DNA of 64,000 bases from a virus. The notes beneath the pieces were generated by a model that saw only the letters and a list, made by a program, of their open reading frames with translations, was not told the DNA's origin and searched no databases. Below, one piece after another: positions 1 to 64,000 of the stretch; position 1 is the first letter of the stretch, and each line of letters starts with the position of its first letter. The stretch is from the IMG/VR virus record IMGVR_UViG_3300045988_131275, positions 96,001 through 160,000 of that record; one strand, given 5' to 3'. The translations under genes were made by a program, and so were the position numbers.

Positions 1-312
1 CTTTAGTCCAATTACACCATCTCTTGATTTCATGAGAGGTAAATCCATACAATGAAAACTCAGAAGTCGTCCAGGCATTGTAATTCTGTATAATTCTTTT
101 GCAAGATATTTAAAATGATTGTAAAATTCTTCATCTCCTTTACAATTACCCATATCTCTATCTGAATTAGAGTACACATATAACTGTGAAAATGGTGGTG
201 AAAAGATAGTGTAATGGATGCTATTATCTGGAATCTCCTTAGTAATTTCTACACTATCTCCATGATAAAGTGCATATCTGTTTGCTACTGCTTGATCAAT
301 TACGTTCATCAT
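1..312 (-). CDS. DNA methyltransferase, amino (N6-A/N4-C) type, 5' part only (gene runs off window)
   Basis: Own minus-strand translation MMNVIDQAVANRYALYHGDSVEITKEIPDNSIHYTIFSPPFSQLYVYSN...; SPPF fits catalytic motif IV (D/N/S)PP(Y/F); ATG overlaps helicase stop (TAATG). Confidence 0.7.
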   Translation of the reverse strand, partial: MMNVIDQAVANRYALYHGDSVEITKEIPDNSIHYTIFSPPFSQLYVYSNSDRDMGNCKGDEEFYNHFKYLAKELYRITMPGRLLSFHCMDLPLMKSRDGVIGLK

Positions 313-1676
313 TATTCAAATTCCTCCCAATTTGGTAATTTCATTGTTGTATTTGCTTCGTATGGTGTAGTAAGTCTACACGTTGATTTAAGCTCTTTCT
401 TAGTAATTTCTTTAGTTAGATTAATCATTGCATCTCTCATAGTAATAAAATCTAACTGTTTTCTTTCAATGTTCTCTTTTACGCAACCTTCTTTTGCTGA
501 AATAATTATGTATACATTGACCTCTTGAGTCTGACCAAAACGCCAACATCTTCTTACAGCTTGATAATACTGTTCAAAACTATCAGAAAGACCAGTAAAT
601 ATAACATTGTGACAATTCTGCCAATTCATCCCGTATCCTGCTAATTGTGGTTTGCTGATAAGACATTTTAATTTTTCATCGGAAAATGATAGCATTGTTT
701 CACTCTTATATTTATTCTTATCACTTCCTTGAACATTTTTACTTTCTTCAATCAACTCATTTAATCTGTCACCTTCTGCATTAAGATCACACCAAACTAA
801 CCACTGTTCATCTGAACTATTTACTAAATCTGCTGCTTTTTTACATCTTAATTCAAGAGTTTCTTTTCTTGCATTCCTACGTTCCGTTAATGTGAGTGAT
901 TCAGTAATTGGTTTATCCCCATCAACTATAATTTCATGAATATTCAAGTTAGGTAATTCATAATCCGTACCGTCATATCCTAAATTTGATGGGTTATCAA
1001 TAAATACAGACCAACTTGCCATCCATTGCCAAAATACATCTTTTGCGTGACCTTTTAATCTCCACTTAGATGTTTGACCACCATCATGAACAAAGAACAT
1101 TGATAGCATCTCTGAACGTGTCATAACTCCACAAAATTCAGAATGATTTCCCAACTCCATATAATCATTTGGAGCAGGTGTTGCAGTACAAGCTAATTTA
1201 TAGGGAACATTTTGGAAATTCTCGATAATAGAAGTCCTCACTTTACCAGTGTAGGATTTAAGAATTGAACTCTCGTCTAAGACTACTCCAACAAATTCAT
1301 TTGCTACGAATTTATCTAGTTTCTCATAGTTTGTAATATTAATTCCATTAATACAATCTTCCTGTTTCTCACATACTTTTGCATTGTAATGGAATTTTTC
1401 AGCTTCTCTCTTTGTCTGATCCGCAACCGATAGAGGTGCAAGAATCAAAACTTTACCGCCCGTATGTAGATGTACTTGATGCGCCCATGATAATTGCATT
1501 GGTGTTTTGCCAAGTCCACACTCTGCAAAAATACAAGCTCTACCTTTTGCTAACGCCCATCTTACTACATCTTTCTGAAAGTCAAATAGCATGGGATTTA
1601 GTTTATCTTTATCAATATTAAATCCGCTACTTTCCAGAACATAATCTTTTTGTTTTAGAAAATCTTCGTAATTCAT
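312..1676 (-). CDS. SNF2/DEAD-like superfamily-2 helicase
   Basis: GLGKT (motif I), VLDESS (motif II), CTATPAPN (III), QAVRRCWRFGQ (VI). Confidence 0.85.
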   Translation of the reverse strand: MNYEDFLKQKDYVLESSGFNIDKDKLNPMLFDFQKDVVRWALAKGRACIFAECGLGKTPMQLSWAHQVHLHTGGKVLILAPLSVADQTKREAEKFHYNAKVCEKQEDCINGINITNYEKLDKFVANEFVGVVLDESSILKSYTGKVRTSIIENFQNVPYKLACTATPAPNDYMELGNHSEFCGVMTRSEMLSMFFVHDGGQTSKWRLKGHAKDVFWQWMASWSVFIDNPSNLGYDGTDYELPNLNIHEIIVDGDKPITESLTLTERRNARKETLELRCKKAADLVNSSDEQWLVWCDLNAEGDRLNELIEESKNVQGSDKNKYKSETMLSFSDEKLKCLISKPQLAGYGMNWQNCHNVIFTGLSDSFEQYYQAVRRCWRFGQTQEVNVYIIISAKEGCVKENIERKQLDFITMRDAMINLTKEITKKELKSTCRLTTPYEANTTMKLPNWEEFE

Positions 1677-1700
1677 TCAATCTCCTTTTATTTATATTTA

Positions 1701-2078
1701 TTATTGTTTATATTTTTCTATAAAATCTAATTCTTCATTAGATTCCATTCTTTCATATTCTTTCATCCACTGACGAGCAGAATATCTATTATTATTTATA
1801 TGATTCCATAAATTCTTATCAAACGGTTTATCACATTCACAAATAAGCACGTGTTGACAAAATAAAAATATTTGACGGGAATATTCGGCAGAATAGCCGC
1901 GAAGTTTAGAATTTGAAATATACATTGTGTCATATAGATAACTATAATTGTCAGCTAAAATAGAATCATATATTTCAGTTTTTGCATTCCAATAACAACA
2001 AACTTTATAATACAAATCATTCATTTTATCTGGTGGATGTAAGTATATCTGACTTTTCCATTCATAATGATCTAACAT
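1701..2078 (-). CDS. hypothetical protein
   Basis: packed co-directional ORF, no motif recognised. Confidence 0.55.
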   Translation of the reverse strand: MLDHYEWKSQIYLHPPDKMNDLYYKVCCYWNAKTEIYDSILADNYSYLYDTMYISNSKLRGYSAEYSRQIFLFCQHVLICECDKPFDKNLWNHINNNRYSARQWMKEYERMESNEELDFIEKYKQ

Positions 2079-2308
2079 ATATCACCATGCCCTCTTACAG
2101 ACTCAATTTTCACAATTACAGGTCTATATTGATTTTTACCTTTTCTTTTATCTGTGATTTCTTGCAATTTATCAAATAAAATTGGAAGTCCGTATTCTGT
2201 ATACCAAACGTCACTGTATTGTTTTACTTTTCCTATATAGCCATCTCTATCTACTGCTAAAGTATAATAATCTACTTTCCACATATGATTTCTCCTACCA
2301 AAGATCAT
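2072..2308 (-). CDS. hypothetical protein
   Basis: packed co-directional ORF overlapping neighbour by 7 nt. Confidence 0.55.
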   Translation of the reverse strand: MIFGRRNHMWKVDYYTLAVDRDGYIGKVKQYSDVWYTEYGLPILFDKLQEITDKRKGKNQYRPVIVKIESVRGHGDIC

Positions 2309-2310
2309 CC

Positions 2311-2523
2311 TTATCGTTTGCGTTCGTTCATCATCTGATCCAGTCTTTTCCCTATATTCTTAGATGCTATATCACGTATGAATAAATCAATTCTATTACA
2401 GCAATCATCACATAAATGTAATTGTACTGATTTGAATTTGCCATTTGAATGCATCATTGGAATATAATATTTGTCTAAATACTCTGATTCTTTGCCACAT
2501 AAGTCACAAATATATTTAATCAT
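2311..2523 (-). CDS. small zinc-ribbon-like protein
   Basis: CDLCGK ... CDDCCNR, two Cys pairs. Confidence 0.55.
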   Translation of the reverse strand: MIKYICDLCGKESEYLDKYYIPMMHSNGKFKSVQLHLCDDCCNRIDLFIRDIASKNIGKRLDQMMNERKR

Positions 2524-2552
2524 GTATTATTTCTCTCCTTGAAATAAATTTT

Positions 2553-2696
2553 TCAACTCCATAAATCTTCTGCAAACATTACCGCAAAAGGAATTACCAT
2601 AAACCAAACCGTATCAGAATTTTTCGTAATTAACATTCCCCCGATAGAAATTACTGCACATAAAATCCATATAATATACATAGTTAATTTATTCAT
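2553..2696 (-). CDS. small membrane protein (47 aa)
   Basis: Own translation MNKLTMYIIWILCAVISIGGMLITKNSDTVWFMVIPFAVMFAEDLWS; ATGA overlap with upstream stop. Confidence 0.45.
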   Translation of the reverse strand: MNKLTMYIIWILCAVISIGGMLITKNSDTVWFMVIPFAVMFAEDLWS

Positions 2697-3061
2697 TTCT
2701 TATCCTTCACAATCTTCACAGAATAACCAAGAGCTTCTTCAATATCTTCTAATGTCATTTCTTTTGGTTTTTGTTCAAACGTTACTGACTCACCATTAAT
2801 CAGTAAATCATTTGGAAATAATCCTGAAATCTTGATGTTGTTACATATGCTTAATTCGAGATCTACCTTATCTAGTACATTATCCATATGACCAATTACA
2901 ACATTTCTAACATAAGCATATGTATTGCCAACGTCCAATTTGACATCTAGCAGAAATGTTTTATCTGATTTCCTAAGTTCCATATCTACGATTTTAACTA
3001 ATCTCATACCAAGTTCCTCTTTTAAAATTTTTGTATTTGTCATGATATTCCTTTCAACCAA
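2693..3061 (-). CDS. hypothetical protein
   Basis: packed co-directional ORF. Confidence 0.55.
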   Translation of the reverse strand: MVERNIMTNTKILKEELGMRLVKIVDMELRKSDKTFLLDVKLDVGNTYAYVRNVVIGHMDNVLDKVDLELSICNNIKISGLFPNDLLINGESVTFEQKPKEMTLEDIEEALGYSVKIVKDKK

Positions 3062-3512
3062 ATGTAATTACTCCACCTGGATATTCTTTAAAAAATTGTG
3101 ATACTCTTTCTAATTGCTTATTCGTCAATGTGAAATATCTTTTTCGTAAAAATTTTCTCAAACATCTACGACTTCTAATAATTCTTCGTGGATAATTAGA
3201 AATTCTAAATGTATCATGGTATTCAAGAACATTAGTATATAATTTTGAGCATTTTTCAATTTCCTTATATGTTCTATCCATACCTGAGCCATAACCTAAT
3301 TGCCACCAATAAAATCCATATACACAAGGGATGTTTTCATTATATGATTTCATAAGAAGATTATATAAATTCTTATCGTATAATCCATTTTCAATATTCT
3401 CTTGTGAATTACCTGTAAAATAATATATTTCTATTGGTGCATATTCTTTCATTTTCTCAAACTCTTCATCAGTAATTGGTCTGCTAAACCATGTATGACA
3501 TCCCATTTCCAC
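3054..3512 (-). CDS. hypothetical protein
   Basis: packed co-directional ORF. Confidence 0.55.
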   Translation of the reverse strand: MEMGCHTWFSRPITDEEFEKMKEYAPIEIYYFTGNSQENIENGLYDKNLYNLLMKSYNENIPCVYGFYWWQLGYGSGMDRTYKEIEKCSKLYTNVLEYHDTFRISNYPRRIIRSRRCLRKFLRKRYFTLTNKQLERVSQFFKEYPGGVITFG

Positions 3513-3612
3513 ACCTCCTATGAAAGATTTCTTTCATCTTTATTCAAACGATGCACCAGCTGCAACACACGTAAGTAAAATAAAGCTCACAATACAAATA
3601 ATTTTAATCATA

Positions 3613-3768
3613 CTATTCATTCCTTTCCAAATTAAAATATACAATTTCTTTACCAAGCTCCATTGCTTGTTCAATTCTTTCTCTCGTAGATTCTCTTTTT
3701 CTTTTGTGATGCCATGATAAACTAGAACATTTTATAAATTGCTTACACCATTTAAGATCTTTACTCAT
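3613..3768 (-). CDS. hypothetical protein (51 aa)
   Basis: Internal Met (MSKDLKW...) of track ORF 3613..3921, starting just after stop of 3773.. gene. Confidence 0.4.
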   Translation of the reverse strand: MSKDLKWCKQFIKCSSLSWHHKRKRESTRERIEQAMELGKEIVYFNLERNE

Positions 3769-3772
3769 ACTT

Positions 3773-4096
3773 TTAGCCAACATAATCTTTATCAAAATAC
3801 GGACAATTCTTCCACTCATTACTTTCTGCGAATTTACAACTTTCTGCAATACATGATTTTCCGATATAATCAGGATGTCCACATGACGGGAAATTAGGAT
3901 ATAAAATATCTTTAACTCCAAATAAAGCTGCTAAATCTGGTTCTACAAATTTTGGTTCACCTTTTGGGGCATAATGACGAATATTTTTTGGAATATCATC
4001 TAAACTATCATAAATATTAAAAGTTTCTGATACGCCATCAATCACCCTATAAATAGATTTAACACCATTAGTTACATAACGAATATCTAAGCTCAT
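3773..4096 (-). CDS. hypothetical protein
   Basis: Track ORF 3773..4177 trimmed to MSLDIRYV start, which has GGAG about 9 nt upstream. Confidence 0.5.
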   Translation of the reverse strand: MSLDIRYVTNGVKSIYRVIDGVSETFNIYDSLDDIPKNIRHYAPKGEPKFVEPDLAALFGVKDILYPNFPSCGHPDYIGKSCIAESCKFAESNEWKNCPYFDKDYVG

Positions 4097-4119
4097 ATAA
4101 TTTTCTCCTTTACTTAAAA

Positions 4120-4281
4120 TCAACTTTTCATTGCCAAGCAACACATTAATATTGTTATAATTATTGAAGTTGTACATGAGATAATTACATTTTCTAATTT
4201 ATTTCGATTGGCATACCATTTTGCTCCAAACATATTTAAAATAATTAACGCACCCATTATACAATAACTAATGTCGTTCAT
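4120..4281 (-). CDS. small membrane protein (53 aa)
   Basis: Own translation MNDISYCIMGALIILNMFGAKWYANRNKLENVIISCTTSIIITILMCCLAMKS. Confidence 0.35.
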   Translation of the reverse strand: MNDISYCIMGALIILNMFGAKWYANRNKLENVIISCTTSIIITILMCCLAMKS

Positions 4282-4462
4282 CGTTATTCCCTTTCATCTT
4301 ATCAGCTTCTCCACTCATACTCCAAAATCGTAAGAAATTATACTTAAAACATTCAGCAGAGAAGTCTGAATAGCTCTGCAATTTGTCTGGTTTGGCTTGC
4401 GCCCTGTAGCAATGACTGCGTTTAGGACAGTCACTACTACAACACATCGTAATATCAGGCAT
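4268..4462 (-). CDS. Cys-rich small protein
   Basis: MCCSSDCPKRSHC...; packed ORF. Confidence 0.5.
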   Translation of the reverse strand: MPDITMCCSSDCPKRSHCYRAQAKPDKLQSYSDFSAECFKYNFLRFWSMSGEADKMKGNNDERH

Positions 4463-4609
4463 TTTTCTTATCTTCTTTCTCCTTACGTTTTACGGAATCT
4501 GCTTTCATTTTAAGCTGCTCATCCTCGATTTTTCTCATCATTCCTCTAAGTTTTCCTGTTTGTTTGCATGTAATTCCCATAGTGTTTTCTCCTTTTCTTA
4601 TTTATTTAA

Positions 4610-4819
4610 TTATTCTTCTACTAAATATAAATAACTATATCCACCTGCATTCCCTACTAGTTGGCTAGTTAAGCACATTGCAATATGATTTGCGTCATAT
4701 ATTCTATTTCCTTGTCTATATTGTTTACCAAAGTTTATTTCTCCAATGCCACCTATTAATTTAGGATTATCACCACAAGCAGAATTTAATCCACTTGTGG
4801 GTTTGTAAAGTTTCCAGAA
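4610..4819 (-). pseudogene. C5-MTase target-recognition-domain-like remnant (no start codon, out of frame with upstream MTase)
   Basis: Own translation ...GLNSACGDNPKLIGGIGEINFGKQYRQGNRIYDANHIAMCLTSQLVGNAGGYSYLYLVEE*, resembling the QxGxRxY...TLT modules in the adjacent MTase. Confidence 0.45.
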
Positions 4820-6339
4820 TTAATACCTTTATACAATCTATTCAGAGCAATTTCAAAAGCACCAATTCCTGAGAAGAAACTACTTAACTTTAAGTTTTCA
4901 AATAAATACGGCATAGCTTTATATAACTCGACAAATATGTAATATAAAACATCTACAACGATACTATTTCCTGCTTGTTTATATAACTGACTATTACTAA
5001 CCATTTTTTCAGCAACGTCAAAATTATCATCTGAAAATCCCATCAATCTGAAACACTCTTTTGGTGTAAGTTTTCTAATTCTTATAGGTGATTCAATTCT
5101 ACAAACAGCTGTTTCAGTTGCAGTAATTGTTGGACAAATATTCCCATTTTCTTGAACTCTACCTCTTCTAGTTTTAGTTTTTGATTCAGGATATGATAAA
5201 TCTACTACGCCACCAATTTCACATTCAATATATCCTTTCTTTGTGGCTTGACGAATTGCAATTTTATTTCCCTCTCCCTTATTTGTTGTTACAGTTGGTG
5301 CTAAACCATTTTCATCAAACACATTTCCATTCATGCCTTTTCCAGATGGATTAATATTTCCTATCTGAATAATTTTGGGTTCTAATCCTCCTCCACCACA
5401 ACAATTCAAAGCAGGACTACAACCATCAGAAGAATATATTCTTCCTCTTTGTGGATTATCCCAGTTACCAGTATCAACAATATTTCCTAATTGCTTTACT
5501 TTATTTTCATTAACAATTCTTGGATCTTTGTAATCTCTTGCTGTTAATGTGGGACAAAAATCATTATATTCCCTTGCTTTCTCTTCTCTTTTTATCTGGC
5601 AAGCATCGTATAATAATGCATCTTTATTATTACGGCTAGTTACAAATCTTTGAACCTTATCTTCTGAAATATAAAATTTCTCATCCACTCCATCTTCTAA
5701 AATATCCTTTAACCTCATTCCGTTATCAAATGGTTCTGGATATTTGAATTTACCGTTATCTAATTCTTTCTTAATAAAAATCAGATATACTCGTTCTCTA
5801 TTTTGTGGAACACCATAATCTTTTGCATTTAAAACTTTCCAATATACGTTATATCCATATTCTTCAAGTTCATCTGTAAAAAGTTTAAATGTAGTATCTT
5901 TAAATTGTTTTCCTACAATATTTTTTACATTTTCATAAATGCCAAAATTTGGTTTATTTGCACGAATTACTCTCAAATATTCAACAAGTAATGAAGACCT
6001 TGTTTTATTAAGATTTTCCCCTCCACATTTCGGACATTTATTTCTCTCTGACCAGTGAACAGTTAGAGGATTATATTCATGTCCACAATCTTCACAAGTC
6101 CATTTAGAACCCTTTTGTTTACCTGCTACGCTGAAATCTTGGCAGGGTGAACCTCCACAAACCATATTAAAATCTGAAAGATTATTTTCATCAACTTTAG
6201 TGATGTCACCAAGATTTAAACTTTCATCTACATTATGTATTGCACAGTATGATTTAACTGCATATTTATCAAACTCACAAAAATTTACAAGTTTCCATCG
6301 TTTCTCCGATGAATTATTATTTTCAACTAAATGACTCAA
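4786..6339 (-). CDS. DNA (cytosine-5) methyltransferase, multi-TRD, motif I at C-terminus (apparent circular permutation)
   Basis: GGSPCQDFS (IV), YENV (VI), QNRERV (VIII), RKLTPKECFRLMGF (IX), QAGNSIVV (X), then FFSGIGAF (I) last; four TL-type modules CPTLTA, SPALNC, APTVTT, CPTITA; TTG start 2 codons after in-frame TAA. Confidence 0.8.
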   Translation of the reverse strand: MSHLVENNNSSEKRWKLVNFCEFDKYAVKSYCAIHNVDESLNLGDITKVDENNLSDFNMVCGGSPCQDFSVAGKQKGSKWTCEDCGHEYNPLTVHWSERNKCPKCGGENLNKTRSSLLVEYLRVIRANKPNFGIYENVKNIVGKQFKDTTFKLFTDELEEYGYNVYWKVLNAKDYGVPQNRERVYLIFIKKELDNGKFKYPEPFDNGMRLKDILEDGVDEKFYISEDKVQRFVTSRNNKDALLYDACQIKREEKAREYNDFCPTLTARDYKDPRIVNENKVKQLGNIVDTGNWDNPQRGRIYSSDGCSPALNCCGGGGLEPKIIQIGNINPSGKGMNGNVFDENGLAPTVTTNKGEGNKIAIRQATKKGYIECEIGGVVDLSYPESKTKTRRGRVQENGNICPTITATETAVCRIESPIRIRKLTPKECFRLMGFSDDNFDVAEKMVSNSQLYKQAGNSIVVDVLYYIFVELYKAMPYLFENLKLSSFFSGIGAFEIALNRLYKGINSGNFTNPQVD

Positions 6340-6518
6340 ATTCCCTTATTTTATAGGGAGTTGTACAACTACTTTATCCTAGAATTTACCTAAGCTCCTT
6401 TCTATAAACTCTGCAATGCTGCGTAAATCAGATATTCATGACTATCCGATAAAAATAATATTTCTTTGTTTCCTGGAAATAATTGGGTGATCACCCATAG
6501 AAATTTACTTGATATGTA

Positions 6519-6668
6519 TTAATCATCCCACGAATTAGGATTCATAGGACATTCAGGACATCTACAAACTAATTCTCCATCTTCGTCCGTATAATAATCA
6601 TCACCATAACCACTACATTCATAGCAGTAGTCATATGGATATTCTTCATAATCGTCTAAATCATTCAT
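6519..6668 (-). CDS. small acidic Cys-rich protein (49 aa)
   Basis: Own translation MNDLDDYEEYPYDYCYECSGYGDDYYTDEDGELVCRCPECPMNPNSWDD; ATGA overlap with upstream stop. Confidence 0.5.
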   Translation of the reverse strand: MNDLDDYEEYPYDYCYECSGYGDDYYTDEDGELVCRCPECPMNPNSWDD

Positions 6669-7116
6669 CTTTTACCTCTAATTTCTTCAAGCCCTCAATG
6701 CTCCAAGGCTCTTCGTCTTCCCATTTAATGAAACTAAAAACATCACCATACATATCTTTTGGTATATCATGACTTGCATAATCAGATATCCAAAATTTAT
6801 TACCACGTATTGGCTTGTCATAATAAACATAAAGTAAATTATCTTTATCTCTTGCAATATATTTACAATTGGATAGAAGGACATCAAGGAAGTTCTTTTC
6901 TCTTGATGTAATTGTAGGTTTCTCTACATTTTCTGATTCAGCCCATTCATATCGTCTAATTCCGCAACTTTTGTCACCAGTAGGAACATAAAATTTGCAC
7001 ATATCGCATTTAAAACTATCACAGAAAGTAATTTCACCTGACTTTGTAACTGAAAATGCATAGCCTTTACACGCAATATCTATAATTTCTTTATCAAATT
7101 TTTCTTTATTTTTCAT
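6661..7116 (-). CDS. hypothetical protein
   Basis: packed co-directional ORF. Confidence 0.55.
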   Translation of the reverse strand: MKNKEKFDKEIIDIACKGYAFSVTKSGEITFCDSFKCDMCKFYVPTGDKSCGIRRYEWAESENVEKPTITSREKNFLDVLLSNCKYIARDKDNLLYVYYDKPIRGNKFWISDYASHDIPKDMYGDVFSFIKWEDEEPWSIEGLKKLEVKDE

Positions 7117-7139
7117 TTGAATCGTCCTCCTATACTTTA

Positions 7140-7394
7140 TTACACACGTATTTTGCTTACATTTTCGTCTTTTGGCATCCGCAACGTATGATATTCAGAA
7201 TCCCTTTTACAATAAGTACGCTCAATAAAATTTAAAACTTTTAACGCATTTTCTTTATTATATGCTCCCAATACCACTGAACTATTAGCATATGTAATTT
7301 CAATATTGTTTATATGCGAATTGATTCTTTTAATTGAAATTGTTTTTCCTGCAATATCTACTAATTTTGTTCTATCTTGACTTCTTATTAACAT
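7140..7394 (-). CDS. hypothetical protein
   Basis: packed co-directional ORF. Confidence 0.55.
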   Translation of the reverse strand: MLIRSQDRTKLVDIAGKTISIKRINSHINNIEITYANSSVVLGAYNKENALKVLNFIERTYCKRDSEYHTLRMPKDENVSKIRV

Positions 7395-7426
7395 ATTTTC
7401 TCCTTTGAAATGCCAAATTCATTATA

Positions 7427-7726
7427 TCATTCGATGCTTACTTTCTTTCCAGAATACATTTTCATCCGCTTCATCTTTTTAAGAAATAGTTTCATTTCAT
7501 ATCCTGTAAGACCAACACAAGTATTTCCAATTCCTTTATCATCTCCTAAATCTGGATCATATGACTGTAAAATATGTCTACCAGATTTTTTGTATAAAAT
7601 GTCAACTTTTTGTGTAAAATTATATTTCTTATCTTTTCTTTTATACTCACACCCATACTTATCTTCTTTTTCTTTTGTAAATCCAATTTCTGCTAATTTC
7701 TCATCTACGGTTTTAAATAATTTCAT
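7427..7726 (-). CDS. hypothetical protein
   Basis: packed co-directional ORF; preferred over antisense 7410..7760. Confidence 0.55.
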   Translation of the reverse strand: MKLFKTVDEKLAEIGFTKEKEDKYGCEYKRKDKKYNFTQKVDILYKKSGRHILQSYDPDLGDDKGIGNTCVGLTGYEMKLFLKKMKRMKMYSGKKVSIE

Positions 7727-8166
7727 TTTGTGTCCTCCTCATCTTCATAGTTCATTATAATCGTAATTACCTGCACCAAAACTTTCTGAATCTGGTCGTA
7801 AATGTGACGATCGTTAGTTCTAAAATGTGAGTTTAGTTTTGCATCTTCATTGCCTTTTCTGTAGCAATCTTCCATAAAATCAATACAGTATATATCATCT
7901 TCCTTGATGATTTCACCGTTGGCTCTCCATTCAGCAATCATTTCTTCTTCGACCAGTGTATTTACAGCATCACTTGAATCCACTTTACCGTTCAGATATT
8001 CTACGCAAAGATCAATGAATCCCAACTTGTCAACGCACATATACGCTTTTGCCGTTCCAGATGTATATTCTTTGAATGCCTGCTCAACCTGTTCTTTGAA
8101 GTCCTCTGGCAGGTCAAAAATATCTACTTCCAGTCCTTTTGGAAGATTTATTGTGCAACTTCTCAT
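7723..8166 (-). CDS. hypothetical protein
   Basis: 4-nt overlap with downstream gene. Confidence 0.55.
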   Translation of the reverse strand: MRSCTINLPKGLEVDIFDLPEDFKEQVEQAFKEYTSGTAKAYMCVDKLGFIDLCVEYLNGKVDSSDAVNTLVEEEMIAEWRANGEIIKEDDIYCIDFMEDCYRKGNEDAKLNSHFRTNDRHIYDQIQKVLVQVITIIMNYEDEEDTK

Positions 8167-8201
8167 TTTGTGTCCTCCATATTTTAATTTTTATCATGAT
8201 G

Positions 8202-8588
8202 TTACTTTTTAAATCCAGAGCTATACTCAAAAGCATCATCATTGAATACAATACCTTCTTTATCACTCATACCACAAAATTCCATTTCATATTTTCTGAT
8301 ATAATTATCCATAGATTTTTGGTGCATTTCACCGAAAAAGGGATATGGGAATGTACTCACTTCATGATTTTTGACTTTATCATAATCAATTCCTTTTGAC
8401 ACACTGATATGTTTATCAAATGCTTCTTGATTAATTCTCGTCCAATCTATAATCGAGTTCATGTTAAATGTATAAGCTGTTTCAGATCCTCTCGTATACG
8501 AAACATAATCAATTACCAAATCAGTCCAGGGATATTTCTTACTTCTGAATATCATTCCTGTCTTATATTTCTCTTTATACTTTTTCAT
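8202..8588 (-). CDS. hypothetical protein
   Basis: packed co-directional ORF. Confidence 0.55.
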   Translation of the reverse strand: MKKYKEKYKTGMIFRSKKYPWTDLVIDYVSYTRGSETAYTFNMNSIIDWTRINQEAFDKHISVSKGIDYDKVKNHEVSTFPYPFFGEMHQKSMDNYIRKYEMEFCGMSDKEGIVFNDDAFEYSSGFKK

Positions 8589-9241
8589 TTACCCCTCTCA
8601 TATTTCATTCTTCTCTCTACTTCTTTATCATTTTCTTCATCATTGAAGTATTTATAAGCTAACATCATAGGATAATTAGAATCTTTAGCTCTTGGATATA
8701 ACATATATTCACACCAATTAACTCCTCCATCGTCCCTAATCCAGCTTGTATCTTCAAATAAATTGCAGAAAACATTCTGATATGAATGCTTTTTATTTTG
8801 TACGAAATGATCTTTGATAATCGTAGATTTATCATACCCACTAATTTGTACAAGAACATTCTTAACCATGACTCTTTTACCTAATCTTACAAGCCATTTA
8901 ATAAATTCTCTGTATGTTTCATCAAACACCATATCTCTTAATGCAGCATCTACGACTAAGATATATTCATCTTTCACACGCAACATTCCTCTACTTCTTG
9001 TTCTGTTTCCATGCCAATCAACAAGATTATTTGTTCTTTCTCCAAATTCATCACATGAACTTGAACCATTATATCCATTCTTTTGAATGACATATACATC
9101 CATATCTTTTTCTGAGCCAGAAACTATCGGCAAATGTGCTAATACAGTATCAAGAATGTATCTTTTTTCAACTTGTGTGCGTCCTATAGGAGATACTGTT
9201 ATTGTTCCCGTTATGTAAGTCCAACTACTCAATATAATCAC
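8585..9241 (-). CDS. hypothetical protein
   Basis: 4-nt overlaps on both sides. Confidence 0.6.
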   Translation of the reverse strand: MIILSSWTYITGTITVSPIGRTQVEKRYILDTVLAHLPIVSGSEKDMDVYVIQKNGYNGSSSCDEFGERTNNLVDWHGNRTRSRGMLRVKDEYILVVDAALRDMVFDETYREFIKWLVRLGKRVMVKNVLVQISGYDKSTIIKDHFVQNKKHSYQNVFCNLFEDTSWIRDDGGVNWCEYMLYPRAKDSNYPMMLAYKYFNDEENDKEVERRMKYERGK

Positions 9242-9423
9242 TCACTTTCATTATCATCCTCTGGTTCATTGAAGTAAATTCTGTCAATAATTTCATAAAC
9301 TTCATCAACATCGAATGTTTCTACTTCTGGAAAATATTTTCCATTACAAGTTCCACCGTGGTAACGACTTGCATTATTATTTAACCTGTGTATTAATTCA
9401 CTTCTAAATTCAAGTGTTGTCAC
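9238..9423 (-). CDS. hypothetical protein
   Basis: packed co-directional ORF. Confidence 0.5.
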   Translation of the reverse strand: MTTLEFRSELIHRLNNNASRYHGGTCNGKYFPEVETFDVDEVYEIIDRIYFNEPEDDNESE

Positions 9424-9457
9424 TTCATCACACCTCCTGAAAGCAAGATTTCATGTA

Positions 9458-9844
9458 CTAATTTTCAATTATAATATCATCTATAACATCCAACATTTTC
9501 CTTACTGTATAAAAATCTCCACTAAAAGCCGCTCCCGTTGTCTTTAATTCATATTTCCATTTAGTTTTGTCTTTTGTACATATAACTGGTGTATTCATAT
9601 ACATAACTGTTCCTTTTGGAATAATAACTGGACAATATTTATTCTTATAATCTTCTTTTAAAACTTTTAACCGTTTTTGACAAAACTTATTGTATAATTT
9701 ATATTTCATATCACTTTGATATACATAAATCTTTTCAGGTGTATTATCCGAATAATCAATTGGCTTAAACTTATTTACAATAAATAAAACTCCATCTGTA
9801 ATTCTATAGATGTCCTGATAATCTGTTTGTGCTACAATCTCCAT
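9458..9844 (-). CDS. hypothetical protein
   Basis: packed co-directional ORF. Confidence 0.55.
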   Translation of the reverse strand: MEIVAQTDYQDIYRITDGVLFIVNKFKPIDYSDNTPEKIYVYQSDMKYKLYNKFCQKRLKVLKEDYKNKYCPVIIPKGTVMYMNTPVICTKDKTKWKYELKTTGAAFSGDFYTVRKMLDVIDDIIIEN

Positions 9845-9861
9845 ATTTTCACCTCTTGCAT

Positions 9862-10026
9862 TTACATTCTTTGATTAAGCAATTTCTGTGTACTCTCAAT
9901 TCTTTCAAGCAATTCATCGTTATATTCATCAGTGATACAGCCTTTTATTAATATTCCTTTAGCATATCCTAATTCTTTCATAATTGTAATCTGATTTTCT
10001 AAAATTTGTCTAAATGCTTGGTTCAT
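9862..10026 (-). CDS. hypothetical protein (54 aa)
   Basis: Own translation MNQAFRQILENQITIMKELGYAKGILIKGCITDEYNDELLERIESTQKLLNQRM. Confidence 0.45.
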   Translation of the reverse strand: MNQAFRQILENQITIMKELGYAKGILIKGCITDEYNDELLERIESTQKLLNQRM

Positions 10027-10049
10027 AAAATAGTCCTTCCTATATATTT

Positions 10050-10057
10050 AATATTGA
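10050..10057. repeat. target-site duplication AATATTGA (left copy)
   Basis: Identical 8-mer directly abuts both ends of the IS. Confidence 0.8.
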
Positions 10058-10366
10058 GTTACTGTTCAGAGGTATGCATAAGTCATTGTAAAAAATGACG
10101 AAATTTATTTTTTTATTTTGTGGATAACCATTCGCGGCAGGAAAAACTGTGTTTATAGTTTTTCCTGCTGTTCTTTTTGTTAAAAGTTATACACCAGATT
10201 CTAGTTTTGGGAACCCATTCTTGAAGTTTCAAGGTCTGCATGAATACTTTTTTTATTATAAAACAGCTATTTATCCACAGTCAGATTGACGAAAAGGCAC
10301 TTTCTGGTGATTCGCTTTTTTTCTATGTTTCTGTTATACTTTTTCTTAAGAAAGAGAGGTTCACTT

Positions 10367-10531
10367 ATGAATATTGATTTTAAAGAAGAACTTAGAAAAC
10401 GTGATGAACTTCTTGCCGGTTATCTCAAACAGATTGAAATCCAGGAGGAATTTATCCAGAAACAAAAAGAATTGATTGAATATCTGGAAGAGCATATCTC
10501 AAAGATTACAGACATTGTCAGTGGCGTTTGA
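10367..10531 (+). CDS. small coiled-coil protein inside the IS (54 aa)
   Basis: MNIDFKEELRKRDELLAGYLKQIEIQEEF...; RBS AGAGAGG upstream. Confidence 0.5.
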   Translation: MNIDFKEELRKRDELLAGYLKQIEIQEEFIQKQKELIEYLEEHISKITDIVSGV

Positions 10532-10556
10532 TTATAACTGTACTGGAGGAAAACAT

Positions 10557-12230
10557 ATGCCTGATGCGTATGATTACATCTCACTCATGTGTCGGCTGAA
10601 AGCCGCACAGACAAGAAATAAAGAACTGGAATCCGGTGAACACTATATTAAGCTGAAAGAACTCCATCAAAAGGAGTGCAGAGCCTATGAACGTAAGATT
10701 CAGGCGCTGCTAACGGAGATAGCGGATGCACATAAAGAAACCATCCGTGTCCGCAATTACTGGTTTCAGGTACTGGAGGATATGCTGCTGGAGTTTGAGG
10801 CAATGCAGAAAAAAGCTGACCAGAAGCTTCGGGAGATGGAGAAACGTGCTCTTCTTGCTGAGAGACAAAGAGATGATGCATTGGAGAAAGCAAAAGAATT
10901 CCGCCTTAAGTTCTATGAAACCGCCACCCAGCTGGAAGAAGAACAGGGAAAGAACCTGAAACTTCATGCACAGATCAACCGTGATTATGAAAATTCATCT
11001 ATTCCTTCTTCAAAAGCCATCCGGCGGAAAAAGATTGCAAACAGCAGGGAAAAAACAGGACGGAAACCCGGTGGACAGCCAGGACATAAAGGGCATGGCC
11101 GAAAAAAGCAGGAGCCTACACATCCGGTAATCCTCCTTCCGCCACCAGAAGAAGTGCTTGAAGACTGTGCTTTTAAAAAGACAGCAAGAACAATCATAAA
11201 ACAACTGGTAAGTATCCGTGTGGTCCTGGATGTAACAGAATACCATGCAGATGTTTATTATAACAGCCAGACCGGCGAACGTGCACACGCTGCATTTCCG
11301 GATGGTGTTATTGATGATGTGAATTATGATGGCAACATCCGGGCATTTTTGTTCCTTCTGAACAATGACTGCTGTACCTCTATTGATAAAAGCAGGAAGT
11401 TCCTGTCTGATCTGACGGATGGAAAACTGAATATTTCCAAAGGCATGATAAGTAAACTCAGCAGGGAGTTTGCTTTAAAAACAGAGCCCGAGCGCAAGGC
11501 AGCCTATGCGGACATGCTGCTTTCCCCTGTTATGCATACAGATTGTACAAGCGGCAGGGAAAACGGAAAAAGCTGTCAGATCTATGTCTGTGCCACACCA
11601 GACGGAAAAGCATTGTACTTCGCTCGTGAGAAAAAAGGACACGAGGGAGTAAAAGGGACTGTTACAGAGGATTATCAGGGGATCCTTGTCCATGACCATG
11701 ATATTACCTTTTATAATTATGGAGCAGATCACCAGGAATGCCTTGCCCATGTGCTGCGTTACCTGAAAGACAGCATGGATAATGAACCAGACCGCACCTG
11801 GAACAAAGAGATGCGTTCACTGGTACAGGAGATGATCCATTTCCGAAACGAATGCCAGCCATTTCAGGAACCGGATCCGGTAAAGGTATCTGAATTCGAA
11901 AAAAGATACCGTGAGATACTGGAAATAGCCAGGGCGGAATACGGAAATGTTCCGGCAAACAATTATTACAGAGACGGGTATAATTTATTCCTGAGAATGG
12001 AGAAATATATGCAGAACCATTTGCTGTTCCTGCATGATTCCCGAATACCTGCCACTAATAATGAAGCCGAAAGGCTTCTAAGAAACTATAAGCGGAAACA
12101 GGCGCAGGCTGTGACATTTAGGAGTTTCGAAAGTATCGATTATCTCTGCCAATGCATGAGCATGCTTGTTTTGGTGCGGCTAGAAGAACCAGCGAATATA
12201 TTTGACAGAGTATCCAGAATATTTGGATAA
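10557..12230 (+). CDS. IS66-family transposase
   Basis: GGAGG RBS before ATG at 10557; N-terminal coiled coil, basic GRKPGGQPGHKGHGRK stretch, C-terminal ...IPATNNEAERLLR..., typical of IS66 TnpC-type proteins. Confidence 0.8.
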   Translation: MPDAYDYISLMCRLKAAQTRNKELESGEHYIKLKELHQKECRAYERKIQALLTEIADAHKETIRVRNYWFQVLEDMLLEFEAMQKKADQKLREMEKRALLAERQRDDALEKAKEFRLKFYETATQLEEEQGKNLKLHAQINRDYENSSIPSSKAIRRKKIANSREKTGRKPGGQPGHKGHGRKKQEPTHPVILLPPPEEVLEDCAFKKTARTIIKQLVSIRVVLDVTEYHADVYYNSQTGERAHAAFPDGVIDDVNYDGNIRAFLFLLNNDCCTSIDKSRKFLSDLTDGKLNISKGMISKLSREFALKTEPERKAAYADMLLSPVMHTDCTSGRENGKSCQIYVCATPDGKALYFAREKKGHEGVKGTVTEDYQGILVHDHDITFYNYGADHQECLAHVLRYLKDSMDNEPDRTWNKEMRSLVQEMIHFRNECQPFQEPDPVKVSEFEKRYREILEIARAEYGNVPANNYYRDGYNLFLRMEKYMQNHLLFLHDSRIPATNNEAERLLRNYKRKQAQAVTFRSFESIDYLCQCMSMLVLVRLEEPANIFDRVSRIFG

Positions 12231-12305
12231 GAAAACCGATGGCTTTGACTGTTATTAGTCTACACCATCGGTTTTCTCATGTCCAGCTAACCTCTGAACA
12301 GTAAC

Positions 12306-12313
12306 AATATTGA
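12306..12313. repeat. target-site duplication AATATTGA (right copy)
   Basis: See left copy. Confidence 0.8.
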
Positions 12314-12411
12314 TTTTTAATTATTATCTTGAAAACATCGACTTGAACAAGTCATAGAAACATGATATGATGTTTTACATAGATCACTGGTCTTGATCTA
12401 TTCCAATAACT

Positions 12412-12741
12412 CTACTGATTGTCCACAACGTCAGTGGAGTTTTCTTTATGTACTGTGAAGCTGTTTATATATTCTCTAAACTCCTCAAAATCTTCTTTAG
12501 AAAATATTGCCTCTGCATAAACATAATCCCTATTGAAGATAATTGCTAAAATTTTATGTAACTTTCTTATAAAATTACGCACAAATGTATCATCCTGGTC
12601 ACGGAAAAAATTACCATTTGTATATGTCATGTACATGTAATCATCAAAATCTTTATCAATCTTGAAATGAATTCCATCATCACATCCGCAACGACAACTT
12701 AAAATTAATTCTCTACCATCTTCTGTCTTTAAAACCGACAC
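12412..12741 (-). CDS. hypothetical protein
   Basis: packed co-directional ORF. Confidence 0.55.
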   Translation of the reverse strand: MSVLKTEDGRELILSCRCGCDDGIHFKIDKDFDDYMYMTYTNGNFFRDQDDTFVRNFIRKLHKILAIIFNRDYVYAEAIFSKEDFEEFREYINSFTVHKENSTDVVDNQ

Positions 12742-12759
12742 TTATGTATCCTCCCATTT

Positions 12760-13020
12760 TTAATAATCTCCCAAATATCCTGCGATAACTTCTATCGTCC
12801 ATAACAATACATACCACACAACAGGTGCTAAAAAACATTTTAAGAGTGAAATTGCCAATAATTTGACCGAAAATACCCCTGCTGCAATGGAAAATAACAG
12901 ATGAAAGACGGGTTTCATGAACAAAAATCCCCACGAAATTATCACATTTGCTATCATTCCACCAATAAAAACAATCCAGCCTAACTTTCTACGAAATTTA
13001 TGTATCTTTTCTTTGCTCAT
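12760..13020 (-). CDS. membrane protein
   Basis: Three hydrophobic stretches (WIVFIGGMIANVIISWGFLF..., LLFSIAAGVFSVKLLAISLL..., VVWYVLLWTIEVIAG). Confidence 0.55.
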   Translation of the reverse strand: MSKEKIHKFRRKLGWIVFIGGMIANVIISWGFLFMKPVFHLLFSIAAGVFSVKLLAISLLKCFLAPVVWYVLLWTIEVIAGYLGDY

Positions 13021-13613
13021 TTCTCTCCGATCAACTCTTTGTATACTTTTAATTTCTCCGCTAACTCAGGATTATTACTTGCGTACATCTCATAATCCAT
13101 TGCTAAAATCATTTTATCCATCTGTCTCTTAATCTTATCAGCTTCTTTCTTACGTTCTGCTTTCTCTTTGCGTTCTTCGATACGTTTATCATATGCAGAT
13201 GTATCAACATCAACTTTACAGATAACTTCGGCGGTGATATTTACATTACATTCATCTGGCGCAATAATGTCATTAATCGTAAGGATGTCTTTATTTGCAC
13301 CACTAACTAAAATTTTATCGCCTACATTATAAGTTTCTCCATCATCATAAATTGCATAATAATATTTCTTTTTGTAATAACCCTCTTTTGTTACTGCAAC
13401 TGCTTTATATCCTTCTAATTTTGCCATGTTATCATCCTCACTTTCGATTACTACCACATCTTTTTTATCTACAACAAGAATTGTACCATTATCAAATTCA
13501 ATTTTTACAGCATTTAGATATTCTTTACTAATGTCTTCAATAACTATACCTTCTTTGCCATACATCTTATAAACATAACCTAAATATTTAACCCTAATCC
13601 CTACACAGCTCAA
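13017..13613 (-). CDS. hypothetical protein
   Basis: 4-nt overlap with downstream gene; C-terminal charged coiled-coil-like tail. Confidence 0.55.
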   Translation of the reverse strand: MSCVGIRVKYLGYVYKMYGKEGIVIEDISKEYLNAVKIEFDNGTILVVDKKDVVVIESEDDNMAKLEGYKAVAVTKEGYYKKKYYYAIYDDGETYNVGDKILVSGANKDILTINDIIAPDECNVNITAEVICKVDVDTSAYDKRIEERKEKAERKKEADKIKRQMDKMILAMDYEMYASNNPELAEKLKVYKELIGEK

Positions 13614-13624
13614 TCATTTACACC

Positions 13625-13960
13625 TTATTTCAATTGCAATAATAATTTTACATGAGTATTGTCGTGAATATCGACATCGAAATCTTGTTTGATTCTATTA
13701 GATGTGAATGGTAAGATGTAATCTTCAAAATATATAATCTCGTATTTATATGTAGGGATTTTACTAAGTAATTGCTCAAGTGTAATTGGAAAATAATTTT
13801 CTCTCACTTCTCTATCCCAATTTTCTATATATCTATATTTCATAAGATAATGAATCAAATTCCTGTTATCTCGTAAACTTCCCCATATTGATTCATAATC
13901 AATGATCTGCTTCTCATCTGCATTTTGAATCACTTTGGTATAATCAATCATTAATATCAC
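13625..13960 (-). CDS. hypothetical protein (possibly C-terminal part of the upstream methyltransferase)
   Basis: Overlaps the MTase ORF by 17 nt in another frame. Confidence 0.5.
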   Translation of the reverse strand: MILMIDYTKVIQNADEKQIIDYESIWGSLRDNRNLIHYLMKYRYIENWDREVRENYFPITLEQLLSKIPTYKYEIIYFEDYILPFTSNRIKQDFDVDIHDNTHVKLLLQLK

Positions 13961-14408
13961 TATTTCTATTTACTGATCTACTTACACAAAAATCTCTGAT
14001 AGCTATGTATCCATAATCATATCCAAAAACATTATTCCAAAACTTATCAATTCCGTTAATATTTGAATAAGAATATACTTCATGAATCACGCTTGATAAA
14101 TTTAATAATGTTTTATTTGGGTTATTTTCTTTCAAAGATTCTTTTAAATTACTTACATATTGAATGTTTTCTAGTTCATGAGGTGTCCTTGTTCCCGCAA
14201 GAGAAATCATAGCCTTGCTATTATCATATCCTATGTAGTGTAAATCTGGCATTTCACTATTCATTTCTCTAATTAACGTACCATCAGCACATCCAAAATC
14301 AACCACTGTATCAATCTCTTCTATTTTACTCATCCAAAATAGCTTATCTGCACTTGATTTCTTCATTCCTGATATATATGAATCATAATTCTTAATGATT
14401 TCTTCCAC
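13944..14408 (-). CDS. class I SAM-dependent methyltransferase (short)
   Basis: VVDFGCADGTLI matches SAM-binding motif I (hhDxGCGxG). Confidence 0.7.
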   Translation of the reverse strand: MEEIIKNYDSYISGMKKSSADKLFWMSKIEEIDTVVDFGCADGTLIREMNSEMPDLHYIGYDNSKAMISLAGTRTPHELENIQYVSNLKESLKENNPNKTLLNLSSVIHEVYSYSNINGIDKFWNNVFGYDYGYIAIRDFCVSRSVNRNSDIND

Positions 14409-14557
14409 TATTTACACCTCTTTTCTTCTGCTAATTTAAGCCATCTAAGAAGTTTTTCTTCCTCTCGCAACATTTCAGAATACATTTTGATAATCTGATC
14501 CTGCTCTTTATAAAACTGCCTTACATACCGTGGAAAATCATACCCAAATAGCCACAT
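14408..14557 (-). CDS. hypothetical protein (49 aa)
   Basis: Track ORF 14408..14635 trimmed to MWLFGYDF start to avoid overlap with 14571..14750. Confidence 0.4.
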   Translation of the reverse strand: MWLFGYDFPRYVRQFYKEQDQIIKMYSEMLREEEKLLRWLKLAEEKRCK

Positions 14558-14570
14558 AATAATCTTTCTC

Positions 14571-14750
14571 TTAATCCACTTCACTCTTATATTCCTCATC
14601 AAATGCATAATCGCTACACGTCCAGGGTTCCCCATTATATGTAAAAGTATACATCCCAGTAAATCTTAGATGTGATTTTACGTCAACTACTGCACCTTGA
14701 ACTTGTTTTGCTACACCTATTCTATCGCCTTGTTTGATATGTTTAATCAT
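14571..14750 (-). CDS. hypothetical protein (59 aa)
   Basis: Own translation MIKHIKQGDRIGVAKQVQGAVVDVKSHLRFTGMYTFTYNGEPWTCSDYAFDEEYKSEVD. Confidence 0.45.
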   Translation of the reverse strand: MIKHIKQGDRIGVAKQVQGAVVDVKSHLRFTGMYTFTYNGEPWTCSDYAFDEEYKSEVD

Positions 14751-14797
14751 TCCAGTTCAATATCCTTTCCATCAAAATCGGATAACTCAATAACCCA

Positions 14798-15112
14798 TTA
14801 TCCATTATAATTTTCTCCATAGATTGCAATTTCTGGTTTGCCATTTTCATCTAATACATAATATGGTGCGATTCCACTAAAATTTTTTAAGCCTTGCAAT
14901 ACATATACAATTTTGGTGGTTTTATCATATACAAAATATTGAATAAATTTAAAACCATTACTTGATACAATGTTCTTTTTATTAATTTCTATAAATTGTC
15001 CATAAGAACTAACCTTTTCTCCGTTGTCATTTATCACTTCGTCACCACATCCTGTAAATGAAAATGCTAATCCAGATACAAGTAATCCAATCAATAATCT
15101 TTTAACTCTCAT
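14798..15112 (-). CDS. lipoprotein
   Basis: MRVKRLLIGLLVSGLAFSFTGC: signal peptide plus lipobox FTGC. Confidence 0.7.
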   Translation of the reverse strand: MRVKRLLIGLLVSGLAFSFTGCGDEVINDNGEKVSSYGQFIEINKKNIVSSNGFKFIQYFVYDKTTKIVYVLQGLKNFSGIAPYYVLDENGKPEIAIYGENYNG

Positions 15113-15351
15113 TTAGTTACCATCCTTCTTCTCACTTCTCTTAACAGATCATCTGTGCTAATCTGTTCAATTATTTCTTCTGGCATTGAGACTTCAACCT
15201 TATATGTAACTTCTCCATTATTATCAGCAAATATTTCAATCATATATGCTTTTCTTTCTGATGGTACTGGTTCAATAGTCAATGTACCATTCTTTTCACA
15301 ATGTAGTTTCAATATTGTTTCATATCTGTCGTTTCTAACTATTATATTCAT
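15109..15351 (-). CDS. hypothetical protein
   Basis: 4-nt overlaps with both neighbours. Confidence 0.55.
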   Translation of the reverse strand: MNIIVRNDRYETILKLHCEKNGTLTIEPVPSERKAYMIEIFADNNGEVTYKVEVSMPEEIIEQISTDDLLREVRRRMVTK

Positions 15352-15662
15352 GTATTCTCCCTTGTTTTTAATAATTCATGTTTCTCGTGAATGTCATTTA
15401 AAAATTCATTAAATATTAAATCAACTGCGCATCCAAAACCTTCACAAAAATCATTATTAATTTCTTCTGTAAAATATTCATCATATTCATTTTTCAACAT
15501 GTATTCTTTAATGAGTCTCTTTGATTGTTTTGGTTTGCCATAAACATATTTCGGTATGTGATTCATAATATTTAAAATGTAATTATGAATGTAATCTAAT
15601 TTATAAAATTCATTTTCAAATTCCTGACTTATTGCATCTCGCTTCCTTTCTTTGAAATTCAA
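15348..15662 (-). CDS. hypothetical protein
   Basis: TTG start in track, start uncertain. Confidence 0.5.
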   Translation of the reverse strand: MNFKERKRDAISQEFENEFYKLDYIHNYILNIMNHIPKYVYGKPKQSKRLIKEYMLKNEYDEYFTEEINNDFCEGFGCAVDLIFNEFLNDIHEKHELLKTRENT

Positions 15663-15672
15663 GTTTCATCTA

Positions 15673-15843
15673 CTAATCATCTATTTCTATCTCAAATATA
15701 TTGTCTTTATCTAGCTCATTATCATCCATCCAGGACACCGTAACTCCTTGATTTATAAGGTTATCAAATATCTCTTGTAAACAAAATCTTGGATTTAGTT
15801 GAATTTCTTTAATTTTCACATAATTCTCTTGATTTTTACTCAT
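15673..15843 (-). CDS. hypothetical protein (56 aa)
   Basis: Own translation MSKNQENYVKIKEIQLNPRFCLQEIFDNLINQGVTVSWMDDNELDKDNIFEIEIDD. Confidence 0.45.
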   Translation of the reverse strand: MSKNQENYVKIKEIQLNPRFCLQEIFDNLINQGVTVSWMDDNELDKDNIFEIEIDD

Positions 15844-16040
15844 ACTCACCCCTATGAAACAAGTCTTTCATCTATATTTTTTATATTTATCATACCGACT
15901 CTCTTTCATTTCTTCTCCTTAAAAACCCAATTGTAAATAACATTCATTAAATATATTACAGGTAACATAATTAACATAATATTATAAATCAATTCTATCA
16001 TTCTTAATTACCCCTAAAACTCACATTTCATTACAAATCA

Positions 16041-16340
16041 TCAAACAGTAATTCCATCCACTAAATCATTCCATGATTCTTTAAAAAATCCCATATTTTG
16101 AATTACTATTTCTTGAGCTAATTTTTGTTTATTATGTTGAATATTCCCTTCTATCACAGATCCATCAATCAAACTACAAACTACCTCTTTATCTTGATAC
16201 TGAATATGTACATGAGGTGTATTATGACCATTTTCTTTCGGGTGAATAATTATCCTGATTCCAAATTTTGAATAAAGTAAATTAAAATATTTATCATCTT
16301 CAAATACATAAATAAAGAACTTTAACCAATAGTAATCCAT
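16041..16340 (-). CDS. DUF4160-like protein
   Basis: ...ENGHNTPHVHIQYQDKEVVCSLIDGSVIEGN... resembles the DUF4160 signature (recalled, not searched). Confidence 0.55.
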   Translation of the reverse strand: MDYYWLKFFIYVFEDDKYFNLLYSKFGIRIIIHPKENGHNTPHVHIQYQDKEVVCSLIDGSVIEGNIQHNKQKLAQEIVIQNMGFFKESWNDLVDGITV

Positions 16341-16387
16341 AATCTCTCCTTTATATTGAATATTAAAATTACTATGAAACCACGCTT

Positions 16388-16576
16388 TTATCCTGTCTCC
16401 TCGAATATATTTCCAATCTGATGTCCAATCATCTTTCTATCCTTTATCTTCTTACATTTCGTGCATCGACATTTACCAATTACAACTTCTAACCCGCTAT
16501 AATCATACTTTAAATGTCGTGGCTTTTCGATTAATACCCAGTTGTGATTACACATAAGCATTTTTACCTTTATCAT
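16388..16576 (-). CDS. small Cys-containing protein
   Basis: CRCTKCKK motif; overlaps end of upstream gene. Confidence 0.45.
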   Translation of the reverse strand: MIKVKMLMCNHNWVLIEKPRHLKYDYSGLEVVIGKCRCTKCKKIKDRKMIGHQIGNIFEETG

Positions 16577-17126
16577 ATTTTAATATTTCTCCATCACGAA
16601 TTATTTTATGTGAACAAACTTTTCTCACAATCATATCCGTATCAATTTTGTCTTTCGTTTCTATTTGTGTTACAATCACAGGAACTTTTCCAAATCTTGT
16701 TTTACAATAAATTTTATCTCCTGGTTGCAATTCATCTATCATGGCTATCCATGTTTGAGGTATTCTCCACATATATGTTTTATGATTAAATCCCTTATGA
16801 TGAATGCCATATACATATGTGGTAGGCTTTCTTTTGTATGTATCGTTTTTATCTGTTGGAACTAATTTACCGTAATGTTTTCTCTGTCTATCGGTATATT
16901 TACGTCCATTCAATGTAACTATTCGTGTATCTCCGTATTCAGCTCCATTATTTTTGAGCACAAGATACATAATATAACCATCAATAAGATAATTATTTTC
17001 ATTTACAATCAAGTATCTATCCTGTTTATGATTCTCTTTATAATATCTTTCACATTTATTATATTTATATGTATTTGGAATACTACTTTCAAAATCCGCA
17101 GGAATTTTAATTTCCGAAAGCTTCAT
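16548..17126 (-). CDS. hypothetical protein, possible ParB/Srx-like N-terminal domain
   Basis: Start moved to MKLSEIKIP (GGGAG RBS); ...DRYLIVNENNYLIDGYIMYLVLK... resembles ParB-like fold motif (weak). Confidence 0.55.
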   Translation of the reverse strand: MKLSEIKIPADFESSIPNTYKYNKCERYYKENHKQDRYLIVNENNYLIDGYIMYLVLKNNGAEYGDTRIVTLNGRKYTDRQRKHYGKLVPTDKNDTYKRKPTTYVYGIHHKGFNHKTYMWRIPQTWIAMIDELQPGDKIYCKTRFGKVPVIVTQIETKDKIDTDMIVRKVCSHKIIRDGEILKYDKGKNAYV

Positions 17127-17145
17127 ATATACATTCTCCCTTCTT

Positions 17146-19443
17146 TTATGCAACTGCTCCTTTATTAAATGCAATCAAGTCATTTCTCATATTGAGATAG
17201 TTCTTTTTCTGATCAACATCATATGTATTATTTCTATTGAAATAATCCTTAAACCAATCGTCACAATCTACATCGTTCTGATAGGCATATGCAATAACTC
17301 CAATGATAGAATCATGGTTAGCGGCATCGAGAAGTTTTGATGAATTGTCAACGTCTAAAGTAATCGTATCTAAATATTCTTCATAGTCCTGCATATCAAG
17401 TTCTGAAACTGCCTCATCAACACAATCCTGTACAAACTTTAATGCAGATTTCATATCAGTATGAATTGTATTATCAATTACTTCTCCGCTCACATGTTCA
17501 ATTTCCTTATTTCCGATTGCTGAATACTCCGTTACTTCTGCAATAACAGGATTTTCAGAGGATTCCTCAACGGATTCTGTGTCAAATAAATCTTCGTCAA
17601 TCACTTCTGCTCCCGATTCTTCGGTTGACTCTTCAACAGAATCTTCGATATGTAAGTATTCTTTCATCAGAGTAAGCAAATGATTGAATCTTTTTGTTAC
17701 GGAAGAACGATCCTTTGTTCCTTTCTGCCCATTTAAGCAATCGTATGTAATACCATCAATTTCTTTATTATGTAATGTTTCTTTAAATTCCTGAATAAAT
17801 TCATTAAATTTATCATCTTCAATGTCATATTCTAAGAATTTATCAAATAAAGCAAACCATAAAAATGAATTTTTGTTATTAAAAATATCTGATGTATCAC
17901 CTCTTAACACATTAGATAACTTCTCCAATGTCAAATAAAAATCAATAAATACTGATTCATTTGCATTTTCAGTTAAGTAAGCACACATTTTACCAAAGTC
18001 TTTATCAAAATGGCTAAGATATTTAGATGTCATTATTGCTTCAATAATAATTCTTCTAAGTGATCCATTCTTAATATTCGTATTTGAATAACTTGACTTA
18101 TCACAATCAACCTTAAAGAAGTCCATCTTTAAAATCTTATCTACATATTCAGCATAGGATTCTTCTAATCCTAGCCATCCTGACTGAGAAACGTTCATTG
18201 GTCTACATCTATTGAATCGTGCAATATCATAAGCAATATCTTTCTTTGTACAATTCAAATTGAGCATTACAGGAACTTGATAATCTCTAAATTTGTCCTG
18301 TAATTCTTCTGGCAACTGAGAAAATTTCTTTCCACGAATATCAAATACTTTGCTTTTTGGTATTGGAAACCCATCTTCATTCAAAATTACATTACCATCT
18401 TCATCTGTTTTGTCACTCTGATATTCAATCATATATCTTTGTACATTCTTTGAAATAGCAAATCCATCTTCAAGATAATCTTTTAAATTTGTAGAACGCT
18501 GTTTACCATCAATTAACCAGTGCATTATAATTCCAGCTTTGATTTCTTCTGAAATTACAATCTGTAAAAGTGAATTACCTTGTAAAATATCAGAAATTAA
18601 TTCACTTTTTGTAAGTAAACTCCATTGTCCAGAAGTTCTTTGTAATGGATGATTATCTCTTAATCTGTGCTGTCTCAACTGTTTACTAAGAGATTCTATT
18701 GAATAACTGGTAGACTTCGTTCTTTCTGATGTTGTTGTTTTTGTTTCCATTGGTAATTCCTCCTCAATATTTGCATTCTCACATTCTTCTGCCTTTAGAA
18801 GTTGTCTTTTTTCATATTCTTTCATGTCAGAAAGATATGTATTATATTCTTTGTCTGAAAGCTTTAATATACTTTTAATTTCCGTAGAATTGCATCCTTG
18901 CATTATTAAATCTGCAATTTTGCGTTCTATGCACCCAAGAGAAGCAATGTATTTAACTACATTTTCTCCAAGATTTAATAGCTCTCCTACATCAATACTG
19001 CTTTCTATATCAAAATCAGAAGGAATTATATCAATCATTTTTGTTTGTCCATCATCAGACATGAGATTATCTAATGATGTTGGATAAATATATTCCTTAA
19101 TTTCCTTTCCATCTTCCATTTTTGTTACAATTTTGCAACGCTTTTGTCTGTTTTTTCTTGTAATATACATCTTAACTTTTCTGGAAATTGCAAAATATAT
19201 AAATCCATTGAATTTATCTTCATCAAAATCTTCAATTCCTTTATCTAATTGACTTTTGATGTATTTTGTAATTTCTAAATTTGCTATAGAATAACATTCA
19301 TTCCTGTCAATATCGGTGATACCACCAAACTGTTTTAGAATTTTATCTACAACATTATGTAATTTCTTTGCTGATTCTTCTGGTTTATTCTCATTCACTT
19401 TGTAATAAGATTCCAAAATTTGTGTGTAGTGCATTTGTATCAC
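17146..19443 (-). CDS. sigma-factor-like N-terminal region fused to DUF262 (ParB/GmrSD-N-like) domain protein
   Basis: N-terminus has a region-4-like helix-turn-helix (HTH): ERKIADLIMQGCNSTEIKSILKLSDKEYNTYL. Middle has HPLQRTSGQW and LIDGKQRST (DGQQR-type motif of DUF262). No HNH/DUF1524 motif seen in the C-terminus. Confidence 0.65.
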   Translation of the reverse strand: MIQMHYTQILESYYKVNENKPEESAKKLHNVVDKILKQFGGITDIDRNECYSIANLEITKYIKSQLDKGIEDFDEDKFNGFIYFAISRKVKMYITRKNRQKRCKIVTKMEDGKEIKEYIYPTSLDNLMSDDGQTKMIDIIPSDFDIESSIDVGELLNLGENVVKYIASLGCIERKIADLIMQGCNSTEIKSILKLSDKEYNTYLSDMKEYEKRQLLKAEECENANIEEELPMETKTTTSERTKSTSYSIESLSKQLRQHRLRDNHPLQRTSGQWSLLTKSELISDILQGNSLLQIVISEEIKAGIIMHWLIDGKQRSTNLKDYLEDGFAISKNVQRYMIEYQSDKTDEDGNVILNEDGFPIPKSKVFDIRGKKFSQLPEELQDKFRDYQVPVMLNLNCTKKDIAYDIARFNRCRPMNVSQSGWLGLEESYAEYVDKILKMDFFKVDCDKSSYSNTNIKNGSLRRIIIEAIMTSKYLSHFDKDFGKMCAYLTENANESVFIDFYLTLEKLSNVLRGDTSDIFNNKNSFLWFALFDKFLEYDIEDDKFNEFIQEFKETLHNKEIDGITYDCLNGQKGTKDRSSVTKRFNHLLTLMKEYLHIEDSVEESTEESGAEVIDEDLFDTESVEESSENPVIAEVTEYSAIGNKEIEHVSGEVIDNTIHTDMKSALKFVQDCVDEAVSELDMQDYEEYLDTITLDVDNSSKLLDAANHDSIIGVIAYAYQNDVDCDDWFKDYFNRNNTYDVDQKKNYLNMRNDLIAFNKGAVA

Positions 19444-19477
19444 CGATTCCTTTCTGTCAATAGTTACTATGTAATAT

Positions 19478-20224
19478 TTATTTCTTCTCCCTGGTTATAC
19501 CTTTCGCATAATCTTCGAGATAAGATTTACTCAACCGCCTATATTTATATTTTGAGTTCATGATTGTATCAATCACTTTCATATATTTCTTGCTTTTAAA
19601 TCTTTCAATGTGGTATTGAAAGAGCTTTGCGCAATTTCTATTTCTCTTGCATATAGCTCGTTGGCGTTCATACCATTGCAACAAATAACTAATTCTGCTC
19701 ATTGCAACAGTACCTAATTTAGTATCTTCATCTCTTATAAAGTGCCTTACATCGAGAATCTTCAAGTCATATTCTTTGATAAGATATTCCATATTCTCAA
19801 TATAACATTCTCTATCAGAAACACATTCAATCACCATCTTAAAGAAATTTCCTATATCTACATGATTTACAGACATTTCTTTCTCTAAAGATGTTTCTCC
19901 ATGATATGTATAAGGATTGTCATACTTAGGATTTCTCTGATAATCCTCATAATAATCATCGAGTTCTGTTAGTACATCATTGATATCATCTGGTAATGAT
20001 TCTTCAATTTGCTTAACAGGTGTACTGATCTCAGGAATAAGCTGCACATTAAAGTGAAATTTCCGCATAGGTTTTGGAAGATTTCTAATAATGTTTCGTG
20101 CTTTATCTTCTGGAAATTTATCGGCAAGTACCTGACCGCACGTTTGTGGAGTACCATTTGAATCAAGTCGGATGTACTGTTTACCGTTAGTAATAAAACA
20201 TTCCAACTGTATCTCTCCTTTCAT
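19478..20224 (-). CDS. hypothetical protein
   Basis: 248-aa ORF, co-directional. Confidence 0.6.
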   Translation of the reverse strand: MKGEIQLECFITNGKQYIRLDSNGTPQTCGQVLADKFPEDKARNIIRNLPKPMRKFHFNVQLIPEISTPVKQIEESLPDDINDVLTELDDYYEDYQRNPKYDNPYTYHGETSLEKEMSVNHVDIGNFFKMVIECVSDRECYIENMEYLIKEYDLKILDVRHFIRDEDTKLGTVAMSRISYLLQWYERQRAICKRNRNCAKLFQYHIERFKSKKYMKVIDTIMNSKYKYRRLSKSYLEDYAKGITREKK

Positions 20225-20235
20225 TTTTCTTTTAA

Positions 20236-20308
20236 TGGAAACTATAGGACTTGAACCTATACCCTACAGTTCTAAGACCGTCACTCTCCCAAATTGAGCT
20301 AAGTTTCC
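20236..20308 (-). tRNA. tRNA gene with atypical 6-nt anticodon loop (CUUAGA; nominal anticodon UAG)
   Basis: Hand-folded: acceptor GGAAACU/AGUUUCC, U8, D arm GCUC/GAGU with GG, T arm AUAGG-UUCAAGU-CCUAU, 5-nt variable loop; anticodon stem ACGGU/ACUGU leaves only 6 loop nt. Confidence 0.6.
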
Positions 20309-20424
20309 AAAAAATGCGTACAAAAACAACGATGAAAGCCGACTTTCATTTGTGATATTTCTCTATATTTAGTTGTAATTAATTGGAATAATCGCAGAAA
20401 CGCTATGATTAATAAAGATTTTGC

Positions 20425-20453
20425 TTGACATTTTTTGCCAAGAGTTCTAAACT
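20425..20453 (+). promoter_or_regulatory. sigma-70-type promoter TTGACA-17-TAAACT
   Basis: Spacing counted by hand. Confidence 0.45.
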
Positions 20454-20459
20454 AATTAT

Positions 20460-20561
20460 AACATATTAGATTATTCCAGTAATCTTCTATGTTGTGTTGT
20501 TTGTAAGGTTCTTATCTCATATGGTGTTCCCGCACCGAGATAAGATCCTTACTTTTTTATT
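20460..20561 (+). ncRNA. candidate ~100-nt small RNA
   Basis: Promoter at 20425; 14-bp hairpin AAGGTTCTTATCTC/GAGATAAGATCCTT (one mismatch) followed by ACTTTTTTATT; no credible ORF. Confidence 0.4.
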
Positions 20562-20643
20562 ATCTTGTGAAGATGTTCATATCATATACCAAACATTTGT
20601 TCGTGTCAATACTTTCCAGAACATTTGTTTGTATTTTTTGATT

Positions 20644-20922
20644 TTATATTTTCATATGTCCCTTCTCAGCAAATAATATCGTTTTCTCCTTATTTTTATC
20701 TTGTGTTTTTAATGTGGACATTATAAAGTTTCTATTATACGTGATCGGAAGCCCAGTTGTAATAGCTTTAATTCCACAAGTAATACTAATTGGAATAGCT
20801 TCACAATCAGGAGATCTTGTATCTAAATCAAATGAGGAAAATAACACATTCTCTCCACCGTTTTTCTTATACTCAGTTAATAACCTTATCGCTTCATCTA
20901 CGGACACAATTCTTCCACTCAT
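20644..20922 (-). CDS. hypothetical protein coupled to MazF-like toxin gene
   Basis: ATGA overlap with toxin stop. Confidence 0.55.
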   Translation of the reverse strand: MSGRIVSVDEAIRLLTEYKKNGGENVLFSSFDLDTRSPDCEAIPISITCGIKAITTGLPITYNRNFIMSTLKTQDKNKEKTILFAEKGHMKI

Positions 20923-21308
20923 GCTAATTCCTCCACTCTGATTTTCTTTTTACCATATAAGTTTGCAAGGAAACATTTTTCTACTAAAAGTCTATCCTCT
21001 TCATTGTCAATATTTCCCCATTTTTCAACTACATCACGCTTATCAATAGTAAAAATTTGTTCCCCTAAAACCATTGAGTCACATTTTAAACCATTAGATT
21101 TACTAGCTTTAATTACTTCGTGAGTGGGCTGCTCAACCTTTTTGATTTTACTGGTTAAGCACATGACAATCAAAGTAGGAGCAAACTTATTTCCAGAATC
21201 ATTCTGAATTATAACAACAGGTCTTTCGATCTGCTGAACGTGTGATTTAGCTGATGTATTAACATTTGTTTTGACATAAAGAATATCAAATATATTAAAC
21301 TCCATCAT
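20919..21308 (-). CDS. MazF/PemK (EndoA-like) endoribonuclease toxin
   Basis: ERPVVIIQNDSGNKFAPTLIVMCLTSKIKKVEQPTHEVI closely parallels the conserved RPVLVIQND.GN..SPT.IV...T......LPTHVEI core of Bacillus EndoA/MazF (recalled). Confidence 0.8.
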   Translation of the reverse strand: MMEFNIFDILYVKTNVNTSAKSHVQQIERPVVIIQNDSGNKFAPTLIVMCLTSKIKKVEQPTHEVIKASKSNGLKCDSMVLGEQIFTIDKRDVVEKWGNIDNEEDRLLVEKCFLANLYGKKKIRVEELA

Positions 21309-21448
21309 ATCGTGTGTGCAGCTCCTTTCTTTATCTTATGTACCCTATTATATTACTCTTTACAATAACTGTCAAGAATTATTTTAAAGAATTATTGTTA
21401 AAAATAACTTTTTATGATATACTTTTAAACATAACGGAGGTGTAATAT

Positions 21449-21865
21449 ATGCTGAAATTAGATGTTAAAAAATATGTTGATAAACAGTTTGATAACCTGA
21501 ATCAATTTGCTAAAGCTACAGGATTAAACTATCAAGCTGCTCAAAAAATTTACAATGGCGAAACAACCAGAATTACATTTGACAATCTTGAATCTATATG
21601 TAAAACTTTAAAGGTTACGCCAAATGACATCTTTACATTTGAAGATGTTAAGTCTCCAACAAAAAATGAAGCAAATGATACTTCTATGCCATCCATATCT
21701 AAAAATATTTTACATTCAATACAAATAAATCCAAAGAATATAAAAACAGATGGCGATTCTGATAAACTTCTTATAGAACTTATACAACAAATTGTTGATA
21801 ATTCTATAGAGGAGCAATTAAAACAATATTCCATTAATGTTAAAAGTAAAAGCGATGACAAATAG
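21449..21865 (+). CDS. XRE-family HTH transcriptional regulator
   Basis: LNQFAKATGLNYQAAQKIYNGETTRITFDNLESICKTLKVTPNDIF; GGAGG RBS; divergent from toxin gene. Confidence 0.75.
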   Translation: MLKLDVKKYVDKQFDNLNQFAKATGLNYQAAQKIYNGETTRITFDNLESICKTLKVTPNDIFTFEDVKSPTKNEANDTSMPSISKNILHSIQINPKNIKTDGDSDKLLIELIQQIVDNSIEEQLKQYSINVKSKSDDK

Positions 21866-21905
21866 TCATCGCCTACATAGTTATTGCTTAAAAGCAACCT
21901 TTCAT

Positions 21906-22175
21906 CTAATCTTTTTCTTCTACATCATAACCATATAAATCCTTTAACATATCCATTTCTTCAAATGAACTTAGAACTTCTTTGCCACCTTTATAAAAAT
22001 ATTTCTCAACAGCAACATCATTTCCATTTTGTAATACTGAAAAGACGTATTCAATTTCACCGTTCTTCATATACACATATCGTTTTAAATCAGCATCGTT
22101 AATATATTTAATTTCTTCTTTTGTTGCTTTCGATACGTCCTTAAACATAATATCTTTTAATCTCATATAGACCAC
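21906..22175 (-). CDS. hypothetical protein
   Basis: packed ORF. Confidence 0.55.
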   Translation of the reverse strand: MVYMRLKDIMFKDVSKATKEEIKYINDADLKRYVYMKNGEIEYVFSVLQNGNDVAVEKYFYKGGKEVLSSFEEMDMLKDLYGYDVEEKD

Positions 22176-22205
22176 CTCACTTGAAAGCTGGATTTCAGCG
22201 TTGTA

Positions 22206-22598
22206 TTATTCAATTCTAATTTCCGTCACACTACCATGCATTTCGTCATATAACTGAGAAGCAATAGTTTCTAAGTCATCAAAATAATAATCCCATAAAT
22301 CACATTGGAATCCATCTGGTGTGTCATTAATATAATATGTCGTGTCTAAATCCGTATCAATTGCCACAACAATACTATCGAATCCACGTTTCTCTGCATC
22401 TACATACGCAGATGTAACTTGTTCTAAAAACTCGTCCTGATCCATAGGTTCATCAAGTAAATCATATCCCACACTAATATTTCTATTTGCATACTCATCT
22501 GCAAATTTTTCTAAATCTTCTTCTGTTTTTACCCATTCTGGAACTGTAATAATATCTCCACCGCTTAATCCTACCCATACTTTTATTTTCTTAACCAT
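22206..22598 (-). CDS. hypothetical protein
   Basis: Start moved to MVKKIKVW (GGAGG RBS). Confidence 0.55.
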   Translation of the reverse strand: MVKKIKVWVGLSGGDIITVPEWVKTEEDLEKFADEYANRNISVGYDLLDEPMDQDEFLEQVTSAYVDAEKRGFDSIVVAIDTDLDTTYYINDTPDGFQCDLWDYYFDDLETIASQLYDEMHGSVTEIRIE

Positions 22599-22629
22599 TT
22601 TTATACCTCCATGAAAGTCGAATTTCAAC

Positions 22630-22887
22630 TTAGTAAAATCCACTTTCTGATAATTTTTTATTATTTATCTCTTCTAAAAATTCATCATTTCTAATCTTTG
22701 CCATATCTACTCTTATTTTTGCTTCTGATATTCGTTCACGAATACTCCAAGTATAATAAGATGAAATTTCACAATCGTCCAATATTTTACAAAGATTTGC
22801 TAATTCATAAGATATATTTGATAATTGCGTATCTAAAATATTATTAATATCAAATAGTTTTGTCTGTTGAGTATTACTTATATTCAT
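22630..22887 (-). CDS. hypothetical protein (85 aa)
   Basis: Internal Met MNISNTQQ of track ORF 22630..23046; the longer form would overlap the zinc-ribbon ORF. Confidence 0.45.
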   Translation of the reverse strand: MNISNTQQTKLFDINNILDTQLSNISYELANLCKILDDCEISSYYTWSIRERISEAKIRVDMAKIRNDEFLEEINNKKLSESGFY

Positions 22888-22942
22888 AAAATCACTTCCA
22901 TTCCATAAAATCAGTCTTTCATTCCAACTTTTTGCTTCACTC

Positions 22943-23113
22943 CTTATTATACTTCTCCGCACATTCTCTACAATAGAACTGATCTTCTTTACTGACATAA
23001 TAGCCATCCTCATAACTTCCTTTAACACATCGGATTTCGTCATCATTTCCTTTTTCTTCTGTAAGAATGAATTTACCGCATTTACAACAATAAATATCGT
23101 TAATATCAGGCAT
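22943..23113 (-). CDS. small zinc-ribbon protein (56 aa)
   Basis: Own translation MPDINDIYCCKCGKFILTEEKGNDDEIRCVKGSYEDGYYVSKEDQFYCRECAEKYNKE; CxxC twice. Confidence 0.45.
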
Positions 23114-23525
23114 TATTTATTCCTCCAGTTTCAATGTTATTCTTTTCATCACAATACTTTTTTGCATCATCATATGTTTCAAACAAATGAATTTCATCTG
23201 ATAATTCTTTAACTCTACCGTAATATGAATCGAATCCTATTAATTTATAGGAAATAATTGGATTATTATTTTCATTGACTGTAATTTTAATAGCAACAAT
23301 CTTCCAGTTGATATTATGCACATCATAATAATTCACGGTTTTTTCGTTAAATCTTAGACCTTTTCCACCACATTTGGGACACTGACATCTTTCTTGTTTA
23401 TAAATAAAGAATCCATTACCTTCACAAAATGTACATGGTGTATAATTTGCTATTGTCTTTCTACGTTTATACACAAGACGTACTTCCTGTCCTACTTTAA
23501 ACTTTGTGTTAATATGTAAATCCAT
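23106..23525 (-). CDS. protein with DnaJ-type CxxCxGxG zinc-finger repeats
   Basis: CTFCEGNG and CPKCGGKG. Confidence 0.6.
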   Translation of the reverse strand: MDLHINTKFKVGQEVRLVYKRRKTIANYTPCTFCEGNGFFIYKQERCQCPKCGGKGLRFNEKTVNYYDVHNINWKIVAIKITVNENNNPIISYKLIGFDSYYGRVKELSDEIHLFETYDDAKKYCDEKNNIETGGINNA

Positions 23526-23535
23526 AATTTTCCCT

Positions 23536-23688
23536 CTATTCTTTCTTCTTCAAAATCTTAGTCACTTCTCCAACACTTATGCAGAATCTTTTAGCAATAT
23601 CTTTCTTGTCTCCACTTCTATTATAAGCATTCACAATATCATCGTATGTAAATTCTTTCTCTACTGGTAGATTCATAAAGCTATCCAT
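23536..23688 (-). CDS. small HTH protein (50 aa)
   Basis: Own translation MDSFMNLPVEKEFTYDDIVNAYNRSGDKKDIAKRFCISVGEVTKILKKKE. Confidence 0.45.
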   Translation of the reverse strand: MDSFMNLPVEKEFTYDDIVNAYNRSGDKKDIAKRFCISVGEVTKILKKKE

Positions 23689-23749
23689 AATCTATATTCC
23701 TCCGTATTCTTGCTATAATATACTTCTCTGTTGATCTCATATAATACCT

Positions 23750-24574
23750 CTATTCTATCATATCTGGATCATCTTGTGGACATAAATAATCTTCTGGTGT
23801 TTCTTCTTCATTCGAGAAAATGCACATTCTTTCCTGGTTTTTAAATATTTCTTCATCAGTGATACAAATATATCTTAAAGTAATACGCATATCAGAATGT
23901 CCGAAAATTGTCATAAGCTGTATAAGAGCCTGTTGTTTGTCTGGTGCTGCTAAATAATAACTATGTCCAAAAGTCTTACGAAGTCCATGAGTACCAATAG
24001 ACTGTTTAATACCTGCTTTTATTCTATTCCTCTCAACAGTTCTGTACCATGTCATTTCTCCAATATGTTCACCTTTATTAGAAGAAAAGATATAATCAGT
24101 CAACTCAGGTGTTTCATTATGATCTTCTAACCACTTATGCCAATTCTGAATTGCCATTTTAAAATCACTGTCGTATCTTAATTTAACATATTTTCTTTTA
24201 ATTACATTTCCACACCTATCTCTACGCTCTGTTTTTTCTGGAACAAACTTCTGTGACTTTTTAATTTTCCATCCATCTTCATATACATCTTTCCATGTGA
24301 ATTTACAAAAATCCCCACCACGTAATCCAATATTAATTGCACATATGAACATTGTGAGATTTCGCATAGCATTCTTTTCTTTATTAACAGTAGTTGCACT
24401 ATCAACATCTGCTTTAAATACATTGTATACAGATAAAATTTCATCCTTAGTATACAAGCATTCCATCTCTGTTGACTTTCCACGCCGTAATGTTTTCTGT
24501 TTTGGAAAGTTATATATCGTTGCTTTCTGTTTCTGACTAATATAATATGGCTGTTGAACTGCTAAAGCTTGCAT
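23750..24574 (-). CDS. tyrosine recombinase / phage integrase family protein
   Basis: GLRGGD (Arg I), HGLRKTFGH (HxxR), FGHSD, TLRYI (Tyr). Confidence 0.8.
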   Translation of the reverse strand: MQALAVQQPYYISQKQKATIYNFPKQKTLRRGKSTEMECLYTKDEILSVYNVFKADVDSATTVNKEKNAMRNLTMFICAINIGLRGGDFCKFTWKDVYEDGWKIKKSQKFVPEKTERRDRCGNVIKRKYVKLRYDSDFKMAIQNWHKWLEDHNETPELTDYIFSSNKGEHIGEMTWYRTVERNRIKAGIKQSIGTHGLRKTFGHSYYLAAPDKQQALIQLMTIFGHSDMRITLRYICITDEEIFKNQERMCIFSNEEETPEDYLCPQDDPDMIE

Positions 24575-24585
24575 AATTCCACCTC

Positions 24586-24771
24586 CTAATATACATCATT
24601 CTTCCGTATCTTCTCTAATTTCTCTTTCTTTTGATTAAGATGTCGCACTCTTGCCCTTGGTTTATACTTGTCACATCTCTGACAATAATGCCAATGGTTT
24701 GCATCTCTGCCTTTCTTGCATTCACCCATACAGATATAGTACAGGCATGGTGTCTCTCTATCTTTTGCCAT
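24586..24771 (-). CDS. small Cys/His-rich basic protein
   Basis: CLYYICMGECKK...HWHYCQRCDK. Confidence 0.5.
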   Translation of the reverse strand: MAKDRETPCLYYICMGECKKGRDANHWHYCQRCDKYKPRARVRHLNQKKEKLEKIRKNDVY

Positions 24772-24863
24772 ATTGGTTTCCTCCGTATATTTTTATAACT
24801 GCTTCTTTTGTCAAGAGAAGCATAGAACTTGCTTAACGCATATACAGCGTTAATAATATGTAT

Positions 24864-25772
24864 TTAACTTACCATTGGTGTCTGTCCTACCATTTCAGTA
24901 GGTGATTTATCGTATGATTCACATAATGCAGCGAATGTTTTAAGAACTTTACTCCATTCATCTTCCTTAATCCATTGAAGATATGGAGATTTACCACGTT
25001 GTTTTAACGCAATTCCGTATTTGTACTGCAAGTTTCTATATAGCTCATTCCACATATCAGGGTAGCGATTATGTGTCACAAGAGCAAGTTTTCTAATTCC
25101 TGCATTAAGAACACTTCTGTCTTTCCATTCAAGAATATCACCTGCAAGGGCTTTATTATCTTTCTCCAACTTGTCAATATGCCGATTCTTAAATGCAATT
25201 AATTTTGATGTTGCTACCGCCGCTGCACTCGGATCACCACTTGATATTGCCATCCCAACTTCTAACATAAGTTTCTGTTCTTCTGTAATATCAATAATTT
25301 TGGTTTCGGATGAGGTCTTTTCTTCTATATTAAGAAGTTGTGTTCTGACTTCTTTTGCTACATCAGATTGTTGTAATAACATTCCGATTCTTAAAACAGC
25401 TCTTCTACTAAACGCTTTAAGCCCACGATTATTAATTGTGATGATTTGTCCATCCTCAAAAGTATATGTAACGGAAGTTTGTTTCTTTTCAACGGAAGTA
25501 ATATTTAGTTTACTTCCGTCATAATAGCTTCTTGGGAACATCTCAACGCCATCTAAATCAATTTCACCTTTATTATTAGAATATAAAATCTTTATATATT
25601 CCGGTGTTACTTCATAATAATCTGCAACTTGATCAATAGACATCATATTTGTTCCAGGTAAAAGCAATAATTGTTTTACCTTTTCAAGAACTTCATAATG
25701 ATTAACGCACTTATCTCTAAGTGTTCTATCGTTACATAGTGGGCTTTCATCTTGATTTTTAATTCTACTCAT
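24864..25772 (-). CDS. putative DNA-binding / antirepressor-like protein
   Basis: N-terminal MMSIDQVADYYEVTPEYIKILYSNN resembles KilA-N/ORF6N-type HTH (weak); position downstream of an RHH gene. Confidence 0.55.
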   Translation of the reverse strand: MSRIKNQDESPLCNDRTLRDKCVNHYEVLEKVKQLLLLPGTNMMSIDQVADYYEVTPEYIKILYSNNKGEIDLDGVEMFPRSYYDGSKLNITSVEKKQTSVTYTFEDGQIITINNRGLKAFSRRAVLRIGMLLQQSDVAKEVRTQLLNIEEKTSSETKIIDITEEQKLMLEVGMAISSGDPSAAAVATSKLIAFKNRHIDKLEKDNKALAGDILEWKDRSVLNAGIRKLALVTHNRYPDMWNELYRNLQYKYGIALKQRGKSPYLQWIKEDEWSKVLKTFAALCESYDKSPTEMVGQTPMVS

Positions 25773-25915
25773 ATTAAAATCCTTTCGTATGTAAAATTGT
25801 TAATAGTTACTTCTAAACAGTATTTCTCCATTTAGTTTGTAAATATTTGCAATCACATAAGCGATCATTTCAATATTTAGTTATCAAGGTACAATTTATG
25901 TATGGAAAATATGAC

Positions 25916-25944
25916 TTGAAATAGTCCTAGGAATGTAATATAAT
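25916..25944 (+). promoter_or_regulatory. sigma-70-type promoter TTGAAA-17-TATAAT
   Basis: Hand-counted 17-nt spacer; opposite strand to surrounding genes. Confidence 0.55.
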
Positions 25945-25950
25945 GAAAAA

Positions 25951-26026
25951 GACTAGAACTTTGGTTCAAGTTGTTGTAGTGTAGGTTGTCGCTTTGGTCG
26001 GTTGAGAACCTACACTATTTTATTTT
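25951..26026 (+). ncRNA. candidate ~75-nt antisense small RNA (copy 1)
   Basis: Starts after the promoter above; ends at hairpin AGTGTAGGTT/AACCTACACT plus ATTTTATTTT, which overlaps the RHH stop codon. Confidence 0.5.
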
Positions 26027-26187
26027 CCACTATGGAAATACTTCATTTCCAGTTTAAAATCTTCATTAATATAACCTTGCATAAATCGTTCCAATACTAT
26101 ATTAATTGGAAGTTTTTCTGTTTTGCATTTTTCTTTAAACTGTTCAAGTATTTCTGCATCAATGGAAGTATTAAAAGCCTTCTTCAT
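26020..26187 (-). CDS. ribbon-helix-helix (Arc/CopG-like) protein
   Basis: Start moved to MKKAFNTSIDAEILEQFKEKCKTEKLPINIVLERFMQGY (AGGAGG RBS); paralog of 33509..33691. Confidence 0.6.
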   Translation of the reverse strand: MKKAFNTSIDAEILEQFKEKCKTEKLPINIVLERFMQGYINEDFKLEMKYFHSGK

Positions 26188-26319
26188 AATGCTTACCTCC
26201 TTTGATATTGTCATTATACATCTATATGTTGTTATTGTCAACATATTTATTTGATTTTACAACAAAAAATACCACTAAATTTTTATTTTTAGTGGTATTT
26301 TTCCGATGAAATGTCTGAT

Positions 26320-26523
26320 TTATCGGTTTAAAATTCTTTCAATATCATCAACAGTATATCTTATAGAATCCATTAAATCACGCACATACTCTTCACCTCT
26401 TTTAGAATCGTATCCTAATCTAAGTAATTCAGATATTGCATTTATGATCTTATTATCAATTTCATTTCCTTTATTTAATAATAATTTTATAACTTCATTA
26501 GTTGACATTTTATTTTCACTCAT
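26320..26523 (-). CDS. hypothetical protein
   Basis: packed ORF. Confidence 0.5.
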   Translation of the reverse strand: MSENKMSTNEVIKLLLNKGNEIDNKIINAISELLRLGYDSKRGEEYVRDLMDSIRYTVDDIERILNR

Positions 26524-26527
26524 CTTA

Positions 26528-26713
26528 TCACCTCTTAAAATTTAAAATAAATTGAAAATCTTTATCATTAATATCTACCTGAATCAATTCTCCGTTATCA
26601 TCCATGATGTCAACCATAGGAGTTTCATATCTTACATAAACTTTTGTACATTCATATTCTTTTCCTTTTGTAAAATGTTCATCTGTTTTTCTACAAATAT
26701 CCTTATTATTCAT
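26528..26713 (-). CDS. hypothetical protein
   Basis: Start moved to MNNKDICRK (AGGAGG RBS). Confidence 0.5.
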   Translation of the reverse strand: MNNKDICRKTDEHFTKGKEYECTKVYVRYETPMVDIMDDNGELIQVDINDKDFQFILNFKR

Positions 26714-26744
26714 CTTATACCTCCTATGAAAACAATCTTTCATT

Positions 26745-27008
26745 TTATTCTCTAATTGTTTTGTAATAACTTCCAAACCAGACATGCACCGGAGGATTTT
26801 TAGCTCCTGGCATTAAAGAACCACTTATCATTTCCATAACTTGACCAGAATCATTCCAACCATCTGATTCCATTTCTTTTTTATGTTCCATCTTTTCTTT
26901 TTCTGAATCATAATAATACTGTTCTATAAACTCTGTATATTTATCTATGCAGTTATTTCCGTCCCATACAAATTTTGTTGTATTATTTTTCATTTTAATT
27001 CTTTTCAC
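26745..27008 (-). CDS. hypothetical protein
   Basis: packed ORF. Confidence 0.5.
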   Translation of the reverse strand: MKRIKMKNNTTKFVWDGNNCIDKYTEFIEQYYYDSEKEKMEHKKEMESDGWNDSGQVMEMISGSLMPGAKNPPVHVWFGSYYKTIRE

Positions 27009-27045
27009 GTAATCAGCTCCATTCTATATTAAAAACAACTTAATC

Positions 27046-27231
27046 TCACAATATTATCCATAAATTTCTTCCATAGTATTCTCTTCTTATATGAGAAATA
27101 TCATTATCAATTTTCGATAATTCAATTTTTTCAAAACTTACATTCTTGCAACTATTTATAGTTCTGTTGCCAAATCTATTTTTGGTACATTCAATTCCGT
27201 TTGTTGATTCTTCATACGTCATATAGATCAC
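27046..27231 (-). CDS. hypothetical protein
   Basis: packed ORF. Confidence 0.45.
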   Translation of the reverse strand: MIYMTYEESTNGIECTKNRFGNRTINSCKNVSFEKIELSKIDNDISHIRREYYGRNLWIIL

Positions 27232-27255
27232 ATCCTTTACAATGAAAGCAATTTT

Positions 27256-27465
27256 TCAACCTCGTTTTGTTTTATACTTTGCGTATTTCGACTCTCCATT
27301 GCATCCTTTATATAATTTCCGTAAAGCAGATCCCAACCCATCTTCCATATCTTTGTCTACTTGTTCATATGTTTCAGATGCTTCACCTAAAATTTCTACT
27401 GCATCAAATACATAATCTCTAACCTGTTGTAATTCTTTATCCGTAAAATAAATACTTCTTCCCAT
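27256..27465 (-). CDS. hypothetical protein
   Basis: packed ORF. Confidence 0.5.
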   Translation of the reverse strand: MGRSIYFTDKELQQVRDYVFDAVEILGEASETYEQVDKDMEDGLGSALRKLYKGCNGESKYAKYKTKRG

Positions 27466-27522
27466 TATATATCCTCTCTGAAACCGTCATTTTATAGAAA
27501 ATGGGTGATATTTCTATCACCC

Positions 27523-27798
27523 TTAACTTGTTCTTCCACGTATAAACCCTTGTACAAAATATAATCTAGCTGTTCTACAATCTTCCTCATTCCCGTCAAC
27601 CAGAACTTCTCCAATAGAACTGGCATTTGACTCATATTGTAAAGCTAAATCTAATATACTTTGTAATGTATCACTTTGCTTTTTCGCTTCTGACAAATTT
27701 AATATTTCTTGCATTTTATATTTTAAAATCGTTTTCTTTTTTGCTAACTTTCCAAGTTCTTCGCCCTGTTTAAAACAATACCACTTATTCACATCCAT
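27523..27798 (-). CDS. hypothetical protein
   Basis: Start moved to MDVNKWYCF. Confidence 0.5.
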   Translation of the reverse strand: MDVNKWYCFKQGEELGKLAKKKTILKYKMQEILNLSEAKKQSDTLQSILDLALQYESNASSIGEVLVDGNEEDCRTARLYFVQGFIRGRTS

Positions 27799-28069
27799 CT
27801 TGTAACGCTCCCATCGTTTTATTATATAAATCATCACTATAATTATTTAATAATTCTTCGGCGGTTTTCTGCCATTGATATTCTTCTTCTGTTAATTGAT
27901 TTAGAATTTCCTCATCAGGAATAGAATATTTTTCAAATGCAGCAACTTTACTACAGAATATTCTATGATGATCTTTTACAAGATAAGTGTCAATGCCATA
28001 AATACAGTTATTAACAGTTGTAAGTTTATAGCCCATACTTTCTGCATACTTTAATGTACTTTCTAACAT
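27785..28069 (-). CDS. hypothetical protein
   Basis: Start moved to MLESTLKY (AGGAGG RBS). Confidence 0.5.
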   Translation of the reverse strand: MLESTLKYAESMGYKLTTVNNCIYGIDTYLVKDHHRIFCSKVAAFEKYSIPDEEILNQLTEEEYQWQKTAEELLNNYSDDLYNKTMGALQDGCE

Positions 28070-28205
28070 AATGTAATCCTCCTTATTTTTATGTTCCAAT
28101 ATGGTTCTACTTTAAATAATGTAAAATTTTATAATACTTTTTACATTCCAATATGGGACTACTAAACTTTACTATATTATATCACATATAAAAGTGACTT
28201 GAAAG

Positions 28206-28565
28206 TTAAATTTCATCTACAATTTTCTTTCCACAAATCGGACAATAACCAATCTTTATCTTTTTGCTAAATGCATCTTCTCCGAAATCATAACCACAAC
28301 AAGATGTTACTCCATCTTCAACTGTTGTAGTATCTTTCATATCTAAATTACGTTTATAATTTTTATAAACTCTATCCCATAAAGATTTCAAATAGTTTTC
28401 TGCATCGACTTTCGCTTCATCAATATTTGACGATTTCATTTTTACTTTTAATCCTGTTGCCGAATCTGTTAATTGAAAATCTTTATATCTTAATACTGCA
28501 ACATTTTCACTAATTCCATTAATAAATAAAGCACTATTTTCTTCATAATCTTTCCATCTAAACAT
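28206..28565 (-). CDS. hypothetical protein with C-terminal zinc ribbon
   Basis: SCCGYDF...CPICGKK. Confidence 0.55.
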   Translation of the reverse strand: MFRWKDYEENSALFINGISENVAVLRYKDFQLTDSATGLKVKMKSSNIDEAKVDAENYLKSLWDRVYKNYKRNLDMKDTTTVEDGVTSCCGYDFGEDAFSKKIKIGYCPICGKKIVDEI

Positions 28566-28569
28566 AATA

Positions 28570-29880
28570 TTTCCTCTATCTTGAAACTATTCTTCTATCG
28601 TATCATTTATAAATACGTTCATAGTAAATCATGTAACTTACGCTACATTTATAACTATAGGCGTTAGAATAGCCTCTATCCCATATCGACTAATCGCATT
28701 TGGAAATGCTTTCTTCATAATCTGAAATGATCCATTTACATCGCTATTAATTAACAATCCAGAATTACTTTTGAATAAGCCTCTTTGAATACGTCTATTC
28801 TTATTATAATTCTCTTTAATTGGATTTTCTTCATCTAAGAAACTCGTTCCAGATGTATAACCTTCTTCTTGTTCAATATAATTAATTCCAACATTTTCAC
28901 ACTTATATTTAAGTTGTCGTAATAATATTTGGTATGGAATCATTATAAAATTCTGATTAGATTTTTTACTCATTATGGATTCTTGTTTCCATTTGTCATT
29001 TTTTCCAACAATTAATGTATCTATATTATTTTCAATACACCAATTTATAATATAATGACTTGTATTGTGCATATAATTCTTAATTCTTTGAAATCTCTTA
29101 AAAGTAATTATATCTAATTTCTTTGACCAATCTTTATTGTGCCGTATCTTCAATAATGATTTCTCTTTCGCAAGTCTCTTATTATAATACTGATTTATGC
29201 TTTTGACTCCCTTGCCGTTAATAATAATTGGATTTGATCCGATATTATTTGTCATAGTTACAAGATTATTTACGCCTAAATCAATAGCTACTATATTTTT
29301 TGATTCTTTATTTATATCGGGAATTTCTATTTCATAGACAATTTCCATTACATAACAAGAGCCTTTTGGAATAAATCTAACTTGAATTATTCTACCTAAA
29401 CAACGACATTTCCATTCATAATCATTTACTAAACGATTACTTATATGAATCGTCCCCTTTTCATAATTATAATGAAGTTGATTATTTGGAATCATCCAAA
29501 GGAATCTCCCATCTTTTTTAAGATATTTAGGTAATTTTGGTATACCTAGATATTTAGATGGATTCCTCTTCCAATCTTTAATTGCCACAAAATAAGACTT
29601 CCAATTTTTATCTAACAACCTCAATGTGCAATTTGCTGGTTGACTAAATGTAAGTTTATAATTTTCATGTGTTTTAAATTCTTTATTCATATCATAGTAA
29701 CTTATATATTTGTTATTATTTATAAATTCCTGTCGTAATACATAGTTTGCTTCGTTATATAAATTCTTGGAATGAAAACACTGTTGATCTATAACTTTAA
29801 ATTTAGGATGATTCCTTTTAATTATTATTTGTTCACATCTTTGTATTTTTATATTTTATGCACATCCTTTCGTGTAAAAT
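28570..29880 (-). mobile_element. IS200/IS605-type element remnant carrying tnpB only (ends not defined)
   Basis: tnpB ORF without adjacent tnpA; boundaries approximate. Confidence 0.45.
28638..29690 (-). CDS. tnpB: TnpB-like RuvC-fold nuclease (IS605 OrfB family), zinc-finger-less type
   Basis: RuvC motifs IAIDLGVNN (D), QEEGYTSGTS (E), NSDVNGSFQIMKKA (D). No CxxC pairs between E and D. The frame stays open 55 codons upstream (to 29855) with TnpB-like sequence but no start codon. Confidence 0.8.
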   Translation of the reverse strand: MNKEFKTHENYKLTFSQPANCTLRLLDKNWKSYFVAIKDWKRNPSKYLGIPKLPKYLKKDGRFLWMIPNNQLHYNYEKGTIHISNRLVNDYEWKCRCLGRIIQVRFIPKGSCYVMEIVYEIEIPDINKESKNIVAIDLGVNNLVTMTNNIGSNPIIINGKGVKSINQYYNKRLAKEKSLLKIRHNKDWSKKLDIITFKRFQRIKNYMHNTSHYIINWCIENNIDTLIVGKNDKWKQESIMSKKSNQNFIMIPYQILLRQLKYKCENVGINYIEQEEGYTSGTSFLDEENPIKENYNKNRRIQRGLFKSNSGLLINSDVNGSFQIMKKAFPNAISRYGIEAILTPIVINVA

Positions 29881-29892
29881 TATATTACCACC

Positions 29893-29973
29893 TTATAAAT
29901 CTAGTAACGCAGCTATAATTACCACTACAAATCCAAAACAAGCAATACATCCTAATGTATATACATATCCCAT
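29893..29973 (-). CDS. mini-ORF, 26-aa hydrophobic peptide (family member a)
   Basis: Own translation MGYVYTLGCIACFGFVVVIIAALLDL; begins 5 nt after upstream stop. Confidence 0.4.
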   Translation of the reverse strand: MGYVYTLGCIACFGFVVVIIAALLDL

Positions 29974-29980
29974 TCTCCTT

Positions 29981-30319
29981 TTAAATTATTCTACATTTAT
30001 TATATTCATCTTCTGTAAGTAAACCTTCATCGTACATATCTTCAAGTGTTCTAAATACCGCAAAAGCTCTTCTACTTAACCAACAGAATCCATCAAATTC
30101 ACCTATAAGTGCATCTGTATTTTCTTCTTCTTGCTTCTGTAATTTTATTGCTATGTCACTCTCACGAAAGAAAAATGCTTTATATTTAGCAGCTTTGATT
30201 CTTAATATTTCTATTTCGTATTCTTGTGAAATTAATTCCCGTTGAGCATCTAATAATTTCAATCCTGCACTTTCTAATGGACTGTTCTCAATTCTATTCT
30301 TAAAATATTTGTCATTCAT
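29981..30319 (-). CDS. hypothetical protein
   Basis: packed ORF. Confidence 0.55.
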   Translation of the reverse strand: MNDKYFKNRIENSPLESAGLKLLDAQRELISQEYEIEILRIKAAKYKAFFFRESDIAIKLQKQEEENTDALIGEFDGFCWLSRRAFAVFRTLEDMYDEGLLTEDEYNKCRII

Positions 30320-30337
30320 AATTATCCTCCAATTATA

Positions 30338-30412
30338 TTAACTTAACAGTGCAATAATAAATACCGCAATTCCTACATATGCAATTATACATCCTAAAGT
30401 GTACATATTCAT
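30338..30412 (-). CDS. mini-ORF, 24-aa hydrophobic peptide (family member b)
   Basis: Own translation MNMYTLGCIIAYVGIAVFIIALLS; GGAGG upstream. Confidence 0.4.
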   Translation of the reverse strand: MNMYTLGCIIAYVGIAVFIIALLS

Positions 30413-30422
30413 TCCTCCAATA

Positions 30423-30977
30423 TCATTTATAAATATTACTTGTAATATGAACAGTCGCATAATATGTTCTTCCAATCTCTTTTGCGATTTCCACATTACC
30501 CTTATTCTGTTTCATAAGAACTTTAATTCTTCTTCGTTCTTCTGGTGTGATCTTATTTCTATGCCTTTCTGGTATGTACGAATTTTTTATACTACACATC
30601 CAATCTGGCTCTGGTAATATAGAACCAGCTTCATATTTACGCCAGTTGATTTCTGTTTTATGATTTTTCGCCCATTCCCAAAAGTTATCAGGATCAATCA
30701 GATATCGTGTCGAATTGGATACTTTAAACTTCTTACATGGAAGTTCTAACTTTTCAATCCATCTGATCACAACAGATACGTCACAATTGAATGCTTTTGC
30801 TATTGTTTTAGCAGCAAGGCATTCTCCGCAGTAATGATTAAGACCTAATTTCCTCGCCTTATGTTTAACAGATGATACACTTCTGTTCAAAAATTTTGCT
30901 GTAGTTTCAACTGATTGATATAGATACCTTCTATACATATAAGTTTCCTCATCTTTTGTCCATTCTCTTCTTCCCAT
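30423..30977 (-). CDS. putative DNA-binding protein
   Basis: HTH-like stretches VETTAKFLNRSVSSVKHKARKLG and GNVEIAKEIGRTYYATV (weak). Confidence 0.55.
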   Translation of the reverse strand: MGRREWTKDEETYMYRRYLYQSVETTAKFLNRSVSSVKHKARKLGLNHYCGECLAAKTIAKAFNCDVSVVIRWIEKLELPCKKFKVSNSTRYLIDPDNFWEWAKNHKTEINWRKYEAGSILPEPDWMCSIKNSYIPERHRNKITPEERRRIKVLMKQNKGNVEIAKEIGRTYYATVHITSNIYK

Positions 30978-31156
30978 ACAATACCTCTTAAAACCTAATA
31001 TAATTCACCTATGCAACATTTCCCTCAACCATACGTTAAAATTGAAGTTCTCCATATTTTCTTCTCTTTCTGTATAATTTCCATTATAATTACGGAAACA
31101 GTTTCCAGAATCACGTTTGTCTTTATCCCAACATGATACGTGCTTATTTGTCCTTT

Positions 31157-31375
31157 TCATTCTTTCTTCACCTCTTCCATCAGATATGACAGTCCTTTAC
31201 TATGGTGGCAGTTGAACCAATCATATACTTCATTTTTATTAGTTCCTTTTGAAAATGCATACCATGCAGTTTTAAGATTTCCGTTACGATCAACAGGAAC
31301 GCTCTGAAATTTTTTCCATAATGCTTCTACATTTTTATCAATCGTGTCTTGTAATGTTAATTCTATTTCTTCCAT
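31157..31375 (-). CDS. hypothetical protein
   Basis: packed ORF. Confidence 0.5.
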   Translation of the reverse strand: MEEIELTLQDTIDKNVEALWKKFQSVPVDRNGNLKTAWYAFSKGTNKNEVYDWFNCHHSKGLSYLMEEVKKE

Positions 31376-31515
31376 ATAGTTCTCCCATCATTTATGAATT
31401 TATTGTATGTTTTGCAAAAAGGATTAAAGCATCTATCTACTAACACAAATTTCCCATTAACAAAATCAAAATACTGTTTTCTGCTTTTCTGTCCGCATAC
31501 ATAACAATAAATCAT
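31363..31515 (-). CDS. small Cys-rich protein
   Basis: Start moved to MIYCYVCGQ...; CxxC and CFNPFC. Confidence 0.45.
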   Translation of the reverse strand: MIYCYVCGQKSRKQYFDFVNGKFVLVDRCFNPFCKTYNKFINDGRTIWKK

Positions 31516-31519
31516 ATTA

Positions 31520-31726
31520 TCACTCCATTCTTGATATTGAATTACAAATTTTCTTATTGAGTCTCTGATATATTTCCGCTGACTCATCTAATGCTTTAAT
31601 TACAGATGTTTCACATGTTAATTTTTCTGCTTTGTAAACATTGTCAATTAAACAAATCAAACCATTTGATAAAATACTTATTTCCTTTGATGTAAGTTCC
31701 AATTTGATTTTTCCATTATTATTCAT
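31520..31726 (-). CDS. hypothetical protein
   Basis: packed ORF. Confidence 0.5.
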   Translation of the reverse strand: MNNNGKIKLELTSKEISILSNGLICLIDNVYKAEKLTCETSVIKALDESAEIYQRLNKKICNSISRME

Positions 31727-31774
31727 ATTTTCTCCTTTTCTGAAATCATCATTTCATTAACCTAAATAATGTTC

Positions 31775-32137
31775 TCAATCTTTCATTAAGAAGTAATCAG
31801 CACCTTCCACATATCTCTGTGCGTTTATATTTTCAATAATCTGTTCCTTTGTAATTCCATAGTCTACACACTGTTCAAGATCAGCTCCATTATCGCAAAG
31901 TTTAAAATACGTTACTATATATTTCCCATTTGGTAATTCATTTTCATTCTGAATTTCATCAATATATCCTTCCATATCTTCATATAAAGCAGACCTTTCA
32001 CAACGATGAAAATCTGTTTCTTCATCAATATCCAATATACACTCAACATCTGTTTTTTTATAATCAACGCCCCATTCTGGATCATCATAAAAGAAATACT
32101 GTTTTCCGTCTTCTGATTTTATAATTGCTCTTTCCAT
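31775..32137 (-). CDS. hypothetical protein
   Basis: packed ORF. Confidence 0.55.
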   Translation of the reverse strand: MERAIIKSEDGKQYFFYDDPEWGVDYKKTDVECILDIDEETDFHRCERSALYEDMEGYIDEIQNENELPNGKYIVTYFKLCDNGADLEQCVDYGITKEQIIENINAQRYVEGADYFLMKD

Positions 32138-32173
32138 GTTGTTCTCCTCTATCTTTCTAATAAAACTCTTGTT

Positions 32174-32521
32174 TCATTCTAATTTATCAAGTGCAGATTC
32201 TAATGTATTAAATCTGTTTTTTACATTTACATTTTCATTGAAATTATTCATTATGTGCAAAAATGCACTTTCTGAATCTATATATCTTCTGCTAAACCTT
32301 TCATGCGTTCCAATCTTTTTACCTGATACAGAAAATTTATATGGTGAATAAATATTTTCCTCTCTTCTAAATATCAATTCCCATTCACTTCCGCAAAATG
32401 TAGTGTGTCTAAGCATAACACATTGACCTTCTTTCCATGAATCACATTCTCTAATAATATTCAATACAAATTCTTTATTCATATTATTAACATTCCTTTC
32501 TTTATAAAATATCTCTTTCAT
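32174..32521 (-). CDS. hypothetical protein
   Basis: packed ORF. Confidence 0.55.
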   Translation of the reverse strand: MKEIFYKERNVNNMNKEFVLNIIRECDSWKEGQCVMLRHTTFCGSEWELIFRREENIYSPYKFSVSGKKIGTHERFSRRYIDSESAFLHIMNNFNENVNVKNRFNTLESALDKLE

Positions 32522-32588
32522 CTATTGATTCTCTGTTAATTAAAACAGGTGATACCCTTTGACAAGTACCACCTGTAAGTATGTAATA

Positions 32589-33332
32589 TTATCGTTCTAT
32601 ATATTCCCATTCAGCAATAAAGTCAAATGCTTCATTGTAATACATAGGGTTTAAATCCTTGTAAGAACTACATCCAAACTTTTCTTTTAACTCATTCCAC
32701 ATATTAATGAAATAGCTTTTAGAGTAACATTTATATTTAGTTCCATGCGCTCCATCCAGAAGTTTATTGATTCTGTCTTTCGCTGCTTTATATAACTTCT
32801 GTTGCTGTCTAGTGGATAACGTCATATTTTCCACCATTTTGTTGAGCATTTCCGTCTGTTCTCCTAGAAGATCTTCCATTGCGTTAATCTGGACTTGCAT
32901 TCCTTCAATGCGTCCTGTAAGTCCTAAATCATTATGTAATGTTTCTTTCTGTTCTTCTGTCTCATAAAATGCCTTGTGAAGAACATCCGCAGCGTTTAAT
33001 TGATATTCAAGAAGATTTTTCACCGCTTCTGGGTTTTCTCTTTTCATTGTTGGTGTTAAACGAATTTGAGCTAACCACATAGGAACGAATTTTTCCACTA
33101 AAACTAGCGTATTTCGTACCTGACCGTCAAATTTGACGGGTAGGTTTGTCCAACCATTCTCAAATAAAACATTTGACTTCACCTTCTTAACTTCGTTATC
33201 TGATTGATTCTCATTAAGTCCAATATCAATACTTGCCTTTCTAATAGCCAACCAAACTTTTCCATCAGATGTTCTTACACCTAAAAGTTCATCTTCTCCG
33301 AATGGGATTAATTTTACTTCCATTTCGCTCAT
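32589..33332 (-). CDS. antirepressor-type protein (P22 AR N-terminal-like domain)
   Basis: LIPFGEDELLGVRTSDGKVWLAIRKASIDIGL...LVEKFVPMWLAQIRL...LLEYQLNAADVLHKAF resembles the P22_AR_N pattern (recalled). Confidence 0.65.
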   Translation of the reverse strand: MSEMEVKLIPFGEDELLGVRTSDGKVWLAIRKASIDIGLNENQSDNEVKKVKSNVLFENGWTNLPVKFDGQVRNTLVLVEKFVPMWLAQIRLTPTMKRENPEAVKNLLEYQLNAADVLHKAFYETEEQKETLHNDLGLTGRIEGMQVQINAMEDLLGEQTEMLNKMVENMTLSTRQQQKLYKAAKDRINKLLDGAHGTKYKCYSKSYFINMWNELKEKFGCSSYKDLNPMYYNEAFDFIAEWEYIER

Positions 33333-33404
33333 AATTGATTCCTCCTGTACTTGCGTGTTATTTAGTTCTCAATGTGCATTTGTAAAATATTGGAAATTTT
33401 CTGA

Positions 33405-33433
33405 TTGACTAACCAGTAAGAATTAGATATACT
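33405..33433 (+). promoter_or_regulatory. sigma-70-type promoter TTGACT-17-TATACT
   Basis: Hand-counted spacer; opposite strand to surrounding genes. Confidence 0.55.
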
Positions 33434-33439
33434 AGAATA

Positions 33440-33516
33440 GTCAATCCGCTTTGGCGATTGATGTCTGGAAGAGGTTTGTTGCTGTGGTAGGTGCTAACCT
33501 CTTCTTTTTTATTTTT
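33440..33516 (+). ncRNA. candidate ~75-nt antisense small RNA (copy 2)
   Basis: 5' hairpin TCAATC(C)GC-TTTG-GCGATTGA, terminator GAAGAGGTT/AACCTCTTC plus TTTTTTATTTTT overlapping the RHH stop. Confidence 0.5.
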
Positions 33517-33691
33517 CCTGTTGATATATGTCGTAGGAAATATTCTTCTTGATCTGAATTTTTCCATCAACAAAACCTTGCATTAATACTTCTATAGCTT
33601 CATTGAGTTTAAAACCTTGTTTCTTGCATTCAGCCTTAAAAGCGTTCTGTATAGTTTCCTCAACAGGAGTTGCAAAATTCTTTCTTGCCAT
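33509..33691 (-). CDS. ribbon-helix-helix (Arc/CopG-like) protein
   Basis: MARKNFATPVEETIQNAFKAECKKQGFKLNEAIEVLMQGF; paralog of 26020..26187. Confidence 0.6.
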   Translation of the reverse strand: MARKNFATPVEETIQNAFKAECKKQGFKLNEAIEVLMQGFVDGKIQIKKNISYDIYQQEK

Positions 33692-33838
33692 TGCTTTATC
33701 TCCTTTACAATTAGTATATTATCATTATTTTACTTATTTGTCAACTAGCTTTTTATTATTTCTTTACTTATTTCCAATTCATAAGCACTATCGCAACTGC
33801 TAAAATTTCCATTCTAGCAGCCACTAACTACAAATGAA

Positions 33839-34114
33839 TCATGCTATATGTAATCCAGATACTTTCAATAACGCTTCAAATGCATTGATTAATTCCATAC
33901 GCATTCTTCTTTTAGAAGTAACACCTTTTCCACCGATTCTTATACTATCGTCCATGCGTGTTTTATATTTCTTTCCTTTAGAATCCGTAAACATATCGAC
34001 TTCTTCTATTGTTCCATTATCTAATTGCATCCGCATAAATGTATGTGTATATGGTTTATTACCATCTGTATACTCTATAAAGCTTGCCAAATTCTGCATA
34101 TGTATTTCCTCCAT
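33839..34114 (-). CDS. hypothetical protein
   Basis: TAATG overlap with mini-ORF c. Confidence 0.5.
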   Translation of the reverse strand: MEEIHMQNLASFIEYTDGNKPYTHTFMRMQLDNGTIEEVDMFTDSKGKKYKTRMDDSIRIGGKGVTSKRRMRMELINAFEALLKVSGLHIA

Positions 34115-34182
34115 TAACTAAATATCGCAATAATAATCAATATTGCTAGACCAATTCCCAAACAATAACCTAATTCATACAT
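34114..34182 (-). CDS. mini-ORF, 22-aa hydrophobic peptide (family member c)
   Basis: Own translation MYELGYCLGIGLAILIIIAIFS; GAGGAAG 7 nt upstream. Confidence 0.4.
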   Translation of the reverse strand: MYELGYCLGIGLAILIIIAIFS

Positions 34183-34183
34183 C

Positions 34184-34621
34184 TCAATCTTCCTCTCTAA
34201 TCTCATAATCACTTCCAAGAAAATGATCTATTGTATATGTTTCCACTTCTTCAATCCAGTCAGATTCTTCATATTTTCCATTTTCAAAATCAATTGCCAT
34301 CTTTGCAATTTCCGTTGTCAATGCCATACTATCAACTTTTTCACTGCTTACAGGATATACAGTTCCATCTTGAACCATATCGTTATAGCATTGCATCATA
34401 AGTGCTGATGTTTCTGATATTTTCCGTTCACGTTCTGTTCTTTCTCCAAAACGAATCATTTTTAAAATTTCCAGAATCCTATTAGTATATCCATGAATAC
34501 CTTCGTACATTAACCAACAATCAAGAATTTCATATTCTGTATATTTCTGTTTTATTTCCTCTAATGTTGTATAATTTGTTTCATTTATACAATTGAAGGC
34601 TTCAAGCAAAGATTTTTCCAT
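34184..34621 (-). CDS. hypothetical protein
   Basis: packed ORF. Confidence 0.55.
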   Translation of the reverse strand: MEKSLLEAFNCINETNYTTLEEIKQKYTEYEILDCWLMYEGIHGYTNRILEILKMIRFGERTERERKISETSALMMQCYNDMVQDGTVYPVSSEKVDSMALTTEIAKMAIDFENGKYEESDWIEEVETYTIDHFLGSDYEIREED

Positions 34622-34825
34622 CGTTCATTCCTCCTGTTTTTTGGTATAAAAATAGCCTTATAGATTTATTCTCTACAAGGCTACATAGTTTCCATTATTC
34701 TATTAATTACAAAAGCCCTCAAATATTTCTATTCAAGAGCTTATCATGGGAGTTAATACCATACACATCATTCTCAAACATCACTCCCGTATACTCTGTA
34801 AGTATATATAAATAATAGTATGTTG

Positions 34826-35368
34826 TCAATCAAAGATATATCTGATATTATCCAGATCAATCATAGTTCCATCGTCATTAATCCCTCTGAAAAAATTAAA
34901 CGAGTCACCTTTCATTAACTTTGCTGTTCTAGCAAACTTTTCTAAAATTTCCTTTGAAGCTTTATCATGCCCGTTTTCTGTCCAACAATCTGTTTCAATT
35001 CCACACCAACAAACTATTATATTTTTTGGAATACTTACATAAGGCTTAAATATTTCTGGAATTAAAATTCTCTTAATTTGTGAAGGAGTCACTTTCTCTG
35101 TGATATATTTTATGTAATCATCTTTATGTATTTCAATATCTGACATTTCATGCTCTGTTGCTGAACAATCTACTTCCAATAAAGCTGCGCCGTAGTTAGG
35201 AAATGAGTTTTGATTTTTAATGGGTGAAAATAGATATACAACAGATGTGCTATTATCACTACGTTTTCCATCACTCCAATTATTATTTCCGCATTCATTC
35301 ATGCTCAAAATTCCATTCTTACAAATGGATTCTAAGTCACAAATATCTACATTCTTATATAATATCAT
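34826..35368 (-). CDS. hypothetical protein
   Basis: 180-aa ORF. Confidence 0.55.
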   Translation of the reverse strand: MILYKNVDICDLESICKNGILSMNECGNNNWSDGKRSDNSTSVVYLFSPIKNQNSFPNYGAALLEVDCSATEHEMSDIEIHKDDYIKYITEKVTPSQIKRILIPEIFKPYVSIPKNIIVCWCGIETDCWTENGHDKASKEILEKFARTAKLMKGDSFNFFRGINDDGTMIDLDNIRYIFD

Positions 35369-35431
35369 AAGATTAACTCCTTCCGTTTTCTTCTATTATA
35401 TCATTCCTATTTCCAATTTGAAAGATACATT

Positions 35432-35725
35432 TCATGGTATATAATCAAATTCCGCTAAACCGCCACTATCCATCACATAAGCCTGTACAGCTTCGGTATA
35501 TGTTCCATCAAAATTTCCGTTCTCTGTATCATAATCACTAACATGATCTCCAATTTCTTCTTCATAGTATGAAAATATCATTGTGATTAAATTTTCCATT
35601 GATGTTTTTGGTGTATATCCCTGTTCTCTAATCCAGATTGCCATATAATCATAATCACATAATTTTTCTTTTGGATATGTACTATAATCTTTTTCCTCTG
35701 TCCATCTTCCGTATGTGTCTACCAT
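35432..35725 (-). CDS. hypothetical protein
   Basis: packed ORF. Confidence 0.5.
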   Translation of the reverse strand: MVDTYGRWTEEKDYSTYPKEKLCDYDYMAIWIREQGYTPKTSMENLITMIFSYYEEEIGDHVSDYDTENGNFDGTYTEAVQAYVMDSGGLAEFDYIP

Positions 35726-35726
35726 T

Positions 35727-35990
35727 CTAACAAACCTCCTTCAAAAATATGAATGTACAATACTGAGTATTATTTTTCTGATATCGTTTTAAATCTTTTA
35801 TTGTTCCGTTTCCAAAATTAAAAGCACTTTTAATTCTTTCTGGTGTCCAACATAAAAACCAACCATCATTATATTGTTTCTGTATTGTCTTTTTTGTTCC
35901 GTTGATTTCAATAGCTATACAATCATCTGGAATTTCATGTTTCCATTTCTCTAAATTAATCATTTTAATTTCCTCCCTATGCACAAACAC
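35727..35990 (-). CDS. hypothetical protein
   Basis: packed ORF, start uncertain. Confidence 0.5.
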   Translation of the reverse strand: MFVHREEIKMINLEKWKHEIPDDCIAIEINGTKKTIQKQYNDGWFLCWTPERIKSAFNFGNGTIKDLKRYQKNNTQYCTFIFLKEVC

Positions 35991-36483
35991 AACAATCTAA
36001 TACGTTCTTTAAACTTTCCAACTGATTCTCTGATTCTGTTCTTGCGTATTCATCCACATAGAACTGTTTTCTTTCCTGTCTGCATTCTTCCAGAATACCC
36101 TGTAACTTTATATCTGTACTGTTAATAATAACTATTTCCGCAGCTTCCCAATCCTCTACATCTTGCAATTCTCTTTCCGCTAAATAAACGTTATATAAGT
36201 CACGTTCCTGTAACTTCTGCTCTATATCATTGTCAGGGATAGGATCATCAATCCAATTCTGCATACAGAAATGTAACAATTCTATAGATTTTCCATTGTA
36301 TGTAGACATATGGAAACTATTTCCTCCGGCAATGTCATACCATGTGGTTATTTCTCCATTTGTATTTATTTCCACAATATAGCGCAACTGAGTATTCTCA
36401 ATTGCTTCTTTATACGCTTCGATTCCAGTGTTGATAATCTGTTCTTCATTCCGTTCTATTAACTCTAACCACTCATTCATCAT
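35977..36483 (-). CDS. hypothetical protein
   Basis: packed ORF. Confidence 0.55.
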   Translation of the reverse strand: MMNEWLELIERNEEQIINTGIEAYKEAIENTQLRYIVEINTNGEITTWYDIAGGNSFHMSTYNGKSIELLHFCMQNWIDDPIPDNDIEQKLQERDLYNVYLAERELQDVEDWEAAEIVIINSTDIKLQGILEECRQERKQFYVDEYARTESENQLESLKNVLDCCVCA

Positions 36484-36570
36484 GTTTACCTCCAGAAATT
36501 TTCCAACAAAAAAAAGGAATCCAGTTCAAACGGATTCCTTTAGTCATTCTCTGTTATTCTGTATTCTGTT

Positions 36571-36837
36571 TTAATTCCATTCATATCCATACTGATCACA
36601 ACCGCGTCCATAAAAATAACACTGATTACCTGCACATTGATGACCATGTATTAACCCAATTGATTCCTTATACCATTTTTGCATACAGACCATTTCAGAT
36701 TTTTTAGGTTTTCCATTCTTACAATAATTATCGTTATTATGCCTAAATTCTTTTTCTTCTTTTGTTAATGGTTTTTCTTCACAAATTTTATATCCGCCAA
36801 TATTAACCCATGTAATCCTATATCTTTTCTGAGACAT
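36571..36837 (-). CDS. hypothetical Cys/His-containing protein
   Basis: GGAGG RBS 8 nt before ATG. Confidence 0.55.
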   Translation of the reverse strand: MSQKRYRITWVNIGGYKICEEKPLTKEEKEFRHNNDNYCKNGKPKKSEMVCMQKWYKESIGLIHGHQCAGNQCYFYGRGCDQYGYEWN

Positions 36838-37142
36838 TTAATTTCCTCCAATTCTTCTATCTTATCCCACAAACTTCCATAATAATATGTGTTTAATGTT
36901 TCCAAAATCTCATATTGTATAATATTATAAGGATATACATTATCTTCATTATGAGATGTGATATCAGGTATAACCACACCTTTACGTTTCCATTCATTTT
37001 TGTCATATTCGCCCCATGTTTTATTAGCACAATCAACAAATAAATGTTCTACGTCGTCCCAATATATGTAAGCGATCGATTTACTTAATATTATCTTATT
37101 CTTATCAAATATCGTTCTTTCCGCTCTAACTAATGAATACAT
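36765..37142 (-). CDS. hypothetical protein
   Basis: Overlaps the downstream gene by 73 nt. Confidence 0.5.
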   Translation of the reverse strand: MYSLVRAERTIFDKNKIILSKSIAYIYWDDVEHLFVDCANKTWGEYDKNEWKRKGVVIPDITSHNEDNVYPYNIIQYEILETLNTYYYGSLWDKIEELEEIKCLRKDIGLHGLILADIKFVKKNH

Positions 37143-37157
37143 ATGTACCTCCTGTTC

Positions 37158-37376
37158 TCATATTCCATAGAAAATACTTTCTTTCCTATGCCTGTCTCTT
37201 TCAAAATCTTCTTTGACATAATTCCATCTTATAGCGTTTTCTATAGCGTTTAATTCGTCCATAGACAGCTTTTTGTTTCCGTTCCATATGTATATAGGAT
37301 CAACTTTAAACTTGATGTATTCAAGCGGTAAATCGTATTTTTCCGCTAATAGTTTATAGAATGTTCTTTTGTTCAT
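37158..37376 (-). CDS. hypothetical protein
   Basis: packed ORF. Confidence 0.5.
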   Translation of the reverse strand: MNKRTFYKLLAEKYDLPLEYIKFKVDPIYIWNGNKKLSMDELNAIENAIRWNYVKEDFERDRHRKESIFYGI

Positions 37377-37413
37377 AATATTTTAATTTCTTTCACATTC
37401 CATGTGATTCTTG

Positions 37414-37836
37414 TTAAATCATTATATAAGTTTCGCCTTCTCCCTCGTAATTGTTCGCTGCTTTTTCCGCGTCTTCCAGACTGGAGCAAACAGCTATTCT
37501 TTTATAACTCGGGATCTCGACTACTTCAATTTTCATCGGGGTTGTTTCCAAGGTGTCCACGAAGTCCGTCTGTACGAACTCGTTTTCGTCATCGTCAAAC
37601 TCGAACTCGTTTTCCTCAATCACATATTCCTCAACTGAGTAAAACGTCATATTGTGATTTTCAAACTTGCTGACGCTTGTCTTGCGTTTTGCAAGTTCCT
37701 TTTTAGCCTCTTCCAGATCGTCAAACGTTTTTATGTATTCAGGGGAAGGATCTAACGCTGTGCATCCTTCTTCAATGTTCTTTCTGTTTTTGTAGTTAAA
37801 TTCCGCTGTTCTTTTTACCAGATCATATTTTTTCAT
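37414..37836 (-). CDS. acidic hypothetical protein (GC-richer than neighbours)
   Basis: Asp/Glu-rich (EENEFEFDDDENEFVQTDF); local GC visibly higher. Confidence 0.55.
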   Translation of the reverse strand: MKKYDLVKRTAEFNYKNRKNIEEGCTALDPSPEYIKTFDDLEEAKKELAKRKTSVSKFENHNMTFYSVEEYVIEENEFEFDDDENEFVQTDFVDTLETTPMKIEVVEIPSYKRIAVCSSLEDAEKAANNYEGEGETYIMI

Positions 37837-37881
37837 GTTCTATTCCTCCATCACGTTCTAATCTTTATATTATTGATTATA

Positions 37882-38166
37882 TTACAATGCTTTTAATTTC
37901 ACAATACCATTATATATAGTAAATTTTCCATATACATAATTGTCTTGTGTAAAGTCATAGTCGTAAACGTGCCATAATTCTTCTGTATTACATTTCCATC
38001 TGTTTTCATTTAAAATATCACAAATTTTCTTTGCGCTTCTATCCGAAGCAAAGAAAGCATATGTTTTTGAATGTAAGTACTCTTTTCCTTTTACCGCCAT
38101 TGCAATTAATTTCATATTATTAATTCCTTCCTTATATAATATAATGCATTCTGTTTGATCGTTCAA
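37882..38166 (-). CDS. hypothetical protein
   Basis: Alternative start MKLIAMAV at 38115 has a better RBS. Confidence 0.5.
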   Translation of the reverse strand: MNDQTECIILYKEGINNMKLIAMAVKGKEYLHSKTYAFFASDRSAKKICDILNENRWKCNTEELWHVYDYDFTQDNYVYGKFTIYNGIVKLKAL

Positions 38167-38203
38167 TCGGCATACAGAAAGACTTCCGTATGCCTATCAG
38201 CGG

Positions 38204-38413
38204 TCAAACTTGATTGTATAAACGGTCAATCACTTTCATGATCTTCATCATCAAGCCGTATTCCGTCAGACCTTCCCACATGATAATAGAAGTCTTTCCG
38301 TTTACAGTAACAAACACGCTTTCTGATTCTTCTGAATACTCCACTGTTACACGCTTGTTATTTGTATATGGGTTTTCTTCTAACATTTCATTCATTTTTA
38401 TAATCCAGTTCAT
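38204..38413 (-). CDS. hypothetical protein
   Basis: packed ORF. Confidence 0.5.
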   Translation of the reverse strand: MNWIIKMNEMLEENPYTNNKRVTVEYSEESESVFVTVNGKTSIIMWEGLTEYGLMMKIMKVIDRLYNQV

Positions 38414-38434
38414 TTTTCTTTCCTCCCTTGTGAT

Positions 38435-38788
38435 TTAATGAACTTTCCAACATTGCCAATAATAATCTTCTTTTGTCGCAATTTCTTCCGCAATCATATC
38501 AGGATTAAACATTTGCGTTCTTCTGATAAAGTCTTCGTACTGTTCATTAAAATCATCACAATATGTGATTTCTTCTGATAAAATTCTACCATCATCACTC
38601 GCATATTCATAAATAACACTTGATTCATCACTATTGTACGTTTCCAAAAATTTATTAATTGTTCTGCCGTCTTCTGTTTCTATTAAATAATCTTGTAAAC
38701 ATTCTTTTGTAATTTTAAATTTTACTTCTCTTTCTACATCCAAAGTATCATCAATATTACAAATTTTTAATTCTACAAACTTATTCAT
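38435..38788 (-). CDS. hypothetical protein
   Basis: packed ORF. Confidence 0.55.
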   Translation of the reverse strand: MNKFVELKICNIDDTLDVEREVKFKITKECLQDYLIETEDGRTINKFLETYNSDESSVIYEYASDDGRILSEEITYCDDFNEQYEDFIRRTQMFNPDMIAEEIATKEDYYWQCWKVH

Positions 38789-38822
38789 ACCAGTTTACCT
38801 CCCGTTAAAATGCGAATTTCAT

Positions 38823-39074
38823 TTATAACATATCCGAAAATTCTTTCATTTTGGGATGTGTAAAACCAATGGTAACCAATGCGTTATAAATGCCTTCCGC
38901 ATAACTTATTCCGTCCTGGAATTTCCGAAAATATGTTTCTGCTGAAACTAAATCATTTTCTTTCTTATAACGTTCATATGCTTTCCAATCATCATTTGTA
39001 TCCTGATAGTTTCTAATTGCTTTAATTACTTCGTCAATAAGCTTTTCCGCTTTGTCTTTTTCCAATTTTGTCAT
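38823..39074 (-). CDS. hypothetical protein
   Basis: packed ORF. Confidence 0.5.
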   Translation of the reverse strand: MTKLEKDKAEKLIDEVIKAIRNYQDTNDDWKAYERYKKENDLVSAETYFRKFQDGISYAEGIYNALVTIGFTHPKMKEFSDML

Positions 39075-39091
39075 GATTTAATCTTCACCTC

Positions 39092-39334
39092 CTAAAATTC
39101 CGCTTTTCGTGTATTCTGATACTTTTCAGTGTATTCAAATTCAGGTTCACCGTAATAAAATCCTGTTACTTCTGTACTAATGCAACGATTTGTTTTCTTT
39201 TCGATTATATCCGACATAATAAAGGTTGCATCTGCTTCTGATGAATAACATCCATACACAACTTTTTTATATGCATCTGCTTCGCCTCCATCGTATGTAA
39301 TAGTTTTGTTTTTCTTATCTTTAATTATAAACAT
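39092..39334 (-). CDS. hypothetical protein
   Basis: packed ORF. Confidence 0.5.
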   Translation of the reverse strand: MFIIKDKKNKTITYDGGEADAYKKVVYGCYSSEADATFIMSDIIEKKTNRCISTEVTGFYYGEPEFEYTEKYQNTRKAEF

Positions 39335-39346
39335 ATTACTTCCTCC

Positions 39347-39697
39347 TTAAAATCCATACCATCCGTTATTATCTGCTATAAAATTTAGTTTGCTGTTTCT
39401 TTCACATATTCTTTTAAAATCCAAGTTTGGCTCACATGACCATCTATCAGCTATATATTTATCTGTTTCGTATATATCAAATCTAATTGCAGATTCTTCT
39501 TTTGATAAATCAACAAGTAATTTTTCACAATATTCTTTCGATATATCAGATACTAAATAACCTACGGAACATATTTTTCCACTAAGTTTAACTAAATCCC
39601 ACATGAAATGAATTTCTCCATCATGTTCTTGAATTATTGCAAAAGAAATTTTCATATTCTTTGATATTACATTTAAATATTTATTTATATCTTTCAT
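39347..39697 (-). CDS. hypothetical protein
   Basis: packed ORF. Confidence 0.55.
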   Translation of the reverse strand: MKDINKYLNVISKNMKISFAIIQEHDGEIHFMWDLVKLSGKICSVGYLVSDISKEYCEKLLVDLSKEESAIRFDIYETDKYIADRWSCEPNLDFKRICERNSKLNFIADNNGWYGF

Positions 39698-39699
39698 TG

Positions 39700-39909
39700 T
39701 TATTCTTTCTTCTTTCCTTCATAATCAAAAAATCTTATTAAATCTTGCTCTATATCGTACAACTCAAAATTTGATATTTCTATGTCTGTACATTCATCCT
39801 CTGTTATTGCATAGCGTTTAATTTCTCTTGCTACAAATTCAGCTAAAGCCTTTACAACCTCCTCTTTCCCTCTTATTCCTTTTCTTAATATCTTTTCATA
39901 ATTTGTCAT
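39700..39909 (-). CDS. hypothetical protein
   Basis: packed ORF. Confidence 0.5.
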   Translation of the reverse strand: MTNYEKILRKGIRGKEEVVKALAEFVAREIKRYAITEDECTDIEISNFELYDIEQDLIRFFDYEGKKKE

Positions 39910-39927
39910 TCTACAATTCCTCTCTTC

Positions 39928-40287
39928 CTATTGCACTGTTACTTCTCTTAGTTTCTCTGAAATGATTGTCTGTATTGCCGGATATACAGAACCCCATTCA
40001 TTGATTTCAAAATTTCCATATACGCATGATGTCATTTCGTTATTGTAAACCATTGAAACAATGTGTTGACGGCGAATTTTGTGACCATCATATTCTTGAT
40101 CAATTCTATCTTCTGTTCCGTCATCATACAGCATGTCGTAATATTCTTCTGGTTTAAAACCTTGTTGTAAATTCTCAATAAAACAGTCCAGATAATCCAG
40201 AAGATTCTTTCTTGTATCAAATTCCACTACGCTTGTACAATCAATACTTGGAATGATAAATTTCCTGTTTTCTTGTGCCTTTTTCAT
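39928..40287 (-). CDS. hypothetical protein
   Basis: packed ORF. Confidence 0.55.
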   Translation of the reverse strand: MKKAQENRKFIIPSIDCTSVVEFDTRKNLLDYLDCFIENLQQGFKPEEYYDMLYDDGTEDRIDQEYDGHKIRRQHIVSMVYNNEMTSCVYGNFEINEWGSVYPAIQTIISEKLREVTVQ

Positions 40288-40325
40288 ACTGTTCCCTCCC
40301 TTGAAATTGTACTTTTATCTGTTCT

Positions 40326-40499
40326 TTATTTCTCTAAACTGTTTAAATAGTTCCATACAGAACTGTTAAATTCGTTTCTTGATACGTCCATATCAGTAAA
40401 ATTCTTTTCCGATACGGCAGAAACATTATAACCGTTTCTGTTATCGTCTACGTGTATCACCTGTCCATCTTCAAAAATATTTATATTCAAGCCTTGCAC
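40326..40499 (-). CDS. hypothetical protein (57 aa, GTG start)
   Basis: Own translation VQGLNINIFEDGQVIHVDDNRNGYNVSAVSEKNFTDMDVSRNEFNSSVWNYLNSLEK; GAGGTGG RBS. Confidence 0.4.
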   Translation of the reverse strand: MQGLNINIFEDGQVIHVDDNRNGYNVSAVSEKNFTDMDVSRNEFNSSVWNYLNSLEK

Positions 40500-40681
40500 G
40501 TTTCCACCACCTCTCTGATATAATAGTCTTTCAGATAGTAACGACTTGAGCGTGGGTTATTACGCTTTATAACGTAACCTCTTCCATATCTTCCCTTATA
40601 AGGTTCTTTGATTTCTTTTCCTACTGGGATATATCCTCTATCGCTTGCAGTGTGGTGATAGTTGTATTTAATTTCTTTCAT
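40487..40681 (-). CDS. small basic protein
   Basis: Start moved to MKEIKYNY (AAGGTGG RBS). Confidence 0.5.
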   Translation of the reverse strand: MKEIKYNYHHTASDRGYIPVGKEIKEPYKGRYGRGYVIKRNNPRSSRYYLKDYYIREVVETCKA

Positions 40682-40695
40682 GCTTTCCACCTTCC

Positions 40696-41091
40696 TTACT
40701 GTATAAAGTCCCAACGTTCTATAACGTCGTCGTCATAATTTGAAAATGGATTATATACGCAATAAGTAATAATCAGATCGCCTTTTCTCGCCCCTTTTAC
40801 GCTTGCATATGAGATATAATAACCGCCATCGACAGGAGGATTGAGTACAGTTCCGTTCTTTTCATTATCAGTTACTTTTCCGATAATGCGTTCTATGTAC
40901 ATAACGTTATGATCTTTCCGTGTCGTAAGCATTTCCTCTGTTAAGTCGTTGCAATCAATGATTTTTACCATAGGTGCAGCTTTTACCGCTTCCGTGTATT
41001 CTGTAGCGTTTACAGGTGCGCTTGTTGTGTTTCCGATAACTGTTAAGGTTGCAAGTGTAGCAAGTAATACCTTCTTAATTCTGTTCTTCAT
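40696..41091 (-). CDS. secreted protein
   Basis: Signal peptide MKNRIKKVLLATLATLTVIGNTTSAPVNA. Confidence 0.6.
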   Translation of the reverse strand: MKNRIKKVLLATLATLTVIGNTTSAPVNATEYTEAVKAAPMVKIIDCNDLTEEMLTTRKDHNVMYIERIIGKVTDNEKNGTVLNPPVDGGYYISYASVKGARKGDLIITYCVYNPFSNYDDDVIERWDFIQ

Positions 41092-41118
41092 AATTGTTTC
41101 CACCTTTCTTATATATAA

Positions 41119-41280
41119 TTAATATCCTTTTGCAATGTAGTCTAAAAACATCCAAACAGGCATTGTAAACAGGAAGAAAGCGCAAATATATGTAAGTGCT
41201 TTCTTGATTTTCTGTTTACGTTCCTGTTTAAATACTGCTTTCCAATAGGCTCTTTCTTCTTTGTAAATAGTTCTTTCCAT
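41119..41280 (-). CDS. small membrane protein (53 aa)
   Basis: Own translation MERTIYKEERAYWKAVFKQERKQKIKKALTYICAFFLFTMPVWMFLDYIAKGY; GAGGGAG RBS; preferred over track ORF 41142..41360. Confidence 0.5.
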   Translation of the reverse strand: MERTIYKEERAYWKAVFKQERKQKIKKALTYICAFFLFTMPVWMFLDYIAKGY

Positions 41281-41386
41281 ATTAGTCTCCCTCTTTTCTT
41301 GTTGTGTTGTTTGCCATTATAAGCACTATAAAAGGCACGAATGATATAATTCCCATTCATGCCCTATTTAGTGATTATAAGTGTGC

Positions 41387-41740
41387 TTAACGTCTTTCAA
41401 ACGTATATTTACGGACAATTTTCGTTTCCTTGTCGGGCGAAATACTAATTGATACAATCGGAATATATCCTGCGATTGTATACGTCATCTCTACACGTTC
41501 ATAACCGCCTAAATTTTTGAAGAATGGGACAGCATCAAACACGTTGCAATAAAACTCTACACTTGTTTCTTTCTCTGTCTTTTCGGTTTCTTTCCAACGT
41601 GAACCAACTTTGTTGTATTCTGTTTTTGTTTCCGTGATTTTATATATGTTTTCAGTTCCATAAAGCCCTGAAATTTCTGGATATTTCTTTAAGAGTGCCT
41701 TATATGTATTTTTAAATTCTGTATATGTCATAGTTTCCAC
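41387..41740 (-). CDS. hypothetical protein
   Basis: packed ORF. Confidence 0.55.
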   Translation of the reverse strand: METMTYTEFKNTYKALLKKYPEISGLYGTENIYKITETKTEYNKVGSRWKETEKTEKETSVEFYCNVFDAVPFFKNLGGYERVEMTYTIAGYIPIVSISISPDKETKIVRKYTFERR

Positions 41741-41754
41741 CTGTTTAACCTTTC

Positions 41755-41925
41755 TTATTTAATCTCTGTGAACATCTCAATAGGTGCTGTTATAGTTGCA
41801 TCTTCACAAGTTGCGGAAATAACAATTTCTCCGTCCTTTGTGATTCTGTAGTTACCTGTATAAATGCATTCAATCGAATGCACTTTGTCGTTATTACCAT
41901 AAATAAGTTTCTGTCCTTTTGTCAT
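41755..41925 (-). CDS. hypothetical protein (56 aa)
   Basis: Own translation MTKGQKLIYGNNDKVHSIECIYTGNYRITKDGEIVISATCEDATITAPIEMFTEIK; GGAGG RBS. Confidence 0.5.
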   Translation of the reverse strand: MTKGQKLIYGNNDKVHSIECIYTGNYRITKDGEIVISATCEDATITAPIEMFTEIK

Positions 41926-41930
41926 GATGT

Positions 41931-42083
41931 TTACCTCCCCATCAAAGCGTTGATTGTTTCAACGTTCTTCAAAACCTGTTTACGTGTCTCTTCATACTGT
42001 TTTGACATTGCTTTAATTTCTGCAATGTCTTTCCTGATAGCTGTCGTATATGAATTTTTACGACGGAATAACTTTTTGAGCAT
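41931..42083 (-). CDS. hypothetical protein (50 aa)
   Basis: Own translation MLKKLFRRKNSYTTAIRKDIAEIKAMSKQYEETRKQVLKNVETINALMGR; GGAGG RBS. Confidence 0.5.
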   Translation of the reverse strand: MLKKLFRRKNSYTTAIRKDIAEIKAMSKQYEETRKQVLKNVETINALMGR

Positions 42084-42096
42084 TCTGTACACCTCC

Positions 42097-42378
42097 TCAC
42101 ATGCACCGACAAATCAAACCACCTCTTGTGCGGTTACGTTTCAGAGTTGCTAACTCTCTTTCAAGAGTGTTTGATCTTTCGATCAGGTCAACGGGCACAG
42201 ACTCCTGATTCCAGAAGTCATAGCAAGCGGAAATTTGACTTTCCACTTCTGAAAGTTCTTTCTCAAGAGTGTTGATGGTTGTATATTCTCCAAAATATTT
42301 AATCATGGCATATTCTCCTTTTCTTATTCTCTGTTTATAAGCATTACAAAAGGCACAACGTTTACTTTGTTGTGCCAT
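42097..42378 (-). CDS. hypothetical protein
   Basis: packed ORF. Confidence 0.5.
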   Translation of the reverse strand: MAQQSKRCAFCNAYKQRIRKGEYAMIKYFGEYTTINTLEKELSEVESQISACYDFWNQESVPVDLIERSNTLERELATLKRNRTRGGLICRCM

Positions 42379-42416
42379 CTCTAAAACCTATAACGCTTTT
42401 TTATAAAACATGGATT

Positions 42417-42986
42417 TCATCTTGTATAATATTTCTGGACGTTTATTGTGTCCTCTAAGTCACACATCTTACATCCCTTGACGTTTTCAAGTTCTTCTTT
42501 AATATCTACTGGAAAAGCAAGACTTTTGAAAGTCTCTTCACATTCTGCAAGAATTTGATTCTGAATCATATCTGGTAATTCACATACATATGTATGGGCT
42601 GTAATTTTTGTTATTTCGGTTTCAATCTCCTGTTCTTCCTGTTCATTATTATTTGAAAATCTAAAGAAATCACCTTCACCAAAATGTAAATCATACTCCC
42701 ATAATTTATGCAACTTACTTTCGTTTGGCTTACGATGGAAAACAAGTTCCCCGTCGTTATCGTCTGCCCATACGCTAAAGGAGCAACGTGTACCCTGTAA
42801 TGTAATGTACCAACCTTCTTTATAACAGGTTAATGTGCCATGCTCTAATATCCATGAGGAAGTTAATTCAAAGTTACGTTCTAAAGCGTTAATCAAAACA
42901 CACTTTTTATTTTCTGGCATTTCCTCTAATATCCATGTAACAATGTTTTTTAAATCTCTTTCAAATTTTGTTAAATCCTTAATCAT
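42417..42986 (-). CDS. hypothetical protein (first gene of minus-strand block)
   Basis: 189-aa ORF next to the divergent control region. Confidence 0.55.
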   Translation of the reverse strand: MIKDLTKFERDLKNIVTWILEEMPENKKCVLINALERNFELTSSWILEHGTLTCYKEGWYITLQGTRCSFSVWADDNDGELVFHRKPNESKLHKLWEYDLHFGEGDFFRFSNNNEQEEQEIETEITKITAHTYVCELPDMIQNQILAECEETFKSLAFPVDIKEELENVKGCKMCDLEDTINVQKYYTR

Positions 42987-43565
42987 TTTTAAATCCTCCT
43001 GTTATATTATGTATTCTCTTTTTGTTTTCATTTTTGCAAGCCATTGTATGAAGTCAATTCAAACACTTTCAACTACTACTCACTACTCAGGTACAAGCCT
43101 TTCATTTTTGCCCGTTAAATTTATGTCCTGTGCTTCAATGCCTTGCAAAGTCAAAACAAAAAAGTAAGTATTTAATTGATATAAGATCAACTCTGTACTT
43201 GCTTGAAAAAGTTTGGTCATCACAATCTTTTATTTATCTGACTTTTGACTGTCAGTGGAAATTATTATGTACAATCATGTGTATCATCACTCCTTTACTT
43301 ATAAGCTGTATATTTTTGTATACCGTAATTGCCAACGGTTGAGTGCTCCACTCATTTTTATACTTGCTTTTGTAATCGGTTTACTTTTTGCAAGTGAGAT
43401 ACATTTGTATTACGGGAGTGTCTCCCCCGATTTTTAATTTTGATATACCAGATAAAATTATCTAAAGAACTGGTATGGTATAGGCGATACCGCTATATTC
43501 AATTTTTAATTTTGCCTTATGTATCAACTTGTGTCAGATTATAAAACTTACATTAAGATATAGGA

Positions 43566-43615
43566 CTTATTGACTCTGCCTGTATCATATTTTTAATGGT
43601 CTTATTGACTCTGCC
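43566..43615. repeat. two perfect 15-bp direct repeats CTTATTGACTCTGCC (43566-43580, 43601-43615)
   Basis: Read directly; 35-bp spacing. Confidence 0.8.
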
Positions 43616-43673
43616 ATTAAAAACTGTATTTTGTTTTTTATCTCTGTCCCTCTGTTGATGGTATTACTATATC

Positions 43674-43763
43674 ATAGGGTACCCTATTAGTCAATAGGTT
43701 ACCCTATGATTTTTTATGTTTGTGAATTGTGTATAATTTACATATTTATATAGGGTACCCTAT
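43674..43763. promoter_or_regulatory. three operator-like 14-bp palindromes ATAGGGTACCCTAT (43674-43687 perfect, 43694-43707 one mismatch, 43750-43763 perfect)
   Basis: Read directly; first two are 20 bp apart centre to centre. Confidence 0.6.
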
Positions 43764-43795
43764 TAGTACAATATACACAAATGTCAATAGAAAAG

Positions 43796-43824
43796 TTGAC
43801 AGGATAAAGCTATAATGTTAATAT
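43796..43824 (+). promoter_or_regulatory. sigma-70-type promoter TTGACA-17-TAATAT for the plus-strand block
   Basis: Hand-counted spacer; 70 nt upstream of the 43894 ATG. Confidence 0.5.
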
Positions 43825-43893
43825 GTAATACTACTCTTACACCAAAATAAAAAGAGAATTATTACATATATAAATAAAGGAAGGTGTAAGAAT

Positions 43894-44082
43894 ATGGCAT
43901 ATAGCCCAAAATCACAAAAAGATTATAATGATAGATGTACAGTTGTAAAACTTAAATATACACCAGAAGAAACGGAAGAATGTGCAAGAATGAAACGGTA
44001 TGCAAAAGATAATAACATACCAATGAGCGTATATATTAAGAAGCTAATACAGGATGATCTTGACAGAAAAGGTTATAAATAA
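43894..44082 (+). CDS. ribbon-helix-helix-like small protein
   Basis: ...CTVVKLKYTPEETEECARMKRYAKDNNIPMSVYIKKLIQDDL resembles RHH/MobC-like fold (weak); AAGGAAGGTG RBS. Confidence 0.55.
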   Translation: MAYSPKSQKDYNDRCTVVKLKYTPEETEECARMKRYAKDNNIPMSVYIKKLIQDDLDRKGYK

Positions 44083-44086
44083 ATAT

Positions 44087-44533
44087 ATGATAGACGATAA
44101 AATAACAAAAGAGCACATAGAACATTTAAGAGACATAAACTATTATGATGCTTTAAAGTTGTTTGATAATGGAAATATACGTTATTTATATGATGATTTA
44201 TTTATAGAGTATATACGCCATATAATAAGGAAATGTTTATTTATAACTGACACTGACAGCATAACAGATATAATATATAAATTTTTTATTGTATCTGGTA
44301 ACGTGTCAAGATGTTTAGATATGCTTAGATATAATAATATACAGTATAATCAAAAGTTATCAAATGGAAGATATAGAATCAATAAAGAAGATATATACAA
44401 CGCCTTAAATAATGGAAGATGTGCAGATATAGAAATAGATTTTGTTGCACATTTATTGTGGTATGGAAGAAATTACAATGAATTAGATAGTTATATAGAT
44501 ACTATGTTGTCAAAGATAAAACAGTTGTATTAA
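44087..44533 (+). CDS. hypothetical protein
   Basis: Track ORF 44054.. trimmed to the first ATG after the upstream stop. Confidence 0.5.
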   Translation: MIDDKITKEHIEHLRDINYYDALKLFDNGNIRYLYDDLFIEYIRHIIRKCLFITDTDSITDIIYKFFIVSGNVSRCLDMLRYNNIQYNQKLSNGRYRINKEDIYNALNNGRCADIEIDFVAHLLWYGRNYNELDSYIDTMLSKIKQLY

Positions 44534-45740
44534 CCACATATAATAGGAAGTAACACAATCAACCTATTATGATCTGCATAACCTGTTATCATGCTCAAAA
44601 TGTACAGATAGCGTTATAAGCGTGTATTTGACGTTTTAAGGCGTTTTAATGCTTATATGATAATTATATAGGCTCTTGCGCTTAAAGTCGTTTATATGGC
44701 GTTTTAGAGTGTTGTTTTTAGAGTAGGTTGTACTTATGAGCGTATATCTGGGTAAGTTTAGAGCGTGCAGCATGATGATATTTTAGTATCATTTTAATAT
44801 ATTTTTAAGTGTATTTTTACGTCGAAATGTGCGCTATTTTATGCAAGAATATTGTATATTTATACAGTTTATTTGATGTATTTTTATGCAAAAAAGTGTA
44901 TAGAATAGCGTTGTTTTTTGTGTCTGGAAATAGGGAAAATATTGCGGTAAAGTGTGCGGAAAATTGTCTGATTTATGGCGTGAAGGTGGTGTAAATTTGT
45001 CTGTTTGGAGTGTGGTTTTTTATGTGATTATTGGATAATTTTATCTTGTTTTTATGTGGTTTTTATGCCATGTAATGGGATAATTTTATTATGATCTGCT
45101 GTTATATTTTAATGCCTGGATGGTGTTAGAATGTAGTATCTATAGGCGTTTATGATGGTAGAATTGTGATGGAATTGTTATGCAGATATGATGTAATTGT
45201 ACATTGTTTAGTGTGTTAATCTATGTGTATTTACGTTGGATTATGTGAGTATTTGTGTTGTGTATTGCATGGTATATTTAGGCATTATAATGGTAATATT
45301 ATGAGCGTAATGTCAGGCGTATAGTGTGGCATATCATGGATAGATATAGATGTATATTGTAGGTTATATGTGTAATGTGGTGTGAGATATAATGTATATT
45401 ATATTGTATATTAGTGTGGATTATGTATGATATATTTGATGTTATTATGTGGGTGTGGTGTATTGAGTTAATATGATTTTGTAGTGTGTTTGGGATGTGA
45501 TTTTGTCTGCTGTTGTGCGTCCAGATTGTTTTATTTCGTCCAGATTTGTGTGTTATGTGAGTGTGTTACAATTTTTGTGTTACATTTGTGTATTATGGTG
45601 TAGTGGTGGGCTATCCCATTTTTACCGCTGTTTTTGATGGTAAAGTGGAGTGTATTAGTCTATTTTATTACATTTTTGTGGTGTAAGTGGTGATATGATT
45701 TTGTGTTATGATTTTGTATTATAATCTTGTAATTTAATTT

Positions 45741-45760
45741 TTAGGTGTAATTACACCTAA
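45741..45760. repeat. perfect 20-bp palindrome TTAGGTGTAATTACACCTAA
   Basis: Read directly. Confidence 0.9.
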
Positions 45761-45796
45761 ACGAACAGAATTGACCAATAGTCATTTATACGCATT

Positions 45797-45846
45797 TTTT
45801 CTCTCATTTTCTCTTGTTTTCTCTAATTTTCTCACTTTTTCATTTT
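45797..45846. repeat. phased 10-bp repeats TTTTCTCNNN x4 plus a degenerate fifth
   Basis: ttttctctca ttttctcttg ttttctctaa ttttctcact ttttcatttt. Confidence 0.85.
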
Positions 45847-47120
45847 TCGAGTATACTATAATAATATTTATAATTGTCTATACAATTCAATCTGCCCGTC
45901 CCGTGATCCTGTCCAGAATCATGATAAAATTTTAGTTTCATCACACTAACTTTTGTTTATCTGGTATACCGCCCCTTGTTTTTTGCCATGTTAAAAATGT
46001 CAAGAAATAACAAAACTTGACTTTTTTACACTTCCCTCAAAAGTGTGAAAGTTAGTTTTAGTCAACAATAGCAAGGCTTTTCGGGATTTTATATCAGAGT
46101 ACATTAATCCAATTTTATAATCATGTTTTACTATTGTATACCAATATGATGGGGATAGTTTACATTTATAGAAATAACACAATACTGTCATATTCCCTGA
46201 TGTGTTCAACTCACACTGCTCGTCCAAAAATCAAAACTGGTAATCTATCCACACTCCACACTCACCTCAACAAAAAATTCCTATCCTCATCCCACATTAC
46301 AAATTGTATAAAATCTACACACAATTCTCCAAAATAATCAAAATGAGTTCGACACCGACTTCGACCGCACCCTTACATATCAACGCAAAATAAATTTTCT
46401 GACAATTCTAAAACACCAATTTTCACCCAAAATTACCTGCCCTAAATCACAAAATCCCTTGCAAATCCTATCTATTATCGAAGTCCTCTCGAAGTGATGC
46501 CAATGTGATCACAATTACAATTCCAGATATTTCACTCCATCTTAATCCTGTATTATCACAAATTTCCTTATATTTCCTATCTAAAACGCAGCAATCACTT
46601 CCTATAATAAGCACATATCACCACCCCATTTTAACCAAAATAACCACCCAAAACACCTATCTCGAAGTCCATATTTTTACATCCTCAAAAACATCTATCT
46701 GAATTGTGTCAAACTTTCACACAATTCTAATTGATAAAATTCACTCAAAAAATACATCATAGCAATCTCTAAAATCAATTCTATACTCACTATTCTAATG
46801 TACAACTTAAAATAAACATTACAACTACCCTCACCTGAACAACTTAGCATCTGTACATTACAATTTTCAAATTAAATCTACATCATATAATCTACAACAA
46901 AATATCTCAAACAGAGAATCTTGTATAGGAAAATAAGAAGGGGGGGTACTTTTACATCTATAGAAAACCACTACTCTCATATCCCATCTATCCCCAAATT
47001 TTCACCAGTAAAAAATAGATCCTATTTATTTCAAATGGAGAATCTATAACCAGAAACATATAAACCAAATATGAGAGAAATATTAATCATCAAAATAAAA
47101 TAAAAAAGGAGATTACTCAA

Positions 47121-47723
47121 ATGACATATTCAATTAACGATTTAATATCAACATTAATTTGTTCATCATCCAATTATCCGATTATATCTTTTTCAGCATA
47201 TTTAAGAAATAAGTATAACAATTTCGATTGTGATTACTGGGAAAGACATTTATATGAATCTGGATTATTGAATGATAAATATGAATACTTATCTGAGATA
47301 TTTAACAATTATAAAATTGAGATATCATCGGCAGCATACAATCAGATTGAAATGATAACAAACAAATATCTTACCGATAAGAAAATATACATACCAGGAT
47401 TAACATCAAAACCATATTATTACTATCCATCAAGAGGAAATAGTAAATCAATCAGAGAGATATGTTATTTCATAAAGTCAATATCAGATTTAGAAAAAGA
47501 AAAGAATCAATTTTCATATAATCCGTATTTAGCAAAATATACAGCACAAAATTATAAAGCTGATATAGAGAATTTATACAAGAGAAGAATTTCTCAAAAG
47601 ATACTTAACTCATATGAAACACAAAATAACTCTACAAAACAGAGAAGTAATAACAAAGAAGAAATGAGCTGCTTAAAAATTATTGCCGATAGAAACAATA
47701 CAAATAAGAAATTTCACAAATAA
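47121..47723 (+). CDS. hypothetical protein
   Basis: AAGGAG RBS; first gene after the ORF-free region. Confidence 0.6.
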   Translation: MTYSINDLISTLICSSSNYPIISFSAYLRNKYNNFDCDYWERHLYESGLLNDKYEYLSEIFNNYKIEISSAAYNQIEMITNKYLTDKKIYIPGLTSKPYYYYPSRGNSKSIREICYFIKSISDLEKEKNQFSYNPYLAKYTAQNYKADIENLYKRRISQKILNSYETQNNSTKQRSNNKEEMSCLKIIADRNNTNKKFHK

Positions 47724-47738
47724 AGGAGATTAACCATT

Positions 47739-48602
47739 ATGAGAAAATCAAAAGACAACAAAAATAATACAACAACTACTATCACACCATCAGCATCTGA
47801 TAAAACACCTATTGAGATTGCATTACAGATTGATTCAGATGGAATGACAACGGCAAGTAAATTATATTCATTTTTAGAATTGAATCCAAGTAATTTTGCA
47901 TCCTGGTGCAGAAGAAATATTACTAGAAATAAATTTGCTACTGAAAATGAAGATTATATAGTTTTCGTAGTGGAGAACGAAAACCCTAAATTAGGCGGTA
48001 GACCAAAAACAGATTACAAACTCACATCTGAATTTGCAAAGAAACTTTCAATGACAGGTAATACCGAGAAACATGAGCAAGCAAGAGATTATTTTATTGC
48101 TTGTGAGCAAGGATTAAAAATCGCTACTATTAAATTGCAAGCAAGAAATGATGATATTCAAGCTTTAGCGCAGAGTGTAAATAATCTTGTGCAAAAGATT
48201 GATAATAAATTTGATTCATTAGAATCAAGAGTATTTACATTAGAAAATACCGCTACTACTCTAAAATCATTACCAAAGAAACGACGATTTACATACTGGT
48301 CATCAAAAATGTTTCCTAAATATCAAGCATTAGCAGAATATTTTGAAATTCAACTGAAAGATCTCTATAAGAATCTATATAGAGAATTTCAGAATATGTA
48401 TCCTGATATTGAGCTAAACCAGATTGTAGATGATTATTGCTATGAGAATAAATTAGAAACTTGTTACACCTTAGATGCAATAGAGCATGATAAAACCGTA
48501 AGAGTATTATTTGAGCAGTTGGTAGATACTCTTTTGGAGAAATATGATTTAGTACTTCATAAAGAGAAACTTGTAGTGTCAACAATTTTTGACACAAAAT
48601 AA
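47739..48602 (+). CDS. AntA/AntB-type antirepressor domain protein
   Basis: ...LYSFLELNPSNFASWCRRNI...DYKLTSEFAKKLSMTGNTEKHEQARDYFIACEQ resembles the AntA domain pattern (recalled). Confidence 0.65.
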   Translation: MRKSKDNKNNTTTTITPSASDKTPIEIALQIDSDGMTTASKLYSFLELNPSNFASWCRRNITRNKFATENEDYIVFVVENENPKLGGRPKTDYKLTSEFAKKLSMTGNTEKHEQARDYFIACEQGLKIATIKLQARNDDIQALAQSVNNLVQKIDNKFDSLESRVFTLENTATTLKSLPKKRRFTYWSSKMFPKYQALAEYFEIQLKDLYKNLYREFQNMYPDIELNQIVDDYCYENKLETCYTLDAIEHDKTVRVLFEQLVDTLLEKYDLVLHKEKLVVSTIFDTK

Positions 48603-48665
48603 TTATCCTTTGTGAGAATAAATAAAAAATACACCAAAAATCAATTTGAAGGGAGAAACACATAA

Positions 48666-48872
48666 ATGTCCACTAAGAGCAAGAAAATCAAAAATAGCAC
48701 TAAAGGTTATAAGAATTTAAGGAAAGATTTGGAAAAACAATCCACCGATACTATCTTAGAATGGAAAATCTATTTCGATAATCTTAAATATAATGTCAAA
48801 TGTGATACTGGTTACTTTGTAATGGCGATTAAAACATGTGATGAGATTCTAAAAGAAAGAAAAGAGAAATAA
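48666..48872 (+). CDS. hypothetical protein
   Basis: packed ORF. Confidence 0.5.
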   Translation: MSTKSKKIKNSTKGYKNLRKDLEKQSTDTILEWKIYFDNLKYNVKCDTGYFVMAIKTCDEILKERKEK

Positions 48873-48877
48873 TACAT

Positions 48878-49087
48878 ATGAATGATTTAGAGAAGAAGAA
48901 ATTAAACAAGATTTACAACTATGCTGATTTAATCCATTCGGAGAATCTACTAATACTATCAATTATTGGATCTCTGTTAAGAGAGTCTGATAAACCAGAG
49001 ATTGAAAAATGTATTAAGGCTTATATTCAGCAAAGAGAGAATATTCAAAAAGGAGTATACGAAGATGATGTTGAGATTACACAATAA
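48878..49087 (+). CDS. hypothetical protein
   Basis: packed ORF. Confidence 0.5.
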   Translation: MNDLEKKKLNKIYNYADLIHSENLLILSIIGSLLRESDKPEIEKCIKAYIQQRENIQKGVYEDDVEITQ

Positions 49088-49101
49088 TTCTAGTTAAAAT
49101 T

Positions 49102-49326
49102 TTTAGGTATAAATATATGTACCTAAATAAAGATAATTTTAGAGAAGATAAAAATAAGATAGTTTTAAAGAAAAACAAAGACAAAATCAAACAAAATACA
49201 CGAAGTGTAAATATTCTTCTCTTGTTATATATGAGTCTATATGGATATTGACTGCACAAACTGACTATATATATGTACCCAAATGAAGAAAAAATATACT
49301 TTTAGGTACATATATATGTACCTAAA
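49102..49326. promoter_or_regulatory. palindromic sites with TTTAGGTA/TACCTAAA arms (49102-49127 imperfect centre; 49301-49326 perfect 26-bp palindrome; half-site 49269-49283)
   Basis: Read directly; upstream of the 49544 gene. Confidence 0.6.
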
Positions 49327-49543
49327 CGGGGTTTTCTTTACAACTTTACTATGATAAAGAATTTGAGGTGATGATATTGATTGTATGAGAATTGATTTTT
49401 GGAGAATGTATAAATGTAATAAATAAAGTTTGTGACAAATTGCCATAAGCTTGAAGAATAATAAAAAGGAGTATAAATTTGAGAGAATTAAAAATTGATC
49501 CAGAATTGAGAGACTTATCATTAATTAGACGAGGTGAATAAAC

Positions 49544-50323
49544 TTGCCTAATTATGTAAAGATTCCAAAAGAAATAATTTATGATACATCTCTTACGGAC
49601 AAACGAGTGATTATCTTTTCATATTTATGTGCAAGACGTTCACTTGATGATTCAGTGGCATTCTCAATTACTGAGCTTTGCCACTGGTCAAAACTCAAAC
49701 CAAACTATAGAGATGGAAAAATCAATCAAAAGTATTATAAAACATTACTTTTACTCTCCCACATGGATTATTTTACTGAATATCCTGACTTTGAATCACT
49801 TATATCTGAGCATAAAAATTCCATAGAGTATTTGAAAGTAGAATTGAATATAGAGAAATTTGATATACCAGATAAATTTGCAATAATTTATTTTGATGAA
49901 TTAGAAGCAATTTTGAATTATAAGGAAGAATTACAATACTCTGATATAGATTTATCTCGTATGTCATCAGCTTATATCTTATTGGTATTGTCTTATATCA
50001 GGCTAAATATGAATCGTTCAATTGACAAACCACTTTGCTGCTATCGTCAATATAAAACCATTTCTGATGAAATAGGAATATCTGAGAGATATGTAAGTCG
50101 TGCGGTAGAAATATTAGATGCATTAAACATTATTAAATATGTTCCGATGAAGAGAAGAAAATATACGAGTAATGGAAAAGAAAAATTTATTACTACATCA
50201 AAAGTATTTGCGGATTATAGACATTTCAAGAAATATGGAGATAATCACATTATTGATCAAAATTATGACTATAAAGATGAAATATCGAAACAGGTGGAGC
50301 TTTTAGAGAATATACACATATAA
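49544..50323 (+). CDS. putative replication organiser / winged-helix DNA-binding protein
   Basis: TTG start with GAGGTG RBS; YKTISDEIGISERYVSRAVEILDALNIIKY HTH-like (weak functional call). Confidence 0.55.
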   Translation: MPNYVKIPKEIIYDTSLTDKRVIIFSYLCARRSLDDSVAFSITELCHWSKLKPNYRDGKINQKYYKTLLLLSHMDYFTEYPDFESLISEHKNSIEYLKVELNIEKFDIPDKFAIIYFDELEAILNYKEELQYSDIDLSRMSSAYILLVLSYIRLNMNRSIDKPLCCYRQYKTISDEIGISERYVSRAVEILDALNIIKYVPMKRRKYTSNGKEKFITTSKVFADYRHFKKYGDNHIIDQNYDYKDEISKQVELLENIHI

Positions 50324-50393
50324 CTATTAACCAGTATCACAAAAATGAGGAGTGATGCAACTATGAATTTTAAATCAAAGGAGAACTTAAATT

Positions 50394-50648
50394 ATGACAG
50401 AAACAGAAACCAGAAGAAACCATGAATACAACTACAACAAATATTATACCATGCCAAGTAGAGAAGAATTACATAGAGAGTATGGTGGAAATATTTGTGA
50501 ATCAGATTTTAATATTGTGAGAGGTAAAAATCAGAGTCGTTCAATCAATGCTGATAAAATCGGATCTGCTTGGAGTTTTGATATTCGGTGCTTACAGAAT
50601 ATTGAGAAAAGAGATAGAAAGGTTGAAGAAAATAATGGAAACAATTAA
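50394..50648 (+). CDS. hypothetical protein
   Basis: AAGGAG RBS. Confidence 0.5.
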   Translation: MTETETRRNHEYNYNKYYTMPSREELHREYGGNICESDFNIVRGKNQSRSINADKIGSAWSFDIRCLQNIEKRDRKVEENNGNN

Positions 50649-50952
50649 AAATTTATCAGTGGGAATTGAAGAACAAGAAACACATATTAGTTATATGAGA
50701 GATGAATCTTATGCGAAAGTTTACACATCTGATTCTACTCAAATGACTAGGTTGGATAAACTTTGTAAAACAAATCCTGATATGTATGAACTCATCGAAA
50801 ATACAGGTCGTGGAAAAAGTTATTTAATTTCAGATAAAGGACTTATCTCATTTAGGGCAAAGAAACGAGAAATGACAGAAGAACAAAAACGTATTGCTGC
50901 GGATCGTATGAGAAAACTACATGACAGTGGATTAATGTCAAAAAATAAATAA
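50635..50952 (+). CDS. hypothetical protein
   Basis: Start moved to METIKNLSVG. Confidence 0.5.
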   Translation: METIKNLSVGIEEQETHISYMRDESYAKVYTSDSTQMTRLDKLCKTNPDMYELIENTGRGKSYLISDKGLISFRAKKREMTEEQKRIAADRMRKLHDSGLMSKNK

Positions 50953-51154
50953 TTTACTACTCTTCTACTTATCTGGTTATATCAACCAAAAAATTCCTAA
51001 ATAAAACTATTTTAGAATATCGTTTCTACTCAGAAAACATTATATGTAGATTAACGTAGAAAATTTCACAATAAAATTGGATAAGTTGTTAGGGTAAATA
51101 ATTTAATTTTTAAAACATTATATACAGATTAGAATAGAAAGCAAGTTTAATATT

Positions 51155-51595
51155 ATGAGAAAAATGGATTACAAATATTTCTCAAAAGCCAAGCAGATTG
51201 CACAGGTGTCTGATTTTCCAAAGGTACATATCGGATGTATTGCCGTTTATCAGAATCGAATTATTGGAATTGGTTGTAATACAAATAAAACCCACCCAAC
51301 TCAGAAGTATTATAACCGATACAGAATAGATGACAACGATTTTGATAATTCTGAATCACTTCTACCAAAACTCCACGCAGAAATTAATTGCATAAATCAA
51401 CTGAAACATTTGAACATTAATTTTTCAAAAGTGAAGTTGTACATATATCGTACTAGGAAAGATATTGTGTGCGGAATGGCTAGACCTTGTGCAAGCTGTA
51501 TGCAAGCAATAAGAGATTTGGGGATTAGAGAAATATATTATACGACAAATGATGGTTATTCATATGAAAAATTAGAGAAAGGATGTGTTGCTTAA
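51155..51595 (+). CDS. deoxycytidylate (dCMP) deaminase
   Basis: HAEINCI (zinc/catalytic HAE) and PCASCMQAI (PCxxC). Confidence 0.85.
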   Translation: MRKMDYKYFSKAKQIAQVSDFPKVHIGCIAVYQNRIIGIGCNTNKTHPTQKYYNRYRIDDNDFDNSESLLPKLHAEINCINQLKHLNINFSKVKLYIYRTRKDIVCGMARPCASCMQAIRDLGIREIYYTTNDGYSYEKLEKGCVA

Positions 51596-51819
51596 TGGTG
51601 TGAGCAGGTTGTCACATAAGCTATTGTCCATCAACGTGTCCTAACTATATTCCTGAGAATGTAACTCACTACTGCTCTATTTGCGGTAATGGAATTTACA
51701 ACGGAGAAGAATATATTAGGAACGATGACGACGATTATGCTCATTGGGAATGTATTGATTATAAGAAAGACTTAGCTGAATGGCTAGGTTATGAGATTAG
51801 AATTATGGAGGAAGATTAA
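51595..51819 (+). CDS. Cys-rich small protein with in-frame TGA at codon 3 (readthrough, Sec, error or pseudogene unresolved)
   Basis: ATG overlaps deaminase stop (TAATG). Own translation MV*AGCHISYCPSTCPNYIPENVTHYCSICGNGIYNGEEYIRNDDDDYAHWECIDYKKDLAEWLGYEIRIMEED. The stop is followed 1 nt later by the next ATG (TAAAATG). Confidence 0.4.
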
Positions 51820-51820
51820 A

Positions 51821-52687
51821 ATGTTAACTGGGAAAATAGGAAACGAAATCATAAATTGTTATGATGGAACACACTCAAAAGAACAGTTAAAAAAATGGAC
51901 TAAGAAGAAAATTATTTTATGTCCTGTATGTAATAGACCATATGAATATTGTCATGGTAAAGTTAAAACGCCATATTTTAGGCATATGGATAAAGAAAAA
52001 TGTGAAGATAAATATTCTGAATCAGAAACAGAAGAACATATTCAAGGTAAACGAGATTTATATGAATGGATCAAGAAACAAAACGGTGTTACAAATGCAA
52101 TATTAGAAGGATGGATACCAGAAACAAAACAACGTCCTGATATTATATTTGAGTATAATAATAAACGATATGTAATTGAATATCAGTGCTCTCCTATTGC
52201 TTCTGAATATTTTGAAAGACATGAATTATATCAAGCAGTTGGGATATGTGATATTTGGATTTGTGGAACTGAAAAGTATCTTGGATCAAATAAAAGAATA
52301 AATACATTAGAAAAAATGTCACATATTTATTATGATTTTAAAAATAAATTTTTATACGTTATTGATGATATTTCTGAGACGACATTTAAGGAAATAGGAA
52401 AACTTAATTCATGGAGAGGATATTTAAAAACTAAATATAAACAACAAAAATATTTTAAAAGGACGTTTCATGTAATGATGAATATATTTGATTATACTGT
52501 TGGATATAAAAATTATATTAAAATCAAAAACATTTCAAATAGTTATTATTGTTGCGGATCTCATTATCCATCTCCAACAGGTAGACCTTCGAATAAATAT
52601 CCGTATCCAGTAAGAGATTATGCATATTTAAGGAATTACTCTTATGCAACTTGTTATAAATTATCCAATATTAAATTAAAAATGTAA
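51821..52687 (+). CDS. CoiA-like protein
   Basis: CPVCNRPYEYCHGKVKTPYFRHMDKEKC...ETEEHIQGKRDLYEWI...RPDIIFEYNNKRYVIEYQCSPI resembles the competence protein CoiA family. Confidence 0.65.
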   Translation: MLTGKIGNEIINCYDGTHSKEQLKKWTKKKIILCPVCNRPYEYCHGKVKTPYFRHMDKEKCEDKYSESETEEHIQGKRDLYEWIKKQNGVTNAILEGWIPETKQRPDIIFEYNNKRYVIEYQCSPIASEYFERHELYQAVGICDIWICGTEKYLGSNKRINTLEKMSHIYYDFKNKFLYVIDDISETTFKEIGKLNSWRGYLKTKYKQQKYFKRTFHVMMNIFDYTVGYKNYIKIKNISNSYYCCGSHYPSPTGRPSNKYPYPVRDYAYLRNYSYATCYKLSNIKLKM

Positions 52688-52703
52688 TTGGAGGTATCAT
52701 AAT

Positions 52704-55472
52704 TTGAGTAAACATTTGACATCACAAAGATATGTATTTAAAATTCATTCTTCAAGACTTAGAAGAAAAAAATGGAATTTAAAATTGACACCAAATCAAG
52801 CAAGAGAAAATCAAGAGCTTATTGCTTTAAGCGAAAGTCAAATAATGAGATTTATTGATGAGATAAATAATATCACAGATACAGAACTTAAAATTTCAAA
52901 TATTAAATCTGAAATCAAGAAATTAAAATTTGAGAAAAATTTATCTATATCAAGACCTAAAATCAAGAAGTTATATAATGATTTAGATAAATATCAATTC
53001 AAAAAGGATTATGTGTGTGTTGTAATTGATAAGGTTAAAGATTTTGAATACATTTATAAACATGGCTTTAAAATCAACAATGTTACATATAGATGGTTAC
53101 TTGGAACTACTGGTGGAGTAAAAAACAATACTGTAGTATTTGTAAATGAAAAATTACTACCTGAATTAAAAAAACGTATAGATAACGGTCGAAATTTACA
53201 AAAAGAATTTGCTCCTGCAAAACTTGAAGCTTATATTGCTCTGGTATGCAGCTCTTCTATTCCTGTATCAATGCCAAATGGGATCGTTGTTGTTCATGAT
53301 TGTATTACAAAATTCAAATCAGATGTAATTGAATTAGATGATACTGGACTTGATCAACCAAGTATGAAATTTATTAAAAATAAAGATGTAGAGCTAAACG
53401 ATAGTGACGGATATGGACTTGCTATGCCATCTCTTATGGAACGTTGGGGATATGAAATCGGAGAAGATTTTTTATTACCTGGTTGTGTTATTAGAAATTC
53501 ATTTTGTAAAGGTGCTGTATTTCCTATTGATTTTCAGAAGTTTGCACAAGATCATGGTTTTACAGAAATAACAGATGTGTGGGGAAATACATATGACATT
53601 AATGAAATAGAACTCATTTTAACAGAGTCGATGCTAAAATTGTGGGACTCCTATTCTTCTCTTGAATCATATCTTGAAAATTGTGAAAAGAATCATTACA
53701 CATTTGCAATTACAAAAGCTTCGGAAGAAGAATTAGAAAATGTAAGAACAATGAATTACCAGTTTTTACAAAGTTATGATTTTACAGATGAACAAATTGA
53801 TGAATTAATCGCACCAACTGTAAATGAAATTAAAGAAATTTTAGATGATGATTATAGAAAAACAATATTATACACAAAAGGTATAGGACTTAATGAGAAA
53901 AATATTCAACATTTAGATAGTTCATTTGCAACAGCATTGATGATTGAACCTGAAATGGCTAATGATCCATTTATCAAATCCCAGATTCACTCCATGATTA
54001 GAAAGCGTATTGATGAAGCTAAAGTTGGGGTTTTAAAAGTTCCTGCAAATTATTCCTTAGTATCAGGAGATCCGTATTCTCTATGTCAGTCCATGTTTGG
54101 AATGAAAGTTACTGGACTATTAAAAGCTGGACAAGTCTATTCTAAATATTGGATTGATAAAGGTGTTGATAAAATTGTAAGTTTTCGTGCGCCAATGACC
54201 TCGCATAATAATATCAGGCTTCTTGAAGTTGTACATAATGAAACAATGGATGAATTTTATCAATATATGACAACTCCTACTATTTTTAATAGTTGGGATA
54301 CATGTGCGGAAGCGATGAATGGTTTTGATAAAGACGGAGATTGTGTAATTAATACTTCATTTGATCTATTAGTAAAAAATACTAAACGATTACCTGCTAT
54401 TGTATGTGTGCAAAGAAAAGCTCCAAAATGTATTCCTACAGATGATGATATTATGAGATCAAATATTAATAGTTTTGGAAATGCCGTAGGTGGAGTAACA
54501 AATAAAATTACATCAATGTTTGAAGTTAAATCGAATTTCGCACAAGGAACAAGAGAATATAATTTGCTCGATTATAGAATCAAATGTGGTCAGTTATACC
54601 AGCAAAATGCGATTGATAAAACTAAAGGGATTGAGGCGAAACCAATGCCTGATAATTGGTATAACTGGATTTCAAATAAACTTACAAAAGCAAAAGACTC
54701 TCACCAGAAAAAAGAATTTTGGATCAACCGAAAAATTATCGCAGATAAAAAGCCTTATTTTATGCAATATATTTATCCATCAGAACGCATAGAATTAAAT
54801 AATTATCGTAAGAAAAATAATGAAAAGTGTCTTATGAGATTTAGAATTTCTCTTGATGAATTAATGTACAAAGAGAATAAATCAAGAGAAGAAAATAAAT
54901 TTATTAAGTGTTATTATGATCGAATGCCACTCGGTATGGGTAAATGTACAATTAATAAAATTTGTTGGAGAATTGAAGAAAAGTTTGATAACCTTGTTTA
55001 CTCTTCTAATGAAAATTTTGATTATTCTATTATGAAGAGTAATGTAACATATTCGGATGCGGTGTATAAGAAAATTAAAAAAATATATGAAACTTATAGA
55101 AAAGAAATATCTAGTTACATGCAATATGCTAAATCCGAAAGGCTTAAATCAGATGAACGTCAAATTCAAAAATATATACTAAAAGAACAATTTAAAGAAA
55201 AATGCCTATTAGAGTGTCCTAATGAAGATGAGTTATGTAATATTGTTTTAGATTTATGTTATTCAAAATCTAAATATAGTAAACAATTTGCATGGGATAT
55301 TTGTGGTGAAGTATTTATACAGAATTTATTAAGACGTAAGAATTATAAAATCTCATATCCAACACTTGATGATAATGGAAATATTGAGTATTTAGGCATG
55401 AAATTTTCTATGAAAGAAACTGAAATTAAAGTAAATGTAGATTTGGAGGACAATGAATGCCAGTTGTATTAA
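52704..55472 (+). CDS. YonO-like single-subunit two-barrel RNA polymerase (RdRP-like)
   Basis: KIVSFRAPMTSHNNIRLLEVV ... AMNGFDKDGDCVINT: DxDGD metal-binding loop in the context seen in YonO/QDE-1-type polymerases; TTG start with GGAGG RBS. Confidence 0.65.
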   Translation: MSKHLTSQRYVFKIHSSRLRRKKWNLKLTPNQARENQELIALSESQIMRFIDEINNITDTELKISNIKSEIKKLKFEKNLSISRPKIKKLYNDLDKYQFKKDYVCVVIDKVKDFEYIYKHGFKINNVTYRWLLGTTGGVKNNTVVFVNEKLLPELKKRIDNGRNLQKEFAPAKLEAYIALVCSSSIPVSMPNGIVVVHDCITKFKSDVIELDDTGLDQPSMKFIKNKDVELNDSDGYGLAMPSLMERWGYEIGEDFLLPGCVIRNSFCKGAVFPIDFQKFAQDHGFTEITDVWGNTYDINEIELILTESMLKLWDSYSSLESYLENCEKNHYTFAITKASEEELENVRTMNYQFLQSYDFTDEQIDELIAPTVNEIKEILDDDYRKTILYTKGIGLNEKNIQHLDSSFATALMIEPEMANDPFIKSQIHSMIRKRIDEAKVGVLKVPANYSLVSGDPYSLCQSMFGMKVTGLLKAGQVYSKYWIDKGVDKIVSFRAPMTSHNNIRLLEVVHNETMDEFYQYMTTPTIFNSWDTCAEAMNGFDKDGDCVINTSFDLLVKNTKRLPAIVCVQRKAPKCIPTDDDIMRSNINSFGNAVGGVTNKITSMFEVKSNFAQGTREYNLLDYRIKCGQLYQQNAIDKTKGIEAKPMPDNWYNWISNKLTKAKDSHQKKEFWINRKIIADKKPYFMQYIYPSERIELNNYRKKNNEKCLMRFRISLDELMYKENKSREENKFIKCYYDRMPLGMGKCTINKICWRIEEKFDNLVYSSNENFDYSIMKSNVTYSDAVYKKIKKIYETYRKEISSYMQYAKSERLKSDERQIQKYILKEQFKEKCLLECPNEDELCNIVLDLCYSKSKYSKQFAWDICGEVFIQNLLRRKNYKISYPTLDDNGNIEYLGMKFSMKETEIKVNVDLEDNECQLY

Positions 55473-56209
55473 ATGAAATAAAACAAGCAGAAACAATATT
55501 AGAGAAAGGGGAAGTTGGTAATAAACCAACTTCCACCTTATTCTTACTATCTAAATATTATCGTCAAAAATTAAAATTATCCGAGAATAAAACTTCTGAA
55601 AAACTTAATGAGTTTATGGATAACAATTATAAAAATTATAATCCTGTATTATGGGAAGATATAATTGAAGATATTTCTCGAAAAGGCAAAAAATATGAAT
55701 TAAGGAATATTGAGCATATTGGAATTACTCAATCTGAATTAGATACTATTGAATCTACAAAAACGAAGAATCATAAAAAATTACTATTTACAATGTTATG
55801 TTTTGCAAAATTATACAATATTATATCTATAAATAACAATAATTGGATCAATTCAGATATAAAAGAAATATTTAAAACTGCAAGAGTGATCGTTAAACAT
55901 AGAGATGATAAATTCTTATTGCTAAATGATTTGGAATCGAATGGTTATATTTCTTTTTCTAGTAAGAATGATAATCTTAATATGAAAATTAATTTTATTG
56001 ATAATGTTAATGATTCAATATTATATATTACTGATTTTAGAGAATTAGGGTATGAATATCTTAATTATACAAAAGATGGTAATTTTACAAGATGTAAAAT
56101 TTGTAACAGATTAATAAGAAAAACAAGTAAAAATATTCAGTATTGTGCAGAATGTAAAGAAGATAAACGGCTTGAGACAAAAAGAAAATGGTGGAGTAAT
56201 AAAGAATAA
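55457..56209 (+). CDS. hypothetical protein with C-terminal zinc ribbon
   Basis: CKICNR...CAECK; 16-nt overlap with the polymerase gene. Confidence 0.55.
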   Translation: MPVVLNEIKQAETILEKGEVGNKPTSTLFLLSKYYRQKLKLSENKTSEKLNEFMDNNYKNYNPVLWEDIIEDISRKGKKYELRNIEHIGITQSELDTIESTKTKNHKKLLFTMLCFAKLYNIISINNNNWINSDIKEIFKTARVIVKHRDDKFLLLNDLESNGYISFSSKNDNLNMKINFIDNVNDSILYITDFRELGYEYLNYTKDGNFTRCKICNRLIRKTSKNIQYCAECKEDKRLETKRKWWSNKE

Positions 56210-56391
56210 TTTGTAAAAATAATTTATGCACTAGACTTTTTTAAATGTCCGCAAACCCAGTATTTACAAGGGTTTCCGACACTATTGCCAATTTTCTTAT
56301 TATGTAATAGATATATACGTGGATACATTGAAAATACAATGAAAGACGAAATATTTTAATAAAATAATCAATCAAAAAGGAGAATCAGTAC

Positions 56392-57003
56392 ATGATTTTA
56401 AAAGAATCATATCGCTATCAGAACTTTCTTACAAATCTTATTAGCAGCGCACAGACATATCTTGGAAATGTATCATTCGTCATGACAACAACTCAAAAGC
56501 ATATGAAAAGCAAAGCTAATCCAGAAGCATCTGATGATGATTTGGAAGTTCCAAAATCTTATAATGTAGATTTTACGCCAACTCAACTGGTGGATTTTCT
56601 TATGGATGCAATTCAAGAAAAACAAAAGTTGTCTGATGCTATCACAGAAGCTAAGAAAAATACTGAAATTGATTTAGATTCTTCTTATGCCATGAATAAA
56701 ACAAAACAAAGTCTTGCTAAAGTTTTCAAGACAATGGCTGGCAGAAAAGCTACTGATACTGAAAAGCAAGGTCGAGATTATAGATTCAATGTCAATCAAG
56801 AGCAGGTTGCTTATACATACACTATCAAAGAAGTTACTCAACTGGATTATGATAGAAATGTAGTTAAAGCACTTGCAAAGAAATTAGCAAAAGAAACAGA
56901 TGAAGTTTCAACTAAACTTGATCAGCTTGAGCTTACTACTCTTGTTAATCATGAACCAAAGTATGATATGAATGATACATTAGAGGATATTGTGGTGAAG
57001 TAA
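56392..57003 (+). CDS. hypothetical protein
   Basis: AAGGAG RBS. Confidence 0.6.
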   Translation: MILKESYRYQNFLTNLISSAQTYLGNVSFVMTTTQKHMKSKANPEASDDDLEVPKSYNVDFTPTQLVDFLMDAIQEKQKLSDAITEAKKNTEIDLDSSYAMNKTKQSLAKVFKTMAGRKATDTEKQGRDYRFNVNQEQVAYTYTIKEVTQLDYDRNVVKALAKKLAKETDEVSTKLDQLELTTLVNHEPKYDMNDTLEDIVVK

Positions 57004-57545
57004 AATTCACCACTACTCTTCTATTCGGATATTCACAAGAGACTAAGATTGATTTATGATGGTCAATCGGTTCAGATGCAGATGAACTGTGATGCTGCGA
57101 GGTAGGATGATAATACCAGAATTATCATAATTAAAATCTAAAAAAAGAATATGTCATACATATTATTATAGATATTATTGGGTAAGTATAATTTATACTT
57201 AACATTGGAAAAATTCAAGATGATTCGTTAATCAACATTACGTTTCATTAATGCGAAAATGCAAGATTTTATTATTTCGGTATTTCAACAATTTGTAAAT
57301 TTGATAAAACAATATACGTTTCGCTAATATTAATTCTTAAAAGAATATATCGGGCGAAAAGCCTAAACATATAAAGGAACGAATTATTCAAATTCGATTG
57401 AAACATTTGTGTTTCAGATGAAAATTAAAAGATTTTGTGCAATTTTTGTACAGATTTTTAGCAAATTGGTTGAGATTATGAAGAAATCTTAGTCTGTTAT
57501 GAATATTTGAATAAAAATACAGTTATAATTAGTTTGGAGACTAAT

Positions 57546-57554
57546 TGGTATAAT
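57546..57554 (+). promoter_or_regulatory. extended -10 promoter TGgTATAAT upstream of tRNA
   Basis: About 75 nt before the tRNA 5' end. Confidence 0.4.
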
Positions 57555-57628
57555 AATTGGCGGTTGCACTATTATTTCCCCTTTCTTTAAAATGGTGTGA
57601 TCGCTGATTTTCTGTTTATAAAAAATAA

Positions 57629-57702
57629 TGCAGAGTGGAGCAGTCTGGAAGCTCGTCTGGCTCATACCCAGAAGGTCATAGGTTCAAATCCTATCTCTGC
57701 TA
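57629..57702 (+). tRNA. tRNA with CAU anticodon (Met or Ile2 type)
   Basis: Hand-folded: U8, D arm GAGC/GCUC, anticodon arm UCUGG-CUCAUAC-CCAGA, T arm AUAGG-UUCAAAU-CCUAU, acceptor GCAGAG/CUCUGC with U1:U72 mismatch; no encoded CCA. Confidence 0.75.
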
Positions 57703-57771
57703 TTACTCTCCTACTTGGAGAAATAAATGCAAAGGACGTGAATTGTTATAAAAGCAATTAGTAAAAAAGAA

Positions 57772-57927
57772 ATGGAATATCTTATGAAGAAAGGTTTTAA
57801 ATTTCATGAAGATATTTTTAAGACATATAGTGGTAAGAATAAATACTACTATAGAGAATGTAATGCTATTAATAAGGCATTAGATGATTACCATAATGGA
57901 TTAAATGTTGTGGAATATGTTAAGTAA
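57772..57927 (+). CDS. hypothetical protein (51 aa)
   Basis: MEYLMKKGFKFHEDIFKTYSGKNKYYYRECNAINKALDDYHNGLNVVEYVK; the frame is open further upstream without a canonical start. Confidence 0.35.
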   Translation: MEYLMKKGFKFHEDIFKTYSGKNKYYYRECNAINKALDDYHNGLNVVEYVK

Positions 57928-57962
57928 TTAAGAAACAAAAATATATTATGAAAGGTGGTAAA

Positions 57963-59194
57963 ATGCCATCAGTACTTATTTTTACGATACAAATGCTCTG
58001 CTATTATTACAGAAAGATGTATTAAAAGAAAAATTTTATATTAGTTCTACATCACTTCAAGAACTAGAACACATCAAAGTCTCACGTAACAAAGAAGAAC
58101 AAGTTAAATATGCAGCACGTAAAATTCTACATATACTTGATGAAAACGAATCTTCATACGGTGTTATCGTTACCGATTCTAAGATTATAGATATTATCAA
58201 TCAACATGGATTGGAAAATACACCAGATAATCAAATATGTGCGTGTGCTTCGACAATTGAAGATGTCATTTTTATTACAAATGACATTGCATGTAAATCA
58301 ATTGCAAGACACATCTTTGGATTAAGAACAGAAACAGTTAAAGAAGAAGAAAAAGATTTATATACTGGTTTTATTGAAACGTCATTATCTGAAACAGAAA
58401 TGGCTTATTTTTATGAACATTTACAAGAAAATATTTATGATTTATTAGACAATCAATATCTTGTATTAAAAGATAATGATAATAAAATTGTGGATATTAT
58501 GGTTTGGCGTGATGAAATGTATCAGAATGTTAAATTCCCTACAATTCGTTCAAACTATTTTGGAAATGTAAAACCTTTAAATGGTGATGTTTTTCAACAA
58601 ATGGCTTTAAATAGTTTTAGTAATAATCAAATTACTATGATTAAAGGCGCAGCTGGTACAGGAAAATCATATTTAGCTGTTGGATATTTAATGTGGTTAT
58701 TAGAGAAACGAAAAATCGAAAAAATTATTGTATTTTGTAATACTGTTGCTACTGCTAATTCTGCAAAGCTTGGGTATTACCCAGGGACAAAGGATGAGAA
58801 GTTGTTAGATTCATCAATCGGTAACATGTTATCTGCTAAACTTGGGGACAGTTTTGGACTTGAAGAAATGATGGCAAAAGGCAGAATCCAACTCTTGCCA
58901 ATGTCTGACATTAGAGGTTTTGATACTAATGGAATGTGTGCAGGTATTTATATTACAGAAGCGCAAAACATGGATATATCATTAATGAAACTTGCCTTAC
59001 AAAGAATTGGAGAAGACTCAATTTGTATCATAGATGGTGATTACAACGCACAAGTTGATTTATCTCAATATGCAGGTTCTAATAATGGTATGCGTAGAAT
59101 GTCAGAAGTTTTTAGAGGTCAAGACTTCTACGGAGAAGTAGAATTGCAAAATATTTATAGAAGCAAAATTGCGAAAATCGCTGAAAATATGTGA
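57963..59194 (+). CDS. phoH: PIN-domain PhoH-like ATPase (frame change needed near 57979-57983)
   Basis: Walker A MIKGAAGTGKS. The upstream frame reads ...YFYDTNALLLLQKDVL... (PIN-like). The ATG at 57963 with its RBS is in another frame; adding one T to the T5 run joins them. Confidence 0.7.
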
Positions 59195-59229
59195 TTAAAA
59201 ATATTACGAAAATCGAGGTATTATAGCCT

Positions 59230-59859
59230 ATGAATAAAAGAAATATGGAATTATCGGATAAAGAATATGATGAACTTGCTGAAAAATTAGATGCGGAGCA
59301 GGTCATTCTTGAAGATACGGATTTGATTAATAATCAATTTGAAAATCTTCTAAAGCATAGAATTATTCTTATTAACGACATTATTAGTAACCTTACAATT
59401 GATAAAATTGTTATGCCACTGTTACAGATGGATAATGACGGAACAGGTGAGAAAATTACTATTTATCTGAATAGTAATGGCGGATCTACATTTGACGGGT
59501 TGGTCTTATGTAATATTATTGAAAGATTAAAAACACCAACGGAAGTTATTGTGCTTGGATATGCATATTCTATGGGAAGTATTATTCTCATGTCTGGTAA
59601 AAACAATCCAAACGTAACTAGAAAATGTTATCCATTTAGTACAGCTCTTATTCATGGTGGTTCTGCTTATATTGGTGGAACTTCCAGTCAAGTAAAAGAT
59701 TATTTTAAATTCAATGAAAAATTTGAGAAACGTATTGCAGATTTTATTGTATCACATACAAATCTCTCAGAAGATGACTATGCCGCTATCGAGAGATATG
59801 AAGCATATATGGATTCTGATGAAATGTTAGAAAAAGGTTTAGTAGACGAAATTATCTAG
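59230..59859 (+). CDS. ClpP-family serine protease
   Basis: ITIYLNSNGGSTFDGLVLCNII...VLGYAYSMGSIILMSG matches the ClpP core pattern. Confidence 0.75.
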   Translation: MNKRNMELSDKEYDELAEKLDAEQVILEDTDLINNQFENLLKHRIILINDIISNLTIDKIVMPLLQMDNDGTGEKITIYLNSNGGSTFDGLVLCNIIERLKTPTEVIVLGYAYSMGSIILMSGKNNPNVTRKCYPFSTALIHGGSAYIGGTSSQVKDYFKFNEKFEKRIADFIVSHTNLSEDDYAAIERYEAYMDSDEMLEKGLVDEII

Positions 59860-59891
59860 GAAGAGTGGTTATTACTACTCTTCTATTTTTA
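59859..59891 (+). terminator. rho-independent terminator
   Basis: GGAAGAGTGG-ttatta-CTACTCTTCT then ATTTTTA. Confidence 0.6.
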
Positions 59892-59922
59892 TGAAAATAT
59901 ATAGATTCAAGGAGAAGAAAAC

Positions 59923-60123
59923 ATGATCAAGATAAACGAAACACCAGAAAAATTAAATCCACGCAAAATTAATATCCAGCTTAAAAATATTTCTTTAAAA
60001 GATCTTCACTTAATCGACACTGATACAGGTGAAGATGTGACTCAGGAAGTAATTGATACTCTTCCAGAAGGAACAGAAACAATTGATTTTAAAATCACTA
60101 AAGATATTCCAGAAGAAGAATAA
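59923..60123 (+). CDS. hypothetical protein
   Basis: AAGGAG RBS. Confidence 0.55.
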   Translation: MIKINETPEKLNPRKINIQLKNISLKDLHLIDTDTGEDVTQEVIDTLPEGTETIDFKITKDIPEEE

Positions 60124-60128
60124 GTTGG

Positions 60129-61346
60129 GTGGTGGATGATATAAAGTCATATAAAAGATTAGACGGTGAAACACCAGAAGAATTAATTTATAGAGTATGT
60201 TCCGATAAGGATTCTATCGGATCTTGGAATGATGTTGCTGTAATTTTGAATACATTATTAAATCAAGATTATGGAGAATCTACATACCGTAAAAAATTTC
60301 AAGCATTTAATAAAATGTTAACTGCAAATAGAAAGAAATTTTATGATTCAAGTAAACAGTTAGATGAATTGAATAAGAAAATTAAAGAATATCGTCAAGA
60401 ACAGATTAAACTTCAAACTCTTAATATTGAAAGAAATCGTTTAGATAGAAGTGAATCTCGACAAGAACTGTATTATCAATATGTTGGAAATGTTATTAAT
60501 ACACTACCATTACCAGAATTTAAAGATATTATAAGTTATGAAGACAATGGTTCTCGTGAATATATTCTAAATCTCAGCGACTTGCATTACGGTGCTTCAT
60601 TCGTAAGCGAAAATAATATTTATTCACCAGAAATCACAAGAGAAAGATTATTCTATCTTACATCTTATATGATTGATTTTATTAAATCACATAAGCTACA
60701 TAAATTACATGTTTTATGTACAGGTGATGTATTACAAGGACTTATTCATTTAACTGATCTAAAAATAAACGATAGTACAGTCGTAAAATCATGTGTGGAA
60801 ATTTGTAGATTGATTGCACAAATGTTAAATACATTATCTGCTTATGTACAGATTGAATATTATCATACACCATCAGCTAATCATACACAGATACGTGCAT
60901 TAGGTGCGAAAGCAAATGAGTTAATGGATGAAGATATGGAATATCTGATTGGAAATTATATTAAAGATTTATGTGCCAATAACAATCGTATTATTGTTCA
61001 TCTTGCAGAAGAAGGAAAACAATATGTAGCATTTAGTATCAATGAGTATAATATTGTTGCCATGCATGGACACCAGATTAAAAACATTGAATCAGCAATT
61101 AAAGATATTTCTATGATGCGTAGAGAATTTGTAGATATTTTAATTTTAGGACATTATCACGCAGGAAAACAAATAACTGTTGGTGAAGGATGTTGTGCAG
61201 ATTGTGAAGTACTAATTAATCCATCATTTGTAGGAAGTGATCCATATTCTGATTCACTGATGAAAGGTAGCAAGGCTGCTGTAAATATATATGGTATACA
61301 CAAAATCTACGGACATGATGAAACGCACAAAGTAATTTTAAATTAG
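60129..61346 (+). CDS. calcineurin-like metallophosphoesterase
   Basis: LSDLHYG, CTGDVLQG, SANH, MHGHQ, LGHYH motif series; GTG start. Confidence 0.7.
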   Translation: MVDDIKSYKRLDGETPEELIYRVCSDKDSIGSWNDVAVILNTLLNQDYGESTYRKKFQAFNKMLTANRKKFYDSSKQLDELNKKIKEYRQEQIKLQTLNIERNRLDRSESRQELYYQYVGNVINTLPLPEFKDIISYEDNGSREYILNLSDLHYGASFVSENNIYSPEITRERLFYLTSYMIDFIKSHKLHKLHVLCTGDVLQGLIHLTDLKINDSTVVKSCVEICRLIAQMLNTLSAYVQIEYYHTPSANHTQIRALGAKANELMDEDMEYLIGNYIKDLCANNNRIIVHLAEEGKQYVAFSINEYNIVAMHGHQIKNIESAIKDISMMRREFVDILILGHYHAGKQITVGEGCCADCEVLINPSFVGSDPYSDSLMKGSKAAVNIYGIHKIYGHDETHKVILN

Positions 61347-61403
61347 TATTGAGCTAGATTATTTTTCTAGTACAGACCAATTTGTAATTGGATTAATTGA
61401 CAT

Positions 61404-61432
61404 GGAGAGTACGCCGCTACTCTCCTATTTTA
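61404..61432 (+). terminator. rho-independent terminator
   Basis: GGAGAGTA-cgccgc-TACTCTCC then TATTTTA. Confidence 0.6.
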
Positions 61433-61463
61433 GTATAAATATATAGAAGAAAGAGGTTTAAAA

Positions 61464-61739
61464 ATGACAAAAATTGAATTTGTAGATGCAGTCGCAAAAG
61501 AAACAGAATGGACAAAGAAAGATTCTGAGGAAGCTATTAATGCTGTGGTTAAAGTAATCACCAATGCTTTAGTAGCAGGTGAGAAACTTTCTATTGTTGG
61601 ATTTGGAACATTTGAAGTTGTTGAAAGAGCAGCAAGAGAAGGGCGCAATCCTCAAACTGGCGAATCGCTTATGATCAAAGCGTGTAAAACAGCAAAGTTT
61701 AAACCAGGTAAAGCCTTCAAGGAACTTATCAATGCGTAA
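61464..61739 (+). CDS. hup: HU-family DNA-binding protein
   Basis: MTKIEFVDAVAKET...AINAVVKVITNALVAGEKLSIVGFGTFEVVERAAREGRNPQTGESLMIKA...KFKPGKAFKE: full-length HU signature. Confidence 0.9.
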   Translation: MTKIEFVDAVAKETEWTKKDSEEAINAVVKVITNALVAGEKLSIVGFGTFEVVERAAREGRNPQTGESLMIKACKTAKFKPGKAFKELINA

Positions 61740-61755
61740 TAAGAGGGCTGATTAT

Positions 61756-62352
61756 ATGAATAAAATTCCAACTATTTGTTTTGAAGATATTTATGAATTT
61801 TGTGAATCTATGGATTCTGAATTTAATAGACGATATTATGCATCTAAGTCAGATGAATCTGTAGATATTTCAATCTTTGCAAAATATGACAATGCAAGAA
61901 AAATCATTAATCTTCTTACTGACTATGATTATGAGCTTGCTAATATAAATTTTCATGATCCTGAGATTGATGGATATGAAGATGAATTTATAATTACGTT
62001 ATGCGCAAAAATCAGTAATCATGATACACCTGAAATCTGGGTTGAGCCTGCTAAACGAAAAGACGGTTATCTTCTGAATGAAGCAGATGCAACTTATATT
62101 TTTGACGAATGTAATAGAGCACTTTTACCACAAGTAGAAACTGATAAGACTTACTTTGTTGAGTTAAAAGAAGATATTGACGATGAATATGATGATTTCG
62201 CAGATGACTTAGAATTAGGTAATTGTTACGATTGCTGTTACCATCATGATTGCATAGATTGTGATATGGATGACGAAGAATATGTAAATGTGACTCTTCC
62301 TAAAGAAGATATTGAAACTTTACATATGCTTTGTCGTATTTTCAAAGTGTAA
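61756..62352 (+). CDS. highly acidic Cys-containing protein
   Basis: Start moved to MNKIPT (AGAGGG RBS); DDEYDDFADDLELGNCYDCCYHHDCIDCDMDDEE. Confidence 0.55.
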   Translation: MNKIPTICFEDIYEFCESMDSEFNRRYYASKSDESVDISIFAKYDNARKIINLLTDYDYELANINFHDPEIDGYEDEFIITLCAKISNHDTPEIWVEPAKRKDGYLLNEADATYIFDECNRALLPQVETDKTYFVELKEDIDDEYDDFADDLELGNCYDCCYHHDCIDCDMDDEEYVNVTLPKEDIETLHMLCRIFKV

Positions 62353-62507
62353 TCTATCTTTATAATAGACATAGATCTCCTTTTAGGGTGCGTGGGTGTC
62401 ATAGCTTACGTACTATTTTTCTATCCATTGGATTGTTTTGTTCAATGGAGAATTGGATTATTCTCAAAATGTGATTAGAGATTTTAAAAAAATATAGTGA
62501 AAAACAA

Positions 62508-62550
62508 AAAGAAGCAGTTTAATTATTGTAAATCTGCTTCTTTTATTATG
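62508..62550 (+). terminator. rho-independent terminator
   Basis: AAAGAAGCAG-16 nt loop-CTGCTTCTTT then TATTAT. Confidence 0.5.
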
Positions 62551-62570
62551 TAAGAAATTTATGAAAGGAA

Positions 62571-63611
62571 GTGAGATTATTGGATGGTAAAATTGCAGAT
62601 AGATCTGTTGAAATAACAGATGAAGAATGGCAAACAGTAAATGAATTTAATAGAGAAATGGTTGAGGATTACCTTGATAATCAAGCTGACCTTTCTGTGA
62701 AAACTTTGCCAGCATATAAATCTGGATTAAGGATTTTCTTTACTTGGGTTAGGGACAATCTCAAGGACAAGAATTTTACAGATATTAAAAAGAAAGAATT
62801 TCAAAAATATCTTAATTGGTTAACCAAAAGAGGTTTTTCTGATTCTGGTATTAAATTTAAAAAATCTGCTGTAAGTACATTTTGCAATTATGTAATGATG
62901 ATGTATGAGGAAGAATATCCTACATTTCGTAATTTCACAATTGGGCTTAAAGTAGTACAGACAGGATATGTTCATGAAAAAGTTCCACTTACGCCAGATG
63001 AATATATTAATTTATGTCAAGAACTTGAAAAACGTGAAGAATGGCAAATGTTAGCATATCTTACATTTTCTTACAGTACAGGATGTAGACGTGCAGAAGC
63101 TAGACAATTACTCAAGGAAGTCATTGATTATTCTGCAAATGAAAAGAAAATCAAAGTTCTGGATGAAGATGGACATGAATATGAAACTATTTCAAAGCAG
63201 TATTTGACTCACACTATTCGTTGCAAAGGTGCATCTCTTGTGGGTAAACCACGTAAACTTAAATTTGGTGATGATGCAATGCAATGGTTAAAGAAATGGA
63301 TTGAAGTGCGTGGTGAAGATGACTGTCCTTATATGTTTGTAATTAAATCTAAAGATGGAAAAGAAGTTAGACAAGTGAGTGAAAGCACTTTTAATAATTG
63401 GTGTCAAGGATTATTTACACAAATTGTTGGACGTAGGGTGCATCCTCACCTATTCAGGGAGTCAAGAGCTACAAACCTTGTTGTGTTTCAGCATAAAGCA
63501 CCAGAGGTAGCTCAGAAATTACTAGGACATAATCAAGTCACTACAACTTTAGATCATTATATTATTCGTAATGATGAAAATGATGAGTCTGATGAAGCAT
63601 TTACTGATTGA
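62571..63611 (+). CDS. tyrosine recombinase / phage integrase
   Basis: GCRRAEAR (Arg I), HPHLFRESRAT (HxxR), LLGH, LDHYI (Tyr); GTG/TTG start uncertain. Confidence 0.85.
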   Translation: MRLLDGKIADRSVEITDEEWQTVNEFNREMVEDYLDNQADLSVKTLPAYKSGLRIFFTWVRDNLKDKNFTDIKKKEFQKYLNWLTKRGFSDSGIKFKKSAVSTFCNYVMMMYEEEYPTFRNFTIGLKVVQTGYVHEKVPLTPDEYINLCQELEKREEWQMLAYLTFSYSTGCRRAEARQLLKEVIDYSANEKKIKVLDEDGHEYETISKQYLTHTIRCKGASLVGKPRKLKFGDDAMQWLKKWIEVRGEDDCPYMFVIKSKDGKEVRQVSESTFNNWCQGLFTQIVGRRVHPHLFRESRATNLVVFQHKAPEVAQKLLGHNQVTTTLDHYIIRNDENDESDEAFTD

Positions 63612-63886
63612 TGTAAAATACCCCCCCCCACATCAAAGCCCGTAGTGTAGACCAAACACACCTATATGGAAACAAGCGTAAGACATCGGACTGTCAAATC
63701 GCTTCGGGCAAATACATTTTTCTATATATTTTTCATATATATTCTTCAAAGAGACATAATTTTTCATATGATCTCTTCTCCTGAAAAGGGCAGCTTACTA
63801 CTGCCCTATCTAAAAGTAAACTTGTCCTTTACAATATTTTCCAATTGTGATAATGTAAAAATATCAAAAAATTGGAGGTGTTATAT

Positions 63887-64000
63887 ATGGAGTTCAACAG
63901 AAAGACACAAACTGTCAAGTCATTTGCAAGAGATATGAAAAATAAAAAATACAATATGTTTCATAAACTGCAACGTAAAGAAGGTCAATGGAAGAATTAT
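63887..64000 (+). CDS. DUF262-like protein, 5' part only (runs off window)
   Basis: Own translation MEFNRKTQTVKSFARDMKNKKYNMFHKLQRKEGQWKNY; HKLQRKEGQW parallels HPLQRTSGQW of 17146..19443; GGAGG RBS. Confidence 0.55.
   Translation, partial: MEFNRKTQTVKSFARDMKNKKYNMFHKLQRKEGQWKNY

Follow-up and report, generated by a model that had tools for sequence, protein, structure and literature searches.

At positions 44534-47120 of the window analysed here, a 64,000-nt stretch of viral DNA, lies its largest gap free of open reading frames of at least 80 aa (2,587 nt; the runner-up, 57004-58210, is 1,207 nt long and contains a tRNA-Met), which bears out the original prediction of a 2.6-kb ORF-free region. 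The gene for a YonO-type single-subunit RNA polymerase (52704-55472, plus strand) is found 5.6 kb downstream of the region, and its product shares 42% identity with that of c-st, 40% with that of PMBT24 and 27% with that of SPbeta. Other downstream genes include those for an antirepressor, an initiator-like protein, a PhoH-like protein, a head protease, an exonuclease and an integrase, and the terminase genes are outside the window. Relatives were binned with Lachnospiraceae, and the phage groups with SPbeta, c-st and the Enterocloster phages as a siphophage of Lachnospiraceae of approximately 170 kb. As such, the crAss-like or unknown context implied earlier was mistaken: this is an SPbeta/c-st-type phage of Firmicutes, to which the literature on crAss non-coding regions has no relevance.

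A protein-coding gene or decayed pseudogene is out as an explanation of the gap. Recoding TAG or TGA as sense gives no convincing ORF in 44534-47120, none of 17 family members has an ORF in the region, so that relatives do not carry ordinary genes here as had been considered, and the variation among them has no 3-nt periodicity (0.65/0.67/0.66 and 0.47/0.47/0.46, versus 0.45/0.34/0.56 for a coding control). The features of the region, together with a distant copy of its motif, are as follows.

44534..44599: left boundary segment; separates the stop of ORF 44054-44533 from the C-poor arm
44600..45750, plus strand: left arm, the more distant one from the polymerase gene; C-poor and G/T-rich
44750..45500: part of the left arm with helical phasing, period 11.25 bp, ~67 turns
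45336..45506, plus strand: C-free run of 171 nt, the longest in the window (next: 86 nt)
45740..45761: perfect palindrome of 22 nt, TTTAGGTGTAATTACACCTAAA, with the skew switch at its centre
45751..46150: core of ~400 nt, of ordinary to C-rich composition
46139..46171, plus strand: inner copy of the core motif, with the sequence TACCAATATGATGGGGATAGTTTACATTTATAG; located where the G-poor arm starts and directed toward the polymerase gene
46200..46935, plus strand: right arm, G-poor and C/A-rich (G ~6%, C 26%), on the polymerase-gene side
46940..46963, plus strand: outer copy of the core motif, with the sequence GGGGGGGTACTTTTACATCTATAG; borders the G-poor arm on its outer side
46964..47120, plus strand: upstream region of the first early-side gene (47121-47723)
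63610..63629, minus strand: third copy of the motif, GGGGGGGGGTATTTTACATC, in reverse orientation and overlapping the stop codon of the tyrosine integrase gene (62571-63611)

The left boundary segment holds the near-invariant blocks ATAATAGGAA, TGTTATCATG and TACAGATAGC (at most 1 of 17 sequences differing in the family alignment), and in half of the relatives homology begins exactly at 44531, the upstream gene having been replaced. At the opposite end, the block CACTACTCTCATAT in 46964..47120 is conserved, and the same interval has a ribosome-binding site at 47104-47113 (AAAAGGAGAT).

The two arms are set apart by strand composition. On the plus strand the left arm (44600-45750) is A.24, C.063, G.245 and T.45, and the interval 46200-47000 is A.38, C.26, G.069 and T.29, such that the strand reading 5'->3' toward the core is C-poor in both arms and nearly cytosine-free in the left one. 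As to whether these skews are extreme, that of the left arm (+0.62 to +0.80) is far beyond the rest of the window (maximum outside the region +0.32 to +0.50), whereas that of the right arm (-0.52 to -0.75, versus -0.48 to -0.73 outside) is a marginal outlier only and barely exceeds that of minus-strand coding DNA in the window. With G doubled, the arms keep to the average G+C content of the genome, at.31 and.33. Sense-strand third codon positions in this genome are already C-poor (C.07-.08) and yet have G at only.11-.14, and the G enrichment of the arms therefore requires selection.

The C-free run had been placed exactly, and homologous C-free runs of 98-226 nt are present in relatives. The chance probability near 1e-12 that had been attached to it is right for a C content of 15% and becomes ~1e-3 at the arm's own 6.3% C; even against that composition the run is non-random, and it is conserved. 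The G-free runs reported at 46612-46663 and 46854-46913 are likewise exact in position but not exceptional, given that such runs reach 87 nt in coding DNA elsewhere. In the right arm the 24-mer at 46222-46245 is near-invariant, and the best conserved block of the whole region is 46331-46430; the TTATG motif shows no special conservation.

The region is retained in approximately 40 related contigs, where its identity is 77-85%, higher than the 69-73% of the adjacent ORF, and both arms are kept in 19 anchored and 43 pattern-matched loci. In several relatives, whose polymerases are 66-76% identical, the 10 kb upstream of the polymerase gene contain nothing of the kind. In both arms the depleted base is shunned even at variable sites: in the left arm T is replaced by C in 19% of T columns, versus replacement of A by G in 52% of A columns, and in the right arm a change to G is seen in only 2% of T and C columns. 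The earlier phrase "a strand designed to lack cytosines" is as such a fair description. One could nonetheless read the arms as a neutral mutational footprint, a functionless spacer in which an often single-stranded strand has lost C by deamination; the C-poor strand has elevated T in the window (45%), as it has in TR-TP2 and at the left end of Perkons, and the polarity fits strands exposed through end resection. C-to-T decay cannot, however, yield the doubling of G (which reaches 45% in PMBT24), and a region that is better conserved than the adjacent gene, that keeps its helical phase through indels and whose retained C's are better conserved and located in GCGT boxes is poorly accounted for by drift. 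We regard this explanation as highly improbable.

Between the arms, the change in composition is sharp, with C/G counts per 50 nt across 45,750 passing from 2/11 and 1/8 to 10/5 and 12/2. A dyad is present at this position in every family member, its sequence differing each time while its position and symmetry are kept (L015 has a two-sided compensatory change), and we predict the genome opening point to be at the palindrome, ~45,750 +/- 30. The arms themselves do not pair. As originally observed, no inverted repeat connects them (local alignment score 28, versus 31 +/- 4 in shuffles), and no giant hairpin or degenerate inverted repeat joining them was found. An inverted terminal repeat or protelomerase-type hairpin telomere was also rejected, as the arms are not complementary and the palindrome sequence is not conserved.

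The core is a candidate short terminal repeat or pac block. Its size is comparable to that of the 404-bp repeat of c-st, the 264-bp repeat of Perkons and the ~250-bp coverage block that follows the opening point of SPbeta. It includes a 10-nt tandem, TTTTCTCNNN, in 4.5 copies (45797-45841) and near-invariant blocks at 46006-46035 and 46067-46076, and its left part (~45545-45895) is a cassette swapped between subgroups of the family. An iteron or centromere tandem array (e.g. sopC-like) was considered and discarded, as TRF shows local arrays of 2-4 copies only.

At the inner border of the G-poor arm lies a motif of ~30 nt (GGGGG-TA-N-TTTACA) that is common to SPbeta, BUCT082 (TACCAATATATGGGGGTATATTTACATCTAATG), L015, L018, L081, L083 and L085, with a variant in PMBT24; the outer copy is also present in L015, L018 and L083. 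A regular expression for the motif has 9 matches in 406 kb, both strands, versus ~0.9 expected, and 8 of the 9 adjoin a G-poor arm, all 8 of them pointing toward the RNA polymerase gene. Identity with the MrpR operator (SPBRE) was rejected, the 15-bp element of the yonP, yonT and yonX promoter regions being the unrelated ACAAATACAAATAATATGTATA, as was identity with the YonO late promoter, the start site of which is upstream of yonK.

Where ends or a pac site have been mapped in PMBT24, Perkons, c-st and SPbeta, they are bracketed by the same succession of C-poor arm, short core and G-poor arm. Position 1 of PMBT24 is its pac site as determined by PhageTerm (PMC11035940). A C-free run of 215 nt extends to the last base of that genome and a 218-nt G-free run occupies 317-534; at +1.0 and -1.0, the skews of the two arms are the extremes of the whole genome. 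Perkons has 264-bp terminal repeats by PhageTerm (PMC13245101), and its two arms are again the skew extremes of the genome (in 200-nt windows, most positive at 136,372 and most negative at 557). In c-st a G-free run (454-577) is located just inside the 404-bp terminal repeat, and the right end is mildly C-poor only. SPbeta has its C-poor then G-poor pair in the yonP-yonR gap, which is the location of the mapped opening point. The record boundary of BUCT082 falls between its arms, although no documentation shows this start to be a mapped end, and smaller versions of the layout were seen in L081, L085 and TR-TP2. The architecture is absent from SPP1 and T7, which served as controls.

The regions at the ends of SPbeta, PMBT24, Perkons and c-st are, like that of the window, non-coding, located upstream of and co-oriented with a YonO-type polymerase gene, and of the same polarity, and C rises abruptly at the very position of each mapped junction (PMBT24, Perkons, c-st) and likewise at 45,750 in the window. 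The window's region also precedes the late genes, with which it is co-oriented. The synteny of region and polymerase matches that of SPbeta, PMBT24, BUCT082 and Perkons, and SPbeta and BUCT082 also have GGGGG-TA-TTTACA at the inner border of the G-poor arm. Beyond this motif, sequence similarity between the window's region and those of PMBT24, SPbeta and c-st amounts to AT-rich noise. There are differences as well: the ends of these four phages are mapped whereas the window's family is known here from sequence alone, the arms of the window are two to three times longer (0.75-1.15 kb versus 0.3-0.55 kb), and a second copy of the motif, the 11.25-bp phasing and the variable dyad set the window apart from its mapped relatives. 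The publications consulted on these phages make no mention of skewed arms, and the core motif common with SPbeta, the position-conserved dyad and the phasing of the left arm are new here.

The comparisons establish the architecture, the conservation of its sequence and composition, its recurrence in relatives and its coincidence with their mapped ends. On these grounds we consider it somewhat probable that the region is the genome-opening (pac or terminal-repeat) region of a phage of the SPbeta, c-st and Enterocloster group, and that its arms act as DNA. A packaging or terminal-repeat region had been one of several roles originally listed, with none chosen, and it is this one that the comparison with PMBT24, Perkons, c-st and SPbeta supports. 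Contig ends near the region are scattered over 43.3-46.0 kb with no pile-up, and large contigs run through it; this is compatible with headful packaging or a collapsed terminal repeat and does not constitute positive evidence.

Within the left arm there is a further level of order. In the phased segment, G-rich half-turns alternate with A/T-only half-turns over 750 bp, the occupancy by G rising within one period from 6-9% to 34-46%. The normalised spectral power is 29.9, versus ~5 in shuffles, of which 0 of 200 reach 29.9, and all 16 close relatives retain a period of 11.1-11.3 bp despite indels. To our knowledge this is among the longest coherent helical-phase signals in phage genomes. Self-identity at lags of 11, 22 and 45 is.36-.39 over a baseline of.32, and a tandem repeat or iteron origin of the signal was rejected, the phase being one of composition and not of repeated sequence. 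The phasing is absent from the other lineages tested. Being specific to the window's family, it cannot account for a skew that is shared across lineages.

Phased, bent DNA and dyads are common at origins, and it may be asked if the region is instead a replication origin or terminus, in which the phased left arm and the dyad would be initiator-binding and unwinding elements and the skew a product of replication asymmetry. Gene orientation diverges at ~43.5-47 kb, where the large-scale skew flips sign, a weak replication-initiator-like HTH protein is encoded 2.4 kb downstream of the region, and origin and pac functions can coexist. The local polarity is, however, the reverse of that expected for a bidirectional or rolling-circle origin at the centre, as had been noted originally and as is correct: the G-rich strands point toward the centre. 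Furthermore, skews of 0.6-1.0 far exceed those associated with replication as well as the third-codon-position skew of this genome (+0.25), the phasing is not found in other lineages, and the architecture falls at packaging ends in four cultured relatives. The DnaA-box-like 9-mers that had been pointed out are indeed present, at 45415-45423 (minus) and 46245-46253 (plus), but they are at chance level and not conserved; the window has 36 near-matches against 26.6 +/- 5.4 expected, of which 3 are in the region with no cluster above chance, and the 9-mer at 46245 is absent in all relatives. An origin or terminus is, in our estimation, unlikely.

A third explanation holds that the arms are transcribed but untranslated spacers, yielding either outward, G-poor, C-rich unstructured RNAs (Rho-loading leaders) or inward C-free RNAs that regulate early expression or packaging. 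T7 packaging requires transcription by the phage RNA polymerase into the concatemer junction. A G-free transcript cannot carry AUG, GUG or UUG starts, and the sense strands of this genome are already C-poor. The motif, which includes a -35-like TTTACA, is directed into the right arm and recurs ~155 nt upstream of the first gene; in SPbeta, though, it is without a matching -10 element, and the yonP promoter and MrpR operator of that phage are downstream of the arm. The motif's distinctness from the YonO late promoter also weighs against this explanation, as does the finding that promoter-like sites are no commoner than in shuffles and that terminators were not found. Rfam scans (gathering, E <= 1) returned two tRNAs only, both outside the region. 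Only one tile folds strongly (z = -5.4), and the family does not conserve it; a structured RNA in the left arm was rejected on the grounds that the RNAalifold consensus of the best-folding tile is -0.9 kcal/mol with 0 compensatory pairs and that its hairpin is lost in relatives. The long non-coding RNAs proposed at the outset are accordingly unsupported, and we assign a low probability to transcribed spacers. Conservation at 80% identity is uninformative for sigma-70 promoter or terminator logic. The arms may alternatively have a transcription-based or protein-binding role.

Returning to the genome-opening reading, it is reasonable to postulate that terminase would cut at or beside the dyad, ~45,750, and that the G:C pairs of both arms are turned such that the strand ending 3' at the cut has the G's and almost no C's. 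The arms would then work as DNA, and not as RNA, while the C-poor strand is exposed single-stranded. Such exposure could come about during the 5'->3' resection of injected or cut ends before circularisation or terminal-repeat annealing, in 3' tails left unreplicated on a linear replicating genome, or through strand displacement during terminal-repeat duplication. PMBT24 encodes RecA, a RecJ-type exonuclease, SSB and Gam. A C-free exposed strand would be spared deamination to uracil, breakage by uracil excision and the formation of G-C hairpins, and the doubled G would hold the G+C of the duplex at the genome average. The phasing of the left arm suggests a wrapped or curved nucleoprotein complex on what would be the first-packaged side. 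The core or terminal repeat is C-rich on the plus strand, however, and cytosine avoidance thus leaves some of the would-be exposed stretches uncovered.

If the reading holds, genome ends or packaging sites could be read at the meeting point of the strongest opposite GC skews in SPbeta, the botulinum-toxin phage c-st, and gut Lachnospiraceae and Enterocloster phages, which would be of use for metagenome-assembled genomes, where virion DNA does not exist. A broader and more tentative proposal, which we regard as possible but doubtful, is that the 0.3-1.1-kb arms flanking the opening point in large Firmicutes phages of the SPbeta, c-st and Enterocloster group are telomere-like subterminal elements, in which a C-free 3'-ending strand has been selected because it spends time as ssDNA and has to evade deamination, uracil excision and folding, and that the skew extremes mark the ends. 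Were this the case, the two genome-wide GC-skew extremes would predict physical ends from sequence alone, uncultured phages included, and would point to an unrecognised constraint on bacterial DNA ends, a strand-specific avoidance of cytosine with a parallel in the G-rich 3' strand of telomeres. In eukaryotic telomeres the strand ending 3' at the chromosome end is likewise G-rich and C-poor at both ends; unlike them, the arms have no simple repeats and no telomerase, are subterminal inside a short repeat, and in PMBT24 belong to a headful-packaged genome. In the tractable SPbeta, three elements are testable: core motif, junction dyad and arm orientation.

Comparison with other well-known systems is similarly partial. 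The SPP1 pac, composed of pacL, pacC and pacR, has a cleavage site flanked by DNA that binds the small subunit of terminase (a candidate arrangement here) and bent, phased tracts on one side; unlike the region, it measures ~270 bp, lies inside gene 1 and has neither strand skew nor kilobase arms. The T7 concatemer junction resembles the region in having a short terminal repeat beside non-coding subterminal DNA, and an adjacent palindrome has been proposed to prime duplication; hairpin-primed duplication of the T7 terminal repeat was reportedly described by Chung, Nardone and Hinkle in 1990. A faint G-poor stretch follows the left repeat of T7, but it is weak, ~200 nt long and one-sided, the two have no sequence in common, and the T7 RNA polymerase is unrelated. 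Convergence of G-rich strands on a central site is also a feature of KOPS/SRS, which are directed toward dif, and of Chi. Unlike these systems, the arms have in common no polar k-mer above z ~3. AGCGT is enriched in the left arm (6 observed versus 0.6 expected, the motif having been picked post hoc) and missing from the right one; it resembles the Bacillus Chi AGCGG, and its orientation fits an enzyme entering from the cut.

The 2,587-nt stretch at 44534-47120, which the original prediction had described as gene-free, exceeds every other ORF-free gap in the 64-kb window (a gap being defined as containing no ORF of 80 aa or more). Base counts on the plus strand agree with the mirror-image composition described for its two arms, with A.24, C.063, G.245 and T.45 in the left arm (44600-45750) and A.38, C.26, G.069 and T.29 in the right arm (46200-47000). 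The 171-nt C-free run reported at 45336-45506 was confirmed to the nucleotide, as were both G-free runs reported on the other side; no other C-free run in the window exceeds 86 nt. The chance value of 1e-12 attached to the C-free run is reproduced at 15% C, but against the arm's own 6.3% C it becomes ~1e-3 for 171 nt. Measured by skew against the rest of the window, the two arms are unequally exceptional: the left arm (+0.62 to +0.80, by window size) lies far outside the maximum found elsewhere (+0.32 to +0.50), whereas the right arm (-0.52 to -0.75) is barely beyond the most skewed minus strand coding DNA (-0.48 to -0.73). As had been noted, no inverted repeat connects the arms (local alignment score 28 versus 31 +/- 4 for composition-matched random sequences). 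The total G+C of the arms (.31 and.33) equals the genome average; sense-strand third codon positions of the same genome already contain C at.07-.08, but G at only.11-.14. The arms are distinguished by G:C pairs that are all turned one way, with G doubled at constant G+C, and since loss of C through deamination cannot increase G, selection is required for this composition.

The arrangement is retained among close relatives, hereafter the family. Nineteen IMG/VR loci were located using the first gene after the region (47121-47723, plus strand; 47-76% aa identity among relatives) as an anchor, and in all 19, scored wherever the upstream sequence was long enough, a C-depleted arm followed by a G-depleted arm is found at the same distance. 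The same two-arm order is observed in 43 loci retrieved by a near-invariant 24-mer, and the C-free runs of relatives span 98-226 nt. Most members match the window at 77-85% identity across the region, versus 69-73% at the DNA level for the neighboring protein-coding gene. The original prediction had allowed that relatives might carry ordinary genes here; no family member has an ORF in the region under any genetic code, and 3-nt periodicity is absent from its variable sites across the family. Even at variable sites the depleted base is avoided: in the family alignment, 19% of left-arm T columns have T>C versus 52% of A columns with A>G, and 2% of right-arm T and C columns have changes to G. Only about half of the relatives have the ORF upstream of the region (44054-44533). 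The anchor gene weakly matches the LPD38 domain (E = 0.003, short of the Pfam threshold), which occurs in the 'polyvalent' proteins of phages and conjugative elements.

Between 44750 and 45500, the sequence switches every half-turn between G-rich and A/T-only, with a period of 11.25 bp that stays coherent over ~67 turns (normalised power 29.9 versus about 5 for shuffles, a value reached by 0 of 200 shuffles). A period of 11.1-11.3 bp is kept in 16 of 16 close relatives although indels make the segment anywhere between 692 and 776 nt long; a sequence-level repeat was rejected as the source of the signal. The phasing is absent from the arms of other lineages and is therefore a family-specific layer. 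The few cytosines retained in the left arm are better conserved and lie in (A/G)GCGT boxes. Across the polymerase-distal arms (here the left arm) of five lineages, AGCGT occurs 14 times versus 1.6 expected (5 versus 0.7 outside the window's own family), with no enrichment in the other arm; as the motif was chosen after seeing the data, this is suggestive only. That the arms are simply a neutral mutational footprint is contradicted by the enrichment of G, by stronger conservation of the region than of the adjacent gene, and by maintenance of the 11.25-bp phase.

Comparison beyond the family is enabled by the ORF at 52704-55472 (plus strand, 922 aa), a YonO-type single-subunit (two-barrel) RNA polymerase that is 42% identical to the split homologue of Clostridium phage c-st, 39-40% to those of Enterocloster phages including PMBT24, 29% to that of Bacillus phage BUCT082 and 27% to SPbeta YonO. 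By its polymerase we assign the phage to the SPbeta/c-st group, and on the same basis a crAss-like identity was rejected. Relatives whose polymerases are 66-96% identical to that of the window fall in bins with Lachnospiraceae (Acetatifactor, Frisingicoccus, Roseburia, Lachnoclostridium, isolate MD308), and the nearest deposited record is MT835469 (176 kb, unannotated, human faeces). To the right of the region, the plus strand block also encodes the following:

AntA antirepressor, plus strand
Replication-initiator-like HTH protein (weak match), plus strand
CoiA-type nuclease, plus strand
PhoH-like protein, plus strand
Head protease, plus strand
Metallophosphatase exonuclease, plus strand
62571-63611, plus strand, tyrosine integrase

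Although no sequence similarity is detectable between the region and its counterparts in PMBT24, SPbeta and c-st, the layout recurs. Position 1 of PMBT24 was set by its authors at the pac site (the packaging initiation site) found with PhageTerm (PMC11035940); its record ends in a 215-nt C-free stretch (45% G) and, after ~300 nt, begins with a 218-nt G-free stretch, and the extreme 200-nt skew windows (+1.0 and -1.0) of the complete 99,962-bp genome are exactly these two stretches. Perkons (136,811 bp) ends in 264-bp direct terminal repeats defined with PhageTerm (PMC13245101), and its most positive 200-nt skew window abuts the right repeat while the most negative lies just inside the left. 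In c-st, a 124-nt G-free run lies just inside the left terminal repeat (404 bp), and G is in mild excess ahead of the right repeat. The yonP-yonR gap of SPbeta, in which restriction and read mapping placed the genome opening point, contains a C-poor stretch of ~400 nt and a G-poor stretch of ~300 nt. BUCT082 has a C-free run at its record end and a G-poor arm at its record start, Thomasclavelia phage TR-TP2 has a 900-nt G-poor arm within a 2.46-kb CDS-free gap upstream of the polymerase, and the Lachnospiraceae relatives L081 and L085 (isolate MD308) have versions with arms of roughly 500 nt. In every case the G-rich, C-poor strand is that running 5'->3' toward the center; this rule draws on about seven lineages, with documented ends in only four. 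Across each mapped junction, C per 50 nt jumps from 0-5 to 7-13, and the same jump is found in the window at ~45,750. SPP1, whose pac lies inside a gene, does not have this architecture, nor does T7, which has only a faint one-sided stretch. In SPbeta-type phages a precise ~250-bp block of extra coverage follows the opening point, for which the authors gave no overhang reading (bioRxiv 10.1101/2021.11.22.469490); its size matches the 264-bp and 404-bp repeats of Perkons and c-st, and these phages may likewise carry short terminal repeats.

The borders of the G-poor arm are marked by a motif of ~30 nt, found in the window as TACCAATATGATGGGGATAGTTTACATTTATAG (46139-46171) and GGGGGGGTACTTTTACATCTATAG (46940-46963). 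SPbeta and BUCT082 have TACCAATATATGGGGGTATATTTACATCTAATG at the inner border of the arm, ~200 nt from the record start in BUCT082, and PMBT24 has GATGGGGGGTACTTTCAGACA ~250 nt from its pac site. A regular expression for the motif returned nine matches in 406 kb (both strands) versus about 0.9 expected, eight of which adjoin a G-poor arm, all eight oriented toward the polymerase gene. The ninth is a third GGGGG-TA-TTTACA copy (63610-63629, minus strand), in reverse orientation and overlapping the integrase stop codon; it sits in an imperfect hairpin (TGATGT...ACATCA) and is without skewed flanks. Identification of the motif as a YonO late promoter or as SPBRE, the operator of the SPbeta regulator MrpR, was rejected. 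The upstream regions of SPbeta yonP, yonT and yonX have ACAAATACAAATAATATGTATA in common (AF020713, about 64,110-64,200, 66,400-66,490 and 68,770-68,810), presumably the SPBRE bound by MrpR, recovered from sequence alone.

At the skew switch lies a perfect 22-nt palindrome (45740-45761). A dyad occupies the same aligned place in every family member, in at least five different sequences; in one relative (L015) both arms are changed from the commonest form with symmetry kept (GTTGGAAATCCAAC versus GTTGCAAATGCAAC). The ~350 nt around it (45545-45895) form a cassette exchanged between family subgroups, wholly different between them (L001, L007, L008, L010, L016, L017), and a palindrome specific to each version occupies the same place in the alignment.

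The element would be of a kind already known, a phage packaging or terminal region, and the architecture, conserved in sequence and composition, coincides with the mapped ends of relatives. The SPbeta, PMBT24 and Perkons papers examined describe neither the mirrored G:C orientation over kilobase arms nor the motif, the variable dyad or the 11.25-bp phasing, and a full-text literature search returned nothing on skew at pac sites or terminal repeats. By analogy with these relatives, we infer that the region serves as the genome opening region, with the dyad (~45,750) probably marking either the cut or the left-hand boundary of a short terminal repeat; the ~400-nt core would then be the counterpart of the Perkons and c-st terminal repeats (264-404 bp) and of the ~250-bp SPbeta-type block. 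Metagenomic contigs pass straight through the region and therefore lend no direct support, this being expected under headful packaging and a collapsed terminal repeat alike. A replication origin or terminus may be a co-located function, but the skew polarity is, as originally remarked, wrong for an ordinary bidirectional origin, and DnaA boxes are at chance level: the DnaA-like 9-mers reported on the two arms are present (45415 and 46245), but near-matches of this kind occur at chance frequency (36 in the window versus 26.6 +/- 5.4 expected), and that at 46245 is missing in all relatives. A role based on transcription is possible, whether through outward G-poor leaders, which would lack start codons and be good Rho substrates, or through inward C-free transcripts. 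It is without positive support, however; there is no conserved structure or Rfam match in favor of the long non-coding RNA originally suggested, promoters and terminators are not in excess, and the known SPbeta promoter lies beyond the arm.

We favor an action of the arms at the level of DNA. The strands that would be exposed, namely the plus strand of the left arm and the minus strand of the right, are exactly the cytosine-free ones, and exposure could arise through 5'->3' resection from the ends, through strand displacement while the terminal repeat is duplicated, or through the unreplicated 3' tails of a linear replicating genome, which are those of Watson's concatemer model. A strand free of cytosine would be immune to deamination to uracil and subsequent breakage by uracil excision, and G-C hairpins would not form in it. 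With lengths of 0.3-1.1 kb, the arms match resection tracts or Okazaki fragments in scale, and PMBT24 encodes RecA, a RecJ-type exonuclease, SSB and Gam. In T7, a palindrome has been proposed to prime duplication of the terminal repeat, and the window's dyad similarly adjoins the putative repeat. The phased segment hints at a nucleoprotein complex, wrapped or curved, on the flank that is packaged first in PMBT24.

Several further features were observed. The ORF-free gap that ranks second in size (57004-58210, 1,207 nt, with a tRNA-Met at 57629-57702) lies downstream of the polymerase gene, in the position that corresponds to the SPbeta yonN-yonK gap, the site of the YonO transcription start and of an unannotated ncRNA. 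In PMBT24, two pure A/T stretches (136 and 144 nt, within 8856-9438) lie directly upstream of the polymerase gene. Under the standard code, the minus strand block at 1-43000 contains short, fragmented ORFs. With TGA read as sense, minus strand ORFs of 200 aa or more grow in total length from 3,698 to 5,464 aa, with barely any change on the plus strand; this could reflect TGA recoding or simply many small genes. A tRNA-like gene (20235-20309, minus strand; Rfam 56 bits), to which ARAGORN assigns no anticodon, has an anticodon loop of apparently 8 nt (TCTTAGAA) and could be a suppressor or frameshift-type tRNA. Last, an IS66-family transposase ORF (10476-12230, plus strand) lies on the opposite strand to its neighbors within a GC-rich island (about 10.0-12.3 kb; 37-45% G+C in a 30% G+C genome), and two perfect TTATCCACA 9-mers are found inverted just upstream of it, at 10119 (minus) and 10271 (plus).

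Follow-up and report, generated by a model that had tools for sequence, protein, structure and literature searches.

The 64,000-nt stretch of viral DNA analyzed here (positions 96,001 to 160,000 of IMG/VR record IMGVR_UViG_3300045988_131275; hereafter the window) contains a gene for a 922-aa protein with a DxDGD loop and, overlapping its end, a gene for a 250-aa protein, which raises the question of what kind of polymerase this locus encodes and whether the enzyme works alone or with a partner. Among the relatives of cellular RNA polymerases, none smaller than the YonO-type enzymes is known, and these enzymes figure in discussions of a single-chain ancestor as models of it. YonO of phage SPbeta is a processive DNA-dependent RNA polymerase that is essential for phage production (PMC5467207); the YonO promoter sequence and the need for further host or phage factors were left open by Forrest et al. 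(2017) (PMC5467207). We consider it likely that the 922-aa and 250-aa proteins are, respectively, the catalytic and the second subunit of a phage DNA-dependent RNA polymerase of the YonO/cellular-RdRP-like two-barrel class, with the activity assigned from that of YonO.

Both open reading frames are present at the positions first given for them. Comparison of the polymerase with YonO by BLASTP gave E=2e-35 with 171/641 identities (27%), well outside the range of chance, and FDKDGD of the former was aligned to FDNDGD of the latter. A tblastn search with the polymerase found SPBc2 yonO (E=7e-29), and its matches comprised 24 Bacillus SPbeta-group records and Clostridium botulinum phage c-st. The catalytic loop lies in AMNGFDKDGDCVINT (aa 537-551). 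It is preceded by KIVSFRAPMTSHNNIRLLEVV (aa 490-510), in which R495-A-P497 (nt 54186-54194) forms the conserved R-x-P motif of the beta-prime-like barrel, equivalent to Rpb1 R446/P448 and located 5' of the aspartate triad. The original prediction had put the second of these peptides about 35 residues after the first; the measured gap is 26 residues (47 from R495 to D542), so that the estimate was approximate but fair. Judged against a list of invariant residues for two-barrel polymerases (PMC2919709), R495, P497, D542, D544 and D546 were conserved in all the alignments made (A1, A2 and A4), and the QDE-1/YonO context first ascribed to the DxDGD loop is upheld by this conservation of the triad and by the alignment to YonO, whose 3D>3N mutant is inactive (PMC5467207).

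The beta-like barrel has D235 within DSDGYG (nt 53400-53417) and R264...K269-G270 within IRNSFCKG (nt 53490-53513), and D235, G236, R264, K269 and G270 were conserved in alignments A1, A2 and A4. In profile alignment, these motifs are collinear with "SDGIG...IRYGGYKG" of maize RDR2, and the beta-prime-like barrel aligns to "NPCLH...DLDGD" of the same protein. The Asp and two basic residues equivalent to Rpb2 D837, K979 and K987 are present, the equivalence of D235, R264 and K269 being assigned via alignment rather than superposition; as in RDR2, Arg occupies one of the two basic positions. In the AF2 model, the region is a run of beta strands.

That model (pLDDT 86.9, pTM 0.81) predicts two double-psi beta-barrels in one polypeptide and an RdRP-like overall fold. 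In a Foldseek search against the PDB, the top 21 matches were all RDR2 or QDE-1 (probability 1.00, E=1e-18 to 1e-12; best E of 1e-18 for RDR2 and about 1e-15 for QDE-1). Their alignments spanned ~720-1040 columns, or nearly the whole chain, at TM ~0.45, and the next matches were the Thermus phage RNA polymerases gp62/gp64 (E ~1e-5). The proposal of a YonO-like two-barrel polymerase is thus borne out by the BLASTP match to YonO and by the recovery of the RDR2/QDE-1 fold. Of the two further proteins that had been proposed for comparison, QDE-1 was found and crAss-like gp66 was absent among the matches listed, as was the AR9 non-virion RNA polymerase. Matches to beta-prime/Rpb1 were weak (E>=0.11, TM<=0.09), the Pfam search gave no match to the RNA_pol families, and assignment to multisubunit RNA polymerase beta/beta-prime of the cellular, jumbo-phage or AR9 type was rejected, as no homology was recognizable beyond the barrels. 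Pfam family PF05183 (RdRP) matched neither the window polymerase, even at E<=10, nor YonO. An 82%-identical relative of the former (P0002) scored 45.4 bits over aa 112-556 (cut-off 23.8), and the TR-TP1 enzyme scored 69 bits. The N-terminal region of about 450 residues, previously described as unassigned, holds the beta-like barrel, which is inside this RdRP-family match.

These matches also suggest another reading, namely an RNA-dependent RNA polymerase that copies or amplifies phage or host RNAs instead of transcribing DNA. The nearest solved folds, RDR2 and QDE-1, are RNA-dependent, relatives match the Pfam family called "RdRP," the PMBT24, Perkons and TR-TP1 enzymes are annotated as "RNA-dependent RNA polymerase" in GenBank, and QDE-1 was crystallized with RNA and DNA templates according to the entry titles. 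However, among the bacterial and phage members only YonO, to which the window polymerase is directly homologous, has been characterized, and it transcribes late genes from DNA templates (PMC5467207). The window comes from a tailed dsDNA phage that shows SPbeta-like synteny, and the database names most likely repeat the name of the Pfam family. We regard RNA-templated synthesis as very improbable, and the labels "RNA-dependent RNA polymerase" and "hypothetical protein" that the two proteins carry are probably misleading.

The DNA-dependent polymerase favored here belongs to a very populous gut-phage clade. Its 99%-identical protein cluster has 161 member sequences, and its homologues in public data run to thousands (>3700). 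YonO-like genes in Clostridium phages are already known, and the polymerase is another member: c-st was listed as encoding a YonO-like enzyme (Iyer et al., 2021), and its depositors had noted the YonO homology. In relatives, putative group I-like introns are found at two catalytic-motif sites of the polymerase gene, one between D544 and G545 of the DxDGD loop and the other between D638 and K639 (including in Bacillus phage Goe11). The intron site between ID and (K/F) is common to relatives of both the YonO and the window lineages. Introns, not breakage, most likely account for the genes annotated as two or three fragments in c-st, Enterocloster phages and Goe11.

Table 1. Features of the polymerase locus and its surroundings in the window (barrel boundaries are approximate).
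Feature	Position	Strand	Basis and remarks
CoiA-like nuclease gene	51791..52687	+	Pfam CoiA_nuc, E=4.4e-29; directly upstream of polymerase
Shine-Dalgarno GGAGG, polymerase gene	52690..52694	+	Direct sequence reading; 9 nt 5' of TTG
Putative YonO-family two-barrel RNA polymerase ORF	52704..55472	+	922 aa, TTG start, uninterrupted
Predicted beta-like double-psi beta-barrel	aa ~190-310, 53271..53633	+	Conserved residues and model strands
Predicted beta-prime-like double-psi beta-barrel	aa ~440-570, 54021..54413	+	Conserved residues and model strand pattern
Catalytic metal-binding loop D542-K-D544-G-D546 (DxDGD)	aa 542-546, nt 54327..54341	+	Aligned to YonO FDNDGD
Conserved I637-D638-K639-T-K641 motif	54612..54626	+	D638 and K641 conserved; insertion site in relatives
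C-terminal beta tail SYPTLDDNGNIEYLGMKFSMKE	aa 884-905, 55353..55418	+	Alignment A1; model strands E882-907
Shine-Dalgarno GGAGG, partner gene	55445..55449	+	Direct sequence reading; 7 nt before ATG, inside last polymerase codons
Partner protein ORF	55457..56209	+	250 aa; 16-nt overlap with polymerase stop
Zinc ribbon (C213, C216, C230, C233) and basic helix (aa 231-249)	56090..56203	+	Homologous to YonO C-terminus, aa ~781-834
Conserved non-coding block CCAATTTTCTTATTATGTAATAGATATAT	56288..56316	+	Motif search vs. shuffles; 79 nt past partner stop
YonJ orthologue, metallophosphoesterase-like	60129..61346	+	BLASTP vs. SPbeta YonJ, 36% identity, E=3e-77; both 405 aa
HU-type DNA-binding protein (YonN-like)	61464..61739	+	Pfam Bac_DNA_binding, E=3.8e-33

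The partner gene was found directly 3' of the polymerase gene, overlapping or abutting its stop, in 80/80 viral loci whose polymerases are 49-99% identical, and in all three divergent loci whose partner homologues are 28-30% identical. The same adjacency is present in c-st, PMBT24, BUCT082, TR-TP1 and CB473P3. The partner family comprises 1166 representative clusters. Read from the sequence, the placement of the partner's Shine-Dalgarno inside the polymerase gene points to translational coupling. The AF2 model of the partner (pLDDT 97.2) consists of a helical domain (aa 1-99), a winged-helix-like domain (~aa 100-195, with a helix-helix-helix-hairpin topology at aa 104-178), a zinc ribbon whose four Cys are conserved, and a basic C-terminal helix. 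Searches of the partner against Pfam, NCBIfam and PDB sequences gave nothing significant; Foldseek gave no significant solved structure in the PDB (best E=0.11) and, in BFVD, significant matches to the partner's own family alone. Known initiation factors (sigma-70, TFIIB/TFB and TFE) are unsupported as identities of the partner, as none gave a significant sequence or fold match in these searches.

The ribbon links the partner to YonO. Comparison with the YonO C-terminus by hhalign gave a probability of 91.3% (E=9.7e-7), and an HMM of the ribbon alone matched YonO at E=7.7e-6 and Perkons at 3.4e-5 vs. 1.8 for the next ORF. In a PDB profile search, the best E of the ribbon to any chain was 0.09. 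Nothing in YonO corresponds to the partner outside these ~55 residues of ribbon and helix. Alignment A1 shows two architectures, with the ribbon fused to the polymerase in YonO and Perkons and located on a separate protein in the others. The window polymerase ends in a cysteine-free tail, SYPTLDDNGNIEYLGMKFSMKE, which is found in the split-type enzymes (L089, L090 and L091 have the same tail) at the position of the YonO/Perkons ribbon. From this difference in ribbon location, YonO looks like a fused form and the window clade like a two-part form. The depositors of c-st had independently labeled its partner homologue "YonO homolog (C-ter only)." The enzyme had originally been called single-subunit, which is probably wrong for this clade given that the ribbon is on a separate, obligatorily linked 250-aa protein; the accompanying guess that this protein could be a partner factor is strengthened by the linkage and by the YonO-like ribbon. 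It should be noted that zinc ribbons are short and can converge, that the match of the TR-TP1 partner was confined to the N-terminal portion of the family profile, such that the ribbon may not be universal among partners, and that the picture of a piece cut off the polymerase may be too simple, as the split-type enzymes keep a beta tail of their own.

Some of these points would also fit a polymerase that acts alone, as is assumed for YonO. The partner would then be an unconnected DNA-binding regulator or a protein of replication type, sharing the operon and having a ribbon that resembles that of YonO by convergence or domain shuffling, without functional meaning. YonO elongates RNA in vitro as one polypeptide (PMC5467207). 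Outside its own family, the weak structural neighbors of the partner are replication initiators, replisome organizers and other HTH proteins, and it has a faint match to PriX (E=0.032). The beta tail of the split-type polymerases and a late promoter region common to SPbeta and BUCT082, without and with the partner, respectively, point the same way. Against this, the overlapping adjacency in 80/80 loci, maintained with partner identity down to 28%, is far tighter than that of other neighbors (26/80 for the CoiA-like gene and 2/80 for ORF203), the similarity of the ribbon to YonO and Perkons stands out as specific against controls, and MT835469 has swapped polymerase and partner jointly as one cassette. 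An independent regulator seems unlikely to us. Such polymerase cassette swaps were observed between near-identical phages, and the CoiA-like gene is inside the swapped segment. The CoiA-like protein is 58% identical to the product of the ORF upstream of the BUCT082 polymerase, and its gene is a facultative companion of the polymerase and part of an exchangeable cassette.

The neighborhood is consistent with a role in late transcription. The Shine-Dalgarno of the polymerase gene starts 3 nt past the stop of the CoiA-like gene, and no terminator-like site was found on the + strand between 51791 and 52704, and so none between the CoiA-like gene and the polymerase. Downstream, the window links the yonO-type polymerase gene to an HU gene and a YonJ orthologue. 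HU is a conserved neighbor of yonO-type genes: SPbeta, c-st, PMBT24, BUCT082, Perkons and TR-TP1 each have an HU gene 3' of the polymerase. The gene order departs from that of SPbeta in the insertion of a tRNA, PhoH and a ClpP-like gene and in the placement of HU after yonJ; the 66-aa ORF at 59923-60123 showed no similarity to YonK. The YonJ orthologue, the HU/YonN-like gene and the C5-methyltransferase agree with the SPbeta-like context suggested earlier. Related viral contigs with 83-99% identical polymerases are 92-169 kb long, plus one 35-kb fragment. SPbeta has yonJ near the start of the late operon that YonO transcribes (PMC5467207), and by analogy the yonJ-like gene is likely a target of the polymerase. 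The pair could instead act in DNA replication, e.g., as a primase-like RNA-priming enzyme and a DNA-binding loader. Replication and nucleotide-metabolism genes are nearby (a DnaD/replication-initiator-like ORF at 49544-50323 and dCMP deaminase), and the PriX and replisome-organizer resemblances of the partner would fit. Those matches are all non-significant, however, the conserved downstream neighbors are yonK/yonJ late-operon genes and HU, and deletion of yonO in SPbeta specifically silences the late genes, all 37 of them remaining silent in the deletion strain (PMC5467207). A role in replication instead of late transcription is hardly credible.

The conserved block CCAATTTTCTTATTATGTAATAGATATAT, ~75 nt before ORF 56392, has a single high-scoring copy in the window (20.4 vs. 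13.3 bits). The block recurred in 2 of 23 independent loci, and across these 23 loci no conserved promoter motif was demonstrable. CCAATTTTCTTATTATGTAATAGATATAT is a lead for a candidate regulatory or promoter element, and only within this clade.

From the biochemistry and genetics of YonO, host RNA polymerase would first transcribe an early operon of dCMP deaminase, the CoiA-like nuclease, the polymerase and the partner, after which the phage enzyme would transcribe late genes independently of host RNA polymerase. The yonJ-like gene at 60129 is probably one of its targets, as are structural genes outside the window. The gene structure suggests that the partner is made in step with the polymerase through translational coupling and binds it via the zinc ribbon and basic helix, the same ribbon element being covalently attached at the C-terminus of YonO. 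On this basis the partner would be a subunit of the polymerase and may serve as a promoter or initiation factor. The clade enzyme would then be a heterodimer and YonO a deletion-fusion derivative keeping only the ribbon. As a speculation, the winged-helix-like and helical domains may contact DNA and aid promoter recognition or opening, in the manner of sigma, TFIIB or TFE. The guess of DNA binding draws on the helix-helix-helix-hairpin topology and on weak resemblances to winged-helix proteins (ORC2, Fur, TubR, RepA and replication initiators), which fall short of significance. The fullest version, in which the split type is a minimal heterodimeric polymerase with a dedicated initiation factor anchored by its ribbon and placed on the promoter by its other domains, and in which YonO has retained the anchor, is offered tentatively and is rather doubtful. 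The late promoter regions of SPbeta, which has the fused form, and of BUCT082, which has the split form and a partner, are 94% identical; if promoter specificity came from the extra domains, how YonO manages without them is not obvious.

Beyond membership in a known family, the polymerase of this clade is always paired with a small partner gene whose ribbon forms part of the enzyme itself in YonO, the one example studied. What the clade pair and YonO have in common is this zinc ribbon and the basic helix, and the partner is thereby a concrete candidate for the missing helper factor of YonO-type polymerases. If the partner does turn out to act in initiation, no such factor will have been described before it for the RdRP-like branch of two-barrel polymerases, and it would match sigma, TFIIB or TFE in function while having an unrelated fold. 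It would also show how a minimal two-barrel polymerase finds promoters, bear directly on the 2017 question of whether YonO recognizes promoters alone or with further factors, and offer a compact orthogonal transcription system.

Among known systems, crAss-like gp66 and the AR9 non-virion RNA polymerase are phage-encoded and have a two-barrel active site, as does the window enzyme. The AR9 enzyme is of the beta/beta-prime-like kind and has several subunits, a separate one of which confers promoter specificity. The Thermus phage two-barrel RNA polymerases P74-26 gp62 and P23-45 gp64 (8F5M and 8F72) are much more distant (TM 0.23-0.36). QDE-1 (2J7N), RDR2 (7W82 and 7ROZ) and PF05183 are the best structural matches to the window polymerase, sharing collinear SDGxG, R....KG and DxDGD motifs and both barrels in a single polypeptide, whereas sequence identity is just 11-14%. 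These eukaryotic RdRPs copy RNA in silencing pathways, in contrast to the phage enzyme, which is expected to be DNA-dependent like YonO, and we know of no ribbon-bearing partner protein for them. TFIIB/TFB and TFE/TFIIE-alpha likewise pair a zinc ribbon with a winged-helix-like fold, a functional analogy only: the ribbon is C-terminal in the partner and domain order differs, a Pol II pre-initiation-complex chain was matched only at a Foldseek probability of 0.11, the PDB profile search gave RPA12 at E=0.16, and membership in these families is unsupported. The closest named phage relative is CST179/CST178 of c-st (42% identity, full length). It has the split architecture too, with the partner homologue CST177 (30% identity, E=4e-31) overlapping the polymerase end and an HU gene downstream, but its polymerase gene is interrupted within DxDGD, after the second D and before the G, by an insert of ~317 nt and appears in the annotation as two ORFs, unlike the intact gene of the window. 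The c-st locus is littered with IS elements. YonO itself has the same DxDGD, R-x-P and second-barrel residues as the window enzyme and a similar gene neighborhood, with an HU/YonN-like gene and YonJ, and both enzymes are from large temperate-type phages of Bacillota, the host being Bacillus for YonO and a gut Lachnospiraceae or Clostridium-like bacterium for the window virus. YonO has 839 aa vs. 922 aa and carries a C-terminal CxxC...CxxC ribbon where the window enzyme ends in its beta tail, while the window partner adds ~190 residues, its helical and winged-helix-like domains, that are absent from YonO.

The 922-aa protein is almost certainly a YonO-family two-barrel RNA polymerase. ORF calling returned the boundaries of the original prediction on the + strand, with a GGAGG 9 nt 5' of the start, and placed the two peptides singled out there at aa 490-510 and aa 537-551, with DKDGD at aa 542-546. 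The polymerase sequence hit no family in Pfam, had no match in NCBIfam or among PDB sequences, and retrieved only families of unknown function from PHROGs. Homology was detectable only through tblastn or BLASTP to YonO, through relatives and through structure. The 39 records recovered by tblastn against phage genomes included Clostridium phage c-st (42% identity), six Enterocloster phages (39-40%), Bacillus phage BUCT082 (29%) and the SPbeta group with SPBc2 yonO (26.7%, E=7e-29). The BLASTP alignment with YonO (E=2e-35) covered 641 columns and set FDKDGD opposite the FDNDGD of YonO. The gathering score of the Pfam RdRP family (PF05183) was passed by an 82%-identical relative (aa 112-556) and by the homologue of phage TR-TP1. 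A profile of six phage homologues found maize RDR2 as its best, non-significant match in the PDB, in three collinear pieces (i.e., an N-terminal segment, SDGxG...R....KG and DxDGD); in one of three homologue searches, a six-sequence profile returned only the window's own clade (72-99% identity) and added no diversity.

Sixty-five sequences from two clades, one at 73-83% and the other at 27-31% identity, went into the AlphaFold2 model of the polymerase, which had a pLDDT of 86.9 and a pTM of 0.81. In a Foldseek search of the PDB with this model, RDR2 and QDE-1 took all of the first 21 places (E=1e-18 to 1e-12, probability 1.00; alignments of 719-1037 columns). The Thermus phage RNA polymerases gp62 and gp64 came next (~1e-5), ahead of weak beta-prime/Rpb1 matches; no YonO structure was among the matches. 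Residues D542, D544, D546, R495, P497, D235, R264 and K269-G270 were kept in all alignments. They are the counterparts of residues that, according to Ruprich-Robert and Thuriaux (PMC2919709), all two-barrel polymerases share: the aspartate triad, the R-x-P motif and Asp/Lys residues in the second barrel. The predicted YonO-like two-barrel identity is thus borne out by the homology to YonO, the fold match to RDR2 and QDE-1 and the conserved catalytic residues. The N-terminal ~450 aa, which had been left unassigned, can now be assigned because a beta-like barrel sits there (~aa 190-310).

To our knowledge, YonO is the only characterized bacterial or phage member of this class. It is a processive DNA-dependent RNA polymerase that is inactivated by the 3D>3N mutation and is essential for phage production; 37 late genes, apparently forming one operon that starts upstream of yonK, are silent in the yonO deletion strain, and the YonO promoter and any need for accessory factors were left open in that study (PMC5467207). 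Homology and context lead us to regard the 922-aa protein as the RNA polymerase that transcribes the late genes of a large SPbeta-like phage. The window also encodes a YonJ orthologue and a YonN-like HU protein (see the table); the 66-aa ORF preceding the yonJ-like gene had no detectable similarity to YonK. The minus strand of the first 44 kb carries early and accessory genes (helicase, C5-methyltransferase, integrase, transposases and anti-repressors). Related viral contigs, with polymerases 83-99% identical, are 92-169 kb long, plus one 35-kb fragment, and close relatives are found in the genomes of gut Lachnospiraceae (Lachnoclostridium, 96%; Acetatifactor; Roseburia; Frisingicoccus) and of Clostridium sp. 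Marseille-P7770 (82%). Genes for a PhoH-like ATPase and for a ClpP-related protease that may serve in head maturation separate the polymerase module from the yonJ-like gene. A tyrosine recombinase gene follows shortly after the yonJ-like and HU genes. The compact relative L089 has the order polymerase, partner, small ORF, YonJ, recombinase and HU, without the PhoH and ClpP-like insertions.

The partner gene overlaps the polymerase stop by 16 nt, and its own GGAGG lies within the final polymerase codons. The upstream CoiA-like gene stops 17 nt before the polymerase TTG, and a terminator scan found none between the two. Given overlapping genes and no terminator-like site, the dCMP deaminase, the CoiA-like nuclease, the polymerase and the partner appear to form one operon. 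A perfect 10-bp hairpin, GGAAGTTGGT-AATAA-ACCAACTTCC, lies ~50 nt into the partner coding sequence and was picked up on both strands in the terminator scan. A programmed frameshift that would fuse the partner to the polymerase was considered and rejected: from the coordinates, the frame offset is -1 in the window and +1 in phage PMBT24, all partner genes checked have starts of their own, and that of the window also has its own Shine-Dalgarno sequence.

The two genes are tightly linked. A partner homologue starts -19 to +3 nt from the polymerase stop in 80 of the 80 viral loci compared, whose polymerases are 49-99% identical to that of the window. The arrangement is also found in c-st, PMBT24, Enterocloster phage CB473P3, BUCT082 and TR-TP1, and three partner homologues of only 28-30% identity have overlapping C-termini of split-type polymerases (those with the zinc ribbon on a separate partner) directly 5'. 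Other neighbors are far less constant: 26 of these 80 loci have the CoiA-like gene and two have the 203-aa ORF. Public annotation of the gene pair in PMBT24 (L003), Perkons (L005), TR-TP1 (L006), CB473P3 (L007), c-st (L002) and Goe11 (L092) is inconsistent, ranging from 'RNA-dependent RNA polymerase' and 'hypothetical protein' to two to five ORFs. The first of these GenBank names, used for several homologues, most likely merely echoes the name of the Pfam family.

Searches of Pfam, NCBIfam and PDB sequences found no relative of the 250-aa partner. Its own family comprises 1166 representative clusters at E<=1e-3, and the best 150 of these are all stand-alone proteins of 125-364 aa. Cysteines C213, C216, C230 and C233 are kept in 58 of 58 aligned members. 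In the very confident AlphaFold2 model (pLDDT 97.2, pTM 0.90), four N-terminal helices precede a helix-helix-helix-hairpin unit (aa 104-178), after which a short zinc ribbon leads into a long basic helix. Foldseek against solved structures returned nothing significant (best E=0.11), with winged-helix domains of ORC2, Fur, TubR and plasmid RepA as weak neighbors; against the BFVD viral library, the sole significant match was the partner's own family. The automatic BFVD names of these homologues are contradictory ('RNA polymerase subunit', 'HscB', 'RecR' and 'Trm112p-like').

Alignment of six phage polymerases revealed two architectures. In YonO (839 aa) and Perkons ORF215 (857 aa), neither of which is accompanied by a partner gene, a CxxC...CxxC ribbon directly follows the conserved W..G....N helix. 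In the polymerases of BUCT082, TR-TP1 and the window, the C-terminus is a tail free of cysteine, P..D.NG.IE.LG..F.MKE, for which three beta strands are predicted, and each of these enzymes is followed by a partner. The ribbon and basic helix of the partner resemble YonO aa 781-834 (BLASTP, E=6e-4; hhalign, probability 91.3%, E=9.7e-7). As a control, a ribbon-only HMM was scored against all ORFs of eight phage loci and of the window at the database size of the PDB search: it retrieved YonO (E=7.7e-6) and Perkons (E=3.4e-5), compared with 1.8 for the best unrelated ORF and 0.09 for the top-scoring zinc finger of the entire PDB. No counterpart of partner aa 1-189 was found in YonO, and an hhalign alignment of the partner profile with Perkons beyond the ribbon was disregarded for its low quality. 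The depositors of the c-st record had labeled the partner homologue 'YonO-homolog (C-ter only)'. The ribbon and basic helix are likely a functional part of the polymerase, and the enzyme of the window's clade is probably a heterodimer; that the partner is a physical polymerase subunit we regard as reasonably probable. Because the polymerase and partner genes overlap, the YonO architecture could result from a single in-frame deletion, with approximate endpoints at polymerase codon 880 and partner codon 205.

Near-identical phages exchange their polymerase cassettes. Identity between MT835469 and the window is 77-95% on either side of an interval in which the window has the CoiA-like gene, the 922-aa polymerase, the partner and the 203-aa ORF. 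MT835469 has there a 78-aa Cys-rich ORF and, without a partner, a 956-aa YonO-like gene that looks unrelated (24% identity, DFDSD). In a second case, SPbeta has the fused YonO where BUCT082 has a CoiA-like gene, a split polymerase and a partner. The CoiA-like nuclease of the window shares 58% identity (E=7e-60) with the N-terminal part of the ORF that precedes the BUCT082 polymerase, while the two polymerases are 29% identical, which suggests that the nuclease is a mobile passenger, perhaps of homing type. It may be a free-standing enzyme that travels with, or drives, the cassette exchange.

The polymerase genes of relatives are also interrupted, at two fixed sites, while that of the window is intron-free. 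Site A lies within the catalytic loop (DKD/GD, between D544 and G545) and is filled in L034, L080, c-st and CB473P3. Site B lies in a conserved ID/K motif (between D638 and K639) and is filled in L031, L032, L035, L080 and CB473P3, and the yonO of Bacillus phage Goe11 is split after D625, at the position aligned to site B. Clostridial, Enterocloster and Bacillus lineages have the same sites in use. Inserts range from 317 to 1300 nt, and the larger ones code for homing endonucleases of the HNH_3, NUMOD3 or GIY-YIG type. In the ORF-less 368-nt insert of L034, the 5' exon end CAAGGAU can pair with the intron sequence GUCCUUG (P1-like, with a U.G pair), and the terminal intron nucleotide is G. Rfam models of group I and group II introns matched none of the inserts. 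Given the P1 and omega-G features and the homing-endonuclease ORFs, the inserts are probably group I introns aimed at the two most conserved motifs.

No promoter was identified. Scans for generic sigma-70 promoters and terminators were uninformative (77 sites vs. 103 expected), alignment of regions upstream of yonJ recovered only the ribosome-binding site, and K-mer counts stayed at shuffle level. Motif searching yielded one strong non-coding block, CCAATTTTCTTATTATGTAATAGATATAT (TTTTCTTATTATGTA...), with a log-likelihood of 144.8 vs. 64 +/- 3 for shuffles; another block was discarded as a coding stretch. The non-coding block is single-copy in the window, is preceded by a hairpin-like AAACC...GGGTTTCC and is kept in the clade with polymerases at least 66% identical. 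Among 23 independent loci, only 2 had the top match of a matrix trained on the window's clade at the corresponding position, and the matrix had no match in the SPbeta yonN-yonK gap, MT835469 or Perkons. Because of this cross-validation and its clade specificity, the block was rejected as a general YonO-type promoter and kept as a local lead; its conservation may merely reflect shared ancestry. The published SPbeta transcription start is at genome position 2225998; nothing in the window resembles the SPbeta intergenic region.

In relatives, the polymerase(-partner) module is closely followed by large or unusual RNAs, tRNAs and small RNA motifs. The DUF3800-VIII RNAs of SPbeta and BUCT082 lie ~260 nt upstream of yonK, near the start of the YonO-dependent transcript with an 'unannotated ncRNA'. 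None of ROOL, GOLLD, DUF3800-VIII and RAGATH-18 was found in the window, where the corresponding stretch holds the 203-aa ORF and a tRNA-Met. Elsewhere in the window, the IS66-family gene lies in a GC-rich island (41% vs. ~30% around), which, together with its opposite strand, indicates an insertion sequence inside the phage early region. The C5-methyltransferase, the one named in the original prediction, has a zinc-ribbon-like insert near its N-terminus. ARAGORN assigns no anticodon to the tRNA-like gene ('ta' at position 36), which may have an unusual anticodon loop.

Features of the window and of related viral loci (L numbers denote loci; coordinates without an L number are window positions)
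Feature	Location	Strand	Remarks
C5-cytosine DNA methyltransferase	4786-6339	-	PF00145, three matched stretches
IS66-family transposase gene	10476-12230	+	Pfam E=7e-21; opposite strand to surroundings
tRNA-like gene	20235-20309	-	Rfam tRNA, 56 bits
Transposase-like ORF	28638-29690	-	
CoiA-like nuclease	51791-52687	+	Directly upstream of polymerase
Interval exchanged with MT835469	51813-57681		L008:7105-12278
Polymerase ORF	52704-55472	+	922 aa, TTG start
Insertion site A	54335/54336		
Insertion site B	54617/54618		
Partner ORF	55457-56209		250 aa
10-bp hairpin	55510-55534		
Conserved non-coding block	56288-56316	+	79 nt after partner stop
203-aa ORF	56392-57003		
tRNA-Met	57629-57702		
PhoH-like ATPase	58211-59194		
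ClpP-related protease	59230-59859		
YonJ orthologue	60129-61346		36% identity to YonJ, E=3e-77, both 405 aa
HU protein, YonN-like	61464-61739		
Tyrosine recombinase	62571-63611		
Insert	L034:6633-7000		
Inserts	L080:6633-7529 and 7812-8933		
Insert	L031/L035: about 6915-8030		
Insert, c-st	L002:7672-7988		
Inserts, CB473P3	L007:2345-2777 and 3060-about 3520		
Insert, Goe11	L092:4480-5769		
Swapped cassette, SPbeta	L001:5605-8124		Fused YonO
Swapped cassette, BUCT082	L004:1716-6870		
ROOL	L031:9729-10326		331 bits
GOLLD, MT835469	L008:10987-11477		173 bits, plus tRNAs
DUF3800-VIII RNA, SPbeta	L001:10006-10071		Upstream of yonK
DUF3800-VIII RNA, BUCT082	L004:8632-8697		Upstream of yonK
RAGATH-18, c-st	L002:11965-12025		

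We hypothesize that the winged-helix-like part of the partner would bind DNA and aid initiation; a role of the partner as an initiation or promoter factor is a tentative and rather doubtful proposal. A caveat on partner-aided initiation comes from the comparison of SPbeta with BUCT082, in which the yonN-yonK intergenic region containing the mapped YonO start is still 94% identical, whereas the polymerases, fused in SPbeta and split with a partner in BUCT082, are just 25% identical. Neither an obligatory ribbon-bearing partner nor the fused/split relation to YonO was found in the open-access literature text. The polymerase itself is a further member of a known family, in which YonO-like enzymes of firmicute phages, including that of c-st, have already been published.
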